From an uncultured Thermoplasmata archaeon (GTDB lineage: Archaea; Thermoplasmatota; DTKX01; GCA-020343715): a stretch of 64,000 nucleotides of DNA. The translations under genes were made by a program, and so were the position numbers. The stretch is taken from assembly GCA_965369625.1 (NCBI GenBank), contig CBDUQW010000002.1, positions 27,708 to 91,707 on the forward strand. Direction: 5' to 3'. The notes beneath the pieces were generated by a model. That model was given only the letters and a program-made list of their open reading frames with translations. It was not told where the DNA came from and did no database searches. Of the stretch, positions 1 to 64,000 are shown piece by piece (position 1 is the stretch's first letter; each line of letters begins with the position of its first letter).

Positions 1-167
1 GACCCACTGGCTCGTACGCTTTACCGGGAGCCTCCCGGGCTCCTCCGGCGACACGGCCCACAGGGCCGTGGGAGGGGGTGTACGGCAGCCCGGAACGGGG
101 GTCGATCCACCCCCAACCCAGGGGGTAGCCAGGGGCGATTATTACCGCTGAAAATACGTCCCTTACC

Positions 168-177
168 TATTTATACA
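168..177 (+). promoter_or_regulatory. Putative archaeal TATA box (ctatttatac) in an AT-rich island upstream of the giant surface protein gene. A GGAGG-like RBS lies at about 251-259 before the ATG at 266.
   Basis: The only AT-rich stretch in the first 260 nt. TTTATA-type motif about 90 nt upstream of the ATG. GGAGGGTGTGAGG lies 7-15 nt before the start. Confidence 0.3.
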
Positions 178-265
178 GGTTGGCTAATGCTATCAAAAGA
201 AGTCTGGGGGCTCCCCTCAGGAGCCCTTGAACAACAGTCCGGGAGCACTTGGAGGGTGTGAGGTC

Positions 266-3200
266 ATGAAGAAAGGTAATATCGAAGGAAGGGAACCAAA
301 GAGCGGACGTAGGATCAAAGGGGTCGGTGCACTGACCGTGTCCGTGGTCCTGTTCATGCTCGTATCGCTGATCATGCCCACCGTGAGCGCAGCTCCCGCC
401 CCGGACCTGTTCGTCGACCCCTTGGACCTGTCCGTGGGACCAGAGCCCCTCGTGGAGGGCGTTCCTGCCACGGTGAGCTTCGTGGTCAACAACATGGGTG
501 ACCAGAGCGCCTTCAGCCTGAACATCTCCCTGTACGACCACGGCGAGCTGGTGGCCGACAAGTGGTTCAGGGATTGCATCATCGGTGAGAACATCACCGA
601 CACCCTCCCCTGGACGCCGCAGGCGGCCGGCACCTACGACCTCACCATCAGGGCCTGGTACGGTCCAGGCTCGACCAAGACCGACCAGAACTGGGATGAC
701 AACAACGGTAGCGTCAGCGTGACCGTGAGGTCGCGACCCGACGTGTACCTGACCTCCTCCGACATCACCCACACCGCCCCCGACCCCGACTACGTGGTCG
801 ACGGGGACCTGGTCACCGTCCGCGCCGTGCTGCACAACGCCGGGACCGCCGACGTGACCTCGTGCAACGTGACCCTCTGGGAGGCCGCCGTGGACGGCGG
901 GGGCGAACGTGTCGCCACGCTGGCCGCCATCACCATCCCAGGCTCCGGCCAGGTAACTGTCAATCTGCCCTGGAACACCACCGGCTTCTCGGGCAAGCGG
1001 AACCTGTACGTCCGCGTCACCGACGTCCTGCCCACCGAGACCGCCTTCGCGAACAACGTGGCGACCATAAGCATAAAGGTCCACACCGTGGAGGACAAGG
1101 TCTTCGACGGCGTGGACAGGGAGATCATCTCGTCCTTCAAGATACAGTTCTTCATCACCGTCAAGGGTGGCGGCACCCTGACGATAACCGACGTCGGCAA
1201 CGCCACGGTCTACCAGGACTACGGCGAGCAGTACGAGATCGAGGTGATGGACACTGGCAAGCTGATAATCGATGGTGGCATCCTCAACGCCGCCATGAAC
1301 TACACCGTTTCGCTTACCGACTCCGCCGAGCTCCATCTGCTCAACGGCGCCGAGTCCAACGTGAGGGTGGTGGCCTCTGGCAATGCCAAGGTCTTCATAC
1401 ATGACAGCACCCTGGACGCGCCCACCATCGAGATGACCGGGGGCGCCCTAACTGCCTCCGGTTCGAACATCACCGCTGGCCGTCTGGACCTCTTCTACAC
1501 CACCGTCGTGGTCGACTCCTCGAGCATCAGGACCGGGGAGACCATACGCATCGTTGGCCAGACCGCCTCGTTCAACGACACCGAGATCAAGGTGGCCCGA
1601 GAGTTCGAGGACATCGTTCTGGCCATCGAGGCCTTCCCGCAGCTGGAGGGCCACGACCCGGACACCAGGGAGGTCGAGATACTGCCCCCGGCACTGGTGG
1701 TCACGGACGGTGCCATGGTGGACCTGCGGAACGTCTCCGTCGATTCCACCATCTACATCACCTCCGAGGAAAGCAGCTACTGGACCTCCAACAGGCTCGA
1801 CGCCGAGGGGCGCACCTCCGTCGTGAACGTGCACAGGTACGTGGTCGTCCAGGTGAGGGACTGGTTCGGCGAGGTCGTGCCGAACGCCGAGGTCCAGGTG
1901 ATGGACTACTTCGACGACATCGTGATCATCAGCGGCACCACCAACCTCACCGGCGACGTGACGCTGGCGGTCAAGACCGACTACGTGACGGCCGCCCAGA
2001 AGCCCTACGTGGGGAACCTCAGGGTGAGGGCCTCCGCCTACGGCAGGAACTCCGACGACGTCTGGTTCGCCCACAGCAAGTACCCCGACATGGACTTCGA
2101 GAGCAACACGTTGTTCGTGGACATCGAGATGCCCCCCAACCCGCACCCGGACATGGGCCTGAGGTACAGGAGGTACGTGACCCCCCACCTGATAAAGAAT
2201 GACGAGTCGAGCATGGACAAGAACATCATCGTCGACAACACCGTGCTCACGCTGTTGAACACCACCTTCACCCTGGAGCAGGAGTTCCCGTACCAGTGGT
2301 ACATACTGATCACCGGCGAGCACGGCACCCTCAGGCTGCAGAACGCCACCATCATGAGCCAGTATCCCTTCAAGATCTACGTGGAGGAGAGCGGGACCCT
2401 CGTCATGAGCGAAGGGTCGGCGCTCCTCGACGTCCGGATCATCGCCAAGGACGATTCCAGCCTCGAGATAGTCGACGGCATCATAATGGGAGGCATCTTC
2501 ACCGAGTGCCAGTCCATCGATATCGCCGGCGCCTCCCGCCTCACGCTCTCCCATACCCACATGGAGGCCACCACTGTCAGCATCACCGGTGGCTATGTCC
2601 ACGAGCAGGCGGACATGTTGATCAAGGCCAACGACGTGATGCTGAGCGGCGTGGAGCTCTCCGCCGACTACGAGATCAGCGACACCGTGGGCGCGGAGGA
2701 CCTTTGGGACATCACCCTCTACTTCGGATGGAGCATCCTCAACGACGAGGAGTACCTCTTGAACATCAGCGCAGGCTTCTTCGACTACTTCGCCGCCGGG
2801 TCCGAGATCACCATCGAGACCTCGAGGCTCAACATCATCGATTCCTTCGTCTACGCGATAGACACCAACATCAAGGTGCGTCGCTCAAGCACGCCCAAGC
2901 AGACGTCCATCGAGGGCAGCTGGATCGGCGGCATCAACCTGACGGTCATCTCCGACGACATGGTGGCCATCGACTCCCACTTCAACAGGGTGCTGGACAA
3001 CTTCTCCGGCACCGACAAGATCCGCCTCGAGAGCGTGGAGGTCCCAGGGATCGTCTGCGAGGGCGAGGCCCTGGTGGAGCGGTACTGGTCCCTGACCGTC
3101 TACGCCTACGACGGCGCCGGGTCCGTGAGGCCCTGGGCCCTCCTGGAGGTGTTCTCCACCGAGACCAACGACAGGGTCTTCCCGCCCACGGGCGAGGAGG

Positions 3201-5425
3201 ACCTGGAATCCAGCCGTACCAATTCAGCAGGCATGATAACCGTCTCGCTCCTGGCCAACGTGACCGACAGCACCGGGGACTACTTCGTGGGCTCCTACTA
3301 CTTCTGGCTGGTCTACGATGGTCCCAACTTCGAGAACGACCCCGCCTACACCGAGACGAAGCAGGTGAACCTCAAGGGGGACAGCGTCTTCGAGGCCCGT
3401 TGGCCCATCGTGATAGCGCCCCTCGAGAAGGATATCATCTACTGCCTCTACACCGCAGAGGAGGCAGGCCCCTCCGTGGACATCAAGATGTACAACCACA
3501 CCTTCTGGTCGGAGGAGGAGGCCGAGCAGTTCCTCAACGAGAGCGCCTACATGTCCTACGACAGGATCAAGTTCAACAGGACCATCATCCGGAACACCAC
3601 CATCAGGATGACCTTCTACGCCTCGGCCAGGGTCAACGAGGTCTGGGAACCCCTCACGGAAGGCACGGTGAAGGTCTACGTGCTGACCACTCCCGACCCC
3701 AACCCCAACCGGCCCGCGACGGACTACAACGGCACGGCCCTCATCTACACCGTAGAGCCCCACCAGTTGGTGGACGGCATGGGGAACATCACGATATCCA
3801 TTCCCAACGGTGTCAGCGTGTACCAGCTGTACATCGCCATCGCTGGTGGTGACTACGACCCGATCTTCGAGCCCATCACCGAGCGGTTCATGGACCTGGA
3901 GGTCAAGCACCCCCAGACCATCCAGATCACCAGCGCCAAGATACAGGAGTATCCCATCCACGTGGGCGATGCGATATCCATCATGGGCTCGGTCAGGTAC
4001 ATCTACACCGACGAGCCCGTCCTCTACGCCGAGATCGAGGTCACCGGGACCTACGTCACCCCCGGACGCGGCCTGACCAACATGGACGGGGGTTTCACCA
4101 TCTCCATGCAGGCGCCGCTGCAGCCCCAGGAGAACGTCTCCCTCGAGATCATCGCGGTGGACCCCATCTCCGACGAGCAGTCCGCAATGATCATCAACTA
4201 CGCCGTCGAACCTCCCTACGAGGCCGAGGATGTGGTAGAATTCCCGTGGGGATGGGTCATCGTCGGTATCATCGCCGCCGTGATCGCCTTCTCCATCGTA
4301 CTGGGCGCGGTCATGATGTACCGCAAGCACTACGGCGAGGTGGTGGAGTGCGGCGAGTGCGGCGCCTTCATACCATCCAGCGCCACCTCGTGCCCCAAGT
4401 GCGGCATCGAGTTCGAGACTGACCTGGCCCGCTGCTCGGAGTGCGAGGCCTGGATACCTGCGAAATCATCCTCTTGCCCCGTGTGTGGAACCCCCTTCAC
4501 CATCCAGTCCCTGGAGGAGGCGGTGGCCATGGAGGAGGCGGAGGAGGACGTGGCCCCCATCGACCAGCTGACCACCTCCACCGCCCAGCTGGCCCCCCTC
4601 ACCCTTGAGGGCTCCACCCAGGCCTCCAAGTGGGGTGACAAGGTGGAGAAGCGCCGCCGCCGCATCAAGAAGCGGGTCAAGAAGCGCCTCACCGTCACCG
4701 ATGCCGAGGGCAACCTGGAGGAGGAGGCCCCCGAGGAGGCGAAGGACCTGTTCGTTGGCGACGAGGGTGATGAGGCGACCCGCCTGCCCGGTCTGGGCGT
4801 GGACGAGTCCATGCTCTCCGACGACGAGCTCTCCAGGCTCCTGCCCACAGAGGACATGCTCAAGGAACTCATGCTGACCAGCGACCAGCCTCCCAGCGAG
4901 GCCGCCCTCGAGGGCGAGGCCGACGAACTGGCCGACGAACTGGCCGACGAGGAGGCTCCCGAGGCGGACGAGGCAGAGGCCGATGCCGATGCTGATGCCG
5001 ATGCCGACGCGATGGAGGCGGGAATGGACCTGGAGGAGATCCCCTCAGAAGAGGGCGAGGTCCCCGAGCCTGACGCCGAGGACCTGGAGGAGATCCCGCC
5101 GCCCGAGGGGGCCGACGACGACCTGGACCTTCCCGAGGACGAGGAGACCATGCCCGGCCTTGGCCAGGTCCCCGACGAGGACAAGCCCGAGGAGGAGATG
5201 TACGAGGGACGCGAGCTGCTCAGCGAGCTGGGCCTGGTCGCCGAGGTGCCCAGCACCGCCGACCGGGATGAGGGAGGGGAACCCGCCGAGGAGGAGTCCC
5301 TCAAGGACCTGCTCACCGAGGAGGGGTCCAAGGAGACCCCCAAGCTCTGCCCCAACTGCGGTGGCAACTGGATCCTCTACAAGGACGGCGAGTACACCTG
5401 TCGCATCTGCGGCGAGAAGTGGTGA
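266..5425 (+). CDS. Giant (about 1719 aa) type I membrane surface protein. It has an N-terminal signal peptide, two CARDB-like domains, beta-helix-like repeats and many N-x-S/T sequons. A single TM segment (WGWVIVGIIAAVIAFSIVLGAVMMY, about nt 4246-4320) is followed by a ~370-aa cytoplasmic tail with three Cys4 zinc ribbons and an acidic low-complexity tract.
   Basis: Long ORF 227..5425 with non-shadow composition. The likely start is ATG 266 (MKKGNIEGREPKSGRRIKGVGALTVSVVLFMLVSLIMPTVSAAPAP, a signal peptide). CARDB-like motifs (VSFVVNNMGDQSA..., VRAVLHNAGTAD...). Zinc ribbons CGECG...CPKCG, CSECE...CPVCG and CPNCG...CRICG. Acidic tract EEAPEADEAEADADADADA. Confidence 0.8.
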   Translation: MKKGNIEGREPKSGRRIKGVGALTVSVVLFMLVSLIMPTVSAAPAPDLFVDPLDLSVGPEPLVEGVPATVSFVVNNMGDQSAFSLNISLYDHGELVADKWFRDCIIGENITDTLPWTPQAAGTYDLTIRAWYGPGSTKTDQNWDDNNGSVSVTVRSRPDVYLTSSDITHTAPDPDYVVDGDLVTVRAVLHNAGTADVTSCNVTLWEAAVDGGGERVATLAAITIPGSGQVTVNLPWNTTGFSGKRNLYVRVTDVLPTETAFANNVATISIKVHTVEDKVFDGVDREIISSFKIQFFITVKGGGTLTITDVGNATVYQDYGEQYEIEVMDTGKLIIDGGILNAAMNYTVSLTDSAELHLLNGAESNVRVVASGNAKVFIHDSTLDAPTIEMTGGALTASGSNITAGRLDLFYTTVVVDSSSIRTGETIRIVGQTASFNDTEIKVAREFEDIVLAIEAFPQLEGHDPDTREVEILPPALVVTDGAMVDLRNVSVDSTIYITSEESSYWTSNRLDAEGRTSVVNVHRYVVVQVRDWFGEVVPNAEVQVMDYFDDIVIISGTTNLTGDVTLAVKTDYVTAAQKPYVGNLRVRASAYGRNSDDVWFAHSKYPDMDFESNTLFVDIEMPPNPHPDMGLRYRRYVTPHLIKNDESSMDKNIIVDNTVLTLLNTTFTLEQEFPYQWYILITGEHGTLRLQNATIMSQYPFKIYVEESGTLVMSEGSALLDVRIIAKDDSSLEIVDGIIMGGIFTECQSIDIAGASRLTLSHTHMEATTVSITGGYVHEQADMLIKANDVMLSGVELSADYEISDTVGAEDLWDITLYFGWSILNDEEYLLNISAGFFDYFAAGSEITIETSRLNIIDSFVYAIDTNIKVRRSSTPKQTSIEGSWIGGINLTVISDDMVAIDSHFNRVLDNFSGTDKIRLESVEVPGIVCEGEALVERYWSLTVYAYDGAGSVRPWALLEVFSTETNDRVFPPTGEEDLESSRTNSAGMITVSLLANVTDSTGDYFVGSYYFWLVYDGPNFENDPAYTETKQVNLKGDSVFEARWPIVIAPLEKDIIYCLYTAEEAGPSVDIKMYNHTFWSEEEAEQFLNESAYMSYDRIKFNRTIIRNTTIRMTFYASARVNEVWEPLTEGTVKVYVLTTPDPNPNRPATDYNGTALIYTVEPHQLVDGMGNITISIPNGVSVYQLYIAIAGGDYDPIFEPITERFMDLEVKHPQTIQITSAKIQEYPIHVGDAISIMGSVRYIYTDEPVLYAEIEVTGTYVTPGRGLTNMDGGFTISMQAPLQPQENVSLEIIAVDPISDEQSAMIINYAVEPPYEAEDVVEFPWGWVIVGIIAAVIAFSIVLGAVMMYRKHYGEVVECGECGAFIPSSATSCPKCGIEFETDLARCSECEAWIPAKSSSCPVCGTPFTIQSLEEAVAMEEAEEDVAPIDQLTTSTAQLAPLTLEGSTQASKWGDKVEKRRRRIKKRVKKRLTVTDAEGNLEEEAPEEAKDLFVGDEGDEATRLPGLGVDESMLSDDELSRLLPTEDMLKELMLTSDQPPSEAALEGEADELADELADEEAPEADEAEADADADADADAMEAGMDLEEIPSEEGEVPEPDAEDLEEIPPPEGADDDLDLPEDEETMPGLGQVPDEDKPEEEMYEGRELLSELGLVAEVPSTADRDEGGEPAEEESLKDLLTEEGSKETPKLCPNCGGNWILYKDGEYTCRICGEKW
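4979..5008 (+). repeat. Hexanucleotide microsatellite (GCCGAT/GCTGAT)x5 encoding (Ala-Asp)n inside the cytoplasmic tail. An adjacent 12-nt direct repeat (gccgacgaactg x2, at 4921-4950) encodes ADELADEL.
   Basis: Direct reading of gccgatgccgatgctgatgccgatgccgac. Confidence 0.8.
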
Positions 5426-6007
5426 GGCGGGGGAGCGCCCCCCGTCCGTCACTCGTTACGGCACCAGCCTGCGGCCTGCATCTTCTGCAAGGGCTGCCCG
5501 GTGGGGATGGGCGCGCATTCCTTGACCCTTGGGGATGGTGATATGTCCAGGGTCGTGCAACCGGCCACCTGGGTGGATGAAGGGTCAGACACGATGCGGC
5601 CTCGGGGAACGCCCTGCCCCCGGGACCAATGATGCATGTGGAGGCGGCCGACGGCCTGGGATCAGGCCTGCGAACGTGGGCGGCGGCACGGTCGCGATGG
5701 GCTGCTGTGCGGTCACGTGGACGCCCCCATGTCAATGGGAGATATGGAGGGGAGGGTAGTCGCTGCCCCGCTGCACGGGACGTGCCTCTACGTTACCACG
5801 GTCAAGGACGATGGGGAGGGTCGGCTCGGGGGTGTCGTCGGTGCGATGGCGAAGGGGAGGAGGATGGGCTGTCCGATGATTGCCATCCGGACCCGTGACC
5901 CCCCCGCCTACTAGCTGCATGTCGATGGCGATGGGGACTGCGTTGCCCTGCCCCGAGCAGGGCTGTCGAGATGACGAATGCGGGCCCGATGGTGGTCCCC
6001 GATGGCT

Positions 6008-6910
6008 CTACATCTCGATGTCGGTCTTGATCAAGGCGTAGCCCAGGTCGAAGAACTGCACGTTCTTGATGTCCATGGTGATGAAATCGCCGGAGATGGA
6101 CAGGACGAAGTCGGTGCCCGGCACCAGGCCGGCGTCGATCATGGAGTTGTTGAAGTACCGGGACCACGCGATGGTGTACTCGGTGATCATGGTCAGGTTG
6201 AGCCACTCAGGGGGGTTGAACCGGTGGGATGCGGCGGTGTAGGTCACCAGCTGGGTCTGGAACAGGATGGTGCTGGTGCCCTGTATGGAGGTCTCGATGC
6301 CCGATATTGTGATCTGGACGAAGGTGACCTTGACGACGGGCCCGAACTTCTCCACGGTGAACTGGGGTCCTATGCGCACGATCTCGCCGGCGCCCTGGTT
6401 GAGGATGAGGGCGCCGTTCTCGTAGGCGATCTCCTGGTTGACGTAGTACTGGTTGTTGGAGGTGTACTTCATCCCGCCGGTGGCGGTGATGTTGACCTCC
6501 CCCGACTGGTTCTTGACGTTGCAATAGTACTCCAGCTCGTCGTTGCGGAAGTGGTTGATGGAGAATGTGCCGGACGAGTCGGTGCCGAACATGGCGTAGC
6601 CCTCGGTGCCCAGGGACACAGGGTTGGCCACGCTGAAGGCGGTGTCGCCCTGCAGGATCTGGTTGTCGATGGTGGCCTTGATGTTGCCGAAGTCGGCGGA
6701 GACCTTGTGTATCTGGTTGGCCTCCCTCTTCTCCATCCAGACGGGCATCCAGACCGAGGTGACCATGGTCACCAGCAGGATCACGATGAGGATGGACAGC
6801 ATGATGGCGACCACGCCGGCGGCGGCCTCGTCCTCTTCCCGGAGGTGGCATATCCTCCGTCTGAGGCGTCCTCCGCCGTGTCCAGCAGCCTGTCCCATCG
6901 ACCTGGTCAT
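6008..6910 (-). CDS. Archaeal type IV pilin-like protein (class III signal peptide / Pilin_N-like N-terminus), 300 aa. It is a paralog of the N-terminal 300 aa of the next gene.
   Basis: N-terminus ...EDEAAAGVVAIMLSILIVILLVTMVTSVW has a charged region followed by a hydrophobic helix, typical of archaeal prepilins. Realistic composition, versus Arg/His-rich antisense ORFs on the other strand. It aligns with 6938..8536 (KVSADFGNIKATIDNQILQGDTAF vs KVVNSQFDGMASSIDKQILNGDTKF). Confidence 0.65.
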   Translation of the reverse strand: MTRSMGQAAGHGGGRLRRRICHLREEDEAAAGVVAIMLSILIVILLVTMVTSVWMPVWMEKREANQIHKVSADFGNIKATIDNQILQGDTAFSVANPVSLGTEGYAMFGTDSSGTFSINHFRNDELEYYCNVKNQSGEVNITATGGMKYTSNNQYYVNQEIAYENGALILNQGAGEIVRIGPQFTVEKFGPVVKVTFVQITISGIETSIQGTSTILFQTQLVTYTAASHRFNPPEWLNLTMITEYTIAWSRYFNNSMIDAGLVPGTDFVLSISGDFITMDIKNVQFFDLGYALIKTDIEM

Positions 6911-6937
6911 TCCCGTCTTCCCCTTTTACAGCTTTCC

Positions 6938-8536
6938 CTATGGATGCAACATTTGATAATATCGGGCGATGTCCGCGTCGGACAGCGCCTTGTCGAATAT
7001 GATGAGCTCGTCCACCTCGCCCTCGAAGTGTCTCCTGTAGATGCCGGAGTGGTACTGGGCGCCCACCGTCAGTCCCTGGGCGACGATGTTGATGTCCCCG
7101 GCGAGCGCGGTGGTGTTCTCGAGGGTGCCGTTGACGTAGATCTTGAGGGCGCCCTCGGCCGTGCTGAAGACGCCTGTGACATGGTACCATATGTTGGGCC
7201 CGGGCACCGTTGAGGACCACACCCAGTCCCGTCTCACGTCCGTGCGGACCGAGAACTCGAAGCCATCGTTGGTGTGACTCGTGCCTACGGTGTTCCCGTT
7301 GTGCTGGAGGGACCACTGGTTCTCGCCCTTGGCCGCGATGGTCGCCCAAGTTGTCCCGTTCCACGGGTTCACGTCCCACCGGACCCAGCACATGACGGTG
7401 ACGCCGTCCTGGACGTTGTACTCGGGTATCTCGGGGATGCTCATGCGCGACCCGGTGCCGTTGAAGGTGTAGCCGCCGCTGTGCACGCCGGCGGTGAAGC
7501 AGCCGCTCCCCACCACGGTGCCGTGGTTGTGGTAGAAGCTGGAATCTGCCGCCAGGGGTCCCGTCCCGTCGTTGAAGTGCCAGAGGCCCACCACGTCCTG
7601 GAGGCCGGGACCGAGGGTGGAACCGCCTGCATTGTCCTGGATCTGGACGTTGACCAGTGCGTAGCCCATCTGGAGGGAGTTGACGTTCCTGATGGCAAGG
7701 TGGATGTCGTTGCCGCTCACGGTCATGATGTAGTCGACGCCTGGGGTGAAGCCCTCCTGGATGAGGGTGTTCTCGTAGTACCTCTGCCAGGCCACGGGGA
7801 ACTCCGTCACCATGCTGATGTTCATCCACTCCGGGGCCGCGAAGCGGAATTCGGCGGTGGTGTAGGTGACCAGCTGGGACTGGACGATGAGTGTGCCCAT
7901 CCCGGTGACCTCCGCCTCCACACCGGACACGGTGATCAGCACGTACGACATGTGGACCACGGGGCCGTGCTTCTCGATGATGAACTGGGGACGGGCCCGC
8001 ACCACCTGGCCCCCGCCCTGTTTGAGGACGATGGCGCCGTTCTGGTAGGCCAGGGTCTGGTCGACGTAGAGGGCGTTGGAGGAGGTGTACTTCATGCCCC
8101 CGGTGCAGGTGATGTTGACCTCGCCCGACTCGTTGCGGAGGTTCGTGTAGAACTCCAGGTCGCCGTCGCGGAAGGAGTTGATGGAGAAGGTGCCCACGGA
8201 GTCGGCGGCGAAGACGGAGGAGCCCTGGACCCCCAGGGTGATGGGGCTGCCGATCAGGAACTTGGTGTCGCCGTTGAGGATCTGCTTGTCGATGGAGGAC
8301 GCCATCCCGTCGAACTGGGAGTTGACCACCTTCATGTGGTCGCTCTCGGCGGTCTCCATCCACTCGGGGATCCACGTGGTGGTCACCATGGTGATGAGGA
8401 GGATCATTATCATGAGGCCCAGCATGATGGTGACGACCCCGGCGGACGCGTCCTCGTCATGCCTGAGCCTCCCCATCCTCCGCTTGGTGGACCAGGTCCG
8501 GTCCCCTGTCGGGCTGTCCCCCATCCCTTCTTCCAT
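6938..8536 (-). CDS. Type IV pilin-like protein (532 aa) with a C-terminal LamG/concanavalin-A-like lectin domain. Candidate pilus-associated adhesin.
   Basis: N-terminus DEDASAGVVTIMLGLMIMILLITMVTTTW (Pilin_N-like). C-terminal about 220 aa contain LamG_3 hallmarks (LWHFNDGTG...HGTVVGS...FNGTGSRMSIP...YHVTGVF...LKIYVNGT...GEVDELIIFDKALSDADI). Confidence 0.7.
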   Translation of the reverse strand: MEEGMGDSPTGDRTWSTKRRMGRLRHDEDASAGVVTIMLGLMIMILLITMVTTTWIPEWMETAESDHMKVVNSQFDGMASSIDKQILNGDTKFLIGSPITLGVQGSSVFAADSVGTFSINSFRDGDLEFYTNLRNESGEVNITCTGGMKYTSSNALYVDQTLAYQNGAIVLKQGGGQVVRARPQFIIEKHGPVVHMSYVLITVSGVEAEVTGMGTLIVQSQLVTYTTAEFRFAAPEWMNISMVTEFPVAWQRYYENTLIQEGFTPGVDYIMTVSGNDIHLAIRNVNSLQMGYALVNVQIQDNAGGSTLGPGLQDVVGLWHFNDGTGPLAADSSFYHNHGTVVGSGCFTAGVHSGGYTFNGTGSRMSIPEIPEYNVQDGVTVMCWVRWDVNPWNGTTWATIAAKGENQWSLQHNGNTVGTSHTNDGFEFSVRTDVRRDWVWSSTVPGPNIWYHVTGVFSTAEGALKIYVNGTLENTTALAGDINIVAQGLTVGAQYHSGIYRRHFEGEVDELIIFDKALSDADIARYYQMLHP

Positions 8537-8563
8537 GTCCTCTCAACACTCCCTTGTGCACCT

Positions 8564-11500
8564 CTAGGTGATCTCCCTCTCCAATGCTGCCAGCGGGAAC
8601 GCCGCCGTCGGTGTGATGGACAGGCCAGAGACCTGCCCCCTCGATTGTATGTCCCCTGTCATGTTGATGCCGAGTGTGAAGTTGCCAGCGCTTCCCGCAT
8701 TGGGAAGGATTATCACCAGCACGTTGTAGGCGATACGCTCCTTGACCTCGAACAGGGGCGACCTGATGAACTCCGCCGAGCCGAAGGAATCGAACCACTC
8801 GTCATCGATGTAGACGTCCTGGTTCGGTCCGGCCGCCAGGTCCCAGGCGCTGTTGTTCGTCCTGTCCCAGTAGAGGCCGATGCGGATCCTCGTCCAGTCG
8901 GCGGGGGGGTTGCCCGAGCTGTTGTAGGCCGCGAAGATCAGGCTGTTCACGTCGGCGTTCTCTCCCTCTGCCCAGAAGGTGAGCTTCATCCAGACGTAGG
9001 GCGTGGACTCCGAGGGGGCTGGCGGGCTCAGGTCCTCCATGTTGACCTTGACGGTGCCGCGGGTGCGGATGGGCACCGTGCCCGAGCTGGCGACCATGGG
9101 GGGGTTCCTGGGCAGATCGAGGCACAGGTTCGGATAGGCCGAAGCCAGGTTGGGCAAGGCTGTGGTGGTACCGATGCCACCCGCGTTGATGCTGCAACCC
9201 AGTGTCCATCCCGCTGTGCCCAGGTTCAGCGAGAACACGACCACGATGTTGAAGTCGGTGCCTGGCGTGACCCACCTCAGGGGAGCGGGTGTGAAGGTTA
9301 TCTGGTTAGCCACGAAGGAGCCCGCGTCCTCGGCATCCAGCTCGATGTCGTCGGGTCCCAGCTTTCTGTCGGTGTCGTTGTTCTGGTCCCAGTAGATACG
9401 CACGGTGACCAGGTTGCCCGCCACCGTGCCCAGCTTGTTGACCCTTATGGAGTTGATGAGCACATCCTGTCCCTCGGCGTTCAAGGTGATCTTGAACACG
9501 GGGACGTTCTGTGACGAGTCGACCAGGGGGTCGGGTATGAGGCCCTCTCCGTGGACGTAGAGCTGTCCGTTGACGGTCCTCCAGTAGGACCTGGACGGGA
9601 TGTCGCTTCCTCCGTAGCCCACAGGGGTGATCGGCAGGGTCGTGATCTGCCCGATCACCTCCGTCTGGGTCGCCAGCTCTATGCTGGTACGTATGGTCTT
9701 GCCCTCTGTCCCGTGGGCCAGGTAGGCGTACGAGTCGACCCGGACGTAACCGTAGAAGTTGGTGTCCATGGGCACCGTCCACATGGGCACGCCGGGGATG
9801 CCGTTGTCGAACAGGGCATGACCTGTGGCGTCGAAGGTGATGGTCTGGTCGTACGCCAGGGTCCCCGAGGATGAGGAGGATATCAGGATGCGGATGCCCG
9901 TGACCTCGTCCCAGGCGATGGTGCCTGCCAGGGTCACGTTGATGGAATGGAACTCGATGGGCTCGCCGTAGCACTTGTAGAGCCACCTGCGCTGGTAGGC
10001 CGTTCCGCCAGCCCTCGTGGGAAGCGTGGTGGTCCCCTCCATGTCGATGGTAACGTGGCCCGAGGAGGCCAGCGTCTTGATGGTGGGGGATGAGGGCAGC
10101 GGCACGCCGCCGGGGGTCTGGGGGTTGATGCCGTCGCCCGAGACCTCGGTGATGGCGAAGGTGTCCGCCGCAGTGTCCATCTGAACACCGACCGTGTCCC
10201 CGTTGTTGCCACGGATGTTGAAGTAGATGTACACATGGCGGTACGGCCACGCCTCGTCTATCCTCCAGCCTCCGGGCGGTGCGTTGACCTCGAGGCGTCG
10301 TGTGATGGCGTTGAAGGCCAGGGGGCCAGAGTCCAGGAAAGTACCGCCCGAGTCCTTGATGTAGCAGTCGACGTCGGTGACGTCGATGTTGCCGAGGAGG
10401 GTCAGGTTGAGCTGGTGGATGAAGACGGTCTCGCCCGTCGCCTGGTAGAGCAGCTCGATCATCTTGACGTCGTCGGTATGGGTCAGGATGCGGGTGGGAT
10501 GCCGGTTGTAGCCCCAGACCTTGAACACGCCCTTGATGGTCAGCACCGAGCTGTCGATGGGGAAGCTGCCGATGGGAAGGATCCTGATGGGGGTGGACAC
10601 ACCGACGGCGGTGATGCTGGTCTGCGACTCGATGCGGACGCCGATGGAGAAACCCTCGGTCCCGCCCGAGATGGAGACCAGGATCCAGACGTACGTGGGC
10701 TCGTCCTCGATGCAGGTGAAGAGGGGAGCCCCGATGAAGTCACGGTAGCCCCCGATGAAGTTGCCGCCCGAACCGGGCAGCTGGTAGTCGAGGACCGTGT
10801 TAAGGACCCCGTCGCGGTCCTTGTCCCAGTAGGCCCTCAGGACCACCTTGTTGTCGGCGATGGTCCCCAGTTTGCGGACGCGTATGCCGTTGACGTTGAT
10901 GGACTCGCCGTTGGACAGGAACTCCAGCTTGAGGAAGAGCTTGTTGGCATCGCCCGACTTGAGTATGGTGGGTGGGGGGACCTCGTCGGTGCCCGTCAAG
11001 CGGAGGGAGCTGAACGAGGTCGACACCGTCACCCTCACGGTGGCGGTGGCGGAGCGTCCAGTGTCGTCGGTGGCGGTGACGGTGAAGGAGTAGTCGCCGG
11101 GCAGCACGGTGGTGGCGATCTTGAGCAGGCCGGTTATGTAGACGCCGTCGCCCCTGCTGTCGACCATGGCGGTGCTGCCGGCACCGAAGGCGGTGACGGT
11201 GAAGGTGCCGTCGCCGTTGTCGGTGGAGGTGATGGTCGCGGTCACGCTGCCCGTGGTGGGCAGGTCGCCGTCGATGTCCTTGCAGACGGCGTAGAGGCGC
11301 CAGGTGGTGTAGTCGTTGTTGGGAAGCACGTCCACACCAGGCAGGGTGGAGTCGGCCCATGCGTAGGCTATGATGGGATCGTGGTCGCCGCCGGAGCTGA
11401 CGCCCCGCTGGACAACGGTGTAGAACAGAAGGCTGTTCGATGTCACGTCGACGATCTTGACGTCCAGCTTGGCCTGGGTGGAGATAGTGCCCAGGAAGTC

Positions 11501-11836
11501 CATGGTCCAGATGTCACCCGGTTCCATGACCTTCTTGCCGGCCGGCAGGCCATCCGATATCTCGAACCTTGTCGGTGTGTCATCTATGCTCACAAGGATG
11601 TAGGTCTCGCCTTCCTTGAGGGGCTCTCCTCCGGTGTGCTGCAGGTGCAGCGTGCCATCCACGGCCGAGGTCCGCTCCAGCATCGGAACGATGTCCGCCT
11701 GGATGGTGGCCTCGGGGCCAGGGATGCTGTACACAAAGGATAGGACCACCGAGAACAGGGACACGGTGATCACAAGGATGAGGAGATTCCCAACGACCTC
11801 GGAGACTGCGTCGTCTCCCGATCTTTTCCACAACAT
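8564..11836 (-). CDS. Large (1090 aa) secreted adhesin-like protein with an archaeal class III (pilin-like) signal peptide. Ig-like/Big-domain-rich, with Thr/Ser/Gly/Val-rich composition.
   Basis: N-terminus MLWKRSGDDAVSEVVGNLLILVITVSLFSVVLSFVY closely matches the archaeal Pilin_N consensus (D/E-R/D-A-V-S-E-V-I/V-G + hydrophobic helix). Long beta-rich repetitive body. A TATA-like GTATAAATAC sits at 11888-11897 upstream. Confidence 0.7.
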   Translation of the reverse strand: MLWKRSGDDAVSEVVGNLLILVITVSLFSVVLSFVYSIPGPEATIQADIVPMLERTSAVDGTLHLQHTGGEPLKEGETYILVSIDDTPTRFEISDGLPAGKKVMEPGDIWTMDFLGTISTQAKLDVKIVDVTSNSLLFYTVVQRGVSSGGDHDPIIAYAWADSTLPGVDVLPNNDYTTWRLYAVCKDIDGDLPTTGSVTATITSTDNGDGTFTVTAFGAGSTAMVDSRGDGVYITGLLKIATTVLPGDYSFTVTATDDTGRSATATVRVTVSTSFSSLRLTGTDEVPPPTILKSGDANKLFLKLEFLSNGESINVNGIRVRKLGTIADNKVVLRAYWDKDRDGVLNTVLDYQLPGSGGNFIGGYRDFIGAPLFTCIEDEPTYVWILVSISGGTEGFSIGVRIESQTSITAVGVSTPIRILPIGSFPIDSSVLTIKGVFKVWGYNRHPTRILTHTDDVKMIELLYQATGETVFIHQLNLTLLGNIDVTDVDCYIKDSGGTFLDSGPLAFNAITRRLEVNAPPGGWRIDEAWPYRHVYIYFNIRGNNGDTVGVQMDTAADTFAITEVSGDGINPQTPGGVPLPSSPTIKTLASSGHVTIDMEGTTTLPTRAGGTAYQRRWLYKCYGEPIEFHSINVTLAGTIAWDEVTGIRILISSSSSGTLAYDQTITFDATGHALFDNGIPGVPMWTVPMDTNFYGYVRVDSYAYLAHGTEGKTIRTSIELATQTEVIGQITTLPITPVGYGGSDIPSRSYWRTVNGQLYVHGEGLIPDPLVDSSQNVPVFKITLNAEGQDVLINSIRVNKLGTVAGNLVTVRIYWDQNNDTDRKLGPDDIELDAEDAGSFVANQITFTPAPLRWVTPGTDFNIVVVFSLNLGTAGWTLGCSINAGGIGTTTALPNLASAYPNLCLDLPRNPPMVASSGTVPIRTRGTVKVNMEDLSPPAPSESTPYVWMKLTFWAEGENADVNSLIFAAYNSSGNPPADWTRIRIGLYWDRTNNSAWDLAAGPNQDVYIDDEWFDSFGSAEFIRSPLFEVKERIAYNVLVIILPNAGSAGNFTLGINMTGDIQSRGQVSGLSITPTAAFPLAALEREIT

Positions 11837-12039
11837 GGTAGTCCCTCTTCTAACCTGGGTTCAGGCAGCCCTGACGTACCCCAGGTCCGTATAAATACTT
11901 TTTCGCATACTTCTCACGCGCGCGAAAAAAAGATATCGGCACTTTTGTTATCCTAGCCAAATAGATTCTGGAAAATCACATATTCTGATAAAAGCCCCTA
12001 AACCCATAACGCCTCCCATATCGCACTCTGGGTGGTAGG

Positions 12040-12063
12040 AAGTGCCGTCCCCTCGGGGGGACG
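12040..12063 (-). terminator. GC hairpin (7-bp stem) immediately downstream of the sepF stop. It is followed on the minus strand by oligo-T tracts at about 11985-11995 and 11925-11935. Likely an intrinsic terminator region.
   Basis: gtcccctcg-ggggga-cgaggggtc imperfect inverted repeat. T5-T7 runs on the minus strand follow it. Confidence 0.3.
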
Positions 12064-12070
12064 AGGGGTC

Positions 12071-12451
12071 TCAGTACGGTCCCCTGAGAACCTCTCTGTT
12101 GATGAACACGCCCGTCGGGGTGACGGCGAGGATGTTCTTGCCCACGCCGGCGACGTCGCCGTTGACGTCCCGGGCGACGGACTTGAGCTCGTTCGCGATA
12201 CGCCTCATCGCGGTGTCGTCGGTGGAGAGGGCCGAGATGTCCACGAGGATCATGTTACCATCGTAGACCTCTTCGATGACGGGGCCAAGGTCCTCGAAGG
12301 TGGTGACCTCCGCGACCCGCAGCTCCATGCCTCCGGCGCCGGATTCCAGCTCCAGGCCCTCGATGTCGATGTCCCCCAGGTCGATGAACTTCTCGCTTTC
12401 GGGAACAGGCCGTGGATCCGTCTTGAGCCGCTTGAGTAGACCCTTCTTCAT
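12071..12451 (-). CDS. sepF: Cell-division protein SepF (DUF552 family, FtsZ-interacting).
   Basis: 126 aa. C-terminal core ...NMILVDISALSTDD..RRIANEL...GKNILAVTPTGVFINRE matches the SepF fold signature (iLlNL...rriDfl.G...g.ifLltP..V). Confidence 0.7.
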   Translation of the reverse strand: MKKGLLKRLKTDPRPVPESEKFIDLGDIDIEGLELESGAGGMELRVAEVTTFEDLGPVIEEVYDGNMILVDISALSTDDTAMRRIANELKSVARDVNGDVAGVGKNILAVTPTGVFINREVLRGPY

Positions 12452-12604
12452 ACCCTACCCTCCGGGTGGTAAGCCTATAACCCATTCGGTGGTTATAAGG
12501 TTTAGGGGGAGCGCCTGGCGGGTCCGTGGCACGCCATCTGGTCCCCCTCCGCCGGTCAAGAGATATATACCCGTGGCCATATTGGGGGACTGGAGGATGA
12601 CCGG

Positions 12605-14140
12605 GTGAGGTTCGAACTTCGTGGCGCCATTCTCTTCAGCGCCGACCTGGGACCCGTCGCAGAGCACCTCGAGGGCTACGTCAGGGAGATCGAGGCGGGT
12701 CCCCTCCTAAAGGGCGTCCCAGAGGGCGAGGAGGGCCCCCGCGTCGAGGGGGCCGAGCCCAAGGGTCAGGAGCTGGCGCTGGTCATCGTCTCCGGTCGTT
12801 ACGTGCGGGCCCACGAGGCGCTGCTGAGGCTCCGCAAGGAGCTGTCCACCCGCATGGGCAAGGAGCACCGCATCGGGGCCCGCGGTGTGCGCATCGACCG
12901 CTACACCATCTCCTTCTCGGTGTCCAAGGAGCCCGCCCGGCCCGTCAAAGTGCCCTTCGCCACCTCCCTCGAGTTCCAGGGCGAGACCGCCGTTCTGACC
13001 CTCACCGACGTCTCCGAGGACTTCCTCAGCCGCAACTACGTCGACCGGCTGGTGGCCCTGGTCAGGGAGAAGGTGGACGCCCAGGGGTACGAGGGCAAGG
13101 AGGAGTTCTGGGAGCTCATCTGGACCTCGCCGCCCAGGGAGATGCCCTACCAGGAGGACCCCACCGAGGACATGGCGGGGCGGGGATGGGTCCAGCAGGG
13201 CCCGGGGAAGGGCCGGTGGTTCTTCCGGCCCCAGGCCGCCGCCGTGATCCGGACGATGGAGCGCATCGCCCTGGAGAAGGTGCTCCACCCCCTCGGCTTC
13301 CAGGAGGTCATCTCGTCCTCGCTGGTCCCCTTCGAGGTCTGGCTGAAGACGGGCCACCTCAAGGGCGTGGCCAACGAGATCTACTACTTCTCCGAGCCCG
13401 CCACCCGCAACGAGGAGGCATGGGAGGAGCTGCGCGACCTGGTGAAGGTAACCCGGGAGGTGCCCCGTGAGAAGCTGGTCGACCTCCTCGACGCGCCCAG
13501 GGCGGGCATGACCTACGCCCAGTGCCCCAACATATACTGGTCCTTCCAGAAGCGCACCCTGGCCGACGAGGACCTGCCCATCATGGTATACGACCGCACC
13601 GCCAACTCCTACCGGTACGAGTCCGGGGGGCGTCACGGCATCGAGCGGGTGGACGAGTTCCACCGCATCGAGCCCGTCTACATCGGCACCATGGACCACC
13701 TGGTGGAGCTCCGCGAGGCCCTCATCGACCTCTACAAGCGCGTGTTCAACGAGATCCTCGAGCTGGAATGGCGCATGGCCTGGGTGTCCCCCTTCTACCT
13801 CCAGCAGGCGGGGATGGCCGGGGGAGAGGAGGAGGAGGCCCCCGTCCCCGACGAGCGACGGGAGGGCACCATCGACTTCGAGGCCTACCTGCCCTACCGG
13901 GGCACCCGCGAGGAGAGCGAATGGCTGGAGTTCCAGAACCTGTCCATCCTGGGCGACATCTACACCACCGCCTTCAACATCAAGGCCCAGCGGCACGAGC
14001 TGGTCTCGGGATGCTCCGGCATAGGGCTGGAGCGGTGGACCGCCGTCTTCCTGGCCCAGAAGGGCCTCGACCCCGCCGGATGGCCCGATGGGTTCAAGGC
14101 CTTCCTGCCCGACCTCCCCAAGGGCTTCACCTTCCACTGA
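12605..14140 (+). CDS. serS: Seryl-tRNA synthetase, methanogen-type (atypical class II SerRS).
   Basis: GTG start preceded by GGAGGA. Class II motif 2 SYRYESGGRHGIERVDEFHRIE and motif 3 GCSGIGLERW. Zn-ligand candidates (AQCPN about aa 303, ERVDEF about aa 350, SGCSG about aa 468) sit at positions matching Cys306/Glu355/Cys461 of the Methanosarcina barkeri atypical SerRS. Length 511 aa and a non-canonical N-terminal domain. Confidence 0.75.
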   Translation: MRFELRGAILFSADLGPVAEHLEGYVREIEAGPLLKGVPEGEEGPRVEGAEPKGQELALVIVSGRYVRAHEALLRLRKELSTRMGKEHRIGARGVRIDRYTISFSVSKEPARPVKVPFATSLEFQGETAVLTLTDVSEDFLSRNYVDRLVALVREKVDAQGYEGKEEFWELIWTSPPREMPYQEDPTEDMAGRGWVQQGPGKGRWFFRPQAAAVIRTMERIALEKVLHPLGFQEVISSSLVPFEVWLKTGHLKGVANEIYYFSEPATRNEEAWEELRDLVKVTREVPREKLVDLLDAPRAGMTYAQCPNIYWSFQKRTLADEDLPIMVYDRTANSYRYESGGRHGIERVDEFHRIEPVYIGTMDHLVELREALIDLYKRVFNEILELEWRMAWVSPFYLQQAGMAGGEEEEAPVPDERREGTIDFEAYLPYRGTREESEWLEFQNLSILGDIYTTAFNIKAQRHELVSGCSGIGLERWTAVFLAQKGLDPAGWPDGFKAFLPDLPKGFTFH

Positions 14141-14195
14141 GGGCACCGGACCGGCGCCTCCAGGGCCCTGGCATCCCTTCGCCTTGGACGCAAAC

Positions 14196-14207
14196 TAATA
14201 TAAAGGG
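14196..14207 (+). promoter_or_regulatory. TATA box (ctaatataaagg) plus a GGAGGG RBS upstream of rps3ae.
   Basis: AT-rich element about 40-50 nt upstream of the GTG start at 14246. aaggaggg lies 10 nt before the start. Confidence 0.4.
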
Positions 14208-14245
14208 GTCCCTCTTTACGGGAAACACCCCCAAGGAGGGCTCAA

Positions 14246-15235
14246 GTGGCCAAGAAATCAGCCCGCGCTGAGGCGAGGAAGGTAAAGGACCGCTGGAAGT
14301 CCAAGGTCTGGTACAACCTGTACGCCCCCGAGATATTCGGGGCGAGCCAGATCGGCGAGACCCTGGCGGACACCCCCGAGAAGCTGAACGGTCGCGTCAC
14401 CCAGATCACCCTTCAGGACATAACCGGTGACTTCTCGCAGATGCACGTCAAGCTGAACTTCCAGATCAACCGCGTGGTGGGACTGGACGCCCACACCGCC
14501 TTCGTCGGCCACGACCTGACCTCCGATTACATCCGCCGCCTGACGCGCAGGAAGCACTCCAAGATGGACGGCATCTACGATGTCACCACCCTCGACGGCT
14601 ACCGCGTGCGCATCAAGCCCATGGCCATCACCGAGCGGCGCATCAAGTCCTCCCAGCAGGAAGCCATCCGTGCCCAGATGATGCAGGTGGTCAACGACAG
14701 CGCCAGTCGCGCAACCCTCCCCGAGGTCATCAGGGCGATGATCTCCGGAGAGATGTCCAAGTCCATCTTCCGCAAGTGTAAGCCCATCTACCCCATCAAG
14801 CGGGTGGAGATCCGTCGCAGCCAGGTGATCGGTCGCGAGTTCGTCCCCGACGGCCCCGTCCGCGAGGGTGGCGACGGCTACGTGCTTGGAGGTCCCGAAC
14901 CAGAACCCGAGCCGGAAGGCGAGGAGGCTCCCGCCGAGGGCGAGGTACCCGTCGAGGCTCCCGCCGAGGAGACCCCTGCAGAGGAGGCTCCCGCGGAGGT
15001 TCCCGCCCCCGCCGAGTCGGAGGAGGAGTCCGAGGTGGACCCCGAGACGGTGGCCGCCATCATAGCCTCCTTCGGGGACATCCCGGGCATCGGCCCGTCC
15101 AAGGCCCAGGCCCTCTTCGACAGCGGTTACACCTCCGTCGAGGAGATCAAGGCCCTCTCCGCGGAGGACCTGGCCAAGGTCGAGGGCATCTCCGAGGCCC
15201 TGGCCAAGAGCGTCCACGAGGCCCTCAACGAGTAG
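14246..15235 (+). CDS. rps3ae: 30S ribosomal protein S3Ae (eS1) fused to a C-terminal acidic Pro/Glu/Ala-rich linker and a helix-hairpin-helix (HhH) domain.
   Basis: N-terminus MAKKSARAEARKVKDRWKSKVWYNLYAPEIFG... is the canonical S3Ae start. It is about 210 aa, followed by EPEPEPEGEEAPAEGEVPVEAPAEETPAEEAPAEVPAPAESEEESE and then IASFGDIPGIGPSKAQALFDSGYTSVEEIKALSAEDLAKVEGISEALAK (two GIG-type HhH motifs). Confidence 0.8.
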   Translation: MAKKSARAEARKVKDRWKSKVWYNLYAPEIFGASQIGETLADTPEKLNGRVTQITLQDITGDFSQMHVKLNFQINRVVGLDAHTAFVGHDLTSDYIRRLTRRKHSKMDGIYDVTTLDGYRVRIKPMAITERRIKSSQQEAIRAQMMQVVNDSASRATLPEVIRAMISGEMSKSIFRKCKPIYPIKRVEIRRSQVIGREFVPDGPVREGGDGYVLGGPEPEPEPEGEEAPAEGEVPVEAPAEETPAEEAPAEVPAPAESEEESEVDPETVAAIIASFGDIPGIGPSKAQALFDSGYTSVEEIKALSAEDLAKVEGISEALAKSVHEALNE

Positions 15236-15268
15236 GCCTCGCCGCCGTGGGAGGTCTCGCAGAACAGC

Positions 15269-16522
15269 TCAGATGAGCTTGCCCCAGGTGTGCTCGGTGT
15301 TGCACCGGGTCCATCCCAGGTCCTCGAGGTCGGTCACGTCGGAGCCCACCTTGAGCCGGAAGGTGTTGACCTGGGTCGGGTACTCGTTGTAGTGGAGGAT
15401 GGACCTGGCGATGCCGAAGCGCTTGGGCTGTTCGAAGCGCCAGTAGGCCCTGGAATACGCCTCCAGCTCCAGGTCGATGGTGGCCTCGGCGCTCTCGCCC
15501 CGGACGGTGAACACGGGGTAGTCCTCGTCGGTGAGGACGTGCTTGATCTTGGGCTTCTTGAACTTGTACAGCCGCTGGGCGGTCTCGTCCCAGAACTGCA
15601 GGCTGCGGTTGAGGAAGATGTCGCCGAAGTCCCATCGGCTCCTCGGCCGCTCGTCCTTCCGGTGCAGCTGGGGTCCGACGTGGGGGAAGAAGTAGTCCAG
15701 GTAGTCTCCCCTCTGGGTGTGCATCACCGTCCAGTACCAGGGTATGGCGGGGGCGTTGACGCGGACCTTCTGGAAGTACGCGGTGGAGCCCGCGGCGTCC
15801 ACCTCCTCTCCGTCCACCTTGTAGGTCCCCTCCACCTTCATCCCGTAGATGCGCAGGATGTTGTACGAGTACTTCTTGGAGTAGGCGTTGGCCCGGTAGC
15901 GGTGGTCGGACATGAAGGGGGTCCAGTCCGTCATGTCCAGGTGGAAGCCGTGGCCGTCCTCGGGCATGTCGATGTCGAGCCTGTACCTGCCGGGCCTTCC
16001 GGAGAACCGGAGGTCCTTGGGGGACTGGGGGTCCAAGAGGCCATCAGCGCCTCGCTTTTCGACCCTGAACCAGTTCGGCTCGAGGATGACGGGGTCCTTC
16101 ATCCTCCTTCCATCGTACCACCAGGCGGCGGTCATCCCGTTGAACTTGAGGTCGATGTCATCCCCCTCGGCCTTTCGCTCTATCTTTCCCTCGGGGGTCC
16201 AGTCAAAGTAGTCCACCTTTATCCAGTCGGTGTACTTGGTGGACCACAGGATCATCAGCTGCCGCGTCCGTCGCGGGTTGTCCGGGTCGGGGAAGAAGAA
16301 GAGCCACCACCACCACCACCAGGTGAGCCCCTGGTGGATGTTCGAGAGGTCCAGGTCCCACATCAGGGCCTCGGCCTCCGGGCCCAGGACCTCCTTGGCG
16401 TCGGTGGTGTGGCCCCTGGGCCTCTCCACAGTCTGGTGACCGACCGGCTCCTCCATCACGGGTGAATCCCCCGTTCGATACATAAAGGTGCCGTGGGGTC
16501 CCCACCCAGCAAGATGGTTCAC
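15269..16522 (-). CDS. Conserved hypothetical cytoplasmic protein, Trp/Tyr-rich, containing a hexa-Trp run. The start could be M1 (16522), M14 (16483) or M23 (16456).
   Basis: Coherent non-shadow composition over 417 aa. A TATA-like cttataaagg at 16548-16557 is appropriately placed upstream on the minus strand. Confidence 0.55.
   Translation of the reverse strand: MNHLAGWGPHGTFMYRTGDSPVMEEPVGHQTVERPRGHTTDAKEVLGPEAEALMWDLDLSNIHQGLTWWWWWWLFFFPDPDNPRRTRQLMILWSTKYTDWIKVDYFDWTPEGKIERKAEGDDIDLKFNGMTAAWWYDGRRMKDPVILEPNWFRVEKRGADGLLDPQSPKDLRFSGRPGRYRLDIDMPEDGHGFHLDMTDWTPFMSDHRYRANAYSKKYSYNILRIYGMKVEGTYKVDGEEVDAAGSTAYFQKVRVNAPAIPWYWTVMHTQRGDYLDYFFPHVGPQLHRKDERPRSRWDFGDIFLNRSLQFWDETAQRLYKFKKPKIKHVLTDEDYPVFTVRGESAEATIDLELEAYSRAYWRFEQPKRFGIARSILHYNEYPTQVNTFRLKVGSDVTDLEDLGWTRCNTEHTWGKLI
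16303..16320 (-). repeat. (TGG)6 trinucleotide repeat encoding WWWWWW. It is followed by CTC(TTC)3 encoding LFFF within the hypothetical gene.
   Basis: Plus strand reads ccaccaccaccaccacca immediately after gaagaagaagag. Confidence 0.85.
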
Positions 16523-16762
16523 CTTTTGCTAAACGAACCCGTCTCGCTTATAAAGGAAGAGGGCGGTCCTCTGTTACGGCAACAGCCGGAAATGTGGTGG
16601 CAAGAGGCGACATACAAATTTCCGATCCCTCCCTCAAAATTGGAAAATTTTTGGAACCATCCTCGGTTTCAATCCCCCCCCCTCCTGTCCCTCTTGCCCC
16701 CCGTTTCCTTTCTCATGTTCTGACACGTAGAGCGGGTACGTTCCACGTCCTCCCTGAGATCC

Positions 16763-19700
16763 TCATCGATGCTTCAGCATGTGCCCTATCAGGAAACCCA
16801 ACACGAGCAGTGCAAGGGCGGTCAAGAGCAGTATGATGATGACCTTGGCGTCCTCCGTGGGTCCCCAGACGGGCTGTGCCTCAGGTTTCCCCCTCACCAA
16901 TAGGTCCGTCTCCGAACGGGCGGAGGCGGTCCCGTCCGTAACGATGGCCGAGATCCGGTGCGCGCCCGCAGCAAGGTCGTTGACCGTGAACTCCACATCA
17001 CGGTCCGTCTCGATGGTGAGCAGGATGCCCGAGATGTTCGAGATGAGGGTGAGAGTCACCATCTCGCCGTAAATGAAGTCGGGGTCCTCGACGGAGATCC
17101 TGAAGGTCACCGGCGCCCCCTCGTCGAAGGCGCTACCGTCGCGAGGTGCCAGGAAAATCGGGGGCAGGGGTGGCTCCCCAATCTTCGTTACATGTACGGT
17201 GATGTCCTCCGATGCCGAACCCCCACGGCCGTCCGTTCCAGAAAGGGTGACATGGTGGGTGCCCAGGTCCCCCGCATCCGCTGAGAGCCTCAACGAACCG
17301 TTCCCAAGGAGGCTTGCGCCGTCCCAGTCCGACTCGATGGATAGATGGACCCGGTCCCCGTCCTTGTCAATGGTGAGGACATCGAGGACCAGCTCCTCTC
17401 CCACCTGCATCTCGATCTCTGCCGGGAGGTGGTAATCGCCGACGGCCAGTAGGTCCGGGTTGTGGTTCCTATCGATGACCCGTATGGGTAGGAGTCCCAC
17501 CGTGGTCTCGTACCCGTCCGATACCCTGAACTCGATCTGGTGGGGTTCCTCGTAACTTGGGTAGTACAGACGTATCATCAGGTCCGTGATGTACAATACC
17601 GCAGGGTCCCCGGAGCTCAGTTTGAGGTCGTGCTTGGCGTCGTCCACGTCGTAGATATAGGGACCCAGGTCCACTTCCTTCAACATCCTCACCGATATGT
17701 TGAACTGTGGGATCTCCATGATGCTCGGCGGTGAATTCAGGTGCGTGAACTTGAAGGGTTCCGACCATGGACCGCCACGTTTGGGTGGACGCGAATAGAG
17801 CGTCGCCACCCGCCAGTAGAGCTCACCCTTGCGGGTCCCCGAGACATTGGCGTAGGGATCTGGAACATCCGAGGTCAACGTGACGAGGTCGAAGTCAGGG
17901 TCGAGGGCCAGCTGGAACCTGTAGCCCCATACATCCCCGTTGGTGGTCGACCCGTGGACCGGCGACCATGTGAAAAGGGGAACGTCCTTGCTCTCGTGCC
18001 CGTTCCACGGGGTCTGCAGGGCGGTCATGCTCATGGGGACGTACCGGTGGGCGCGTCCCTTGGATGTCATCCTTCCCGTCCCCTCCCCGCCCGTTGGTCC
18101 CAGGGCGGCGGACCTCCAGCAGAACCCACCATCGCCTCCGGTGGCGCCCAGGTGATTGTTGGCGTGGATGACCGGCTCAATGACCACCAGGCGCATCGAG
18201 GCATCTCCTCCGTCTCCAACCCCCTGCTCGATGACACCGGTCCCGCCACCGTGGCTGATCCAGAGGCCATCCTCGATGATACATCCACCACCACCGCCGG
18301 AGTAGGAGCCGCCGCCCCCACCTCCCCTCCATTCGTTCCTAGCGGCCATCATGTGAGAGCGTCCAGCCCTTCCTCCGGGGCCACCTCCACCAGCGTGGAC
18401 GTTGACATCCACGAGGAAGAACGTTCCCTGGGTCGATGTAACCTCCAGTCGGGCATCTCCTCCCGAGGCCACGTCACCCTCCACCGTGCCACCAGACCCC
18501 CCGTTCACGGTGAGCGGGTCTGATGCGGACGGGATCCATCCTGCCCCTCCACCTCCGGAGTGCCCACCCCCTCCAGCTCCACTGGGACCTGTGGATGTCC
18601 CTCCATCACCTGCCCTGCCCCCTTGGCCCGCGGTCACGTTCAGGATGCCATCGGAAAGATGGACGGAATGCGACACGATGGTCGCGGTGGCGTCGCCCCC
18701 TGAACCCACGTGACCTTCGACCGTTCCTCCGTTTGCTCCCCCGTTCCGAGATTCATGACTGCCACCTCCGCCTCCCGAGTAACCTCCACCACCGGCACCG
18801 CCGAGACCCGCCGTGTCACCACCGTCGCCAGCATCACCACCGTCACCCGCCTGGATGGCCACCTCCGAGGCCTGCATGGAAACCTCGACCGCAAGGATGT
18901 ACAGGGTCGAATCGCCGCCGACGCCAACCCATCCCGAGACCTGTCCACCTGGACCCGCGGGATGCTCGGGGTCCGAGGCCCCCGTGCCTCCCGAGTAACC
19001 GCCACCTCCGGCGCCCAGGCCGGCGTTGGACTTCACGGAGCCACCGTCGCCCGCATCACCTCCGTCACCGCCCACGACATGGACCACAGAGCCCTGGACA
19101 TCGACCTTGTTCGTGGTCATACCGATGAAGGCGTCCCCTCCGGAACCAACCCTGTCCGAGACAGACCCACCCTGGGTATAACCCCCGCCGAGGACTTGGG
19201 CGGTGCCCTCGGAGGTCACGCCGTCGGGGGCGTCCCCTCCCACTCCCGCCTGGACGAGGACGGTGGAGTTCAATATGGCGAGGGAGGCGAAGTCCAGTGT
19301 GGTCTTCAGGACGAAGCGGGCATCGCCCCCGGCGTACCTACGACCGTCCAGGTCGTCGAGCGTCACCGGGATATCCGGGCCCATTCCATCGCCCGCCGAC
19401 AGGACCACGGACGCGTTCTCGATCAATATCTCCCGGCTGGCCCTCACGTTCATCTCCACGCTCACTCCCTGACCGTCCCAACGGTTCGAGCCGTCAGGTC
19501 CCTCGATGATGATCGAGGATCCATCGGTGACGCGCATGTGCCTGCACGTCCCGTTGATGCCGATGACCTCCCCTGCCGTCCAAGGAGAGATGACCAGGTC
19601 GCCCCCTGTGAGATCGACGGTGGCCAGTCCTTCCATGGTCATTTGGGATACCGACAGCGTCGTCCCCTCGGGTATCACCAGGTGACCAAAGGTCGTTATC

Positions 19701-19891
19701 TTGACGGAGCTCCACGACTCCGTCCCCGAGACGACGTACTCCTGGTTCACGTAGAGGCTGGCATCGGTGGTGGGAGGGCGATCGGCACCAAGGTCGGAGG
19801 GCGTCACGGGTGGGTCTATTAAGGGTACGACGGTCACCATGAGCATTGTGAGGGCCACGACGAGCGGGACCAAGGGGCACGGACGTTTCAT
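16763..19891 (-). CDS. Paralog B' of the giant Gly/Asp-repeat surface protein family (1042 aa). Domain order: signal peptide, beta-helix-like N-domain, about 370 aa of Gly-rich repeats, Fn3-like domain, Ig/cadherin-like domains, then a C-terminal TM anchor (VIIILLLTALALLVLGFLIGHMLKHR).
   Basis: ORF composition. N-terminal signal MKRPCPLVPLVVALTMLMVTVVPL. Repeats of the type AGDGGDAGDGG...GGAGGGGYSGGGGG...VGSGGDA. FTWSPVHGST...ELYWRVATLY is Fn3-like. The start ATG overlaps the stop of the upstream paralog (ATGA at 19888-19891). Confidence 0.8.
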   Translation of the reverse strand: MKRPCPLVPLVVALTMLMVTVVPLIDPPVTPSDLGADRPPTTDASLYVNQEYVVSGTESWSSVKITTFGHLVIPEGTTLSVSQMTMEGLATVDLTGGDLVISPWTAGEVIGINGTCRHMRVTDGSSIIIEGPDGSNRWDGQGVSVEMNVRASREILIENASVVLSAGDGMGPDIPVTLDDLDGRRYAGGDARFVLKTTLDFASLAILNSTVLVQAGVGGDAPDGVTSEGTAQVLGGGYTQGGSVSDRVGSGGDAFIGMTTNKVDVQGSVVHVVGGDGGDAGDGGSVKSNAGLGAGGGGYSGGTGASDPEHPAGPGGQVSGWVGVGGDSTLYILAVEVSMQASEVAIQAGDGGDAGDGGDTAGLGGAGGGGYSGGGGGSHESRNGGANGGTVEGHVGSGGDATATIVSHSVHLSDGILNVTAGQGGRAGDGGTSTGPSGAGGGGHSGGGGAGWIPSASDPLTVNGGSGGTVEGDVASGGDARLEVTSTQGTFFLVDVNVHAGGGGPGGRAGRSHMMAARNEWRGGGGGGSYSGGGGGCIIEDGLWISHGGGTGVIEQGVGDGGDASMRLVVIEPVIHANNHLGATGGDGGFCWRSAALGPTGGEGTGRMTSKGRAHRYVPMSMTALQTPWNGHESKDVPLFTWSPVHGSTTNGDVWGYRFQLALDPDFDLVTLTSDVPDPYANVSGTRKGELYWRVATLYSRPPKRGGPWSEPFKFTHLNSPPSIMEIPQFNISVRMLKEVDLGPYIYDVDDAKHDLKLSSGDPAVLYITDLMIRLYYPSYEEPHQIEFRVSDGYETTVGLLPIRVIDRNHNPDLLAVGDYHLPAEIEMQVGEELVLDVLTIDKDGDRVHLSIESDWDGASLLGNGSLRLSADAGDLGTHHVTLSGTDGRGGSASEDITVHVTKIGEPPLPPIFLAPRDGSAFDEGAPVTFRISVEDPDFIYGEMVTLTLISNISGILLTIETDRDVEFTVNDLAAGAHRISAIVTDGTASARSETDLLVRGKPEAQPVWGPTEDAKVIIILLLTALALLVLGFLIGHMLKHR

Positions 19892-22800
19892 CGCCTGACC
19901 TCCTCCAGATAGGGATCCTCGACCCCACTCGAGCCTGCCAGGTAACCTATCGTGACCACAATGATGAAGATGAAGGCGAACAACACATAGAGCCAGGTGT
20001 GGTCCTGCCCCGGCGGGGGCGATGATTCCTCCGCCTCATCCACCGTGAGATGGAGGGTGACGCTCTTCTCGTACGTCCCATCGTCGACGGTGATCACTAT
20101 CCTGTGGTCTCCCGGGGAGAGCCGGTCCGTGGCGAGGGATGCGAACGACTGGGTTGACGTTTGACCCAGCGTCCCCGATGTGTCCGACCAGAAGGTGACG
20201 TTGAGCCACGCTCCCGAAGGGATGTCCGGGTCCGATACCCTCACCGAGAAGACCACCAGATCCCCCTCCCTGAACACCGACCGGTCTGCAGGGCTGAAGA
20301 CCTCTGGCGGTTCCGGCGGTCGGTTCGACCTCACGACGACGATCCAGACGACCACTGAGGCGGTACCTCCCCTTCCATCATCCACGATGACCTTCAGTCT
20401 GTTCGAACCCAGGTCATAACTGTCAGGATGGAGCACGATGACCCCGGCGGGGGTGATCTCGACCCCTATCATGTCCGATGTGAGCGTGTATGTCAGGGGA
20501 TCGTCGTCCGGGTCGTCGGCCTCCACCTTCAACCACTCCTCCTCGAGCTCGGCCATCGTCCATTGATAGGGGGCCAGCCTCTCACCCACGCTCACTATCA
20601 CGGGTGCCTCGTTCGCGTCGATCACCTCGACGATGACATGCCCCATAGTGGTGCTGACCCCGTCGGACACGCTATAGTGGACACGGTGGGGCGCCTCCCA
20701 CCATTCGTAGTAGAATATGACGAACAGTCCCGTGATCGATTCCACCCCGGGATGGTCGATCTCGACCACCAAATCGTCTATGAAGGTGTCCCTGTCGTGA
20801 AAGTAGTATCCCAAGTAGATGGATTTGGGCTGGTCCTCTATCACCGTCACAGTAGGGTAGTCATCGATCTCCGGTGGCTCGTTGTAGAACCTGAAGGAAC
20901 TGAACCTGACCTCTGGCCCATTGACCTGCGGGGGGCCTCTGTAGACCGCGATGACCTTCCAGTAGTACGTCCCCATCTGCAGGTCAGGGATGGAAAGGTC
21001 CGGTCTGACGGACGTGGTCTCCGTCACGATTTCGGTGAACGGGATGTCACGGGCCATCTTGAACAGGTAGTGGACCACATCACCGTCCTCCGTGGACCTG
21101 TGGACGGGCATCCACTCGAAGCTGGGCACGAAGTGTAGTTCCAACCTGTCCCCAGGGCTCCAGAGGATGACCTCGCTCTTGGGGATGTACTCCCACCTCG
21201 TTCCGTCCCTGGTGCTCCGCACCCGGGCTTTTCCCTGGGGGTCCTCGAGGTTGAGCGAGCGAGTGGAGCCACAATCTCCCCAGAGCACGTAGATCATGGT
21301 GTTCCTATGCAAGGAAAGCCTCTCGCTCTGGATGTCCAGCGAGGCGTTGCCGCCATCCCCCACCTTCCCGAGGACGTCCGATGCACTACCGCCTGAACCG
21401 TAGGTCTGACCCTCATGGCCTGCACCACCTCCCCCGCCGGAGGAGTGGCCACCGGCCCCACCACCACAGGCCGGTCGCTGGTTCTCATCGATCCTCGCGT
21501 TCCCATAGCCTCCCTCGTCACCTCCCGACCCTCCCACGACGTTGAACACGGAGGTCGTCGAGACGAGACGGGGTGACTCCAGGAGGAGACTTGCATCGCC
21601 ACCGCTCCCCACCGACCCTCTCAGAGCGCCTCCTGCGCCACCGTCGGTGCCAGGCGTTCCCCCGGATGAGTTCCCGTCGGCGCCACCACCCCCTCCGGTG
21701 TAACCACCGCCTCCTCCTCCTGCGAGGGCACCCGCATCGCCACCATCACCGCCTTCACCCCCGTTCCCTGCAGTGGCCAGGACCCTTGACGTTCCTATAT
21801 CCATGGTGTCTGCGCCCGTCAAGGTGGCGCTGACATCCCCGCCCCTCCCCACAGACCCCGTGACCGTGCCACCGTCGCCACCGGGCATGAGCCCGTGATT
21901 GCCACCTCCGCCGCCCGAGTAGCCGCCGCCGCCGGCCCCGCCACCTCCATCCGTGAGCGAGCCTCCGTCGCCAGCATCTCCACCGTCGCCTCCCAGCATC
22001 TCGATGCGGGCGCCTTCCAGTTCCACCCATCCCCCTACGAGGTTGAAACTCACGTCACCTCCCTTGCCCACGCCTTCTGACACGGAACCCCCTGGGCCCG
22101 GGGGGTCCTGGGCGTTGGAGGCGCTGGCACCGTCCCCACCGGAGTAGCCCCCGCCACCGCATCCGGCGTCGGTCGTCCACTTGGTGCTCCCCCCGTCACC
22201 AGCGTCCCCGCCGTTCCCAGCCGTCATGTTCAACGTGGTGTCCGTGATCATGATGTGGTCGGAAGAAAGGACGCCGTCCACGTCGCCTCCCGAGCCCACG
22301 TTGCCAGATACGTCGCCGCCCCGGGTGTAGCCACCACCAATCCCCCCACGGTCACCATCCCCTCCGCGAATAGGGGATTGGCCATCGGGAGCCCGGCCGC
22401 CGTTCCCCGCGGTCAGGGCGATCTTGCAGTTGGAGAGGATGAGCATGTCGTTGTCCTTCACGAGGGTAACGCTCATCGTTACATCCCCTCCCGCGAAGGA
22501 GTATCCGTCCAGGTCCCCATCGGTCAATGACTCCGGGGGAGAGAACCCATTCCCCGCGGTCAAGGAGATGGTGGAATCCATCCACATCATCGTTCGGGTG
22601 GAGGTGAGGTTCAGACCCACCGAGCAGCCCCTGCTGGTGGGGACGTCGTACCCTCCGTCGGGACCCCGGATGTTCACCAGGCTGCCCTTGGTGATTTCGA
22701 ACCAGCTGCAATGCCCCGAGATCCCCACGAACTCCCTGTACGTTCGGGGTTCGATCTCGAGCACACCCCCCTGCAGGTGCATCTGGGCGTTGTCGAGGAG

Positions 22801-23046
22801 GGTGACGCTGTCGGCCACCAGGTGACCGCCATCGCCGATGATGAGCGAGCCCGTGGACTCCACCACCACATTGGACCACACCTCGTAGTGGTCCACGGAG
22901 CAGTTCGAGTCGATGACCATGGTTTCACCAGAACGGGTCCCCGGCGAGGCCGATACCAAGGAGGGATGGTCCACCTCCAGCATCCCCAGCGGACAGGCTA
23001 GGAGGAACATCGAGACAACAAGCGCAAACGAAACCCCCGCGCGCAT
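19888..23046 (-). CDS. Paralog A' of the giant Gly/Asp-repeat surface protein family (about 1052 aa from ATG 23046).
   Basis: The 6-frame ORF extends to 23115, but the signal peptide MRAGVSFALVVSMFLLACPLG begins at ATG 23044-23046. Same architecture as above. The Fn3-like segment (MGTYYWKVIAVYRGPPQVNGPE) groups it with the 26326..29478 paralog. A TATA-like attattat at about 23066-23078 sits in the 113-nt gap upstream. Confidence 0.8.
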   Translation of the reverse strand: MRAGVSFALVVSMFLLACPLGMLEVDHPSLVSASPGTRSGETMVIDSNCSVDHYEVWSNVVVESTGSLIIGDGGHLVADSVTLLDNAQMHLQGGVLEIEPRTYREFVGISGHCSWFEITKGSLVNIRGPDGGYDVPTSRGCSVGLNLTSTRTMMWMDSTISLTAGNGFSPPESLTDGDLDGYSFAGGDVTMSVTLVKDNDMLILSNCKIALTAGNGGRAPDGQSPIRGGDGDRGGIGGGYTRGGDVSGNVGSGGDVDGVLSSDHIMITDTTLNMTAGNGGDAGDGGSTKWTTDAGCGGGGYSGGDGASASNAQDPPGPGGSVSEGVGKGGDVSFNLVGGWVELEGARIEMLGGDGGDAGDGGSLTDGGGGAGGGGYSGGGGGNHGLMPGGDGGTVTGSVGRGGDVSATLTGADTMDIGTSRVLATAGNGGEGGDGGDAGALAGGGGGGYTGGGGGADGNSSGGTPGTDGGAGGALRGSVGSGGDASLLLESPRLVSTTSVFNVVGGSGGDEGGYGNARIDENQRPACGGGAGGHSSGGGGGAGHEGQTYGSGGSASDVLGKVGDGGNASLDIQSERLSLHRNTMIYVLWGDCGSTRSLNLEDPQGKARVRSTRDGTRWEYIPKSEVILWSPGDRLELHFVPSFEWMPVHRSTEDGDVVHYLFKMARDIPFTEIVTETTSVRPDLSIPDLQMGTYYWKVIAVYRGPPQVNGPEVRFSSFRFYNEPPEIDDYPTVTVIEDQPKSIYLGYYFHDRDTFIDDLVVEIDHPGVESITGLFVIFYYEWWEAPHRVHYSVSDGVSTTMGHVIVEVIDANEAPVIVSVGERLAPYQWTMAELEEEWLKVEADDPDDDPLTYTLTSDMIGVEITPAGVIVLHPDSYDLGSNRLKVIVDDGRGGTASVVVWIVVVRSNRPPEPPEVFSPADRSVFREGDLVVFSVRVSDPDIPSGAWLNVTFWSDTSGTLGQTSTQSFASLATDRLSPGDHRIVITVDDGTYEKSVTLHLTVDEAEESSPPPGQDHTWLYVLFAFIFIIVVTIGYLAGSSGVEDPYLEEVRR

Positions 23047-23159
23047 GGGAACTACTAAGGACGCATGCTGATAATAATCCCATCGATGCGTGACACCCGC
23101 GTCGTCCGAGGCCAAGGTCCAGGACCGACGAGGGAAAGGATGGGGTCATAATCCCAGGC

Positions 23160-26100
23160 TCACTCCGTAGGCCTTCCCCTCCGTGTTTGCCACCGTCCTG
23201 CACCGTAGGCCACCGCGAAGAGGGCGATGGTTGCCATCAGGTAGAGGGTGGGGTCCACCTCCTCGGTCTGGGGAAGGACCACGTTGGAGGGCTCTGGTGG
23301 CCCCTCCACCGTCAGGATGAACCAGGTGTTCGACGAGTAGCGGCCATCGGTGGCGACCACGCTGATCCTGTGGTTGCCAGGTTGTAGCCCGGAGTGGCTG
23401 AAGGATGCCACCCCGTCGGTCTCGATGGTCTTGAGGACCCCCGAGGAGTTGGAGATGAACGACACGTTGAGCCGCTGACCGAACCGGACGTCGTCATCCT
23501 CGACGGACACCACGAACCGGACCAGGGTCCCAAGGGGGACCGTGGTCCCGTTGTCCGGGCTGATGACCACCGGGACACGGGGCGGGTCGTTCACGTTCGT
23601 CACGACCACCGTGATCTCCATCTCGGCGGTCTGGCCCTCCTCGTCCGTCACCGTCAGGATGGCCTTGAAGGTGTCCACCTCCCCCTTGCCGGCCGCCACC
23701 TGGAGGGTCCCGTTCTCGTGGGCGATCACCCCCGGCCACCCGTAGGTGCTGTAGTTGAACTCGTCGCTGTCCACGTCGTGGACGAGGATGTCGTACCACT
23801 CCGAGGTCCCCTCCTCGATGGTGAGCCTTGTGGGAGGACGTATCCCCTCGAGCCCCCTGATGTAGGGCGGGTGCATGTGCCTGAGCGCCTGGACGGCGAA
23901 CTCCCCGTACACCCTGCTCAACCCGTCGGTCACCGAGAACCGCACCACGTGACCCGTGTCCTCCTCCCCGAAGTAGACGCTCAGGTTCAGATCGGATATC
24001 CTGAACAGGTGAGGGTCATGGCATTCGAGCACCAGACGGTCATCGTCGTCGTCGGGGTCGTCGATGTAGGGCGCGAGGTCGATCCTCGTCACCGTCTCGA
24101 TCTGGACCGTCATCAGCGGGATATCCCCGATCACGGGTGGCAGGTTCACGTACTCGAAGACGCGAGGTTCGGACCAGATCCCCCTGGGGTTCGGAGGGTT
24201 GGCGTAGCGTGGGGCCACCCTCCAGTAGAAGGTGAAGTTGGGCACCCAGATGGCATCGTAGCTCTCGGTCGGGACGATGACCGTCCACTCCGGGCTGGAG
24301 AAGTCCGGGTCGTCGTCGACCGTGAGCTCGTGCCCCACAACGGCCCCGCCGTCGGAAGAGGGATGGATGGGAGCCCATGTGAATTTCGGAAGGCTTGAGT
24401 CGATGGTGCCGTCCTCGGGGAGGATCGGAACTCCCCTGCTCCTCGGGATATATACCTCCGTCATACCGTTGGAGGTCAAACGGCCCTCTCCCCTCCCGGA
24501 CAGCGGTCCGAGCTCGGGGGAGACCAGGCACGGACCTTTCTTACCACGGGTCGCCCCAAAGAGGTTATCGAGGAGGACCGTGGCATTCTCAGGCTCGAGA
24601 AGGAGGGATGCGTCCCCGCCGTCCCCTACGGTCCCGAGGGCACCACCGCTCCTGCCGCCTGTGCCCCCGGATCCCGTCCGACCCGTGCTGCCGGCACCTC
24701 CCCCTCCCGAGTAGGAGCCACCACCTCCACCTGCCATCTCGTTCTCGATGTCACCGATCCACAGGCTCCTGCCATGGACCCCTCCCCGTCCCCCGTCACC
24801 TCCACCGACCGAGAAGCCCCATCCGTGGAGGCGTGCATCCTCCGCTGCAAGCTTGACCTTTGCGTCCCCGCCCATTCCCACCTCGTGGGTGACGGGTCCA
24901 CCGTCCCCCCCGTTCGTGCCACGGTCCAGGGTCAGGTTTCCTGCCATGCGGCCCGCTGCACCTCCGCCGCCGCCCGAGTAGCCGCCGCCGCCAGCGCCGC
25001 CCATCGGCAACGGAAGGGGAGCCCGGACCACGGACCCACCATCGCCAGCATCACCGCCGTTGCCACCAAGGGCCTGGACCAGTGAGGACCCGGTCCTCAG
25101 CTCGCCGGAGAGGCCGTACCTGATGGAGGCATCACCGCCATGTCCCACTGCGAAACCGACACGTCCGCCTTCCGCCCCATCGGCGGACGCGGAGCTTCCA
25201 CCGCCGCCACCGGAGTACCCGCCTCCTCCTCCACCTCCCTCGCCGGTGGAGCTGCCGCCGTCGCCCGCGTCGCCGCCTCTCCCACCATGGACCTGGATGT
25301 CCGTGCCCACCTGAGAGCAGTTCCCTCCCGACACGCGTAGGGTGGCGTCACCTCCAGCCCCGACGCGGCCCGTGACATCTCCGCCTGGCGTCGCCTGGAG
25401 GGCGCCAGCGTCCGCTCCGGGGCCGCCGGAGTAACCTCCACCTCCACCTCCCGCGGTGACGTCAGGACCCACCGAGGCCCCGTCACCCGCATCGCCGCCG
25501 TCACCACCGCTGATGTTGATGGATGTGCCGTCCAGCACGATAGAGCGAGCTGAAAGATGGACCCTGCTGGTTCCCCCGGTGGCGACATCACCCGTTACCT
25601 GACCGCCTTCGGTGAACCCACCTCCCCTGCCTCCGGTCGCGCTGTGGGCCGCCGTCCCGTTGGGGGCGTCCCCACCGTCACCTCCTTTGACGTCGATGCG
25701 GGAGTCGATGATCTTGAGGGAGGTTCCCGAGGAGCCCACGGTCAGGGAGATAGAGGCGGGGCCACCCGCCGATACCTCGCCTTCCAGGTCACCGTCGGTG
25801 TACGGCCTGCTGGGGGAATGACCAGCACCTCCCGTCAACCAGATGAGGGAGCCCTCTATCTGGATCCTCACGCTGGCGGTGAGATCGATGGAGGTGCTCT
25901 CTCCATGGCTGCCCTCGATAGTCCCGTTACCGGCCCCACCGATGGCCGAGATGATCGAGCCTGGCGACATCGTCAGCTCGCGACACCCCCCTGAAAGGCT
26001 CCTCGGACCGCGGTCGAAGGACCCGCCCAATATCAGGGACCCCCCCCTGATCTCCAGCACGCCCCTGAGGGAGACGCTTCCGGCGAAGAGGGTCGAGTTC

Positions 26101-26336
26101 GCCTCGATCACGAGCCTCCCGTCCCTCCCGACCTGGATCTGGTCCCAGGACTCCGAACCGGTCACCGTGTAGGTCTCGTCGACCACCAGCACATCCCCGG
26201 AACGATGGGTGCCCTCTCCGGCGACGTCCATCGTCGCCATCGGGAGCATGAGGGCCAGGACCACCAGGAGATTGACCAGGACCGGCACCGCCGAGGACCG
26301 CGGGTACGGGCCCCACGGACCGAGCCTAATCGGCAT
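23160..26336 (-). CDS. Paralog B of the giant Gly/Asp-repeat surface protein family (1058 aa). Most similar to 16763..19891.
   Basis: Signal peptide ...SAVPVLVNLLVVLALMLPMATM, Gly-rich repeats, FTWAPIHPSS...FYWRVAPRYANPPNPRGIWSEPRVF (compare P1 ELYWRVATLYSRPPKRGGPWSEPFKF), C-terminal TM LYLMATIALFAVAYGAG. The start overlaps the 3' end of the upstream gene by 11 nt. Confidence 0.8.
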   Translation of the reverse strand: MPIRLGPWGPYPRSSAVPVLVNLLVVLALMLPMATMDVAGEGTHRSGDVLVVDETYTVTGSESWDQIQVGRDGRLVIEANSTLFAGSVSLRGVLEIRGGSLILGGSFDRGPRSLSGGCRELTMSPGSIISAIGGAGNGTIEGSHGESTSIDLTASVRIQIEGSLIWLTGGAGHSPSRPYTDGDLEGEVSAGGPASISLTVGSSGTSLKIIDSRIDVKGGDGGDAPNGTAAHSATGGRGGGFTEGGQVTGDVATGGTSRVHLSARSIVLDGTSINISGGDGGDAGDGASVGPDVTAGGGGGGYSGGPGADAGALQATPGGDVTGRVGAGGDATLRVSGGNCSQVGTDIQVHGGRGGDAGDGGSSTGEGGGGGGGYSGGGGGSSASADGAEGGRVGFAVGHGGDASIRYGLSGELRTGSSLVQALGGNGGDAGDGGSVVRAPLPLPMGGAGGGGYSGGGGGAAGRMAGNLTLDRGTNGGDGGPVTHEVGMGGDAKVKLAAEDARLHGWGFSVGGGDGGRGGVHGRSLWIGDIENEMAGGGGGSYSGGGGAGSTGRTGSGGTGGRSGGALGTVGDGGDASLLLEPENATVLLDNLFGATRGKKGPCLVSPELGPLSGRGEGRLTSNGMTEVYIPRSRGVPILPEDGTIDSSLPKFTWAPIHPSSDGGAVVGHELTVDDDPDFSSPEWTVIVPTESYDAIWVPNFTFYWRVAPRYANPPNPRGIWSEPRVFEYVNLPPVIGDIPLMTVQIETVTRIDLAPYIDDPDDDDDRLVLECHDPHLFRISDLNLSVYFGEEDTGHVVRFSVTDGLSRVYGEFAVQALRHMHPPYIRGLEGIRPPTRLTIEEGTSEWYDILVHDVDSDEFNYSTYGWPGVIAHENGTLQVAAGKGEVDTFKAILTVTDEEGQTAEMEITVVVTNVNDPPRVPVVISPDNGTTVPLGTLVRFVVSVEDDDVRFGQRLNVSFISNSSGVLKTIETDGVASFSHSGLQPGNHRISVVATDGRYSSNTWFILTVEGPPEPSNVVLPQTEEVDPTLYLMATIALFAVAYGAGRWQTRRGRPTE

Positions 26337-29300
26337 GGTCCACCCCCTTCCTTCCCAGGTAGTAGCCGAGGAGCGGCATGGCGATGAGCAGGACGATGAT
26401 GTAGGGAGGGATCTCCTCGGCGACCCTCTCCTCCGGCTCGTGCTCGATCTCCCGCTCCTTGACCCTGATGTCGAGGTACGTCTCCTTCTTGTACGTCCCG
26501 TCCCACACGGTGATGGTTATCCTGTGGTGACCCACCGGGAGGTCGTTGATATGGAAACTGGCGATGTCCGTTGTCTTGATGGACATCAGCTGGCCTGTGA
26601 CGTTGGAGGTCCAGGTCACCCACAGCTCCTCGCCCCAGACCAGGTCCGGGTCGTTCACCTTCACGGTGAAGGGGATGCTGTCCAGCTCCTTGTGGACCGA
26701 CCTGTTCCAGGGGGAGTACACCTCTATGGGTCCGGGTGGGTCGCACACGTTGTTGACGAGGATGGTGATCTCGGCGACGGTGATGGCCCGTCTCTTGTCC
26801 TCCACCTCGAGGCGCGCGTGGAACTGGCCGAACCTCTCCTGCCTCGTCGTGACGCGGATGCTCCCGTTGGAGAACAGCCTGATGCCCCTCCAGCTGGAGT
26901 AGAGCGACATGGTCATGTCATCGCCATCGGGGTCGAGCAGTTCGATCTCGAACCACCTCACCGTCCCCTCGTCCACCTGGAGGGTGACGGGAGGGGGAAG
27001 GCCGCCGATGGACACCACCTCGGGGGGTTCGTTGACGTCCCACACGACGACGGGGAGCTTGAACAGCTTGCTGGTATAACCGTCGGAGAGGCTGAACTTG
27101 ACCCACCGGATGTCGCTGGGCTCGTCGAAATAGAGGGTCATGGTCAGGTTCTCGATGTTCCGAACGGCCGGGTCGCCGGTGGTCATCGTGAGGTTCTCGA
27201 GCTCGGTGTCGACGTCGGTGATGAAGGGAGCAAGGTCCACGACGGTCTCGGTCATCTCGTTGATGTAGAGGGGCTCGAACATGTGGAAGGTCGGGGGCGC
27301 GTTGTCGAACCCGAAGTTGTTGATGATGGATTCCGGCCCCAAGTGCCCCGGGGGCTCGGAGTAGATGGCCCTCACCCTGACGTAGTACGAACCAAAGGAC
27401 AGGCCCGTGACCTCCGCCCAAGGGTCCGTGGTCGTGATAGAGAATTCGACGCGGTCGAACGTCGGGTAGTCATCGACCTCGACCAAGTACGCGGAAATGG
27501 GACCATGGAGGGTGGAATCGTGTACGTCGACCCATCTGCATACGGGGAGCGAGTAGGTAAGCGTGCCATGCTGTGGCCATGTGATCAGCGGTCTGCTCAT
27601 CGGGATGTGGAGGACGGTGGACCCGTACTGTCCACTGCGGTGGGCCGAATCGCCGCACAGCGGGTCATAGGGCGGCTCAACACCATCCGACCCGGGTTCA
27701 CCAGGATGGGCGAAGAGGCTCGAGCTCCTGGTGATGGTGGGCAATGGGCTGTAGCAGATGACGCTGGCGTCACCACCATCGCCGATGTGACCCACCAGGT
27801 CACCACTGGAACCGGGGTTCCCGTATGCAGTGCCGGTGGTTTCCGTGCCCGCTCCCCCTCCGCCGGAGTATCCTGCGCCTCCACCGCCGCCCTTGGGCCC
27901 ATCGTCGGTACCCTCCTTGCCCTCGCCGGCGTCACCCTGGTCGCCTCCATGACCGGCGAACGCTGAAAGGTTGCAATCGAAGACCAGGGCGTAGTAAGAG
28001 ACGAGGACCACGGTCGCGTCACCTCCCGCCCCCAGGTTGCGCTTGACATCGCCCCCGTCACCACCATCGGACCCGGACCCATCGGTTCCCGCCGTACCCT
28101 GACGGCCTCCGCCTCCGCCACTATATCCGCCACCCCCGCCTCCTGCAGGACCCAGGGCATCGCCGCCATCGCCCGCGCTGCCGCCAGCGCCACCCGTCGA
28201 GGACAGGTAACTGGCGTTCAGGAGGACCGAGGACCACAGGGTGATGTTGATCAGGGCGTCGCCCCCGGAGCCAACGTCGCCGTGGACGTTCCCTCCGTCC
28301 CCGCCGGGGGACGAGATGGTGCCTCCACCGCCTCCAGTGTACCCTCCGCCGCCACCCCCTGCGTTGGAGGCGCTGGTCGCGCCGTCACCGGCATCGCCGC
28401 CCTTGCCTCCGGTGACATCGATGGTGGTCCTCGAGATGGTCGCGACCATGCCACGGACCAGGGCCGTTGCGTCGCCGCCGGTGCCCACCTCCCCCGACAC
28501 GTTGCCGCCGTTCCCGGCCGCGTTGGATGGGTGGTACCTCGTACCCCCATCGCCGCCGGAGTAGCCGCCGCCACCGCTTCCGTAGAAGTTCTGGGAGGGA
28601 TCGATGTCCCCGCCATCGCCCGCGTCCCCCGCCTTGCCGCCGACCAGCTCCACGAGGGTGTCCATCACGGTCAATGACCGGGCCCGCAGTACGAGTTCGG
28701 CGTCTCCGCCACTGCCCACGGTGCCCGACACGTCACCGCCCCTGGTGTAGCCCCCACCGCGACCTGCGGTCTCGGGAGCCATCGGCGGCTGCCCGTCCGG
28801 TGCCTTGCCGCCGTCGCCCCCCTTGACCCTGATGGAGGACGACTTGATCTCAAGGACCGGGTCGTAGGCGGTGACGTTGATGGACATCTCGGCGTCGCCT
28901 CCCGCGAAGGCGTCACCACCCAGGTCCCCGACGGTCATGGGATAGCCGGGCGAGAGGCCGTTCCCGCCGGTTATCTCGACCGTGGAACCCTTTACCCTCG
29001 CCGAGATGTACACGACCACGTCGATACGTGCCTTCCCGCCCCTGCTGTGGGGGACGTCATAGACGCCATCCGTCCCCGAGATGGTCACCCGGGACCCTCC
29101 GAGCAAGTCGAACCGGTTGCACTCGCCGAAGATCCCGACCTCGGAGGCGTAGGACCGGTCCGAGATGGCGAGGGTGGCCCTGCGCACCTCCAACGAGGAG
29201 GAGCCCTCGAGGTGGATAGAGCGGGTCTCCAGGACGGCACCGTTCATCACGAGGAGCCGCGCGCCGGAGCGGACGGTGACGTCCCTCCATACCTCGTGTC

Positions 29301-29478
29301 CCGTGACCTTGTAGGTGCCATCCACGTAGAGGGTGGCGTCGGGGTCGCCCCCGATCCCCTGGGCCTCGACGGCGACATCTTCGAGCAATATTTGTAACGA
29401 TGAGAGAAGGAACAGGAGAAGAATCAACACTACTGGAATGCAAACCCCCTTTCGCATCAAGGTTACTAGGCCCCACAT
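26326..29478 (-). CDS. Paralog A of the giant Gly/Asp-repeat surface protein family (1050 aa). First gene of the four-gene array.
   Basis: Signal peptide MWGLVTLMRKGVCIPVVLILLLFLLSSLQ (an alternative start is M8 at 29457). Gly-rich repeats (GGDAGDGG, GGGGYSGGDGG, VGSGGDA). SYYVRVRAIYSEPPGHLGPE is Fn3-like. C-terminal TM IIVLLIAMPLLGYYLG. Confidence 0.8.
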   Translation of the reverse strand: MWGLVTLMRKGVCIPVVLILLLFLLSSLQILLEDVAVEAQGIGGDPDATLYVDGTYKVTGHEVWRDVTVRSGARLLVMNGAVLETRSIHLEGSSSLEVRRATLAISDRSYASEVGIFGECNRFDLLGGSRVTISGTDGVYDVPHSRGGKARIDVVVYISARVKGSTVEITGGNGLSPGYPMTVGDLGGDAFAGGDAEMSINVTAYDPVLEIKSSSIRVKGGDGGKAPDGQPPMAPETAGRGGGYTRGGDVSGTVGSGGDAELVLRARSLTVMDTLVELVGGKAGDAGDGGDIDPSQNFYGSGGGGYSGGDGGTRYHPSNAAGNGGNVSGEVGTGGDATALVRGMVATISRTTIDVTGGKGGDAGDGATSASNAGGGGGGYTGGGGGTISSPGGDGGNVHGDVGSGGDALINITLWSSVLLNASYLSSTGGAGGSAGDGGDALGPAGGGGGGYSGGGGGRQGTAGTDGSGSDGGDGGDVKRNLGAGGDATVVLVSYYALVFDCNLSAFAGHGGDQGDAGEGKEGTDDGPKGGGGGAGYSGGGGAGTETTGTAYGNPGSSGDLVGHIGDGGDASVICYSPLPTITRSSSLFAHPGEPGSDGVEPPYDPLCGDSAHRSGQYGSTVLHIPMSRPLITWPQHGTLTYSLPVCRWVDVHDSTLHGPISAYLVEVDDYPTFDRVEFSITTTDPWAEVTGLSFGSYYVRVRAIYSEPPGHLGPESIINNFGFDNAPPTFHMFEPLYINEMTETVVDLAPFITDVDTELENLTMTTGDPAVRNIENLTMTLYFDEPSDIRWVKFSLSDGYTSKLFKLPVVVWDVNEPPEVVSIGGLPPPVTLQVDEGTVRWFEIELLDPDGDDMTMSLYSSWRGIRLFSNGSIRVTTRQERFGQFHARLEVEDKRRAITVAEITILVNNVCDPPGPIEVYSPWNRSVHKELDSIPFTVKVNDPDLVWGEELWVTWTSNVTGQLMSIKTTDIASFHINDLPVGHHRITITVWDGTYKKETYLDIRVKEREIEHEPEERVAEEIPPYIIVLLIAMPLLGYYLGRKGVDHAD

Positions 29479-29490
29479 GATTTATAAGGG

Positions 29491-29499
29491 CTGCGAATG
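29491..29499. promoter_or_regulatory. Near-palindromic TATA element (gatttataaggg) in the divergent intergenic region between the surface-protein array (minus) and the ferredoxin-AOR operon (plus).
   Basis: TTTATAA motif 13-35 nt from the minus-strand start codons (leaderless-type spacing) and 80 nt upstream of the plus-strand ATG at 29578. Confidence 0.35.
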
Positions 29500-29577
29500 A
29501 GGACATCAGCGGCGAAGGTCCGGTCCGTCCGTGAGGTTCTTTAGCCCTTCCCGCCATTCGGTACGCGGTCGGTCCCC

Positions 29578-30036
29578 ATGGTGAAGGTCCTCGTTCCCGT
29601 CCCCGAGAGGTGCTCCGGATGCGGCCTGTGCGAGATGGTGTGCACCATCACCCACGGTCACGGCCTCGCCCCGACGCGGTCGAACCTCCGTCTCGAGAAG
29701 CGCTGCATAGACCTGGACCTGGTGGTGGTGTGCTCCCACGGCGAGGGTTGCGAGCTGGAGTGCATCGAGGCCTGCCCCGCCGACGCCATCAGCGTGGGCA
29801 GGACGGGGGCCGTCCTCATCGACTACAACGATTGCATAGCCTGCGGCTCGTGCGGCCGGGCCTGTCCCTTCCACGTGATCTGGTCCGACGAGGGCGAGAA
29901 GGCATGGAAGTGCGACCTGTGCGGCGGCGACCCCGCCTGCGTCAGGTACTGCAAGCTGGAGGCCCTGGAGTACAGGGAGGCCACGTGGAAGGACTTCGAG
30001 CTCATCCGCTCCCACGTCGAGGAGGTGTGCGAGTGA
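29578..30036 (+). CDS. 2x[4Fe-4S] ferredoxin-domain protein (152 aa). Putative electron-transfer partner of AOR.
   Basis: Cys motifs CSGCGLCEMVC, CIEACPADAI, CIACGSCGRACP and CDLCGGDPACVRYC. Its stop overlaps the AOR start (GTGA). Confidence 0.8.
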   Translation: MVKVLVPVPERCSGCGLCEMVCTITHGHGLAPTRSNLRLEKRCIDLDLVVVCSHGEGCELECIEACPADAISVGRTGAVLIDYNDCIACGSCGRACPFHVIWSDEGEKAWKCDLCGGDPACVRYCKLEALEYREATWKDFELIRSHVEEVCE

Positions 30037-31877
30037 AGGGCTACGGCGGCACCGTCCTCCACGTGGACGTGACCACCGGGGAGGTGGAAAGGCGGCCCCT
30101 CGACCCCGAGGAGGCCCGGCTGTGGCTGGGAGGGGCCGGCCTGGGGGCCTACCTGGTCTACACCAACGTCCCCCGGGGCGCCGACCCCCTGGGGCCCGAC
30201 AACGCCCTGGTGTTCACCCCCGGCCTGGTCAACGGGGTACCCCTCATCACCCCGGGCAAGTGCACCTTCTCCGCCCGCAGCCCCCTCACGGGCACCATCG
30301 GCGACGCCACCATGGGCGGCCGCCTCGGCGTGGCGACCCGGCACGCCGGCTACGACGCCATCGTCGTCAAGGGCCGGTCGGTCAAGCCCGTGACCATCGT
30401 GGTGGACGACGACGAGGTCACCCTCCGGCCCAGCTCGGACCTGTGGGGCCTGGACACCCGGCAGGCGTCCGAGGACCTGCGGCGGGAGCTGGGCCACGAG
30501 TTCGCGGTGGCCACCATCGGCGTGGGCGGCGAGAACCTGGTCAAGTACGCCTGCATCGACTGCGACGACCGGCAGTCGGGGCGCGGCGGCATCGGTGCCG
30601 TGATGGGCTCCAAGCTGGTCAAGGCCATCGCCGTCCGGGGCACCAAGCGCCTCCGCATCGCCCACGAGGACGAGCTGCCCGGCCTGCTGGAGAGCAACCA
30701 CGAGAAGCTGGCGGGGGACCCAGGATGGGACGACACGCGCAAGCACGGCACCGGCGGCTTCACCAACTGGGTCAACGAGGAGCGGGGCACCTTCCCCACC
30801 CGCAACTGGCAGGAGTCGGTGTACGAGGACCGGGACCGCATCGTCCCCCAGCACTGGGCGCCCAAGTACGGCGTGCGCAGCAAGGCATGCCACGGCTGCA
30901 TGAAGCCCTGCGGCAAGCTGTTGCGCATCGAGGATGGCCCCTACGAGGGCACCGTGGTGGACGGCGTGGAGTACGAGACCATCTACTCCCTGGGGGGCGT
31001 GATCTGCAACCCCGACCCCGAGCTGCTGGCCCACCTGAACGAGCTCTGCGACGTGTACGGACTGGACACCATCTCCGCCGGCGTCGTCATCGCCTGGGCC
31101 ATGGAGGCGACGGAGCGGGACCTCCTCACGAAGTTCGACCTGGGAGGCCTGGACGTGGGCTTCCACAACCCCGCCTGCGCCCCCGAGCTGCTCCGTCGCA
31201 TCGCCCACCGCGAGGGCATCGGCGACCTCCTCGCCGAGGGCGTCGCCAAGGCATCGGCCATCGTGGGCCAGGGCTCGGAGGAGTTCGCCATCCACGTCAA
31301 GGGGCTGGAGCCCCCCGCCTACGACGTGCGGGGCATGAAGACCCTGGCCCTGGGCTTCGCCGTCAGCTCCCGGGGCGCCTGCCACCTGAAGTCCGGCGGT
31401 TACCTGGTCGACCTGATGGGCAAGTTCGGACCCTTCAAGGACGTGGACCGGTTCTCCGCCGAGGGCCGGGGCGAGATGGTGATGTACCTCGAGGACCTGT
31501 TCGCCTACTACGACTGCATCGGCGTGTGCAAGTTCTCCCGCCGCATGTACGGGAACGAGGACCTGGCCGACGCCGCCCGCCTGGTGACGGGACGCCAGCT
31601 GACGGAGGAGGAGATGTTCCGCATCGGCGAGAGGGTGACCAACCTGCGCCGGCTGTTCAACTGCCGCGAGGGCTTCACCCGGGCGGACGACAGGCTGCCC
31701 CACCGCGTCATGAACGAGCCCGTCAAGGATGGCCCCTCCAAGGGGCACATGGTGACCGAGGAGGAGCTGCAGACGATGCTGGACGACTACTACGCCCGGC
31801 GGGGCTGGGACGGGGACGGTCGACCCACCGAGGAGAAGCTGGCCCAGCTGGGCATAGCTGACATGGCGTACTGGTGA
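30033..31877 (+). CDS. aor: Tungsten-containing aldehyde:ferredoxin oxidoreductase (AOR family), 614 aa.
   Basis: N-terminus (M)KGYGGTVLHVDVTTGEVERRPL... is the classic AOR start. Conserved AOR segments (DTISAGVVIAWAME, GCMKPCGKL, GACHLKSGGYLVD, ELQTMLDDYYARRGWD). GTG start at 30033 within gaGTGa, overlapping the ferredoxin stop. Confidence 0.9.
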   Translation: MKGYGGTVLHVDVTTGEVERRPLDPEEARLWLGGAGLGAYLVYTNVPRGADPLGPDNALVFTPGLVNGVPLITPGKCTFSARSPLTGTIGDATMGGRLGVATRHAGYDAIVVKGRSVKPVTIVVDDDEVTLRPSSDLWGLDTRQASEDLRRELGHEFAVATIGVGGENLVKYACIDCDDRQSGRGGIGAVMGSKLVKAIAVRGTKRLRIAHEDELPGLLESNHEKLAGDPGWDDTRKHGTGGFTNWVNEERGTFPTRNWQESVYEDRDRIVPQHWAPKYGVRSKACHGCMKPCGKLLRIEDGPYEGTVVDGVEYETIYSLGGVICNPDPELLAHLNELCDVYGLDTISAGVVIAWAMEATERDLLTKFDLGGLDVGFHNPACAPELLRRIAHREGIGDLLAEGVAKASAIVGQGSEEFAIHVKGLEPPAYDVRGMKTLALGFAVSSRGACHLKSGGYLVDLMGKFGPFKDVDRFSAEGRGEMVMYLEDLFAYYDCIGVCKFSRRMYGNEDLADAARLVTGRQLTEEEMFRIGERVTNLRRLFNCREGFTRADDRLPHRVMNEPVKDGPSKGHMVTEEELQTMLDDYYARRGWDGDGRPTEEKLAQLGIADMAYW

Positions 31878-31898
31878 GGAAAGGGTCCGTCGGCCCGC

Positions 31899-34800
31899 TC
31901 AGTCCACGGCGGTGGGCACTGTGGAGGGCGGCGCGTCGGTGGCGTACACCCGGCTCTTCCTGCGGGTCCGGTCCACCTTGATGAGTTTGCCCTCCTCCAT
32001 GATCTTGATGTGGTAGTTGATGACCTGGGAGCTGGCGCCGATGCGCTTGGCGATGTCCTTCTGGGAGAGGCCCTGGTTGTTCTTGACGATGGTCAGGATG
32101 ACCTCCTGGAAGGAGCTGATGTTGTGCTGGGTGCGGGGCAGCTTCATGTCCGCCGGGTAGAACCGCTTGTAGATGCCGTCCATCCGGGACCGGACGTAGC
32201 CCTCCCGCTCGAGGACGCGGAGGTGGTACGACAGCGCGCCGTTGGTCACGTCCAGCTGGTCCTTGATGGCGTTGTAGTGCTCCCCCGGATTCGCGATTAT
32301 GTAACCATGGATCTTACCACGCAGGTAGTGGTCCAGGACCCGGTCCTTCTTGATCTTGGTGTAAAGGGGGAGGAAGATGACGGTGAGGAAGGCGTACCTG
32401 CCCACCTCGGTCCCGCCCACCAGGCCGAGGATGGAGACGGTGATCACGGCGGCCACCGAGACATGCACCACGGCGGGCGGGATGGCCTGGTCGGGGGCGC
32501 CGTCCACGTACACGTGGCGCTTGACCAGGTTGTTCGCCTCGTTCCGCTCGCGGATCTCATCCGCTGGGTCCACCTGCAGCACCAGCGTCCTTCTGCCCTG
32601 GTTCGGGACCATGTACAGGACGACCTCCAGCTGTCCCATGCGGGGCACGATGGACAGGGTGTCCCGGTCCATGACGGTGGAGCCGTCCTTGAGGACCACG
32701 GTGACGTCCTCGGCGTCGGCCATGCCCAGGTTGAAGACGGTGGCGCGCACGGTCAAGGGCGTCCCCTCGTGGGGCTCGTAGGGGAGGATGGTGAAATCGA
32801 CGACGGCCAGGTCGGGGAACCGCAATCTCACGTAGAGGATCTGTCGGAGGATCTGGCCTCCCTGCTCGCTCCACAGGACCATGTCGATAGCGTGGTCGCC
32901 GTCGGCGCCGGCGGGCACCTTGAGGGCGAGCCGGGCGGACCGGACGCCGCCCATCTCCATCGGGAACGTGACCGTGGGCTCACCATCGGCGTCCTGGAAG
33001 GAGTAGTCCCAGCCGTAGGGCAGTCCCTCCAGGGCGAGGCGCGCCGTCCCTGCGGAGTTGCCCACGCTGTGCATCTCGAAGGGGAAGGTCACCGTCGCGG
33101 GTGGCGTCAGCGTCCTGGTGGTCTCCTCGATCACCAGGTCCACGTCGAACACCTGGGGCACGTGGACGTCGCACCACGAGCTGTAGTAGCCGATGGAGCC
33201 GCGCACCTGCACGGCCACGGGAACCCTTCCAGGCATGGTGTCCCTGGGGGCCGTTATCGTCACCTCGAGGGTGCGGCTCTCCCCCGGACCGAGGATGATG
33301 GGGCCGGTGACACCGGCGGCCTTCGCCCTCCATCCCTCGGGAAGGCCCAGGAACGAGATGGACAACCGCTCGAAGGAGTTGCCATTGTTGTTCAGCACGA
33401 GGTCTGTCACCGCGGTGCCGTCCATGAGGGGCACGGACATGGGCATGAACAGCCCCTCGTACTCCACCTTCAACCCCACGGTGGCGGTGAAGTACTCCAC
33501 GGCCAGGGTGGGTCCCTCCTCGCTGGCGGCCACGACCATGATCCTCGCGGGGGTCTGGTAGGGCACCCCCTCGGGGGCCGTCACCCATACCAGCACGGGG
33601 GCCTGGGAGCCCGGGGTCAGCACGAGGGAGGGCTCGCTCACCTCGACGGTCCAGCCCTCCTTGTTGGGCTGGGCGTACATCCTCACCGTCACCGGCTCGT
33701 TGCCGGTGTTCCTGACCATCGCCTCGAGGCTGGTGGGAGCGGTGGGCGATATCTCCAGCTTGCCCTCGCCCAGGTCCAGGGCTACGCCGGCGTGCGGGAC
33801 CACGACGGCGGGCAGGCTCGTCCCAGCGCCCTCATCGCCGTCCTCGGTGTGGCCGATGACCTTGATGACGGCCTCTGTCCCGGCGGCGGCGCCCTCGGGG
33901 GCCGTCACCTTCACCTCGACGTCGACGGTCTCGCCGGCGGGGAGGTTGACGGGGGCGGGCGCCTCGGCGGACCAGCCGCGGGGCACCTCCACCTCGACGG
34001 TCACCGTCTCGTCGGTGTCGGACCAGCTCTCCAGGGTCAGCGTCACGGACACGGGGTCGCCCGGCAGAGCCGACAGGGGCTCGTCAGGGCCCCTGACGAT
34101 GAAGGGATGGTGCTCGGGCACCTGGACCGGGATGTCGATGCTGGAGACCGCCTCGGGCCAGCCCTCGGGGTGGGCCGTGACGGTCACGGTGTCCCGGGCG
34201 CCCGTGGTGGCGGTCATGGAGGCGATGATGCGTACGGTGACGAGGGCGGAATCCCCGCCCTCCATCTCGATGAGGTCGTCCCCGAGTATCTCGGCGCCGA
34301 AGGGGGTCTCCAGGCCATCGGCGATGCCCAGCTGGACCCTGTGGGGATACCCCACCTTGCTCTCGACCAGCACCGTGGTCTCCAAGGTGGTGCCCGCCCG
34401 GAGCAGCACGGGCTCCAGGGGGTCGATGGACGCGGGCCTTCGCATCATGGTGTCGGTGGCCCTGTCGATGATCCAGAAGCGAACGGAAAGGTCGGGATCC
34501 CAAGAGGAAACCGCGTGGGCAGTCCTAGAGTGATCCGCGTGGGCCATATAGGTCTGACCCCTTCCATCGGTGGTGGTGGAAGCTGACTGGATAGGAGGAA
34601 TATACTCGTGTATTACGATGAAAGGGAAGGTGCCCTCGAGCTTGCCCTCGGGTGTGGCATAGATCGGAGCGTGTACGAATTTGAAGGTGCCCACAGCCAG
34701 GTAACCACCGTTTAGCACAGTGGCCAGGTCGGATGCCCTCACGGAGTTCAGTATGCCGCCCGAGCCCTCGTAGTCGGTGATGTTAACCACCTCTCCGATA

Positions 34801-35672
34801 CCGTCCTCACCCAGATCCCGCTGCCAGACGTTCGATGCGGATGAGGGTCCGTCTACCCACACGGCGGTGGGGACACCGTTCGGGACGGGCAGGATGACGG
34901 GCAGCGTGCCCTCGTCGGCTCCATGGACCAGATGGATGTCGAAGCCGTCCTCGCCGTCGGGGACGGCCCAGTGGTCGCCGTCCTCCCCGATGAAGGTCAC
35001 GTGGGGCTGGCCGTCCAGGTCGAGGGCCACGTCGACCGCGGACGGGCCGTAGTCGCCGAGGATGCCGTCCACCAGCTCGGAGGTGAGGATGTTGCCGTCC
35101 CTGCTGAGGGAGACCAGCCGGACGTGGGTGCCGACCCGGTCCTTCTCCTCGACCCAGGTCATCCAGGCCGCGGCGCCGTCCTCGGAGACGGTGGCGGCTA
35201 TGGCCGGGGCCGAGGCGGTGACGTCGGTGGCACTGAACCTGTGATTGTTGGAAAGGACGTTGCCGTAGTCGTCGTAGGTCTTGTGCCAGACGGCGCCCTG
35301 GCCGTCCTCCCACACCACGTGGAGGACGCCCTTGGCGTCCATGGCGACCACGTCGACCTGGCCGTCGATGGGCTCGGGAGCGACCCGGGGCAGGTTGGAC
35401 AGCTCTACGCCGATCTTGGAGTCGGCGGTGAGGTTGAGCCGGGAGAGGTAGAGCTTGCCGTCCTCGTCCTCCCAGGTGGCCAGGGGGACGTCGTCGGGAC
35501 CGATGAACAGGGTGACGTTGGACTCGTCGCCTGGACCGTAGGTGACGTGCCATCCCATCTTGGGCTGCTCGCCATCGGCAGCGCTGGTGGACAGCGCCGC
35601 CAGTGGGGCGATGATGAAGAGGGCGACGATGACGACGGCCCACGACCGGTTCCCGGGCGGAGACAACTTCAT
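31899..35672 (-). CDS. Membrane-tethered transcriptional regulator (about 1258 aa from ATG 35672). Signal peptide, beta-propeller-like WxDxxG repeats, multiple DUF11/CARDB-like beta-sandwich domains, a TM segment, then two cytoplasmic winged-helix HTH domains (ArsR/HTH_20-like and MarR-like).
   Basis: MKLSPPGNRSWAVVIVALFIIAPLAALS is a signal peptide. W-containing repeats (WEDEDGKLYL, VVWEDGQGAVW, AAWMTWVEEKDRVG). Repeated ...VTVT..PEGW... domains. TM AIPPAVVHVSVAAVITVSILGLVGG. wHTH 1 is GEHYNAIKDQLDVTNGALSYHLRVLEREGYV. wHTH 2 is QGLSQKDIAKRIGASSQVINYHIKIMEEGKLIKV. Confidence 0.75.
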   Translation of the reverse strand: MKLSPPGNRSWAVVIVALFIIAPLAALSTSAADGEQPKMGWHVTYGPGDESNVTLFIGPDDVPLATWEDEDGKLYLSRLNLTADSKIGVELSNLPRVAPEPIDGQVDVVAMDAKGVLHVVWEDGQGAVWHKTYDDYGNVLSNNHRFSATDVTASAPAIAATVSEDGAAAWMTWVEEKDRVGTHVRLVSLSRDGNILTSELVDGILGDYGPSAVDVALDLDGQPHVTFIGEDGDHWAVPDGEDGFDIHLVHGADEGTLPVILPVPNGVPTAVWVDGPSSASNVWQRDLGEDGIGEVVNITDYEGSGGILNSVRASDLATVLNGGYLAVGTFKFVHAPIYATPEGKLEGTFPFIVIHEYIPPIQSASTTTDGRGQTYMAHADHSRTAHAVSSWDPDLSVRFWIIDRATDTMMRRPASIDPLEPVLLRAGTTLETTVLVESKVGYPHRVQLGIADGLETPFGAEILGDDLIEMEGGDSALVTVRIIASMTATTGARDTVTVTAHPEGWPEAVSSIDIPVQVPEHHPFIVRGPDEPLSALPGDPVSVTLTLESWSDTDETVTVEVEVPRGWSAEAPAPVNLPAGETVDVEVKVTAPEGAAAGTEAVIKVIGHTEDGDEGAGTSLPAVVVPHAGVALDLGEGKLEISPTAPTSLEAMVRNTGNEPVTVRMYAQPNKEGWTVEVSEPSLVLTPGSQAPVLVWVTAPEGVPYQTPARIMVVAASEEGPTLAVEYFTATVGLKVEYEGLFMPMSVPLMDGTAVTDLVLNNNGNSFERLSISFLGLPEGWRAKAAGVTGPIILGPGESRTLEVTITAPRDTMPGRVPVAVQVRGSIGYYSSWCDVHVPQVFDVDLVIEETTRTLTPPATVTFPFEMHSVGNSAGTARLALEGLPYGWDYSFQDADGEPTVTFPMEMGGVRSARLALKVPAGADGDHAIDMVLWSEQGGQILRQILYVRLRFPDLAVVDFTILPYEPHEGTPLTVRATVFNLGMADAEDVTVVLKDGSTVMDRDTLSIVPRMGQLEVVLYMVPNQGRRTLVLQVDPADEIRERNEANNLVKRHVYVDGAPDQAIPPAVVHVSVAAVITVSILGLVGGTEVGRYAFLTVIFLPLYTKIKKDRVLDHYLRGKIHGYIIANPGEHYNAIKDQLDVTNGALSYHLRVLEREGYVRSRMDGIYKRFYPADMKLPRTQHNISSFQEVILTIVKNNQGLSQKDIAKRIGASSQVINYHIKIMEEGKLIKVDRTRRKSRVYATDAPPSTVPTAVD

Positions 35673-35862
35673 GGAGACCCGACCACCTGGTTCAACCTCA
35701 CTCCTTGCATCCATTCCTGCCTGGCCCATATATACAGTCTTGTACGGTTCTTTATCGTTCCCATACGGGGTATGGGGTCCTGGCACTCGCTCACGTGGTG
35801 CCATGTGCGACCGTACGCCTTAAGGGTTGCGACGTGGTTTTCCTCGGGGCGAACCCAGTTAT

Positions 35863-35874
35863 TACCTTTTATAA
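35863..35874 (+). promoter_or_regulatory. TATA box (cttttataaagg) about 57 nt upstream of the ATG of the tandem-Roadblock membrane protein gene.
   Basis: TTTATAA in the divergent intergenic region 35673-35930. Confidence 0.4.
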
Positions 35875-35930
35875 AGGGGACGCAAACCCTTTATGGCCGC
35901 TGGGTCCTTCCGTACCTAGGTGGTCAGCGG

Positions 35931-37571
35931 ATGGCGAGGAGGTCGCGTCCTATCGGGTCTCAGAAGAAGATGACCAAGAAGAAGGACTGGACGTACAAAC
36001 TGGAGACGGGGAAGATATTCCTCTACATCCTCCAGATCATCCTGGTCATCCTCTACATCATCCGGGCGACCATCGACGACATGGAGGAGATCAAGGACGG
36101 CTACTTCAACCTCCTCGACGTCCTGGTCCCCCTGAGCCTCCTCATCGTCGTCATCGGCGTGGAGGAGGTGCTGATCTCGACCATGGTGGGCGCCTTCCGG
36201 AAGGACCTCTCCGACAGGTACCGGTACCTGGAGGCCGCGAAGCGGGGCGCCATCACCACCGCCGTCGTGGCCTTCATCATCGCCATCATAATGCTGGCGC
36301 CCCCGGTCCACGACATGATAGAGGACGCCTCCGGGCTCAACGAGACCGAGACCTCCCCCGAGCTTTTCAAGAACTTCAGGTCCAAGGACCCGCTGAACCT
36401 TACGGGGTTGGACAGGATGTTCGTGACCACCGAGGACAACGTCCTGTTCAACGTCACGCTGTACCGCGGGGACAAGCTGACCGACGGGTTGGTGGTGGAC
36501 AACGCCAGTCGCGTGCGGGAGTGGGAGTACAACTTCGACGTGGACGAGGTGGATGACTACATCATCCTCGCCACCCCCGTCTCCGCCTCGGGTGATATCA
36601 CCTGGGTCCTGGAGATGGAGACCAAGGTCCGGCAGGAGTTGATCTACGGCGTCGCCGTGCCCTTCCTCATCCTGGGCATCGTCAACCTCTGCTTCTACCC
36701 CCTGGCCCGCTTGTGGTCCCGGTCCACCGAGGACGAGTACGTCGAGACCCAGACCAAGAGGCTGCGCGCCCGGTTCAAGATAGAGGAGGCCTTCCTCATC
36801 TACGAGGACGGCAGGCTCATCGCCCACAACTCCCGTCGCCTCAAGCCTGAGAGGGACAAGGACATCATGACGGGCATGCTCACCGCGGTCCAGAGCTTCG
36901 TCACCGACACCCTCATCGACGAGGAGAGGGGGACCCTGGACCAGCTGAGGTACGGCTCCCTCAGCATCCTGGTGGAGGGCAAGGGCAGGGTGAACCTGGC
37001 CACCATCATCTCCGGCGACGAGTCGCCGGCGCTGCGCCAGGGCATGACGAACATCGTGTCCTACATAAGCGGCCAGTACCGCCAGTACCTGGAGGACTGG
37101 GACGGCGACGTGGACCACTTCAAGGACGTGAAGCGCTACATCGGCCACCTGGTCTCCACCGGCCAGGAGAAGGCCGTGCTGCCCGACGAGCTGTACCTGT
37201 TCCACCGTGACGGCCGGCTGGTGGCCCACCAGAACTCGCGCCTCGAGCCCTCCATCGACGACGGCCTGCTCCAGGACTGGGTGGACCAGATAGTGGGCGC
37301 GGTGCGCCGGTCGATGGCCGACCCCTCCAAGTCGATGCCCGCCCAGCTCAACGTGATGGGCTACGACGTCTACCTGGAGTACACCAACTACCTGAACATG
37401 GCCTTCATGACCACGCGCAAGGACGTCGAGGCGCGCAGGGACCTGATGTCCGACGTGCTCCACGACATCGACGCCCAGTTCCACGACACCCTCTACCAGT
37501 GGGACGGTGCGACCCAGGAGCTGGCGGACCTCAAGCTGATGCTGGAGTCGGTGTTGACCGAGAGGGTATAG
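35931..37571 (+). CDS. Membrane protein (546 aa) with about three N-terminal TM helices and two tandem Roadblock/LC7 (MglB-like) domains in the cytoplasmic C-terminal half.
   Basis: The ATG at 35931 is in frame with the long 6-frame ORF 34923..37571, whose upstream part is antisense noise. TM segments IFLYILQIILVILYII, LLDVLVPLSLLIVVIGV and AITTAVVAFIIAIIML. Roadblock repeat 1 is EEAFLIYEDGRLIAHNSRRL...MLTAVQSFVTDTL...GSLSILVEGKGRVNLATII. Repeat 2 is LYLFHRDGRLVAHQNSRLEP...WVDQIVGAVRRSM...YDVYLEYTNYLNMAFM. Confidence 0.75.
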   Translation: MARRSRPIGSQKKMTKKKDWTYKLETGKIFLYILQIILVILYIIRATIDDMEEIKDGYFNLLDVLVPLSLLIVVIGVEEVLISTMVGAFRKDLSDRYRYLEAAKRGAITTAVVAFIIAIIMLAPPVHDMIEDASGLNETETSPELFKNFRSKDPLNLTGLDRMFVTTEDNVLFNVTLYRGDKLTDGLVVDNASRVREWEYNFDVDEVDDYIILATPVSASGDITWVLEMETKVRQELIYGVAVPFLILGIVNLCFYPLARLWSRSTEDEYVETQTKRLRARFKIEEAFLIYEDGRLIAHNSRRLKPERDKDIMTGMLTAVQSFVTDTLIDEERGTLDQLRYGSLSILVEGKGRVNLATIISGDESPALRQGMTNIVSYISGQYRQYLEDWDGDVDHFKDVKRYIGHLVSTGQEKAVLPDELYLFHRDGRLVAHQNSRLEPSIDDGLLQDWVDQIVGAVRRSMADPSKSMPAQLNVMGYDVYLEYTNYLNMAFMTTRKDVEARRDLMSDVLHDIDAQFHDTLYQWDGATQELADLKLMLESVLTERV

Positions 37572-37583
37572 CGCTAGGGCGGC

Positions 37584-38144
37584 CTACCCCTGGTTGGGGT
37601 ACCTCTTCCTCTGGTCCTGCTCGAGCATGAGCTCGGCGAGGCGGTAGAAGGCGATCTCCACGTTGTTGCCTGTCTTGGCCGAGGTCTTGTAGTAGACCGT
37701 GTTGTACTTGGCGGCCAGGGCCTCCATGCCGTGCTCGTCCATGGTCCAGTATCCCTCCAGGTCCGTCTTGTTGTACACCAGGAGCACCGTCTTGTCGCCC
37801 ACGGCAGACCTGAAGGATTTGACCCACATCTCGAAGTTCTCGATGGTGGAGAGGCGGGTGATGTCCGCGATCACGATGGCACCGTCGGCGCCCCTGTAGT
37901 ACATCTCGTGAAGGCGGGTGGACTCCCTGGAGCCGATGAGGTCCCAGATCATCATGTCCATCTTGACGGTGTACACCATGGTGGGTACCTCGATCTTCTT
38001 CTTGGAGACGCGGGCGCCGATGGTGGACACGTACTTATCGTCGAAGGTGTTGAGCACGAACCTGCAGATGAGGCTGGTCTTTCCCACTGCCGGGTCTCCC
38101 AGCAGGACGATCTTCTTCTTGACCCTCTTGGTTGGCTCGTCCAT
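37584..38144 (-). CDS. Ras-like small GTPase (archaeal MglA/Arf/Rab-like), 186 aa.
   Basis: G1 GDPAVGKTS, G3 WDLIGSRE (DxxG), G4 NKTD. RBS GGAGTGA 7 nt upstream. Only 12 nt downstream of the nadX stop, suggesting co-transcription. Confidence 0.85.
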   Translation of the reverse strand: MDEPTKRVKKKIVLLGDPAVGKTSLICRFVLNTFDDKYVSTIGARVSKKKIEVPTMVYTVKMDMMIWDLIGSRESTRLHEMYYRGADGAIVIADITRLSTIENFEMWVKSFRSAVGDKTVLLVYNKTDLEGYWTMDEHGMEALAAKYNTVYYKTSAKTGNNVEIAFYRLAELMLEQDQRKRYPNQG

Positions 38145-38156
38145 CGAGTATCACTC

Positions 38157-38963
38157 CTAGGATCCTACCCAGAACGCCCCGGCGATCTTCCGGACCATCG
38201 AGATCGCGGCCAGGGCTGAGAGGTAGGAGGTCTTCTTGTTGTCCGGGTGGGGGTAGTTGCTCACCCAGCTGCGCATCTCCCCGAAGCTCCCCTTCAGGGT
38301 GATGGTGTGCTGGTTGGTGTCCACGTGGGGGTCGGCGATGATGCGCACCTTGGTCGCGTCGAAGCCCACCCCCGCCAGGGACAGCGCGGCGGCCACGTTG
38401 ATGTTCTGGGGGAAGTCCTTCACCGCCTGGCGGGCGGTCCCGTCGAAGAGGACCGTCTCCTCCTCGAGGGCGTCCAGGTCTATGCCCATCCTCGCCACGG
38501 CCTCGTTGCCCACCAGGGCCCGGGGCGGCTTGCGGGTCTCCAGCATGACCTCGTCGATGCGACCCTCGGCGGCGCACCTGACGCCGTCCACCCCCGCGAT
38601 GGCGCCGGTGGGGATGTAGATCTTGCACCCCTTCTCCCGGGCTATGCGGCGGAGGTGGTCTGCCAGCTTGTCGTCGGCCAGGGCGCCCACCGACATCATC
38701 ATCAGGTCGCGACCGGCCCACAGCACCTGGGGGGCGAACTCGGTCACGGCCCCCTGGGACGCGGCCTCGACCACCAGCTCGCTGTTCTTGATGAGCACCT
38801 CTATCGAGGTGACGTGCACCGCCTTGTCCAGGCGGGTGGCCAGGGAGCGGGCCGACTCCTCGCTGTGGTCGAACAGGAAGATGGAGCCGATGGCCTCGGT
38901 CCGGTCCATCGCCACGGCGATGGTGCGTCCGATGGCGCCACAGCCTATCAGTCCTATCTTCAT
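38157..38963 (-). CDS. nadX: L-aspartate dehydrogenase (NadX), 268 aa from ATG 38963.
   Basis: MKIGLIGCGAIGRTIA Rossmann start with a perfect GGAGGA-6nt-ATG. Overall similarity to NadX (...IYIPTGAIAGVDGVRCAAEGRIDEVMLETRKPP...HVDTNQHTITLKG). Confidence 0.8.
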   Translation of the reverse strand: MKIGLIGCGAIGRTIAVAMDRTEAIGSIFLFDHSEESARSLATRLDKAVHVTSIEVLIKNSELVVEAASQGAVTEFAPQVLWAGRDLMMMSVGALADDKLADHLRRIAREKGCKIYIPTGAIAGVDGVRCAAEGRIDEVMLETRKPPRALVGNEAVARMGIDLDALEEETVLFDGTARQAVKDFPQNINVAAALSLAGVGFDATKVRIIADPHVDTNQHTITLKGSFGEMRSWVSNYPHPDNKKTSYLSALAAISMVRKIAGAFWVGS

Positions 38964-39049
38964 AGGGCATCCTCCCGGGACTCGATTCGGCACGTCGGTA
39001 TTTCAAGGTATGGGAAAGAGAACCATCATTGGAAGGAAGGGACGGTCCC

Positions 39050-40105
39050 TCAGTCGAGGCCGATGTGCCCGATGGCCTCGGCGTGGCGGTACGCCCTCAG
39101 GAACTCCCCCGTGGTGGGCCGCCTCGAGATGTCCTCGTGCTCCCGGGCCCGGTACACCGGTCGGTACTGGTCCATCACGTTGACCCGGAGGGGCCCGATG
39201 CTCTCGCGGAGCCAGTCGAGGACCGGGACGGAGCAGCAGTCCACGTGGTTCGGCAGGACCAGGTGGCGGACGATGAGCTCGGCCTGGTCGAAGGCGTGCA
39301 GGTGGTTCCGGGACACCACCTCGAAGTAGCCCTCCACGTGGGACAGGCGGCGGGCGCAGTCGTCGTTGCCGTACTTGAAGTCGGTGAGGTAGAGGTCCAT
39401 GGTGGCGTCGAGCAGCGCGATGGTCCTCTCGGTCATGTACATGTTGGAGTTGAACACCTGGGGCCTGGGACGGTCCGACCGGAGCACGCCAAGGGTCCGG
39501 AGGATGAAGGGCACGTTGGGGATGGGGTCCCCACCCACCCAGTTGACGTTCCGCGAGGACCACTCCTCCCCGACGATCAGGTCGGCGCAGTCCTCGGGGG
39601 TCAGGGCCGTGCCCGACCGGGGGTTGCGGGAGATGTCGTGGTTCTGGCAGAACTGGCACTCCAGGTTGCACCCCGAGAAGAAGATGGTGTGGGAGGGGAC
39701 CAGCTCGTACTCCTCGCCGTGGTGCAGAAAGGAGGAGGACACCCGGGACTCGACCACACCGCACGTTCCCGCCTCGCCCCCCGCACGGTCGGCCCGGCAG
39801 CGCCGCTCGCACAGCTCGCACACCGCCCCCAGCCGGCCAGCCAGCTCTATCTTCAGGTCCAGCAGACTACCCTCGACGGGCTCGGGGGGAGGCGTGCCCT
39901 CCTCGGGCCCGCGGTCGAGGATGCCCGAGGCCCTGAGCCGGGACACCTCCTTCTCGTGGAGGGCCCAGAGCTCATCGGCGTCGTCCCCGGGGTCGAAGGT
40001 GACCTCCCTCGCCCTGGCGTGGACGTACTGGGGCCATCGTTCACCTGCCAGGATTGCGGCGTACCTGGGCAGGTGGGACAGGTCCTCGCGGGTCCGGCCG
40101 AACAC
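39050..40105 (-). CDS. Radical SAM enzyme of the pyruvate formate-lyase activating enzyme-like (PflX/AmmeMemoRadiSam-type) family. The start is uncertain: candidate GTG at 40103-40105 or about 40153.
   Basis: CNLECQFCQN radical-SAM cluster motif preceded by CELCERRC...GTCG. The 604-aa 6-frame ORF (to 40864) is an over-extension whose N-terminal 200 aa is antisense-type noise. It would also collide with the divergent subtilase start at 40248. Confidence 0.65.
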   Translation of the reverse strand: MFGRTREDLSHLPRYAAILAGERWPQYVHARAREVTFDPGDDADELWALHEKEVSRLRASGILDRGPEEGTPPPEPVEGSLLDLKIELAGRLGAVCELCERRCRADRAGGEAGTCGVVESRVSSSFLHHGEEYELVPSHTIFFSGCNLECQFCQNHDISRNPRSGTALTPEDCADLIVGEEWSSRNVNWVGGDPIPNVPFILRTLGVLRSDRPRPQVFNSNMYMTERTIALLDATMDLYLTDFKYGNDDCARRLSHVEGYFEVVSRNHLHAFDQAELIVRHLVLPNHVDCCSVPVLDWLRESIGPLRVNVMDQYRPVYRAREHEDISRRPTTGEFLRAYRHAEAIGHIGLD

Positions 40106-40247
40106 GCCAGAAGGCAGGACCTCTGGGCCCAATAAAGGCTTCGGAGCCGCTTCGACGCCCCTGACCCGTGTCCATCCGTTGCCCGCCGATGGGAGAACAG
40201 TAAAATAACCGGAACGACCTGAACCACCGTACTGGAGAGCTGATGCA

Positions 40248-42758
40248 ATGTCTTGGGTCAACGGGTCCGCCGCGAAGGCCATCGTCGCCACCATGCTCGT
40301 CGCGATGATGGTGCTGCCCGCGGCCTCCATCGCGCTGCCTATCGACGGACCCCTCTCCGGGCCACGGGACGATGGTCCCGACGGCGATGCGCCCCCCGGC
40401 GACAAGGTCTGGCCCGTGGTCGAGGCGGAGCGGGTCCCCATGTCCGAACGGTCATGGCTGGTGGACATCCACGGGTCGGGTCGCCCATATCCGCCCCAGC
40501 TGCTCACCGCCCTGGCCCCCAAGGGCTTCGACGAGGTGGTGTCGGTGATCGTGCAGTTCCGCGACGGCACCGACGCCGGCGACAGGGCCCTGCTCCAGCG
40601 GCTGGGGCTGCGCCTGGTGCACCGGTACGTGGGCGTGGACGCCTGCCACGTCGAGGGCCCCGTGGGCGCGGTGTGGACCCTTGTTGACTCCGGCCGCACC
40701 TGGTACGTGGAGCCCGACCTCCCCCTGGTGCACGACATGGAGGTGGGCACCAGGGTGGTGAACGCCACCCGGGTCTGGGCCAGCGAGGTCCAGCAGATGA
40801 TGGCCACCCCCAGCGCCCCCATCGACGGCACCGGCGTGACCTGCGTGGTGGTGGACACCGGCATCGACGCCAGCCATCCCGACCTGGACTACGGGACCAA
40901 GACCATCTTCAACCTCCGGTCGGACACCGGCGAGGGCCCGTACTACGAGACGGAGAACAGCGACCTGGGCTACGGGCACGGCACCCACGTGGCGGGCACC
41001 GTGGCGGGCAACGGCGACGGCTCGGCGGGTGCGAGGCGCGGCGTCGCCCCCGGGGCGAACCTCATCGGCATCACCGTCGACACCGACAACAGCGCGGGCT
41101 ACATGGGGTCCCTGGACTGGATATGGCAGAACTCCCGCCCGGGGGGCAACCCCCACAACATCCGGGTGTTCACCAACTCCTGGCACAGCACCGTGGAGGA
41201 GTACGACCCCCAAAAGGCCCTCATCGTGCTCATCAACAACATCGCCTTCGAGAACAGCGTGGTCTCGACCTGGTCGGCGGGCAATGACGGCCGGGACGAC
41301 CCCGAGGGCAACGCGCTGACCACCTCGGGCCAGGGCAACACCCCCGTGGGCATCATGTGCGCCGCCTTCGAGCGGGACGGGACCGGCGTGGCCGACTTCT
41401 CGTCCCGGGGCAAGCGGGGCGACAGCCACACCTACCCCGACGTGGGCGCCCCCGGCGTGCGGATCTGGAGCTGCGCCGCGCGGCGGACCATCATCAGCGC
41501 CGGGTCGTACGCGGGCAGCAACACCAACCCCTACTACCTGGCTATCTCCGGGACCTCGATGTCCACCCCCCACCTGGCGGGGCTGGTGGCGCTGGTCTGG
41601 CAGGCCGCCCCGTCCATGAGGATGTCGGACAAGCACGAGGACCACAGCGGCGACCCCGGCGACTGGTTCGAGCGGCCCGACACCCGCATCCACGAGGCGG
41701 AGTGGATCATCGAGGCCACCGCCAACTACCTGCGCGGCGGTACCGGCGGAGGCAGCGGCATCCCCCAGCACGACCCGGAGCTGGACGGTTACGGGGTGGA
41801 CGGCGAGCCCATCGACTTCGTGCAGGGCTACGGTCTGATCAACGCCGACCGCGCGGTCGCCGTGGCGCTGACCCTGGAGCAGCTGCGGATGGAGAACCCC
41901 GACAAGGACATCACGGTGGCCGACGCCCTGGAGGCCTACGAGGACGCCCTCGAGGAGGGCGAGCGGGAGGTGGCCACCGACCGGCTCTCCACCTCCTGGG
42001 AGGGCGAGTGGGGTCGCTTCACCGAGAACGAGGACGCTGCCTACCAGCCCTACAGCGCCAACCAGACCAAGCTCCTGTGGGTCCCCGCGGGCACCGAGAG
42101 CCTGGACGTCGAGGTGTTGTACCCCCCCATCGACCTGCTGAAGAAGAACGTGGGCACCATCACCTGGACGGTGGACTTCGGCGCTGACGGGACCGTGGAC
42201 GTGCAGGGCGAGATGACGCCGTCGATGACGGGCGCCCGGCGGGGTACCGTTTCCGCCAGCGGCCACGACGGCGAGTTCTGGGCCGTCGGCGTGATGGGCC
42301 AGGGCATCAAGGTGCAGCGGCCCACCCAGGACCACACCTACATGGAGGTGCGCGTCGAGTACGTGACCTCGGTGGTGGCCCACCTGTCCTCGGGGTCGGG
42401 TGCGCTGGCCGTCGACCCCCCCAACCTGGGGAGCGGTTACTACCACGCCTACTCAGAGCAGTGGCACGTCGTGGAGCCCACCGTGGATTACGGTGGCGGC
42501 ACCGTCATCGTCCCCTACCTGGCGTACAACATGACCAAGGTGGAGCTGGGCGGGCAGGGTCCCTCCATCGACGACCAGGCCTCCGGCTCCGGTGGGATGG
42601 GATGGCTGTGGTGGCTCCTCCTGGCCGTCGTGATCGTGGTCCTGGCCCTCCTCTACTGGAGGTACCGCGAGCGCATCGACCTCAAGCACAGGGCGGGCCG
42701 GATCACCCAGCGGGCCAGGGCGGCAGTGGGCCGCGTGACCCGGCGTTCCACGGGTTGA
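40248..42758 (+). CDS. Subtilisin-like serine protease (S8 family), 836 aa, with a signal peptide and a C-terminal TM anchor.
   Basis: Catalytic triad motifs VVDTGIDASHPDL (Asp), HGTHVAGTVAG (His) and GTSMSTPHLAGLVALVWQA (Ser). N-terminal MSWVNGSAAKAIVATMLVAMMVLPAASIA. C-terminal MGWLWWLLLAVVIVVLALLYW followed by a basic tail. Confidence 0.85.
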   Translation: MSWVNGSAAKAIVATMLVAMMVLPAASIALPIDGPLSGPRDDGPDGDAPPGDKVWPVVEAERVPMSERSWLVDIHGSGRPYPPQLLTALAPKGFDEVVSVIVQFRDGTDAGDRALLQRLGLRLVHRYVGVDACHVEGPVGAVWTLVDSGRTWYVEPDLPLVHDMEVGTRVVNATRVWASEVQQMMATPSAPIDGTGVTCVVVDTGIDASHPDLDYGTKTIFNLRSDTGEGPYYETENSDLGYGHGTHVAGTVAGNGDGSAGARRGVAPGANLIGITVDTDNSAGYMGSLDWIWQNSRPGGNPHNIRVFTNSWHSTVEEYDPQKALIVLINNIAFENSVVSTWSAGNDGRDDPEGNALTTSGQGNTPVGIMCAAFERDGTGVADFSSRGKRGDSHTYPDVGAPGVRIWSCAARRTIISAGSYAGSNTNPYYLAISGTSMSTPHLAGLVALVWQAAPSMRMSDKHEDHSGDPGDWFERPDTRIHEAEWIIEATANYLRGGTGGGSGIPQHDPELDGYGVDGEPIDFVQGYGLINADRAVAVALTLEQLRMENPDKDITVADALEAYEDALEEGEREVATDRLSTSWEGEWGRFTENEDAAYQPYSANQTKLLWVPAGTESLDVEVLYPPIDLLKKNVGTITWTVDFGADGTVDVQGEMTPSMTGARRGTVSASGHDGEFWAVGVMGQGIKVQRPTQDHTYMEVRVEYVTSVVAHLSSGSGALAVDPPNLGSGYYHAYSEQWHVVEPTVDYGGGTVIVPYLAYNMTKVELGGQGPSIDDQASGSGGMGWLWWLLLAVVIVVLALLYWRYRERIDLKHRAGRITQRARAAVGRVTRRSTG

Positions 42759-42945
42759 CGTACCACGGGATGTATTGACATGGTCATTACGGGCCATGGC
42801 AAGGGGTCGTCGCAGGTATCTAGACCGTAATAAACAATACCAATAGGCATAAATACGAGCGTGCCGTCTTGCCCATCGGGGTCATTGGCGTCCTGGAAAC
42901 TGCCGGGGGTGTCTTGTAGACCAGGTCATTTATTGGGAGAATGGT

Positions 42946-42964
42946 CATCAGCGGGGGCTTCGCG
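42946..42964. terminator. Perfect GC hairpin (gggggc-ttcgc-gccccc) in the convergent intergenic region between the subtilase and alaX. Possible bidirectional terminator.
   Basis: 6-bp G/C stem with a 5-nt loop, read directly. AT-rich flanks (cattattggg / tattgg). Confidence 0.3.
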
Positions 42965-43005
42965 CCCCCGTCCACCATCTTCTCACCATGGCCCCACCTC
43001 TCCTC

Positions 43006-43731
43006 TCACTGCTCTTCCAGGGTGAAGTGCACCCTCTCCTTCTGGGCACCCTTGGACTCGCGACCCAGGGGCTTGAGGTGACCCAGCTCGGAGAGGTTGC
43101 GCACGTGGGTGCCGGCGCAGGGGCACAGGTCGTAGCCCTCGATGTCGACGACCCGCATCCGGGTGATGTGCTTGGGCAGCAGGTCCAGCTGGGCCCGCCC
43201 CACCTTGACCCGGGTCTCCATCTCGTCCCGGTCCATCTCGTACACCGAGACCGGGACGGCGGCGTCCACCAGAGCGTCGAAGCGGACCTTGACCCTCTCC
43301 AGGTCCTCGTCGGTCAGCCGGGCCCGGTCGAAGTCGATGCGGGACCGGTCGGCATACAGCTGGTTGCCCACGGTGTGGGCGTCGTAGAGCTCGAGGATCA
43401 CGGCGGAGATGAGGTGCTGGGCGGTGTGCATGCGCATGTGGGCGTAGCGCAGGTCCCAGTCCAGCACTCCGCGGACCTGGTCGGGGACCGAGTGGGGGTC
43501 GCCGTCCACCACGTGCTTGACGATGCCCTTCTTCAGGACGTGGCCAACTGGGATGGAGCCTCCCTCCCACTCCAGGGTGCCGCGGTCGCTGGGCTGGCCC
43601 CCTCCCTCGGGGTAGAAGGCGCTGGCCTCGAGGACCACGTAGTCCTTCTTCCGCTTGATGACGCGGGCGTCCCACTCCCTGATGTAGTTGGCCTCCACGT
43701 CGGGCATGTAGAGCATTTCGGTGTCCGCCAT
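43006..43731 (-). CDS. alaX: Alanyl-tRNA editing protein AlaX (AlaRS editing-domain homolog), 241 aa.
   Basis: Zn-binding HxxxH (MHTAQHLISA) and CPCAGTHV motifs. Length and overall pattern of AlaX-M. Confidence 0.8.
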   Translation of the reverse strand: MADTEMLYMPDVEANYIREWDARVIKRKKDYVVLEASAFYPEGGGQPSDRGTLEWEGGSIPVGHVLKKGIVKHVVDGDPHSVPDQVRGVLDWDLRYAHMRMHTAQHLISAVILELYDAHTVGNQLYADRSRIDFDRARLTDEDLERVKVRFDALVDAAVPVSVYEMDRDEMETRVKVGRAQLDLLPKHITRMRVVDIEGYDLCPCAGTHVRNLSELGHLKPLGRESKGAQKERVHFTLEEQ

Positions 43732-43868
43732 AGGGGGTCCCCGGGCATCGAAGGGGCCTCGGCTTACTTGATGGTTTGGGCCGAACGAACCAGCGTCGCT
43801 TTATATAGCCGAGGGACATAGATCCACGTGGAAGCCGTTTTCTCCATACGCTGAAACGCACGGGAATA

Positions 43869-43880
43869 CTCTTAAATAAT
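43869..43880 (+). promoter_or_regulatory. TATA box (ctcttaaataatg) about 30 nt upstream of the lonB GTG start. A second TATA (gctttatatagcc, 43798-43810) on the opposite side may serve alaX.
   Basis: AT-rich elements in the divergent 178-nt intergenic region. Confidence 0.35.
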
Positions 43881-43909
43881 GACGGCAACATAATCAGCGA
43901 CCCCAGTGA

Positions 43910-45955
43910 GTGTTACCATTGTCCGATGAACTGAACGAGGAGGAACTGAACGAGAACGGCAGCGACGAGGTCATCCACGAGCCCGTCGACCAGTGGGTGC
44001 GTCGCCATAGGTTCTCGGACACCTGCGATGTGGAGATACCCGACCGACTGGTGGAGCAGGTCATCGGCCAGGACCGCGCGGTCCAGGTGGTGCGCAAGGC
44101 CGCCGAGCAACGTCGCCACGTCATGCTCATCGGCTCCCCTGGCACGGGCAAGTCCATGCTGGCCAACTCCATGGTGGAGATGCTGCCCCGGGGCGAGCTC
44201 CAGGACGTCATCTGCTACCACAACCCCGAGGACGCCAACCAGCCCAAGGTCAGGGCCGTTCCCGCGGGGAAGGGCAAGGAGATAGTGGCCGCCCAGAAGG
44301 CCGAGGCCTTCCAGCGCAAGAAGGAGCGCCAGTCCATCTTCATAGTCTTCGTGGCCCTCATCCTCATCATGTTCGTCCTGTTCGCCTTCAAGCGGGACGA
44401 GGACGGCGAGCTCTACTTCGACACCACCGTCCTGTTCTGGGGCATCCTGGCCGCCATCATCGTGCTGGTGTTCATGCGATGGTCCGCCGGCAAGGGCGAG
44501 GTCGCCATGGTGCCCAAATTGCTCATAACCAACGACCCCGACGACCCGCCGCCCTTCATAGACGCCACCGGCGCCCACGCCGGCGCGCTGCTGGGGGACG
44601 TGAAGCACGACCCCTTCCAGTCGGGAGGCCTGGAGACACCGTCCCACGACCGGGTGGAGGCCGGGGCCATCCACAAGGCCAACAAGGGCGTGCTGTTCAT
44701 CGACGAGATCAACATGCTGCGCATCGAGTCGCAGCAGTCCCTGCTCACCGCCCTGCAGGAGGGCGAGTTCTCCATCGTGGGACAGTCGGAGCGCAGCTCC
44801 GGGGCCATGGTCAAGACCGAGCCGGTGCCCACCGACTTCGTCCTGGTGGCCGCGGGCAACCTGGACGCCGTCAGCGGCATGCATCCCGCCCTGAGGTCCC
44901 GCGTGCGCGGCTACGGATACGAGGTGTTCGTGCGCGATACCATGGACGACACCCCCTCCAACCGGGCCAAGATGGTCAGGTTCATCACCCAGGAGGTCGT
45001 CAAGGACGGCAAGATCCCCCACTTCGGCAAGGGGGCGGTCGCCGAGATACTCCTGGAGGCCCAGCGGCGCAGCGGGACGTCGGGCAAGCTGACCCTGCGC
45101 CTGCGCGAGCTGGGCGGCCTGATACGCACCGCCGGCGACATCGCCAGCGAGGCCTCCGCCGACATGGTCACCGTGGAGCACGTGCTGGAAGGCAAGAAGA
45201 TCGCCCGCAGCCTGGAGCAGCAGATAGCCGACCAGTTCATCGAGAGGAAGCTGGAGTACAAGAGCTACATCACCGATGGCTTCGAGGTCGGCCGCGTCAA
45301 CGGCCTGGCCGTCATGGGCGCCGGGGACCAGGGCGTGTCCGAGGTGGCGGGCGTGGTAATGCCAATAATGGCCGAGGTCACCACCTCCTCCTCGTCCTCC
45401 GAGGGCCGCATCATCGCCACGGGCAAGCTGGGCGAGATCGCCAAGGAGGCGGTGATGAACGTCAGCGCCCTCATCAAGAAGTACACCGGGCAGGACATCC
45501 GGAAGTACGACATCCACATTCAATTTATAGGCACCTACGAGGGAGTGGAGGGCGATTCGGCCTCCATATCCATCGCCACCGCCGTCATCTCCGCCCTGGA
45601 GGATGTGGAGGTCGACCAGAGCCTGGCGATGACAGGGTCCCTCTCCATCCGCGGGCAGGTGCTGCCCGTCGGTGGCGTCACCGCCAAGGTGGAGGCCGCC
45701 GCCGAGGTCGGTATAAAGAAGGTCATCGTGCCCGCCGCGAACGTGAAGGACCTGATGCTCCAGCGGAAGTACAAGGACAAGATAGAGATCATCCCTGCCG
45801 CCACCCTCGGGGACGTGCTGGACGCGGCCCTGCTCGCGGGGCCCCGCAAGAAGTCCCTGGTGGACCGGTTGGCGGCGGTGGTGAAGAAGCGGGAGGACCC
45901 CGACGTCCCTTCCCCCGAGAGGAAGGACATCGTCGGCGTCCCTCACCCGCAGTGA
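43910..45955 (+). CDS. lonB: Archaeal membrane-bound ATP-dependent Lon protease (LonB).
   Basis: Walker A GSPGTGKS. Two TM helices inserted in the AAA+ domain ([19 protein letters not shown] and [18 protein letters not shown]). C-terminal Lon protease domain with the catalytic Ser context [17 protein letters not shown] and Lys (KKVIVP). Confidence 0.9.
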
Positions 45956-45977
45956 GCTGTGACGGGGGTGGGAGCAC

Positions 45978-46484
45978 GTGCGTGCTCTGGTGATAGGGCG
46001 GTTCCAGCCATTCCATGACGGGCATCTGGCAGTGGTCCGAGAGACAGCGCCCGGGGTGGACGAGGTACTGGTCTGCATCGCCGCCGCCGCGGACTCCGGC
46101 ACCAAGGACAACCCCTTCACCTCGGGCGAGAGGCGGGAGATGATCTCCCTCGCCCTCGAGGGTGCGGGCATCGGCAACTTCTCCATCATCGACATCCCCG
46201 ATATCCACAACCCGCCGGTGTGGGCCAGGTACGTCGCCTCGCTGTGTCCCCCCATCGATGTGGTCGTGGCCCACAGCGACGATACCCTGGACCTCTTCCG
46301 CGGGGAGGGGTACGAGGTCAGGCAGGCCACCCCCTACGAGAGGGACACCCACTCGGGCACCCATGTGCGCCAGCTGATGGCGGAGGGCGGCGACTGGCAG
46401 CGGCTGGTGCCGCCCGCCGTGGTCGAGTACCTGGGCAGGATCGATGGCGCCGAGAGGGTGCGACGGCTCACCATGGATGCCTGA
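45978..46484 (+). CDS. nadM: Nicotinamide-nucleotide adenylyltransferase (archaeal NMNAT).
   Basis: MRALVIGRFQPFHDGHLAVV (the (H/T)xGH nucleotidyltransferase motif in the archaeal NMNAT context GRFQPFHxGH). 168 aa. Confidence 0.85.
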   Translation: MRALVIGRFQPFHDGHLAVVRETAPGVDEVLVCIAAAADSGTKDNPFTSGERREMISLALEGAGIGNFSIIDIPDIHNPPVWARYVASLCPPIDVVVAHSDDTLDLFRGEGYEVRQATPYERDTHSGTHVRQLMAEGGDWQRLVPPAVVEYLGRIDGAERVRRLTMDA

Positions 46485-46526
46485 TGGGATACCCCCTCGA
46501 TGCGTATCACAAAGAGGTCCAGAGGC

Positions 46527-49500
46527 TCAGTACTCCTCCCAACCACCTTTGGGTGGCTCCTCCGGCGGGGCCTGCTCGGGTGGTGACCGTGGGTCCGGAC
46601 CGGATGGCCCGCGGAGCCCTTCGTCCCCTCCGCCGCCGTCCCGTCGTCCGAGGACGTACATCACCACGATGCCGATGACCACCCCGATGACCAGGGCCAT
46701 TGCCATGGTGCCCACGCTGGACTCGGAGACCGCCTCGGCCTCCATGCGCTCCACGGTAACCTCGGTGGAGGCCTCGTTGCCGGCCCTGTCGGCGTTGCGC
46801 ACGGAGAAGGTGTTGTCGCCCCAGCTCAGGCCCACCACCATCTCGAAGGTGCCGTCGGACTTGATGCCCACCGGGTTGTCGTTCACCCACACCTTGGACG
46901 AGGGGTCGTCGGTCACGCCCCGGAGGGTCAGCTCGCCCTCGGAGGTGGTGAAGCTGCCGGTGGGGTAGGTGATGGCGATCTTCGGTGCCTGCACGTCGTA
47001 GTCGATGACGTAGGTGTGGGTGGTGCCCAGGTTGCCCATGCGGTCGGCCACCTCGATGGTGATGGCGTTGGTCCCCTCCACCAGCTTGTGGGAGAAGGAG
47101 AAGGAGCCCACGCCCTCGTGGACCGCAGACCCGATGGAGAAGAAGGCGTACTCGTCCACCTTCACGTGGAACACCAGGTTGTCGCCGGTGGCGAACTTGT
47201 CCGCACCCACGACGATGATCTCGCCGTTGGTCACCTCCTCGTCCTCCACGGAGTACTTGGGGGCCCGGGTGTCGCGGGTGATGGTGACCGAGGTGCGGTT
47301 CTCGTTGCCCGCGGCGTCGCGGACCACGATGTTGAAGGGGTTCTCTCCCTCGATGAGGTTGACCTGGATGGCGAACTCTCCTGGGAGGGCGGCCTCCGAC
47401 TTGCCGTTGATGAAGACGTGATCGATCTCCGGGTCCATACTGCCGGCGATGAAGGCGGAGTCCTCCGTCGTGATGAGGCCCTCCCCCGAGGGGGAGTCGA
47501 CCACGAGCATGGGGTCGGTGGTGTCCACCGTGACATCGCGGAACTGGACCGCCTTGTTGCCGGCCATGTCGGTGGCCTCGACGGTGATGGTGTGGGTGCC
47601 CTCCCCCAGGGTGACGTCGGTGGAGAAGCCTCCCTTGAAGGGGGTGATGACGACCCCGTCGATGGTGACGGTGGCGTCGATGTCCGTGGTGCCCGCGACG
47701 GTGACCAGGGGGTCATCGGTGACCATCCCTTGCTCCGGCTTGGTCACCGTCAGGGAGGGCGGGGTGATGTCGAGGATGACGGTCAGCACCGTCTGGTTCC
47801 AGTTGCCCGCCACGTCCTGCACCTTGAGCACCAGGCCGTTGGTGCCCTCGGACAGGGGGAACTCCAGGGTGAAGTAGCCATCCTCGTCCGGCCATGCTAG
47901 GGACTGCCCCATGTAGATGGTGGCGCCCGCCTCGGTCCTTCCACTCAGCACCAGCAGGGGCTCGTTGGTCGCCAGCGGCGGCTCCTCGTCCAGGTCTATC
48001 GGTGGTGCCTCGGTGTCGACGATGACGCCCTCGCGGACCAGCTGGCCCACGTTGCCGGCCCGATCGGTGGCCCGCACCGTGACGTCGTACCTGCCGTCGT
48101 TCACCCGGTTGAAGGCGAAGTCCCACATCCCGCCGGTGACGCTTGCCGCGTGCCAGGTCTCGCCGTCCAGGCTGACCTCGACGGATGCAAGGCCCCTGCC
48201 CCGCTCGATGACGGAGCCGTCGAGGATGAGGTATGACACGTTGACCTTGGCCCCGTCCTCCAGTCCAGACATCGTCAGCTTGGGGGCGAAGTCGTCGGTG
48301 AAGATGATCTCCTGGGGCCGGCTCTCCATGTAGTCCAGCTCCGCGGCGCGGAACCAGGTGTCCACGTCCAGCAGGGCGGGGTACACGTGGATGTTGTACC
48401 AGACGTACGACCGCTTGGCCTCCCAGCGCTTGAAGTCCAGGGAGGCCGGGCCCAGGGACAGGTTGATCGACCCGATGCGCACGTCCGTCTCGTTGAGGAG
48501 GTAGATGGTGCCCTGGGAGATCGAAGTGCCGTCGGACCATTTGACGGAGGTGATGTTCAGCCGCTGCCAGGCCGTGATGCGGCCTCCGGTGTTGTCCACG
48601 AAGCCCGAACCCACATGGTGCTCTGTGTTGTAGACGTCGAAGGTGGCGCCGTACGCGACGTAGAAGTTGACGTTGGTGGTGTTGATGTAGCTGTCGACCA
48701 CGTCGGTGTTGCCGAAGACGGCCCGGACACCGTAGTAGGTGTTCCAGATGGACACGTCCTTGACCAGGTGCACGCCCGTGCCCGCGCCCTCGAGGTAGAC
48801 GCCGGTCCCGGAGCCCTGGCTGGCGCCCCGGATGTCCTCGTGGCGCCAGGTGCAGTTGCCGTAGCTGCCCTGGTAGAGGCGGATGCCGTAGCCGCCCCCG
48901 CGGACGATGTAGAGGTTGTGGTGCATGGTGATGTCGATGGACTTGGTGTAGGCCCGCACGCCGTAGACGTTGCGGTCGAACTCGTTGTAGGTCATCTCCA
49001 CCACGCCGTTGCGCCACTCGGGGTCGAGGTACACCCCGTAGCTGAGGCCCTCGAACTTGCAGTAGCTGATGTTGAGGTCCCTGACGTACTGGCCCGCGTA
49101 GTTGTCGGAGTTGTACACGCCGTAGCTGTAGGGGTCGTTGACGTTGGCCCGGAAGGTGCAGTTGTCCAGCACCCAGTACATGTCCCTAAACCCCTCATTG
49201 CCAGTGGTGGAGATGCCGAAGCGGGACCAGCCGGTGCCGCTGATGGTGGTCCTCCTCATGGTGATGGGCGCCTTGGTGTAGATGCCCCACGTCCGGCTGT
49301 CGGAGATGGTGCAGTCCTCGATCAGGTGGGTTCCGTCGAAGAACCTGAGGCCGCCCTGGTTGTCGTTGTTCCAGCCGTAGAGGCGGGAGATGCTGGTGTC
49401 CTTGAAGATGGTGTCGTTGCTAATGTCGAAGAAGAACCGCTCGTCGTTGTTGCCAGAGTAGCGGTTGGTGATGACCGATGAGTACGCGTACAGGTTGCCC

Positions 49501-49772
49501 GTCTCCTCCACGGTCAGACGGAAGCGGTCCCCCCTGCGGGAGTCCACCAAGAGGGTGGAGTTGCGCAGCGTCAGGACCCCCCCGTCCCTGATGTTTATGT
49601 TGCCCCGGACGATGATCTCGTCCCCCTCGTACTCCAAGATGGTGTCCACCACCCAGTCGGAGTCGATGTAGTAGTCCGCGGCGTGGGCTGGCGTCGCTAG
49701 GAGCAGGAAGGCGAGGGCCGTTCCCAGGGCCATGAACATTATAGCCACCACTATCCGATAGGAGGACCTCAT
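46527..49772 (-). CDS. Giant (1081 aa) surface protein with a cleavable signal peptide, right-handed parallel beta-helix (pectin-lyase-fold) repeats, multiple Ig-like (Big) domains, and a C-terminal TM anchor plus Pro-rich cytoplasmic tail.
   Basis: MRSSYRIVVAIMFMALGTALAFLLLATPAHA. Asn/Tyr/Gly-rich PbH1-like repeats (NISYCKFEGLSYGVYL..., MHHNLYIVRGGGYGIRLY...). Repeated TVT..D.AGN... Ig-like modules. C-terminal AMALVIGVVIGIVVMYVLGRRDGGGG...PPEEPPKGGWEEY. Confidence 0.8.
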   Translation of the reverse strand: MRSSYRIVVAIMFMALGTALAFLLLATPAHAADYYIDSDWVVDTILEYEGDEIIVRGNINIRDGGVLTLRNSTLLVDSRRGDRFRLTVEETGNLYAYSSVITNRYSGNNDERFFFDISNDTIFKDTSISRLYGWNNDNQGGLRFFDGTHLIEDCTISDSRTWGIYTKAPITMRRTTISGTGWSRFGISTTGNEGFRDMYWVLDNCTFRANVNDPYSYGVYNSDNYAGQYVRDLNISYCKFEGLSYGVYLDPEWRNGVVEMTYNEFDRNVYGVRAYTKSIDITMHHNLYIVRGGGYGIRLYQGSYGNCTWRHEDIRGASQGSGTGVYLEGAGTGVHLVKDVSIWNTYYGVRAVFGNTDVVDSYINTTNVNFYVAYGATFDVYNTEHHVGSGFVDNTGGRITAWQRLNITSVKWSDGTSISQGTIYLLNETDVRIGSINLSLGPASLDFKRWEAKRSYVWYNIHVYPALLDVDTWFRAAELDYMESRPQEIIFTDDFAPKLTMSGLEDGAKVNVSYLILDGSVIERGRGLASVEVSLDGETWHAASVTGGMWDFAFNRVNDGRYDVTVRATDRAGNVGQLVREGVIVDTEAPPIDLDEEPPLATNEPLLVLSGRTEAGATIYMGQSLAWPDEDGYFTLEFPLSEGTNGLVLKVQDVAGNWNQTVLTVILDITPPSLTVTKPEQGMVTDDPLVTVAGTTDIDATVTIDGVVITPFKGGFSTDVTLGEGTHTITVEATDMAGNKAVQFRDVTVDTTDPMLVVDSPSGEGLITTEDSAFIAGSMDPEIDHVFINGKSEAALPGEFAIQVNLIEGENPFNIVVRDAAGNENRTSVTITRDTRAPKYSVEDEEVTNGEIIVVGADKFATGDNLVFHVKVDEYAFFSIGSAVHEGVGSFSFSHKLVEGTNAITIEVADRMGNLGTTHTYVIDYDVQAPKIAITYPTGSFTTSEGELTLRGVTDDPSSKVWVNDNPVGIKSDGTFEMVVGLSWGDNTFSVRNADRAGNEASTEVTVERMEAEAVSESSVGTMAMALVIGVVIGIVVMYVLGRRDGGGGDEGLRGPSGPDPRSPPEQAPPEEPPKGGWEEY

Positions 49773-49873
49773 GCTGGCCCGATTGGCGCCCCCCCGAGAT
49801 ATACCTTTGGGTGATGTTGACCGGCCCTGGCGTTATCGAAAGGCCTATAGAGGGACCCGCCTCTCGGGGTGGC

Positions 49874-50845
49874 ATGCGCTGCCTCGTCACCGGCGCGGAC
49901 GGGTTCCTGGGCTCCCACCTGGTGGAGGCCCTGCTCAAGTGGGACCGCTGCGAGCACGTTTACGCCATGGTCCACCGCCCCCAGGTGAAATGGCTTCCAG
50001 CGCGGCCGGGCCGCCCCATGGACATCATCGTTGGGGACGTCACCAGGACCCCCTCGGTCGCCAGGCTCCCCGACGTGGACGTCGTGTTCCACCTGGCCGC
50101 CGTGGCCTCCCCCGCGAGGTGCGAGATCCGGCCCGAGATGGCCAGGCTCACCAACTTCCAGGGCACCATCAACATGCTCAACAGGTCCCTCCAGATGTCC
50201 ACGGACCCCGTCTTCGTGTACGTGTCCACCGCAGCCCTCTACGGCGAGCCCGAGTACGTGCCCATCGACGAGGACCACCCCGTCGAGCCCCGGGACTCGT
50301 ACACCTATTCCAAGTTGAGCGCCGAGATAACCGTCATGTCCTACCACCGTGAACAGGGCCTTCCGGGGGTCATCGTCCGCCCTTTCAACATCTATGGCCC
50401 CAGGCAGGCCGAGGATTTCGTCATCCCCACCATCATCACCCAGTGCCTGCAGGGCGTGGAGCTGCGCCTCGGCGACGGTCGCCCGGTGCGCAACTTCACG
50501 TACGTCACGGACGCCGTCGACATGCTGGCGAGGGCCGGCACCAGCAGGGAGGCCAGGGGCAAGGTGTTCAACCTGGGCAGCCGGCGGATACTCCCCATCT
50601 CCCGGGTGGCGGAGATGGTGGTGGACATCACCGGCTGCGGTCTCGAACCCATCTACGACCGGGCCAAGTTCCGGGAGGACGACCCGTCGGTGCTGGAGAT
50701 GGAACCCCGGCTGGCCGAGAGGGTGCTCGGGTGGCGTCGCAAGGTCCCCATCGAGGTCGGCCTCCAGCGGACGGTGGAGTTCCACAAGGGACGCATGGAC
50801 GCGCTGAGGGCGAAGGCCGCCGAGGAGCTGTACGGCAGCTACTGA
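49874..50845 (+). CDS. NAD-dependent epimerase/dehydratase (SDR extended family, GalE/dTDP-sugar-like), 323 aa.
   Basis: MRCLVTGADGFLGSHLVEAL (GxxGxxG). YxxxK region (YTYSKLSAE). The ATG at 49874 is in frame within the 6-frame ORF 49811..50845. Confidence 0.8.
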   Translation: MRCLVTGADGFLGSHLVEALLKWDRCEHVYAMVHRPQVKWLPARPGRPMDIIVGDVTRTPSVARLPDVDVVFHLAAVASPARCEIRPEMARLTNFQGTINMLNRSLQMSTDPVFVYVSTAALYGEPEYVPIDEDHPVEPRDSYTYSKLSAEITVMSYHREQGLPGVIVRPFNIYGPRQAEDFVIPTIITQCLQGVELRLGDGRPVRNFTYVTDAVDMLARAGTSREARGKVFNLGSRRILPISRVAEMVVDITGCGLEPIYDRAKFREDDPSVLEMEPRLAERVLGWRRKVPIEVGLQRTVEFHKGRMDALRAKAAEELYGSY

Positions 50846-50852
50846 GGGCGCC

Positions 50853-51863
50853 TCACAGGGTCAGGTCCTGGGCCTCCGGGTCGGAGCGGAACCACTCCAA
50901 GAATCTGCCCAGCCCCTCCTCCAGGGTGGTGGAGGGCGAGTACCCGAAGATGCGCTGGGCCTCGTCGATGGCCGCCCAGGTGTCCCGGGCGTCCCCCACC
51001 GCCGTGTCCTCGTACACCGCCTCGACGTCGGTGCCGGTCAGGTCCCGCAGCACGTCCAGGAGCTGGTTGATGGAGATGCGGCGCGAGGAGCCCACGTTGA
51101 CGGACTGGCCAGTGAGCTCGACCATGGGGTCCATCAGGGCCAGGTTGGCCTCGACCACGTCCCCTACGTACGTGTAGTCGCGGGTCTGCTCGCCGTCACC
51201 GAAGATCACGGGGGCCTCGCCGGCCAGCAGCCGCTTGGTGAAGCGGGGCACCGCCAGGTCGGGCCGCATGCGGGGCCCGTAGACGGTGAAGTAGCGCAGC
51301 GAGATGGTGGGCAGGCCGTACACCTCGTACCACACCCGGCAGTACTGCTCCGCCGCCAGCTTGGACACCCCGTAGGGGGAGACGGGCTTGGTGGGATGGT
51401 GCTCGTCGAAGGGCAGGTACGCCACGGTGCCGTACACCGATGACGAGGACGCGTTGACCACCCGCTGCACCCCGGCGTCGCGAGCCACCACAAGGACGTT
51501 AAGGGTCCCCTCCACGTTCACCCGGTTGGGCTTGAAGGGGTCCTCCACCGAGGCCCGGACCCCCGCCTGGGCCGCCTCGTGGTAGATCACGTCGGGCCGG
51601 TGGCCCATCACGATGTCCCGCATGGTGGCCAGGTCGGTCACGTCGGCGTCCAGGTACTCGTACGCCCCGGCGTCATCGGTCCTGGCCGCCGCCTCCACCG
51701 CCTCCAGGTTCTTGCGCTTGAGCCGGACGTCGTAGTAGGGGTCCAGGTTGTCGACCACCACCACGTCCATGCCCTCCCTCAGGAGGCGGTCCGCCAGGTG
51801 GGACCCGATGAAGCCCGCGCCTCCGGTAAGCAGCACTCTGTCCATGGTCACCAGAACGCCCAC
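50853..51863 (-). CDS. NAD-dependent epimerase/dehydratase (UDP-glucose 4-epimerase-like), about 330 aa. A GTG start at 51863 or an ATG at 51845.
   Basis: MDRVLLTGGAGFIGSHLADRLL. YGVSKLAAE (YxxxK). It lies convergent with the other epimerase. Confidence 0.8.
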   Translation of the reverse strand: MGVLVTMDRVLLTGGAGFIGSHLADRLLREGMDVVVVDNLDPYYDVRLKRKNLEAVEAAARTDDAGAYEYLDADVTDLATMRDIVMGHRPDVIYHEAAQAGVRASVEDPFKPNRVNVEGTLNVLVVARDAGVQRVVNASSSSVYGTVAYLPFDEHHPTKPVSPYGVSKLAAEQYCRVWYEVYGLPTISLRYFTVYGPRMRPDLAVPRFTKRLLAGEAPVIFGDGEQTRDYTYVGDVVEANLALMDPMVELTGQSVNVGSSRRISINQLLDVLRDLTGTDVEAVYEDTAVGDARDTWAAIDEAQRIFGYSPSTTLEEGLGRFLEWFRSDPEAQDLTL

Positions 51864-52060
51864 GGGCCTATTTTACTTTCCCGATGGCCGGACCGACGGA
51901 GGATGTCCTCGAGGGTCGGTCATGGAAAAGGGGCCGCCCGCCCCCCCGTCCGATCCAGAGGAGGAGAGACGCACGGGAAGGTCGGGGGGGCGGAAGCGGT
52001 GGGTCCTTGGGGCATCTGTCGGGGCCTGTCGCGGCCGAACCGGTCGCGCCGGACCCCTTG

Positions 52061-52081
52061 GGGGGCTTTCGGGGGGGGGGG
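52061..52081. repeat. Homopolymeric G tract (G5-ctttc-G11) within a G-run-rich 457-nt intergenic region (51864-52320).
   Basis: Read directly: ggggggctttcggggggggggg. Further G6-G7 runs occur at about 51975-52000. Confidence 0.8.
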
Positions 52082-52320
52082 TTGAAGGATGTTGAGGGTC
52101 AACCCCATAAGAGGGAGGAGGAACACCTACCACGGCCCTCCCCCCTCAGGGGGGGTGAACACTGTGACCTGATTATCGATGGTGCCTTTAAAAAGGGGAT
52201 TCCCTCCGATATCAAGGTCAATTATCACGCCCTAGCTGGGCGGGCCATAAACCCATATTATCGGGCCTTGGAGAGGGTCCCCTGCAACATGCAGGGGCCT
52301 CCCCGTCCCATGGGGACGGC

Positions 52321-52800
52321 TCAGAAGAACGCGAAGGCGAGGAGCAGTACGCCGCTCAGGATCATACCGAATCGGACTATGTCGCCCACCTTGTCGTAGT
52401 AGAGGCCGGTGATGACCATGGGCACGCCGATCATGAAGGCGCTGATGGTCCGGAGTATCCTGCCGGCCTTGATCAGGCCCTGGTCGTCGTACTCGGCCAC
52501 GTCCAGCATGATCTGGCCGACCAGTATCAGTATACCGCCGATTAGCACCAGGAACCACAGGGACTTCCAGAAGATGGTGCTCATCATGTCCTGGGGCGGT
52601 TGCGTGGGCGGTTGCGCATATGCGGCCGGTTGACCATAGGGCTGCTGGCCCTGGGGGGGGTAGGGGGGCGGGGTGCCGTACGGTGGCGGCTGCTGATGGG
52701 TCGGCTGACCCTCGACAGCGAAGGGCGCCTGTTGTTCGCTACCTTCATCGCTCGCTTCCTCGGCCTCCTTCGAAACCTCTTCATCCTCCACCATTTCCAT
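52321..52800 (-). CDS. Small membrane protein (159 aa) with an acidic N-terminus, a Pro/Gln/Tyr-rich low-complexity region and three predicted TM helices. Function unknown.
   Basis: QQPPPYGTPPPYPPQGQQPYGQPAAYAQPPTQPPQ followed by FWKSLWFLVLIGGILILVGQIM, ISAFMIGVPMVITGLYY and FGMILSGVLLLAFAFF. A hairpin ccgtccc-atg-gggacgg lies just downstream. Confidence 0.5.
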   Translation of the reverse strand: MEMVEDEEVSKEAEEASDEGSEQQAPFAVEGQPTHQQPPPYGTPPPYPPQGQQPYGQPAAYAQPPTQPPQDMMSTIFWKSLWFLVLIGGILILVGQIMLDVAEYDDQGLIKAGRILRTISAFMIGVPMVITGLYYDKVGDIVRFGMILSGVLLLAFAFF

Positions 52801-53048
52801 TCCTCAAGGGAAAATGACCCCTCCACAGGAAATAAAGGTTGCCCATCCATTATCAAAATGAAATATCTCGCGTGATATCAACGGATACGGCATGGGCCAG
52901 GTGGTGCCTGGATGGGTCGGAGTGCGGGCTCATGCCACCCATTGTCACTGGTGAACAATGCGGCAGCAATTTAAATAATAAGTCCCCACATTAGAAGGCC
53001 GTTCTGTAGGAGGTTAGAGGAATCTCTCGTTCCCGGAGTACCATCGTC

Positions 53049-53810
53049 GTGGCCCTCTTCGTCGTTCTGGGCCTGGCCGCATGTTGCATGGTCAGCCTTG
53101 GCGAGGACATCGAGGTGCCATACATCCCTGGCGACGGTGACGCCGGTGACGGTGGCAGCGGGGACCCGACGGGGTCCACCGGTACCGAGGTGCCAGCAGA
53201 GCCCGGGGTCCCGACCGTCCCGGGGGACGACGACGACCAGGATGGTCCAGGTCCCCGAGATGGCGGTGACGACGCCGGAGCGTACGACGGCGGAGGGTAC
53301 GACGCCGGAGCGTACGACGGCGGAGGGTACGACGCCGGAGGGTACGACGGCGGAGGGGACGACGGGGGAACATCCAGCCTTCCCGTCGAGACCATCCCCC
53401 GCAAGGGCGCCGACACCTACGATCCCTTCCCCACCTTGGACCCCCTGATAATCGTGGTGATGATCGTGGTGTTCGGGGCGCTGGCCCTCTACGCGCCCGG
53501 CGAGATCCAGCGGATGCGCATCGAGTCCGCCTTCCGCGAATCCCTGGACGCGCGACTTGCCCTGGCCAAGGGCGAGTTCGTGATGGCCCTGGCGGGCTTC
53601 GACCGGGCCATCGAGCAGGCCCATCCCGCCTACACCCGCAGGCTGAGGGTGGACCGGCCCGCCGACTGGACCCTGATGCCCGACGACTTCTACATCTCCC
53701 TATGGCGGGGTCGCGCCTCGGCCCTCAGGGGGATAGGTCGTGAGAAGGCGGCGGTGGCGACGGCCCGCCTCGCCGATGAGCTGGAGGCCGTCGTCCTCAA
53801 CGGACACTGA
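53049..53810 (+). CDS. Secreted/membrane protein (253 aa) with a signal peptide, a Gly/Asp/Tyr-rich repeat region, one TM helix, and a C-terminal alpha-helical domain of unknown function.
   Basis: MALFVVLGLAACCMVSLG. GAYDGGGYDAGAYDGGGYDAGGYDGGGDDGG. TM LIIVVMIVVFGALALY. Confidence 0.5.
   Translation: MALFVVLGLAACCMVSLGEDIEVPYIPGDGDAGDGGSGDPTGSTGTEVPAEPGVPTVPGDDDDQDGPGPRDGGDDAGAYDGGGYDAGAYDGGGYDAGGYDGGGDDGGTSSLPVETIPRKGADTYDPFPTLDPLIIVVMIVVFGALALYAPGEIQRMRIESAFRESLDARLALAKGEFVMALAGFDRAIEQAHPAYTRRLRVDRPADWTLMPDDFYISLWRGRASALRGIGREKAAVATARLADELEAVVLNGH
53277..53366 (+). repeat. 30-bp tandem direct repeat (ggagcgtacgacggcggagggtacgacgcc, about 3 copies, the last degenerate) encoding (GAYDGGGYDA)n.
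   Basis: Read directly from the sequence. Copies at 53277-53306, 53307-53336 and 53337-53366. Confidence 0.8.
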
Positions 53811-53920
53811 GCACTACTGTTCGCCGTCACCCTCGGGGCCCCACGGGTCAACCAAAGCCTTATACGCACTACAGGGAATCCACGGCAGGCCTTGTCCGTA
53901 GTGGGACCAAGGGTGATGGC

Positions 53921-55957
53921 TTGCGATCGAGATTCGGGGTAGACAGGGTCCGCCACCGTGGTTCGGAGGATCAGCGGGAGTACATCCAGCTCAGCATCCT
54001 CGCCGTCTTCATCGGGCTGGTGGTGGCCTTCATCGCCGTCCTGTTCCGCTACCTCATCGAGTTCATCTACGAATGGGTGTTCATCGGCGGCGGGGAGGCG
54101 ATGTCCTTCCTGGGTCCAGCCCAGTATGCCATCATCCCCGCCATTGGCGGCCTGATAGTGGGCCCCATCATTTACTTCTGGGCCCGGGAGGCCAAGGGCC
54201 ACGGCGTGCCCGAGGTGATGGACTCCGTCATCAGGTTCGGGGGCAGGATCCGGATGAGGGTCGTGGCCATCAAGGGTGTGACCGCCGCGATAACCATAGG
54301 CACGGGCGGTTCCTCCGGCCGCGAGGGCCCCATCATTCACATGGGCTCGGCCGTGGGCTCCAACGTTGGCCAGGCCCTCAAGATGACCCCCGCCCGGACC
54401 AAGATCCTCCTGGGCTGCGGTGCGGCGGCGGGCATCGCGGCCACCTTCAACACACCCATCGCGGGGGTGCTGTTCGCCATCGAGCTCATCCTCATGGAGT
54501 TCAAGACCCGCAGCTTCATCCCCATCGTCATATCCTCGGTCATCGCCACCCTGGTGGCCCCCGTTCTCGACGCCGGGATCGTGTTCATCCAGACGGGCGT
54601 CTGGTCCGACAACCCCTGGGCCTCCTACCCCGCCTTCGACGTGCCCATCTTCACCCTGGTGAGCCCCTGGGAGCTGGTGGCGTACCTGTTCCTCGGCATC
54701 ATCTGCGGGTTCCTGGCCCTCCTCTACATCAAGTCCCTGTACAGGATGGAGGACTTCTTCGACGATCTCAAGACCAAGCCCTGGGTCAAGCCCGCCATCG
54801 GCGGCCTTCTCCTTGGCGGCGTGGGCATCATTTTCCCCTGGGTCCACGGGGTGGGTTACGAGAGCGTCGAGGAGGTGCTCAACGGCAGGCTTGACATCGT
54901 CGCCAACCCGTACCTCATCGGCCTGATGGCGATACTGGCCCTGGTAAAGATCCTGGGCGTGAGCCTCACACTGGGTTCCGGGGGCTCGGGCGGCATCTTC
55001 GCCCCGGCACTGTTCATCGGTGCCATGGCGGGAGGCGCCTTCGGGGGGGTGCTGAACCACTTCTTCCCCGACAGCACCGCGATGTACGGCGCCTACGGCC
55101 TGGTGGCCATGGCCGCCGTGGTGGCCGCCTCGACCCGGGGCACCCTCACCGCCATCCTGATAATATTCGAGATGACCCGGGTGTACGAGATAATCCTGCC
55201 CCTGCTCTTCGCCTGCGTCATCGCCGACATGGTGTCGAGCCTGGGCTCCCCAGAGACCATCTACACCCGGAAGCTGCTCCGCCGTGGCGTGAAGATCGTC
55301 CACGACCTGGAGCCCAACGTGATGCAGCTGTTCTCCGTCAAGGACGTCATGGTCCAGCGGGAGGACGTGGTGACCATCGGTCCCGAGGACCAGCTCCACA
55401 AGGTGGTGGCTATCATCCGCCGGACGGGACACAACGGCTTCCCGGTCCTTGACGACGACAACAGGCTGGTGGGCATCGTTACCCACGAGGACGCAAGGAA
55501 CGCCCACAACCGGGGTGAGCTGTTCTTGAAGGCCAAGGAGTTCATGACAACGGACATGGTCTCAGTGACCCCCTACCAGACGGGCGAGGAAGCTTTGAGG
55601 GCCATGGGGGACCGGAGGGTATCCCACCTGCCCGTGGTGGACCCCTTCGACAAGGCCAAGCTGATGGGATGGCTCTCGAAGGGCGACCTGGTGTTCGCCT
55701 ACGAGGCCTACCACCGGAAGATGGAGGCCCCCTTCTGCGAGGACGATGATGGTCTGGCCGTCTGCGAGGAGGACGAGCTGACCACCGAGGACGTCCTGGA
55801 ACCCCCCAGCCTGCTGGAGCGGCTCTTCGGGAGGAAGGGAGACAAGGGAGACAAGGGCGGTCCCCCAGCTGACCAGGGAGTGGTCAAGGAAGGGGATGCG
55901 GAGGGAGAGATCGAGGCCTACGAGGTGCAGGCGGTCGAGGAGGAAGGGTCCGACTAG
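53921..55957 (+). CDS. ClC-family voltage-gated chloride channel / H+-Cl- antiporter with a C-terminal tandem CBS-domain pair.
   Basis: ClC selectivity motifs GSSGREGP, GIFAP and GxFxP-like segments. About 10 TM helices. C-terminal CBS pair (VKDVMVQREDVVTIGPEDQLHKVVAII...HNGFPVLDDDNRLVGIVTHED and TTDMVSVTPYQTGEEALRAMGDRRVSHLPVVD). Confidence 0.85.
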   Translation: MRSRFGVDRVRHRGSEDQREYIQLSILAVFIGLVVAFIAVLFRYLIEFIYEWVFIGGGEAMSFLGPAQYAIIPAIGGLIVGPIIYFWAREAKGHGVPEVMDSVIRFGGRIRMRVVAIKGVTAAITIGTGGSSGREGPIIHMGSAVGSNVGQALKMTPARTKILLGCGAAAGIAATFNTPIAGVLFAIELILMEFKTRSFIPIVISSVIATLVAPVLDAGIVFIQTGVWSDNPWASYPAFDVPIFTLVSPWELVAYLFLGIICGFLALLYIKSLYRMEDFFDDLKTKPWVKPAIGGLLLGGVGIIFPWVHGVGYESVEEVLNGRLDIVANPYLIGLMAILALVKILGVSLTLGSGGSGGIFAPALFIGAMAGGAFGGVLNHFFPDSTAMYGAYGLVAMAAVVAASTRGTLTAILIIFEMTRVYEIILPLLFACVIADMVSSLGSPETIYTRKLLRRGVKIVHDLEPNVMQLFSVKDVMVQREDVVTIGPEDQLHKVVAIIRRTGHNGFPVLDDDNRLVGIVTHEDARNAHNRGELFLKAKEFMTTDMVSVTPYQTGEEALRAMGDRRVSHLPVVDPFDKAKLMGWLSKGDLVFAYEAYHRKMEAPFCEDDDGLAVCEEDELTTEDVLEPPSLLERLFGRKGDKGDKGGPPADQGVVKEGDAEGEIEAYEVQAVEEEGSD

Positions 55958-55971
55958 GCCTGGACGTGGCG

Positions 55972-57441
55972 TTATTCTCGTATGGCCCTGGGCGAGAACA
56001 GCAGCAGGCACCCCAATATCTCGAGCCGACCCACCCACATCAGGAAGGCCAGCACGATCTTCGACAGCGCGGGCAGGTGGGCGAAGTTCTCCGCCGGCCC
56101 CACGTCGCCCAGGCCGGGCCCGACGTTGCTTATGGCGGTGACGGAGGCCGAGGCCGCTGTGACCAGGTCGGCGCCCTGCATGGCGAGGATGAGCATCCCT
56201 CCCGCGGCGAGGCCCAGGTAGAGCATCACGTAGGCGGCGGTGTTGGCCACCTGCCCGTCGTCGATGGTCACCTTGCCCAGCTTGACGTGGAACACGCCCC
56301 GACGATGGGTGGCGCGGTAGAACAGCACCCTGATGCTCTTGAGGATGATGAGCATCCTCAGCATCTTGATGGAGCCGCCGGTGGAGCCCAGGGTGCCTCC
56401 GAAGAACATCAGGAACAGCAGGATGAGCTGGCTGCCGAGGGGCCAGAGGTCGTAGTTCGCCGTGGCGTACCCCGTGGTCGTCGTTATCGAGATGACCTGG
56501 AAGGAGGCGAACCGAACGCTGTCGCCCAGGGAGTAGATGCCCCGGACGGCCAGGTCGCCGGTGATGAACAGGATGCCGAAGGCAATGATGAGCACGGCGA
56601 AGCGGAACTCTGGGTCCTTGAGGTACATGCGCCACTTGCCGCGCAGGACGTGGAAGTGGAGCACGAAGGAGGTCCCGCTGATGAAGGTGAAGGTCATGAT
56701 GGTCAGCTCGATGGCCGGGTTGTGCCAGTAGGCGATGGACGCATCGTGGGTGGAGAACCCTCCCGTGGGCAGGGTGGTGAAGGCGTGGTTGATGGCGTCG
56801 AAGGCCCCCATGCCCAGGAACAGCAGGATCAGGGCCTCCACCGCGGTGAACAGGACGTAGATGCCCCAGAGGAGGCGGGCGGTCTGGGCCATCCGGGGCG
56901 CCATCCGGGTCACCCTGTCACCGGGGACCTCCGCCTGCATCAGGAGGGGGTTGGCGCGGCCACCGAAGAACCGGGACAGGATGGCCACCGACAGCACGAT
57001 GACGCCCATCCCTCCCAGCCACTCGGTCAGCGAGCGCCAGAGCAGGATGCTCTTGGGCATGGTGTCCAGGCCGCTGAGGACCGTGGAGCCGGTCGTTGTG
57101 AAGCCCGACATGGACTCGAAGAAGGCGTCGACCCAGCCGCTGGTGAGGCTTCCCGGGATGACCACCATGTAGGGGATGATCCCGATGATGGCAAGCATCA
57201 GCCAGGCCACCGCCACGAGCACCATCGCCTCGGTGGTCCGGAGCTGCTCGTACTGGCGCTTCATGATGAGACGGAGGCCCAGGCCTCCCACGAAGGAGAT
57301 GATGAGGGGGATGCCGTAGGCCTGGAACAGCAATGCCCGGTCCTCGTTGAAGTACACCCCTGCCATGATGGGCAGGACGTAGGCGAAGGACATGCCCATG
57401 AGTACGAGGCCCAGCCCGTCCGCGATGACCCTGAACCGCAT
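55972..57441 (-). CDS. trkH: TrkH/KtrB-family K+ uptake transporter subunit (about 489 aa from ATG 57441).
   Basis: MRFRVIADGLGLVLMGMSFAYVLPIMAGVYF. Repeated M1-P-M2 units with selectivity-filter Gly motifs (TTTGYAT, GFSTHD, TTTGSTV-like). The 6-frame ORF extends to 57570, but the first 43 aa lack a TM segment or signal. Confidence 0.85.
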   Translation of the reverse strand: MRFRVIADGLGLVLMGMSFAYVLPIMAGVYFNEDRALLFQAYGIPLIISFVGGLGLRLIMKRQYEQLRTTEAMVLVAVAWLMLAIIGIIPYMVVIPGSLTSGWVDAFFESMSGFTTTGSTVLSGLDTMPKSILLWRSLTEWLGGMGVIVLSVAILSRFFGGRANPLLMQAEVPGDRVTRMAPRMAQTARLLWGIYVLFTAVEALILLFLGMGAFDAINHAFTTLPTGGFSTHDASIAYWHNPAIELTIMTFTFISGTSFVLHFHVLRGKWRMYLKDPEFRFAVLIIAFGILFITGDLAVRGIYSLGDSVRFASFQVISITTTTGYATANYDLWPLGSQLILLFLMFFGGTLGSTGGSIKMLRMLIILKSIRVLFYRATHRRGVFHVKLGKVTIDDGQVANTAAYVMLYLGLAAGGMLILAMQGADLVTAASASVTAISNVGPGLGDVGPAENFAHLPALSKIVLAFLMWVGRLEILGCLLLFSPRAIRE

Positions 57442-57615
57442 GTGTCCCACCCGATCGAACGCCGTTCCACCCTTGCTGGCGGAAAACCGCCAGCAGACCT
57501 CCAGAGGGGGCCTGGTATCCGGGCGAGCGATGCGAATGCCCCCATAAATACATTGCGAACAGGCTTCCAACGGCTGGAATCAACGTCTCCGGAACCCTCT
57601 TTACACCCCGCTGCG

Positions 57616-58839
57616 ATGGGGGTTCCGATGACCCCTGGCAACACCCTCGACGTGGCCGTGGTGGGAGCCGGTCCCATGGGTTCCCGCACCGCAGAGCTGC
57701 TGGCAAGGGCCGGCCTGGACGTGGTGGTGGTCGAGGAGCACGGGGAGGTGGGCCGCCCGGTGGCGTGCGCTGGCCTCCTCTCGAACAGGGTGTCCGAGCT
57801 GCTGGGTGAGGAGATTGCCGTCCTGAACCGTGCCAACGGTGCCCGCCTCCACGCGCCATCGGGCCACGTGGTGGCCTTCGACGCGGGGGGTCCCCGTGCC
57901 CAGGTGGTCGACCGGGCGGCCTTCGACCAGGCCCTGGCCCGCAAGGCCGTGGCCGCGGGAGCCCGCCTGGACATGGAAAGGCGTGTGCTCGAGGTCAGGG
58001 CCAGCTCCTCCGGGTGTGCCCTCGTGGTCCGGGACCTGGCCACCGCAGGGAACGCCAGGGAGGAGGTCCGATGCAGGGTCGTGGTGGGGGCCGACGGCCC
58101 CTCGTCCCTGGTGCGGCGCTCGGTGGGCATCCAGCGTCCCAGGCGCAAGCTGACGGGCTACCAGGTGGCCTTCGCATCCCCTGGGCCCATCGACACCGCT
58201 GTCGTGGACCTGTACGCGGGCCACGACGTGGCCCCCGGCTTCTTCGCGTGGGTCGTCCCCCACGACGACCACTCCGGCCTCGTGGGTCTGGCCCAGGAGC
58301 CTGGAGGAATGTCGCCGAAGGCCCGTCTGGAGGCCTTCATGGAGGGACCGGTCTTCAAGGGGGCGTTCCCCGATGTCCAGCCCCTCGCCACCTTCGCGGG
58401 CACCATCCCCATCGGCCCCATCAACAAGCCCGTCGCGGACGGCGTGGTCCTGGTGGGCGACGCCGCCGCCCAGGTGAAGGCGACCTCGGGGGGAGGCGTC
58501 TTCCCTGGCCTGGTGGCGGCCAAGCACGCCTCCGAGGCCATCGTGGACGCCCTGGGGAAGGGGGACCCCACGGCCCGGGCCCTCATGGCCTACCCCAAGG
58601 CCTTCGACAGGGAGGTGGGAGCGGAACTCCGGAAGGCGGCCCGCCTGCGGAGGTCGTTCGGGGTGATGTCAGACCGGATGGTCGACGACCTGATCGAGGC
58701 CCTGGACGACCCGGAGCTCCTGGACCTCATCGTCACCGAGGGGGACATCGAGTTCCCCTCCCGGCTCCTCCGGTCCCTCCTCCGGAAGTCCCCCCGCCTC
58801 GTCCGCATCGCCGGTCCCCTCTTCAGGGGCTTCTTCTGA
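57616..58839 (+). CDS. Geranylgeranyl reductase family FAD-dependent oxidoreductase (e.g. digeranylgeranylglycerophospholipid reductase), 407 aa.
   Basis: MGVPMTPGNTLDVAVVGAGPMGSRTAELLARAGLDVVVVEE (FAD Rossmann GxGxxG). GADGPSSLVRR and GDAAAQVKATSGGGV motifs are typical of GGR. The long 6-frame ORF 55966..58839 upstream of 57616 is antisense to trkH. Confidence 0.8.
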   Translation: MGVPMTPGNTLDVAVVGAGPMGSRTAELLARAGLDVVVVEEHGEVGRPVACAGLLSNRVSELLGEEIAVLNRANGARLHAPSGHVVAFDAGGPRAQVVDRAAFDQALARKAVAAGARLDMERRVLEVRASSSGCALVVRDLATAGNAREEVRCRVVVGADGPSSLVRRSVGIQRPRRKLTGYQVAFASPGPIDTAVVDLYAGHDVAPGFFAWVVPHDDHSGLVGLAQEPGGMSPKARLEAFMEGPVFKGAFPDVQPLATFAGTIPIGPINKPVADGVVLVGDAAAQVKATSGGGVFPGLVAAKHASEAIVDALGKGDPTARALMAYPKAFDREVGAELRKAARLRRSFGVMSDRMVDDLIEALDDPELLDLIVTEGDIEFPSRLLRSLLRKSPRLVRIAGPLFRGFF

Positions 58840-60189
58840 ACCGTCTCCGATGGTATCCGCGTCCACCCCGTGGTCCGGGATGTCGTCCTCCACGTTGCGG
58901 ATGCTCTTGACGAAGTAGGCCAGGAGGCCGATCACGATACCGATGATCCCTATGATGAAGATCATCAGGCCCATCCCCGCCCCGGGCCCCGACCCGAAGA
59001 GGACCTCCAGGGGCCCTGTGGCGTCCTCCATGAAGGGCTCGAAGACCTTGTCCGCCAGGGGGCCAGCGATCATCAGGGCGGGGCCCTGGCCCACCAATGC
59101 GATGAAGAACCGGGCCGAGAACACCCTGCCCTGGAGGTCGGGGGGGACCTTGGACTGCCAGATGGACTGGCTCGCGGCGAAGACCAGGGGTCCTAAGACC
59201 GAGAAGATGAACACCCCCACCGCCCATCCGGGGATCCACACGTCCAATCCCAGGATGAGGGCGCCCACGAACGAGAGGGTCAGTCCGATGATGAGACCCT
59301 TGATCTTGCGCTTGAACCCTCCCCATATGGAGACGACGGCGCCACCGACGATGCCTCCCATGCCGCCTATCAACATGACCGTCCCGAGGATGACCTCGTT
59401 GTTGCCTGTCTTCACCAGGATCATCGGCTGCATCAGCACCCATGCCATCACCCCGACGAAGTTGGAAGCGGCGAAGGTCAGCAGCAGCCCCAGCAGGCCC
59501 TTCCGGGCCCTGATGTAGCGGAAGCCGAATGTGAGGTCGGCCTTCCAGTCGGCCTGGGCCTCCTTCCCCTCCTCGGACCTCTTGGGCTCGGGTATCGGGA
59601 TGACGAGCAACGTGCCGATGGCCACGAAGAAGGTGATGATGTCGATGACGAGGATGCCACCGAGGCCTATGGGCCCGATGAGGACGGCGGCGGTGATGGG
59701 TGCCATCATCTCCGATATCGACCAGCCAAGGGAGATCAGGCCGCTGGCCCTGCCGTAGTGCTTCTTGGGGACCAGCAGGGTCGTGGCTGCGGAGAGGGCG
59801 GGGAACTGGAAGGCCCGGAAGACATCCCCGAAGGCCAGGAGCACCAGGATGTAGATGAACTCCAGGTTGTCCGTCATGTACAGGACGAGTATCCCGAAGG
59901 TCGAGGCCGCCGCGATGGCGTCGGTGATGGCCATTATCCATTTGCGGCTGTAGCGGTCGACGATGACGCCGGCCAGCGGGGCGAGGACGACCGAGGGCCC
60001 GAAGGCGGCCAGGAAGAGCAGCGAGACCGATGTGACCTCGCCCGTCTCCTCGAAGATCCAGACCATGATGGCGAACATGGTCATCCCCGAGCCGAGGATG
60101 GAGGCGACCTGGCCCGACCAGATGACGAGGTAGTTCCGCATCTCGCCAACTGCCTTGAGCTTAGAGCGGAATCCATCGCCTTCGGTCAT
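58669..60189 (-). CDS. MFS transporter (12 TM helices) with an about 80-aa acidic C-terminal tail.
   Basis: Typical MFS topology. The 3' end (58669-58839) overlaps the 3' end of the convergent geranylgeranyl reductase gene by about 170 nt. Confidence 0.75.
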   Translation of the reverse strand: MTEGDGFRSKLKAVGEMRNYLVIWSGQVASILGSGMTMFAIMVWIFEETGEVTSVSLLFLAAFGPSVVLAPLAGVIVDRYSRKWIMAITDAIAAASTFGILVLYMTDNLEFIYILVLLAFGDVFRAFQFPALSAATTLLVPKKHYGRASGLISLGWSISEMMAPITAAVLIGPIGLGGILVIDIITFFVAIGTLLVIPIPEPKRSEEGKEAQADWKADLTFGFRYIRARKGLLGLLLTFAASNFVGVMAWVLMQPMILVKTGNNEVILGTVMLIGGMGGIVGGAVVSIWGGFKRKIKGLIIGLTLSFVGALILGLDVWIPGWAVGVFIFSVLGPLVFAASQSIWQSKVPPDLQGRVFSARFFIALVGQGPALMIAGPLADKVFEPFMEDATGPLEVLFGSGPGAGMGLMIFIIGIIGIVIGLLAYFVKSIRNVEDDIPDHGVDADTIGDGSEEAPEEGTGDADEAGGLPEEGPEEPGGELDVPLGDDEVQELRVVQGLDQVVDHPV

Positions 60190-60270
60190 TCAAACCACCA
60201 CCCGGAACCCTACCTACGGGACCGGACACCGACACGAAGCACTGGCGTCATAAAAGGATGGCGGTCCACC

Positions 60271-61644
60271 TCAGGCGTCATCGTCCTCGAGGTCGTCGTC
60301 CTCGGCCTCCTGGTCGGCCCTGATGTCCTCGAGCCGCTGCCGCGCCAGCCGCTTCCGCTGCTGGTACTTGCCCGACCAGTACTGGAGCCCCTTCTTGAGC
60401 CGGGGGTACTGGTCCCCGTGCTCCTCGGCCAGGTAGAACACCACCGCCAGCACGCCCAGGATGATGCACAGGGTGATGAGGGTCGCCAGGGGCCAGAGGG
60501 GCACCGGGTCCTTGACGGAGAAGGAGGAGTCGGGAACGATGCCCGCGGTACCCAGCTGGTAGTACAGGTTGGTGTAGTCGAAGCCCTCCCACTGGTCCCA
60601 GGTGTAGTAGCCACGGGATTCCATGACGAAGGTCTCGTTCTCGTAGACGAACTCGATGCGGTGGCGCACGAAGTAGGTGCCCTTGGGCGTGTCCTCCTCC
60701 GTGGCGATGTCAAGCCGCACGGGCTCATTACCGCCCGGCGGGATGTCCGGCAGGAGGATCCTGTTGACGGGCTCCCCGATCCCATCGATGACGGGCACCG
60801 GGCCATCAAGGTCCTCGATGGGCTTGGACTCCTCGATGGTCGCCCACATGTAGAACTCCACCGTGACGAACACATCCGTGATGGTCATGTTGTAGCGGTT
60901 GGTGACGGTGAAGTTGTACCTGCCCATCTCCCCGGGCCTGATGACGGGGGTGGTGAAGTCGCCGAAGTCGGGGACCAGGTTGGGCATTTGCACGTACGTG
61001 AAATGCTCGGGGACGACGGTGAAGCCCGCCTCGGACACCAGGTAGTCGGTGCCGTTGGGATCCTCGCCGCTGCGGACCAGCTCGATGTTGTCAGCCCACT
61101 TCTGCTGGGTGAAGTGTCCCATAGACAACGCCTTTTCACCGACGGCGGTTAGGTCCAGGGAGACACGAATCCGGTAGTAACCGTGGTCCGCATCTTCCGG
61201 AACCACGACCTTCGGCAAGGTGATATCGATGGCGAGGTCGTTTTTCCATTCCTTGGTCGTCGTCCAGGAGAGCGATTCCACGGTCACGTTCAGACCCGGG
61301 GAGAAGAAGCTGAACTTGGGTGGAGGCCCATCGAGCTCATCGAGTTCCTTCTCCAGTCCGTACTCGCCCCATCGATAGATCTCGACAGTGATGTTGATAA
61401 CATCCTCCTTGTCATCCGACGAATTGATGATGAACCCAAAGAGGGTGACCTTCAGGATGTCGAACTCACCCACGGTCCCCACCTCGAAGGTCTCGTTCTT
61501 GAACATCACCACGGGATGGGTGTCGTCATCGCCGTACAGGTCCGCCGGCACCCGCGGGTCGATGCCGCCGTCCGAGAGGGCCACGAGGGGAAGGAACGCC
61601 ATGGCGAGGAGGAAGATGGCGACCGAAATAGAGGGGACCCTCAT
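60271..61644 (-). CDS. Type I membrane surface protein (about 458 aa from ATG 61644). Signal peptide, N-glycosylation sequons, C-terminal TM anchor and an acidic cytoplasmic tail.
   Basis: MRVPSISVAIFLLAMAFLPLVALS. NETF, NFTV, NMTI and NETF sequons. TM LWPLATLITLCIILGVLAVVFYL. Tail ...EAEDDDLEDDDA. Confidence 0.6.
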   Translation of the reverse strand: MRVPSISVAIFLLAMAFLPLVALSDGGIDPRVPADLYGDDDTHPVVMFKNETFEVGTVGEFDILKVTLFGFIINSSDDKEDVINITVEIYRWGEYGLEKELDELDGPPPKFSFFSPGLNVTVESLSWTTTKEWKNDLAIDITLPKVVVPEDADHGYYRIRVSLDLTAVGEKALSMGHFTQQKWADNIELVRSGEDPNGTDYLVSEAGFTVVPEHFTYVQMPNLVPDFGDFTTPVIRPGEMGRYNFTVTNRYNMTITDVFVTVEFYMWATIEESKPIEDLDGPVPVIDGIGEPVNRILLPDIPPGGNEPVRLDIATEEDTPKGTYFVRHRIEFVYENETFVMESRGYYTWDQWEGFDYTNLYYQLGTAGIVPDSSFSVKDPVPLWPLATLITLCIILGVLAVVFYLAEEHGDQYPRLKKGLQYWSGKYQQRKRLARQRLEDIRADQEAEDDDLEDDDA

Positions 61645-61866
61645 CGGGTTGCGAGAGGACCATCGGCGGAAATAAAGGCTTGGGTCCGGCCAGGCCCCAT
61701 GGGTGTCGTTGGTCCCTGCGACAGGGAGTGGCCAGGGCTTCCGATTATCCATTCTGATTATCTCTAACTGATAATAATGGGGTCGGAACGTTTATCTATT
61801 TCATTCGTTGTATCCGGGGGTAGTAGGCGCAGCCAGCGCACGCAAATTAGTAGACCGGGGTGTTGG

Positions 61867-62229
61867 ATGACTTCCCCCAATAAAGCGATCCGGGAAGTGC
61901 TGAACGAGCTTCGCAGCCTTGGCGAGGTCACCAACGCGGCCGTCGTCTCGCGGAGCGGGATGCTCATCGACGGGGACGCCCCGGACCACCTCCACATGGA
62001 GACCTTCGGCGCCATGATGGCGATCATGCTCGGTGCCGCCGAGACGGCCACCGCCGACTCCATCGACCCCCTCAAGCACATCGACGTGGAGCTGACCAAC
62101 TCCCACCTCATCATCACGGGAGCGGGGCAGCGGATCCTTCTGGCCTGCTTCATCTCCGACAAGGCCGCCATGCCCGAGGTGCTGCCCTTCGTCGAGGAGG
62201 CCGCGAAGCGCCTCAAGACCCTCGTGTGA
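61867..62229 (+). CDS. Roadblock/LC7 (MglB-like) domain protein, about 120 aa.
   Basis: AIREVLNELRSLGEVTNAAVVSRSGMLIDGDAPD...FGAMMAIMLGAAETA...IDVELTNSHLIITGAGQRILLAC is the classic Roadblock fold signature. ATG at 61867 within the 6-frame ORF 61777..62229. Confidence 0.75.
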   Translation: MTSPNKAIREVLNELRSLGEVTNAAVVSRSGMLIDGDAPDHLHMETFGAMMAIMLGAAETATADSIDPLKHIDVELTNSHLIITGAGQRILLACFISDKAAMPEVLPFVEEAAKRLKTLV

Positions 62230-62314
62230 GGTCATGCCGTGGGCTGTTCATTCTCTTGACCGTGCACCGTGGGTGCCGCTCGTGCCGCTCCCCCGTGTTA
62301 CCGACCGTCCTACC

Positions 62315-64000
62315 CTACCGGCGCCTGCGCCGGAAGGAGACCAGCAGGGCGATGGTGGCGATGGCCAGCATGGCCATGGTCCATCCGCCGGGCGTGTCCT
62401 CCGTCTTGTACTGGGCCACGTCGGGGCTGGTCCCCGAATTGCCATCTCCCGCGCTGGGACCGCCGGCGTCGTTGCCGAAGGAGTCCTTGCCTCGGAAGTA
62501 GTACGTGTGCTCGCCCTTGACCATGGTCGTCTCGTAGGTGAACTCCTGACCGTCGGTGGTGTCGGTGTCGGCGGGGTCCGCCGTCATGAGGATGCTATCG
62601 CCGTCGATGACCACCCAGACCTCGCCGTTGTCCCCGTCGGGGTCGGTGAAGGTCACGGTGAAGGTGAACTTGGTCTTCGTGGTCCCCTTGGCCGGACCCA
62701 GGTCGCCCAGCCGCAGGGTCGGGGCCTGGTTCTTGGAGAAGATGTCCACCTCCAGGACGTCCGAGGCGGTGTTGCCCGCCACGTCGGTCACGGTGAGGGT
62801 CACCTCGACGACGACGACGTCGGGGAAGGTGTAGGTGGCCGTCTCGCCGTCCAGCACCACATCGGTGCCGTCGAGGGTGAAGGTCCACTTCCACTCCACG
62901 ATGCCCCGGTTGTCCGCAGAGGCGGAGCCGTCGAAGGTGATCTCGTCCTCCTCGATGTTGGTGATATCGTCACCCGCCGCGGGGACGGGGTCCTCGGTGT
63001 CGAGGATGACGGTGACGCCGGAGGAGTCATCGCCCATGTTGCCCGCCAGGTCGGTGGCGCGTAGGGTGATGACGTTCTCACCCTCGCTCAGGTCGAACTC
63101 GAACTCCCATGCGCCGCCCTCGCCGGCGACCACGGTGCCCTCCTGGGCGTCTCCCACCAGGATGGTGACGGTGGAGCCGATCTCGGCGGTGCCGGAGACG
63201 GTGATGGTGGCCACGTTGGTGTACTCCGGGACCTCGTCCATCCCGGGGACGTCGGGGGCGATGGAGTCGAAGGCGACGCTCAAGGGCAGGGACAGATCGC
63301 CGGTGTTCAGCGACTCGTCGGTTGCCCATGCGGTCATCACGTTCACTCCCTGGTCCTCGAGGGTCAGCTCGAACTCCCAGGTGCCGTCGGGGTCGGTGTA
63401 GGTGGTGCCCACCTCCTCGTCGTTGACGAAGATGGTGATCATGGACCCCGCCTCGGCGGTGCCGGTCAGGGCATGGACCGCCTCGTTGGTCAGCTCGGGC
63501 AGCGTCCCGAGGACCGGGGCGTCGGGAGCCGTGACATCGAGGGTCATCACCTCGAGGACCTGCGAGTACGGCGATTCGTTGGGCACCTCGTCGAAGGCTG
63601 TCAGGACGAAGTAGTAGAACGTCTCGCTGTCCAGGTCCGTGACGTCGAAGGTCGTGGTCGTCAACCCGGCCACGGGCGACAGCTGCGTCCACGGGCCGGC
63701 CCAGTCGTTGCCTATGTAGAGGTGGTAGCCCTCCAGGTCCACGTCCTCGTTGGCGTTCCACTCCAGGGTGATGGAGTCGCCAGCGACGCTGAATGCCTGG
63801 AAGCCCGTGGGTGCCAGGGGCGACTTGCCGTCGACGTGGATCACGCTGACGACCGCCGTCATCGGTGACATGAGGGGCACCTCGTCCCAGGCCGCGACCT
63901 TGAAGCTGTACTCCGTGCCGTGGACCAGGCCGGTGTCTATGGCGTGCAGGTTGGTGGTTAAGTCTCCGAGCAGGACCCAGTCGCCTGCGCCCTGGTCCCA
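62315..64000 (-). CDS. Fibronectin-III/Ig-domain surface protein with a C-terminal TM anchor and an RRRRR tail. It is 5'-partial: the reading frame continues past the window end.
   Basis: Fn3 strands (SPLAPTGFQAFSVAGDSITLEWNANEDVDLEGYHLYIG...FYYFVLTAFDE). The frame stays open upstream of the listed GTG at 63880 and encodes ...GLVHGTEYSFKVAAWDE. C-terminal GWTMAMLAIATIALLVSFRRRRR. Confidence 0.7.
   Translation of the reverse strand, partial: WDQGAGDWVLLGDLTTNLHAIDTGLVHGTEYSFKVAAWDEVPLMSPMTAVVSVIHVDGKSPLAPTGFQAFSVAGDSITLEWNANEDVDLEGYHLYIGNDWAGPWTQLSPVAGLTTTTFDVTDLDSETFYYFVLTAFDEVPNESPYSQVLEVMTLDVTAPDAPVLGTLPELTNEAVHALTGTAEAGSMITIFVNDEEVGTTYTDPDGTWEFELTLEDQGVNVMTAWATDESLNTGDLSLPLSVAFDSIAPDVPGMDEVPEYTNVATITVSGTAEIGSTVTILVGDAQEGTVVAGEGGAWEFEFDLSEGENVITLRATDLAGNMGDDSSGVTVILDTEDPVPAAGDDITNIEEDEITFDGSASADNRGIVEWKWTFTLDGTDVVLDGETATYTFPDVVVVEVTLTVTDVAGNTASDVLEVDIFSKNQAPTLRLGDLGPAKGTTKTKFTFTVTFTDPDGDNGEVWVVIDGDSILMTADPADTDTTDGQEFTYETTMVKGEHTYYFRGKDSFGNDAGGPSAGDGNSGTSPDVAQYKTEDTPGGWTMAMLAIATIALLVSFRRRRR

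Follow-up and report, generated by a model that had tools for sequence, protein, structure and literature searches.

The window, that is, the whole 64-kb stretch of DNA analysed here, contains a complete minus-strand CDS of 1257 aa (31899..35672, stop at 31899-31901), delimited by the ORF list, by translation and hydropathy and by 18 colinear orthologues; all features described below lie on the same strand. The frame is open up to 35804 in the ORF list, and our analysis supports the ATG at 35672, where the sequence-only reading had also placed the start, on the basis of a Shine-Dalgarno-like AGGTGG (35683..35688; 10 nt before this ATG and conserved in the orthologous locus L002), a conserved TATA box ~60 nt upstream and an N-terminus that reads as a signal peptide, MKLSPPGNRSWAVVIVALFIIAPLAALSTSA followed by ADG. 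With the TATA box at this position (TATATAT, 35728..35734), transcription would probably begin at or downstream of the earlier in-frame ATGs. The motif recurs as TATATA(A/T) in five orthologous promoters, and its assignment follows the archaeal promoter consensus.

Five nucleotides upstream of the TATA box lies a conserved element, TAAAGAACCGTACAA (35740..35754), a candidate BRE and operator. Its AAAAACCGTACAA core lies about 75 nt upstream of the ATG in the window (with G for A at one position), L002, L067 and L069, and is also present upstream of the gene in L003; across these five orthologous promoters it was kept although the flanks diverged. No second copy occurs within the 64-kb window. 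The sequence-only reading had suggested looking for a conserved binding site in this upstream region, and the element beside the TATA box now supplies a candidate autoregulatory site.

Several observations bear on the reality of the gene. The codon-position composition (GC3 0.90 versus GC2 0.45) is typical of real genes in the window, synteny around the gene is conserved in five loci, and dN/dS is below 1 in every region. The architecture is common to all 18 full-length colinear orthologues, which are 1204-1261 aa long at 39-78% identity, and this argues that the gene is not an artefact.

Ectodomain and membrane topology

Residues 1-31 (35580..35672) form a predicted signal peptide, with a K/R n-region, a 17-residue hydrophobic core (Kyte-Doolittle peak 2.39 at residues 12-31) and a cleavage-like site, STSA followed by A, at which the precursor would be cut. 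Most full-length members of the protein family described below have a hydrophobic segment at the N-terminus. The signal peptide is followed by a 7-bladed β-propeller head with W-x-D/E-x-x-G blade repeats (residues ~40-400, 34473..35555) and by a stalk of about six Ig-like β-sandwich domains (residues ~401-1055, 32508..34472), detected by Pfam and an internal profile scan and consistent with the AF2 β-sandwich modelled after the propeller. The number of stalk domains is suggested by the spacing of the β-sandwich repeat units found in the profile scan (~418-503, 520-625, 672-731, 777-826 and 950-1054). Pfam matched NPCBM_assoc/NEW3 at 75.9 bits, with its best stretch at residues 537-602 (33867-34064); the membrane-proximal domain matched CARDB (residues 953-1050, 32523-32816, 45.5 bits), and FixG_C was also matched. 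The propeller-like repeats noticed in the sequence-only reading are borne out by a high-confidence model that can be superimposed on 7-bladed propellers of solved structure; of the DUF11/CARDB-like β-sandwiches it had described, the Ig-like domains and CARDB hold, whereas DUF11 itself was not matched in the protein.

The Kyte-Doolittle value exceeded 1.4 in 19-residue windows at two places only, residues 6-34, corresponding to the signal peptide, and residues 1062-1091, corresponding to a transmembrane (TM) helix at residues 1066-1087 (PAVVHVSVAAVITVSILGLVGG; 32412..32477; value of 2.39 at 1067-1085), which AF2 also models as a helix (fragment residues 26-47). The TM occurs at the equivalent place in 122 family representatives, and its C-terminal end, G-L-V-G-G, is helix-destabilising. 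It is followed by a conserved juxtamembrane block at residues 1088-1110 (TEVGR, YAFLTVIFLPLY, TKIKKDR; 32343..32411), identified from alignments and modelled by AF2 as a helix (fragment residues 49-66), whose family-wide motif is TE-x-GK, 12 apolar residues and PLYTK-hKK-x-E-VLD. This second hydrophobic stretch, only 12-13 apolar residues between charged residues, is too short for a membrane span, and the juxtamembrane helix probably lies at the membrane interface. The KIKKDR that follows it places the tail in the cytoplasm by the positive-inside rule, as holds family-wide.

The two sides of the membrane also differ in charge. The ectodomain has a pI of 4.4 (148 D/E versus 62 K/R) and the cytoplasmic tail a pI of 9.8, similar to the medians of 4.4 and 9.5 in the 122 family representatives. 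The net charge in the family is −0.68 before the TM versus +2.93 after it, with the C-terminal side higher in 108 of the 122. The charge bias, the difference in pI and the like pattern in the representatives, together with hydropathy, support an N-out/C-in, type-I single-pass protein.

Tandem winged-helix tail

The cytoplasmic tail carries two consecutive winged-helix domains. The first, wH1 (residues 1111-1180, 32133..32342; AF2 pLDDT >90), is ArsR-like and matched PF24266, HTH_HVO_0163_N, at 45.7 bits versus a cutoff of 31 (residues 1118-1176, profile positions 4-62 of 70); its recognition helix is TNGALSYHLRVLERE and its wing DGIYKRFYP. The only paper found naming HVO_0163 describes it as a regulator of the ArsR type whose level increases under hypochlorite stress (PMC10294847). 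The second, wH2 (residues 1189-1245, 31938..32108), has the recognition helix SSQVINYHIKIMEE and the wing RTRRKSR, so that both wings, YKRFYP in wH1 and RTRRKSR in wH2, are basic. It matched HTH_24 (53.4 bits versus 21.9) and HTH_20 over residues 1189-1237, and MarR (30.2 versus 24.6) and MarR_2 (34.8 versus 27) over residues 1189-1234. Profile matches of the region in the PDB were 5duk, 3bpv, MarR, SlyA, AdcR, ArsR and PH1932; by sequence, the nearest solved relatives of these domains are DNA-binding regulators. By Foldseek, the tail has the tandem winged-helix fold of SurR/PF0095 and MarR; matches also included tandem winged-helix proteins that bind protein or RNA and are not regulators (ScpB, ESCRT-II, RPC34 and SelB).

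The predicted order of ectodomain, TM helix and two winged-helix domains thus agrees with Pfam, hydropathy, AF2 and the 18 orthologues. Its N-out/C-in orientation is upheld by the signal peptide, the single TM and the asymmetry in charge and pI, and its two C-terminal winged-helix domains by Pfam scores above the cutoffs and by relatives such as ArsR, MarR, SlyA and AdcR. The MarR-like character of wH2 stands in part: the core matched MarR models, but the domain lacks the N- and C-terminal helices through which MarR proteins dimerise, since only profile positions 5-48 of 59 were matched. It lies between a 10-residue linker and the C-terminus, and its AF2 model is a bare winged helix (helices at fragment residues 147-158, 164-171 and 175-187, and two strands).

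A family with a shared C-terminal module

The C-terminal TM, juxtamembrane block and tandem winged helices define a family that counts 2381 cluster representatives at E≤1e-10 and, at E≤1e-30, at least 608, all of these from uncultured Thermoplasmatota. In each of the 150 best family matches the module occupies the C-terminus, and PF24266 and HTH_24 were found together in 59 of 59 members scanned. With one narrow search pattern we counted four copies in CP070751, three in CP070739 and four in the VGTL01 MAG. Two apparent stand-alone soluble forms are truncations, P0001 lying at a contig edge and P0030 overlapping an upstream ectodomain ORF. Across the family as a whole no gene neighbour recurred. 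Annotation pipelines already label its members 'wHTH transcriptional regulator', and our literature search found no paper on this family.

The ectodomains in front of the module vary and reach 1400 aa or beyond; the 59 scanned members include Ig, PKD, CARDB, He_PIG, Big_9, FG-GAP, β-helix and PQQ-propeller types, and by this domain content family ectodomains are adhesin- or surface-protein-like. None of the 25 Pfam families to which most of these 59 members gave a match is a classical ligand-sensor domain, which makes the label 'sensor' an assumption. The ectodomain of ~1030 aa, which the sequence-only reading had called exceptionally large, is not so: of the 150 best family representatives, about 30 are longer than 1000 aa, with a maximum of 1568 aa, and in one relative the ectodomain ORF runs to at least 2502 aa. 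Rather than a one-off, the gene is an ordinary member of a large family in the Thermoplasmatota and of unexceptional size within it.

Conservation follows the same division. Among orthologues the winged-helix pair is 86-95% identical, compared to 67-84% for AOR and 39-69% for the ectodomain, and dN/dS is 0.09 in the tail versus 0.35-0.43 in the ectodomain; the tail is under strong purifying selection. Within it, wH1 (90-94% identical among orthologues) is the most conserved part of the family, with a mean column conservation of 0.68 versus 0.51 for wH2. The wH1 recognition helix is near-invariant among members with unrelated ectodomains, which would be expected as much from a shared partner or from non-specific DNA binding as from gene-specific regulation. 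The first positions of the wH2 recognition helix vary among members.

Discussion

Taken together, the protein is probably a transmembrane transcription regulator of a new type-I, tandem winged-helix variant, belonging to a family with a shared output module and varied ectodomains. The two winged helices in one chain could act as an intramolecular pseudo-dimer that binds DNA while the protein stays in the membrane, with wH1 supplying a function common to the family and wH2, through its variable recognition helix, adding target specificity. Engagement of the ectodomain by a glycan, a surface or a partner may alter clustering or juxtamembrane geometry and thereby promoter occupancy. One likely target would be the promoter of the gene itself, at the AAAAACCGTACAA element conserved by the TATA box. 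We infer DNA binding, targets and signal control from sequence. Against this explanation stand the adhesin-like character of the ectodomains and the need to pass a signal through about six Ig domains and one TM, for which there is no obvious physical route. The Foldseek matches to non-regulators, the near-invariant wH1 recognition helix, the single copy of the promoter element in the window and the lack of a recurrent gene neighbour across the family also count against it.

A broader and more speculative possibility is that the Thermoplasmatota possess a lineage-specific system in which adhesin- or integrin-like receptors, built of propellers, FG-GAP, PKD, CARDB and β-helices, act through a TM/juxtamembrane switch on the tandem winged helices, so that contact with surfaces, glycans or other cells would be converted into transcription and many receptors would converge on a shared DNA element. 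The switch might operate from the membrane or by Notch-like proteolytic release.

Proteolytic release also underlies an unlikely alternative for the protein itself, a latent transcription factor in which engagement or shedding of the ectodomain would trigger regulated intramembrane proteolysis and free a soluble tandem winged-helix fragment to act on DNA. Conformational signalling across the membrane is hard to picture with a long rigid stalk, and the last Ig domain lies only ~10 residues from the membrane. After the G-L-V-G-G end of the TM comes the invariant TE-x-GK/PLYTK block, whose conservation does not depend on the ectodomain and which might be recognised or cut by a protease. Genes for a LonB protease and an S8 subtilase lie 5-10 kb away, and an S8 peptidase is also encoded near the orthologue in L069. 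On the other hand, an S2P or rhomboid gene was not seen in the window, nor recurrently beside family members, and the apparent soluble forms proved to be truncations. The logic would be that of Notch, SREBP and RsgI-type anti-sigma factor systems, not that of ToxR: they share a large extracellular binding module, a single TM and a cytoplasmic domain controlling transcription. The resemblance is in logic only; these proteins have no homology to the present one, for which a protease partner or cleavage site was not identified here.

It also appears improbable that the protein is a surface adhesin or envelope component whose winged-helix pair serves as a constitutive anchor, attaching it to the nucleoid by binding DNA non-specifically or to a shared partner protein in the cytoplasm, rather than as a signal-responsive, gene-specific regulator. 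One C-terminal module joined to many unrelated adhesin-type ectodomains does resemble a sorting or anchoring cassette, and large surface proteins and pilin-like genes abound in the window. The near-invariance of wH1, including its recognition helix, is compatible with this role; the tail is more conserved than a metabolic enzyme, suggesting constraint by a fixed partner, and the structural matches include the protein-binding tandem winged helices of ScpB and ESCRT-II. However, the sequences of the domains resemble those of genuine DNA-binding regulators, with scores exceeding the Pfam gathering thresholds, both wings are basic in a tail of high pI, the wH2 recognition helix varies as expected for a specificity determinant, and a conserved promoter element lies upstream of the gene. 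Finally, an artefact, in which the ORF is chimeric or misassembled or the winged helices actually lie outside the cell, is effectively refuted by the orthologues, synteny, codon GC, dN/dS and the positive-inside rule, although long spurious open frames are common in a genome of 65% GC and the TM is succeeded by another short hydrophobic stretch.

If the module works as we propose for a transmembrane regulator, hundreds of surface proteins of this phylum would be direct surface-to-DNA transducers, in uncultured Thermoplasmatota and in a domain of life whose signal transduction is poorly understood. The near-invariant cytoplasmic module, the juxtamembrane block and the promoter element offer experimental handles, and a soluble 150-aa tail and a 13-nt candidate operator are at hand for tests.

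Comparison with known systems

Several likenesses are partial. For integrin α subunits and the propeller lectins PLL and BP39L, the analogy is restricted to the ectodomain, at ~10% sequence identity; the NCBIfam beta_propeller_lectin model scored 16.8 bits versus a cutoff of 200, and FG-GAP was unmatched in the protein, with FG-GAP_3 present in 8 of the 59 family members. The tail shares the tandem winged-helix fold with the soluble archaeal regulators SurR/PF0095 and PH1932, PH1932 and ArsR being matched by sequence profile; these soluble regulators and the PF24266 relatives, compared by description only, are regulators by name and description in which no membrane tethering was seen. The ArsR/SmtB metalloregulator model HTH_metalloreg of NCBIfam scored 32.5 bits, below its cutoff of 55.

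Among archaeal membrane-anchored, HTH-containing one-component regulators, the only experimentally studied precedent we found is ArnR/ArnR1 of Sulfolobus acidocaldarius, membrane-bound activators of the archaellum (PMC6396743). As far as the published descriptions consulted go, ArnR has an N-terminal HTH, C-terminal TM helices and no large ectodomain; the NCBIfam model trans_reg_ArnR gave 11.4 bits versus a cutoff of 400, and membership was rejected.

The closest class is that of the transmembrane transcription regulators (TTRs) defined by Demey et al. 2023, which are documented as widespread in archaea and reported from most archaeal genomes at about four per genome (PMC10269533). The protein has the predicted DNA-binding domain and at least one predicted transmembrane region by which TTRs are recognised (PMC10269533), and like them it combines an extracytoplasmic domain, a single TM and a winged-helix domain, here predicted to be cytoplasmic, in one polypeptide, one-component by design. 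ToxR, TcpP and CadC are the classical examples. ToxR and CadC carry an N-terminal OmpR-type winged helix in a type-II, N-in protein with a small periplasmic sensor, whereas here a signal peptide, a ~1030-aa adhesin-like propeller and Ig stalk and a C-terminal ArsR/MarR-type tandem form a type-I protein; Pfam gave no Trans_reg_C match in it, and its conserved hydrophobic juxtamembrane block is without counterpart in these regulators. If our assignment is correct, this variant would have the opposite topology to ToxR and CadC, with the tandem winged helix replacing the dimer.

Gene structure and domain architecture

The regulator is encoded by a single minus-strand ORF with its stop codon at 31899-31901 and a frame that the ORF listing shows open to 35804. 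We accepted the ATG at 35672 as the probable start of the gene, because AGGTGG lies 10 nt 5′ of it, the TATA box 5′ of it and the element adjoining that box are conserved in five orthologous promoters, and the N-terminus that it would give, MKLSPPGNRS-WAVVIVALFIIAPLAAL-STSA/ADG, is a textbook signal peptide. As the TATA box lies ~60 nt before this ATG, the earlier in-frame ATGs would lie no further downstream than the probable transcription start. The codon-position GC of the gene (GC3 0.90, GC2 0.45) agreed with that of the real genes of the window, and an exact-sequence look-up of the protein returned no matching record.

The sequence-only reading had described a secreted ectodomain with DUF11-like domains, a TM helix and two C-terminal winged-helix domains; Pfam, hydropathy and AlphaFold2 together bore out every element bar DUF11, for which Pfam gave no match in the protein. 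The Pfam matches were NPCBM_assoc/NEW3 (75.9 bits), FixG_C and CARDB (residues 953-1050), followed at the C-terminus by HTH_HVO_0163_N (PF24266; residues 1118-1176, 45.7 bits versus a cutoff of 31) in the first winged-helix domain (wH1) and by HTH_24, HTH_20, MarR and MarR_2 (residues 1189-1237) in the second (wH2). A profile made from one Ig-like unit found more copies over residues 418-826, and a profile scan identified the CARDB unit (950-1054) as the final Ig-like unit ahead of the membrane; the spacing of these units implies about six beta-sandwich domains in the ectodomain. The AlphaFold2 model of the C-terminal 217 residues, built with 30 homologues (pLDDT 82), showed a TM helix at 1066-1087, a second helix at 1089-1106 and, C-terminal to these, a pair of canonical winged helices (pLDDT >90). 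Neither the tail module nor the ectodomain had another copy in the 64-kb window.

Topology was read from first principles (hydropathy, charge and pI). The regulator contains just two membrane-grade hydrophobic stretches, the signal peptide and residues 1062-1091. Its ectodomain is acidic (148 D/E versus 62 K/R, pI 4.4) and its tail basic (pI 9.8). C-terminal of the TM, the order is GG-TEVGR, 12 apolar residues (YAFLTVIFLPLY) and TKIKKDR. These apolar residues are too few to span a membrane and are not amphipathic; we infer that they form a helix, interfacial or re-entrant, at the cytoplasmic face. Among 122 family representatives, the net charge was −0.68 over the 15 residues preceding the TM versus +2.93 between the TM and wH1, the C-side charge exceeded the N-side charge in 108, and the median pI was 4.4 for ectodomains and 9.5 for tails. 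By these measures, the HTH domains of the regulator are predicted to lie inside the cell. Neither outcome that had been named as refuting the sequence-only reading was thus seen, the C-terminus being indeed HTH.

A large family with a common tail

A HMMER scan with the last 196 residues of the regulator against 1.84 billion cluster representatives matched 608 proteins at E≤1e-30, a number that rose to 2381 at E≤1e-10. The module was C-terminal in every one of the best 150 matches, which ranged in length from 177 to 1568 aa. The commonest layout consisted of an N-terminal hydrophobic segment, a variable region, one TM located about 40-60 residues N-terminal to the ANPG motif of wH1, and wH1 itself, with no hydrophobic segment after it. 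In a Pfam census, all 59 full-length members carried both PF24266 and HTH_24, combined with ectodomain parts that included NPCBM_assoc, CARDB, He_PIG, PKD, Big_9, FG-GAP, beta-helix and PQQ propellers. Sensors of the Cache, PAS or CHASE type were absent from the 25 Pfam families matched by most of these 59 members, and the evidence gives no support to the earlier view of a sensor-controlled protein.

The recovered family loci all came from Thermoplasmatota MAGs (66/66; Thermoplasmata and Methanomassiliicoccales), and a single narrow search pattern was enough to find several copies per genome. A profile search for the family matched solely MAG or metagenome proteins, with no cultured host among the matches. 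Database labels for family members include ‘winged helix-turn-helix transcriptional regulator’, ‘parallel beta-helix repeat protein’ and ‘uncharacterized membrane protein/DNA-binding MarR family transcriptional regulator’; our literature search found nothing specific to the family. The HMMER counts, the Pfam census and these labels indicate that the regulator gene is one member of a big family that has been annotated by pipelines yet is experimentally untouched.

The size of the ectodomain, which had been called exceptionally large, is ordinary within the family: about 30 of the best 150 relatives exceed 1000 aa, and the ectodomain ORF of a distant member at locus L071 (1-4651) is rich in Ig domains and spans at least 2502 aa. 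This ORF is overlapped by 56 nt, in a different frame, by a 216-aa ORF encoding the TM/juxtamembrane region and tandem wHTH. The gene could be genuinely split, or the arrangement could stem from a frameshift or a sequencing error. The apparent soluble stand-alone versions were rejected as truncation artefacts: protein P0001 lies at the edge of a contig, and P0030 belongs to an overlapping/frameshifted ORF.

Eighteen colinear orthologues, with ectodomains 39-78% identical to that of the regulator, shared the whole architecture. For the same pairs of genomes, identity was 86-95% in the wHTH pair, compared to 67-84% for the neighbouring aldehyde:ferredoxin oxidoreductase (AOR), 69-85% for the GTPase, 39-69% for the propeller and 39-65% for the Ig stalk. 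Against the closest relative, L002, the wHTH pair had a dN/dS of 0.09 and the ectodomain one of 0.35-0.43. Constraint on the tail is unusually tight, and the ectodomain is functional yet fast-evolving, in line with an exposed surface domain.

Gene neighbourhood and promoter

A convergent AOR plus ferredoxin gene lies downstream of the regulator in the window, L002, L003, L067, L068, L069 and the distant L071. In the window, the AOR and 4Fe-4S protein genes (29578-31877, +) stop 21 nt from the regulator stop, and this tail-to-tail linkage holds even in L071, at 42% identity. Upstream, the window, L002, L003 and L069 share genes for a divergent multi-TM protein, a Ras-like GTPase and an aspartate dehydrogenase. 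The divergent 546-aa multi-TM protein (35931-37571, +) had no significant match in a Pfam scan, and its C-terminal part contains two repeats, each about 110 aa long (EEAFLIYEDGRLIAHNSRRL / DELYLFHRDGRLVAHQNSRL); it may form a membrane-sensor/GTPase pair with the adjoining Ras-family small GTPase (37584-38144, −; Pfam Ras E 4e-36). Guilt by association across the 66 family loci brought out no family-wide partner gene, and the recurrent M20 peptidase, Lhr-like helicase and zinc-ribbon/TPR membrane protein were set aside as neighbours belonging to other orthologous subgroups.

Phylogenetic footprinting of the regulator promoter revealed the element AAAAACCGTACAA about 4-5 nt 5′ of the TATA box. 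In the window, L002, L067 and L069 its distance from the ATG is about 75 nt, and L003 also has it upstream of the gene; element and TATA box are kept in these five orthologous promoters, AAAAACCGTACAA being preserved despite diverged flanks. The search for a conserved site in the divergent promoter, proposed with the sequence-only reading, produced a candidate BRE-plus-operator, and autoregulation of the gene through it is a reasonable hypothesis. A second copy of the conserved promoter 15-mer with ≤3 mismatches was absent from the 64-kb window, so that no local regulon can be proposed. A perfect inverted repeat, ATAAAGGG-N8-CCCTTTAT (35871-35894, +), located about 40 nt 5′ of the ATG of the divergent gene, occurs nowhere else in the window, and shuffles gave an expectation of 0 matches. 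It was dropped as an operator, given its uniqueness there, its overlap with a TATA-like sequence and its conservation only in L002 and not in L003.

The whole window is unusually rich in cell-surface genes. The products of four tandem paralogous genes (16763-29478, −) are Gly-rich surface proteins, 1050-1120 aa long, that contain GGDGG-type repeats; in three of the four, a Big_9 Ig domain lies close to the C-terminus, and the one read in sequence (26326-29478) has a C-terminal TM anchor. A homologue occupies the corresponding position in L002. Two DUF7289 proteins, one with Laminin_G_3, adjoin a 1098-aa protein whose N-terminus is that of an archaeal type IV pilin, in what looks like a pilus- or adhesion-related cluster (6008-11860, −). 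Other large surface proteins, at 46527-49832 (−) and 62315-64000 (−), contain Glucodextran_B, Big_13, PKD and fn3, and a 1745-aa protein (188-5425, +) with an N-terminal CARDB and, over residues 1388-1434, a double zinc ribbon may be another one, with a small cytoplasmic nucleic-acid- or protein-binding module. Separately, ribosomal protein S3Ae (eS1; 14204-15235, +) is apparently fused to a C-terminal helix-hairpin-helix (HHH_5), a fusion also called in a related contig (L070, 4423-5409).

Likely activity and mode of action of the tail

The module profile matched 5duk (a 77-aa putative DNA-binding protein), MarR, SlyA, AdcR, ArsR, SmtB and PH1932, and the tail resembles DNA-binding regulators in sequence, with basic wings in both domains (YKRFYP and RTRRKSR). 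Its fold is like that of tandem-wH proteins at large, including the protein or RNA binders ScpB, ESCRT-II, RPC34 and SelB. The most conserved part of the family is wH1 (mean column conservation 0.68; 0.74 in its recognition helix, NGxLAYHLxxLE), which probably supplies the function common to the family. The less conserved wH2 (0.51) varies notably at the first recognition-helix positions and may tune specificity. ArsR and MarR proteins normally need a dimer; the tandem pair in a single chain could replace it, and a monomeric membrane protein could thereby bind DNA.

We favour, with moderate confidence, a transmembrane transcription regulator (TTR) of a new type-I tandem-wHTH variant. The tandem wHTH would bind DNA while the protein remains in the membrane, and engagement of the ectodomain would change clustering or juxtamembrane geometry. 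Release of the tail by regulated proteolysis seems unlikely. It is supported by the GLVGG with which the TM ends and by the invariant block TE-x-GK/PLYTK; we found neither a protease partner nor a cleaved form, and the apparent soluble forms were truncation artefacts. We give a similarly low probability to a constitutive anchor that would tie surface proteins of the adhesin type to DNA or to a partner shared by all; in its favour are the invariance of wH1 and the way in which a single tail is joined, cassette-like, to many adhesin ectodomains. An artefact, or HTH domains outside the cell, is effectively excluded. The whole family is of more interest than the regulator gene alone, and the conserved juxtamembrane block and tail offer clear experimental entry points.

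Comparison with known systems

Assignment of the regulator to ToxR/CadC, ArnR, the ArsR metalloregulators or the full MarR family was rejected after a defining feature of each was looked for and found missing. The TTR class has been surveyed in archaea by Demey et al. (PMC10269533), and the archaeal cases that have been studied are ArnR and ArnR1 (PMC6396743). HVO_0163 has been described as an ArsR-type regulator with hypochlorite induction (PMC10294847). The wH1 of the regulator is a bona fide member of the corresponding PF24266 family, and in function the regulator is closest to the TTR class.
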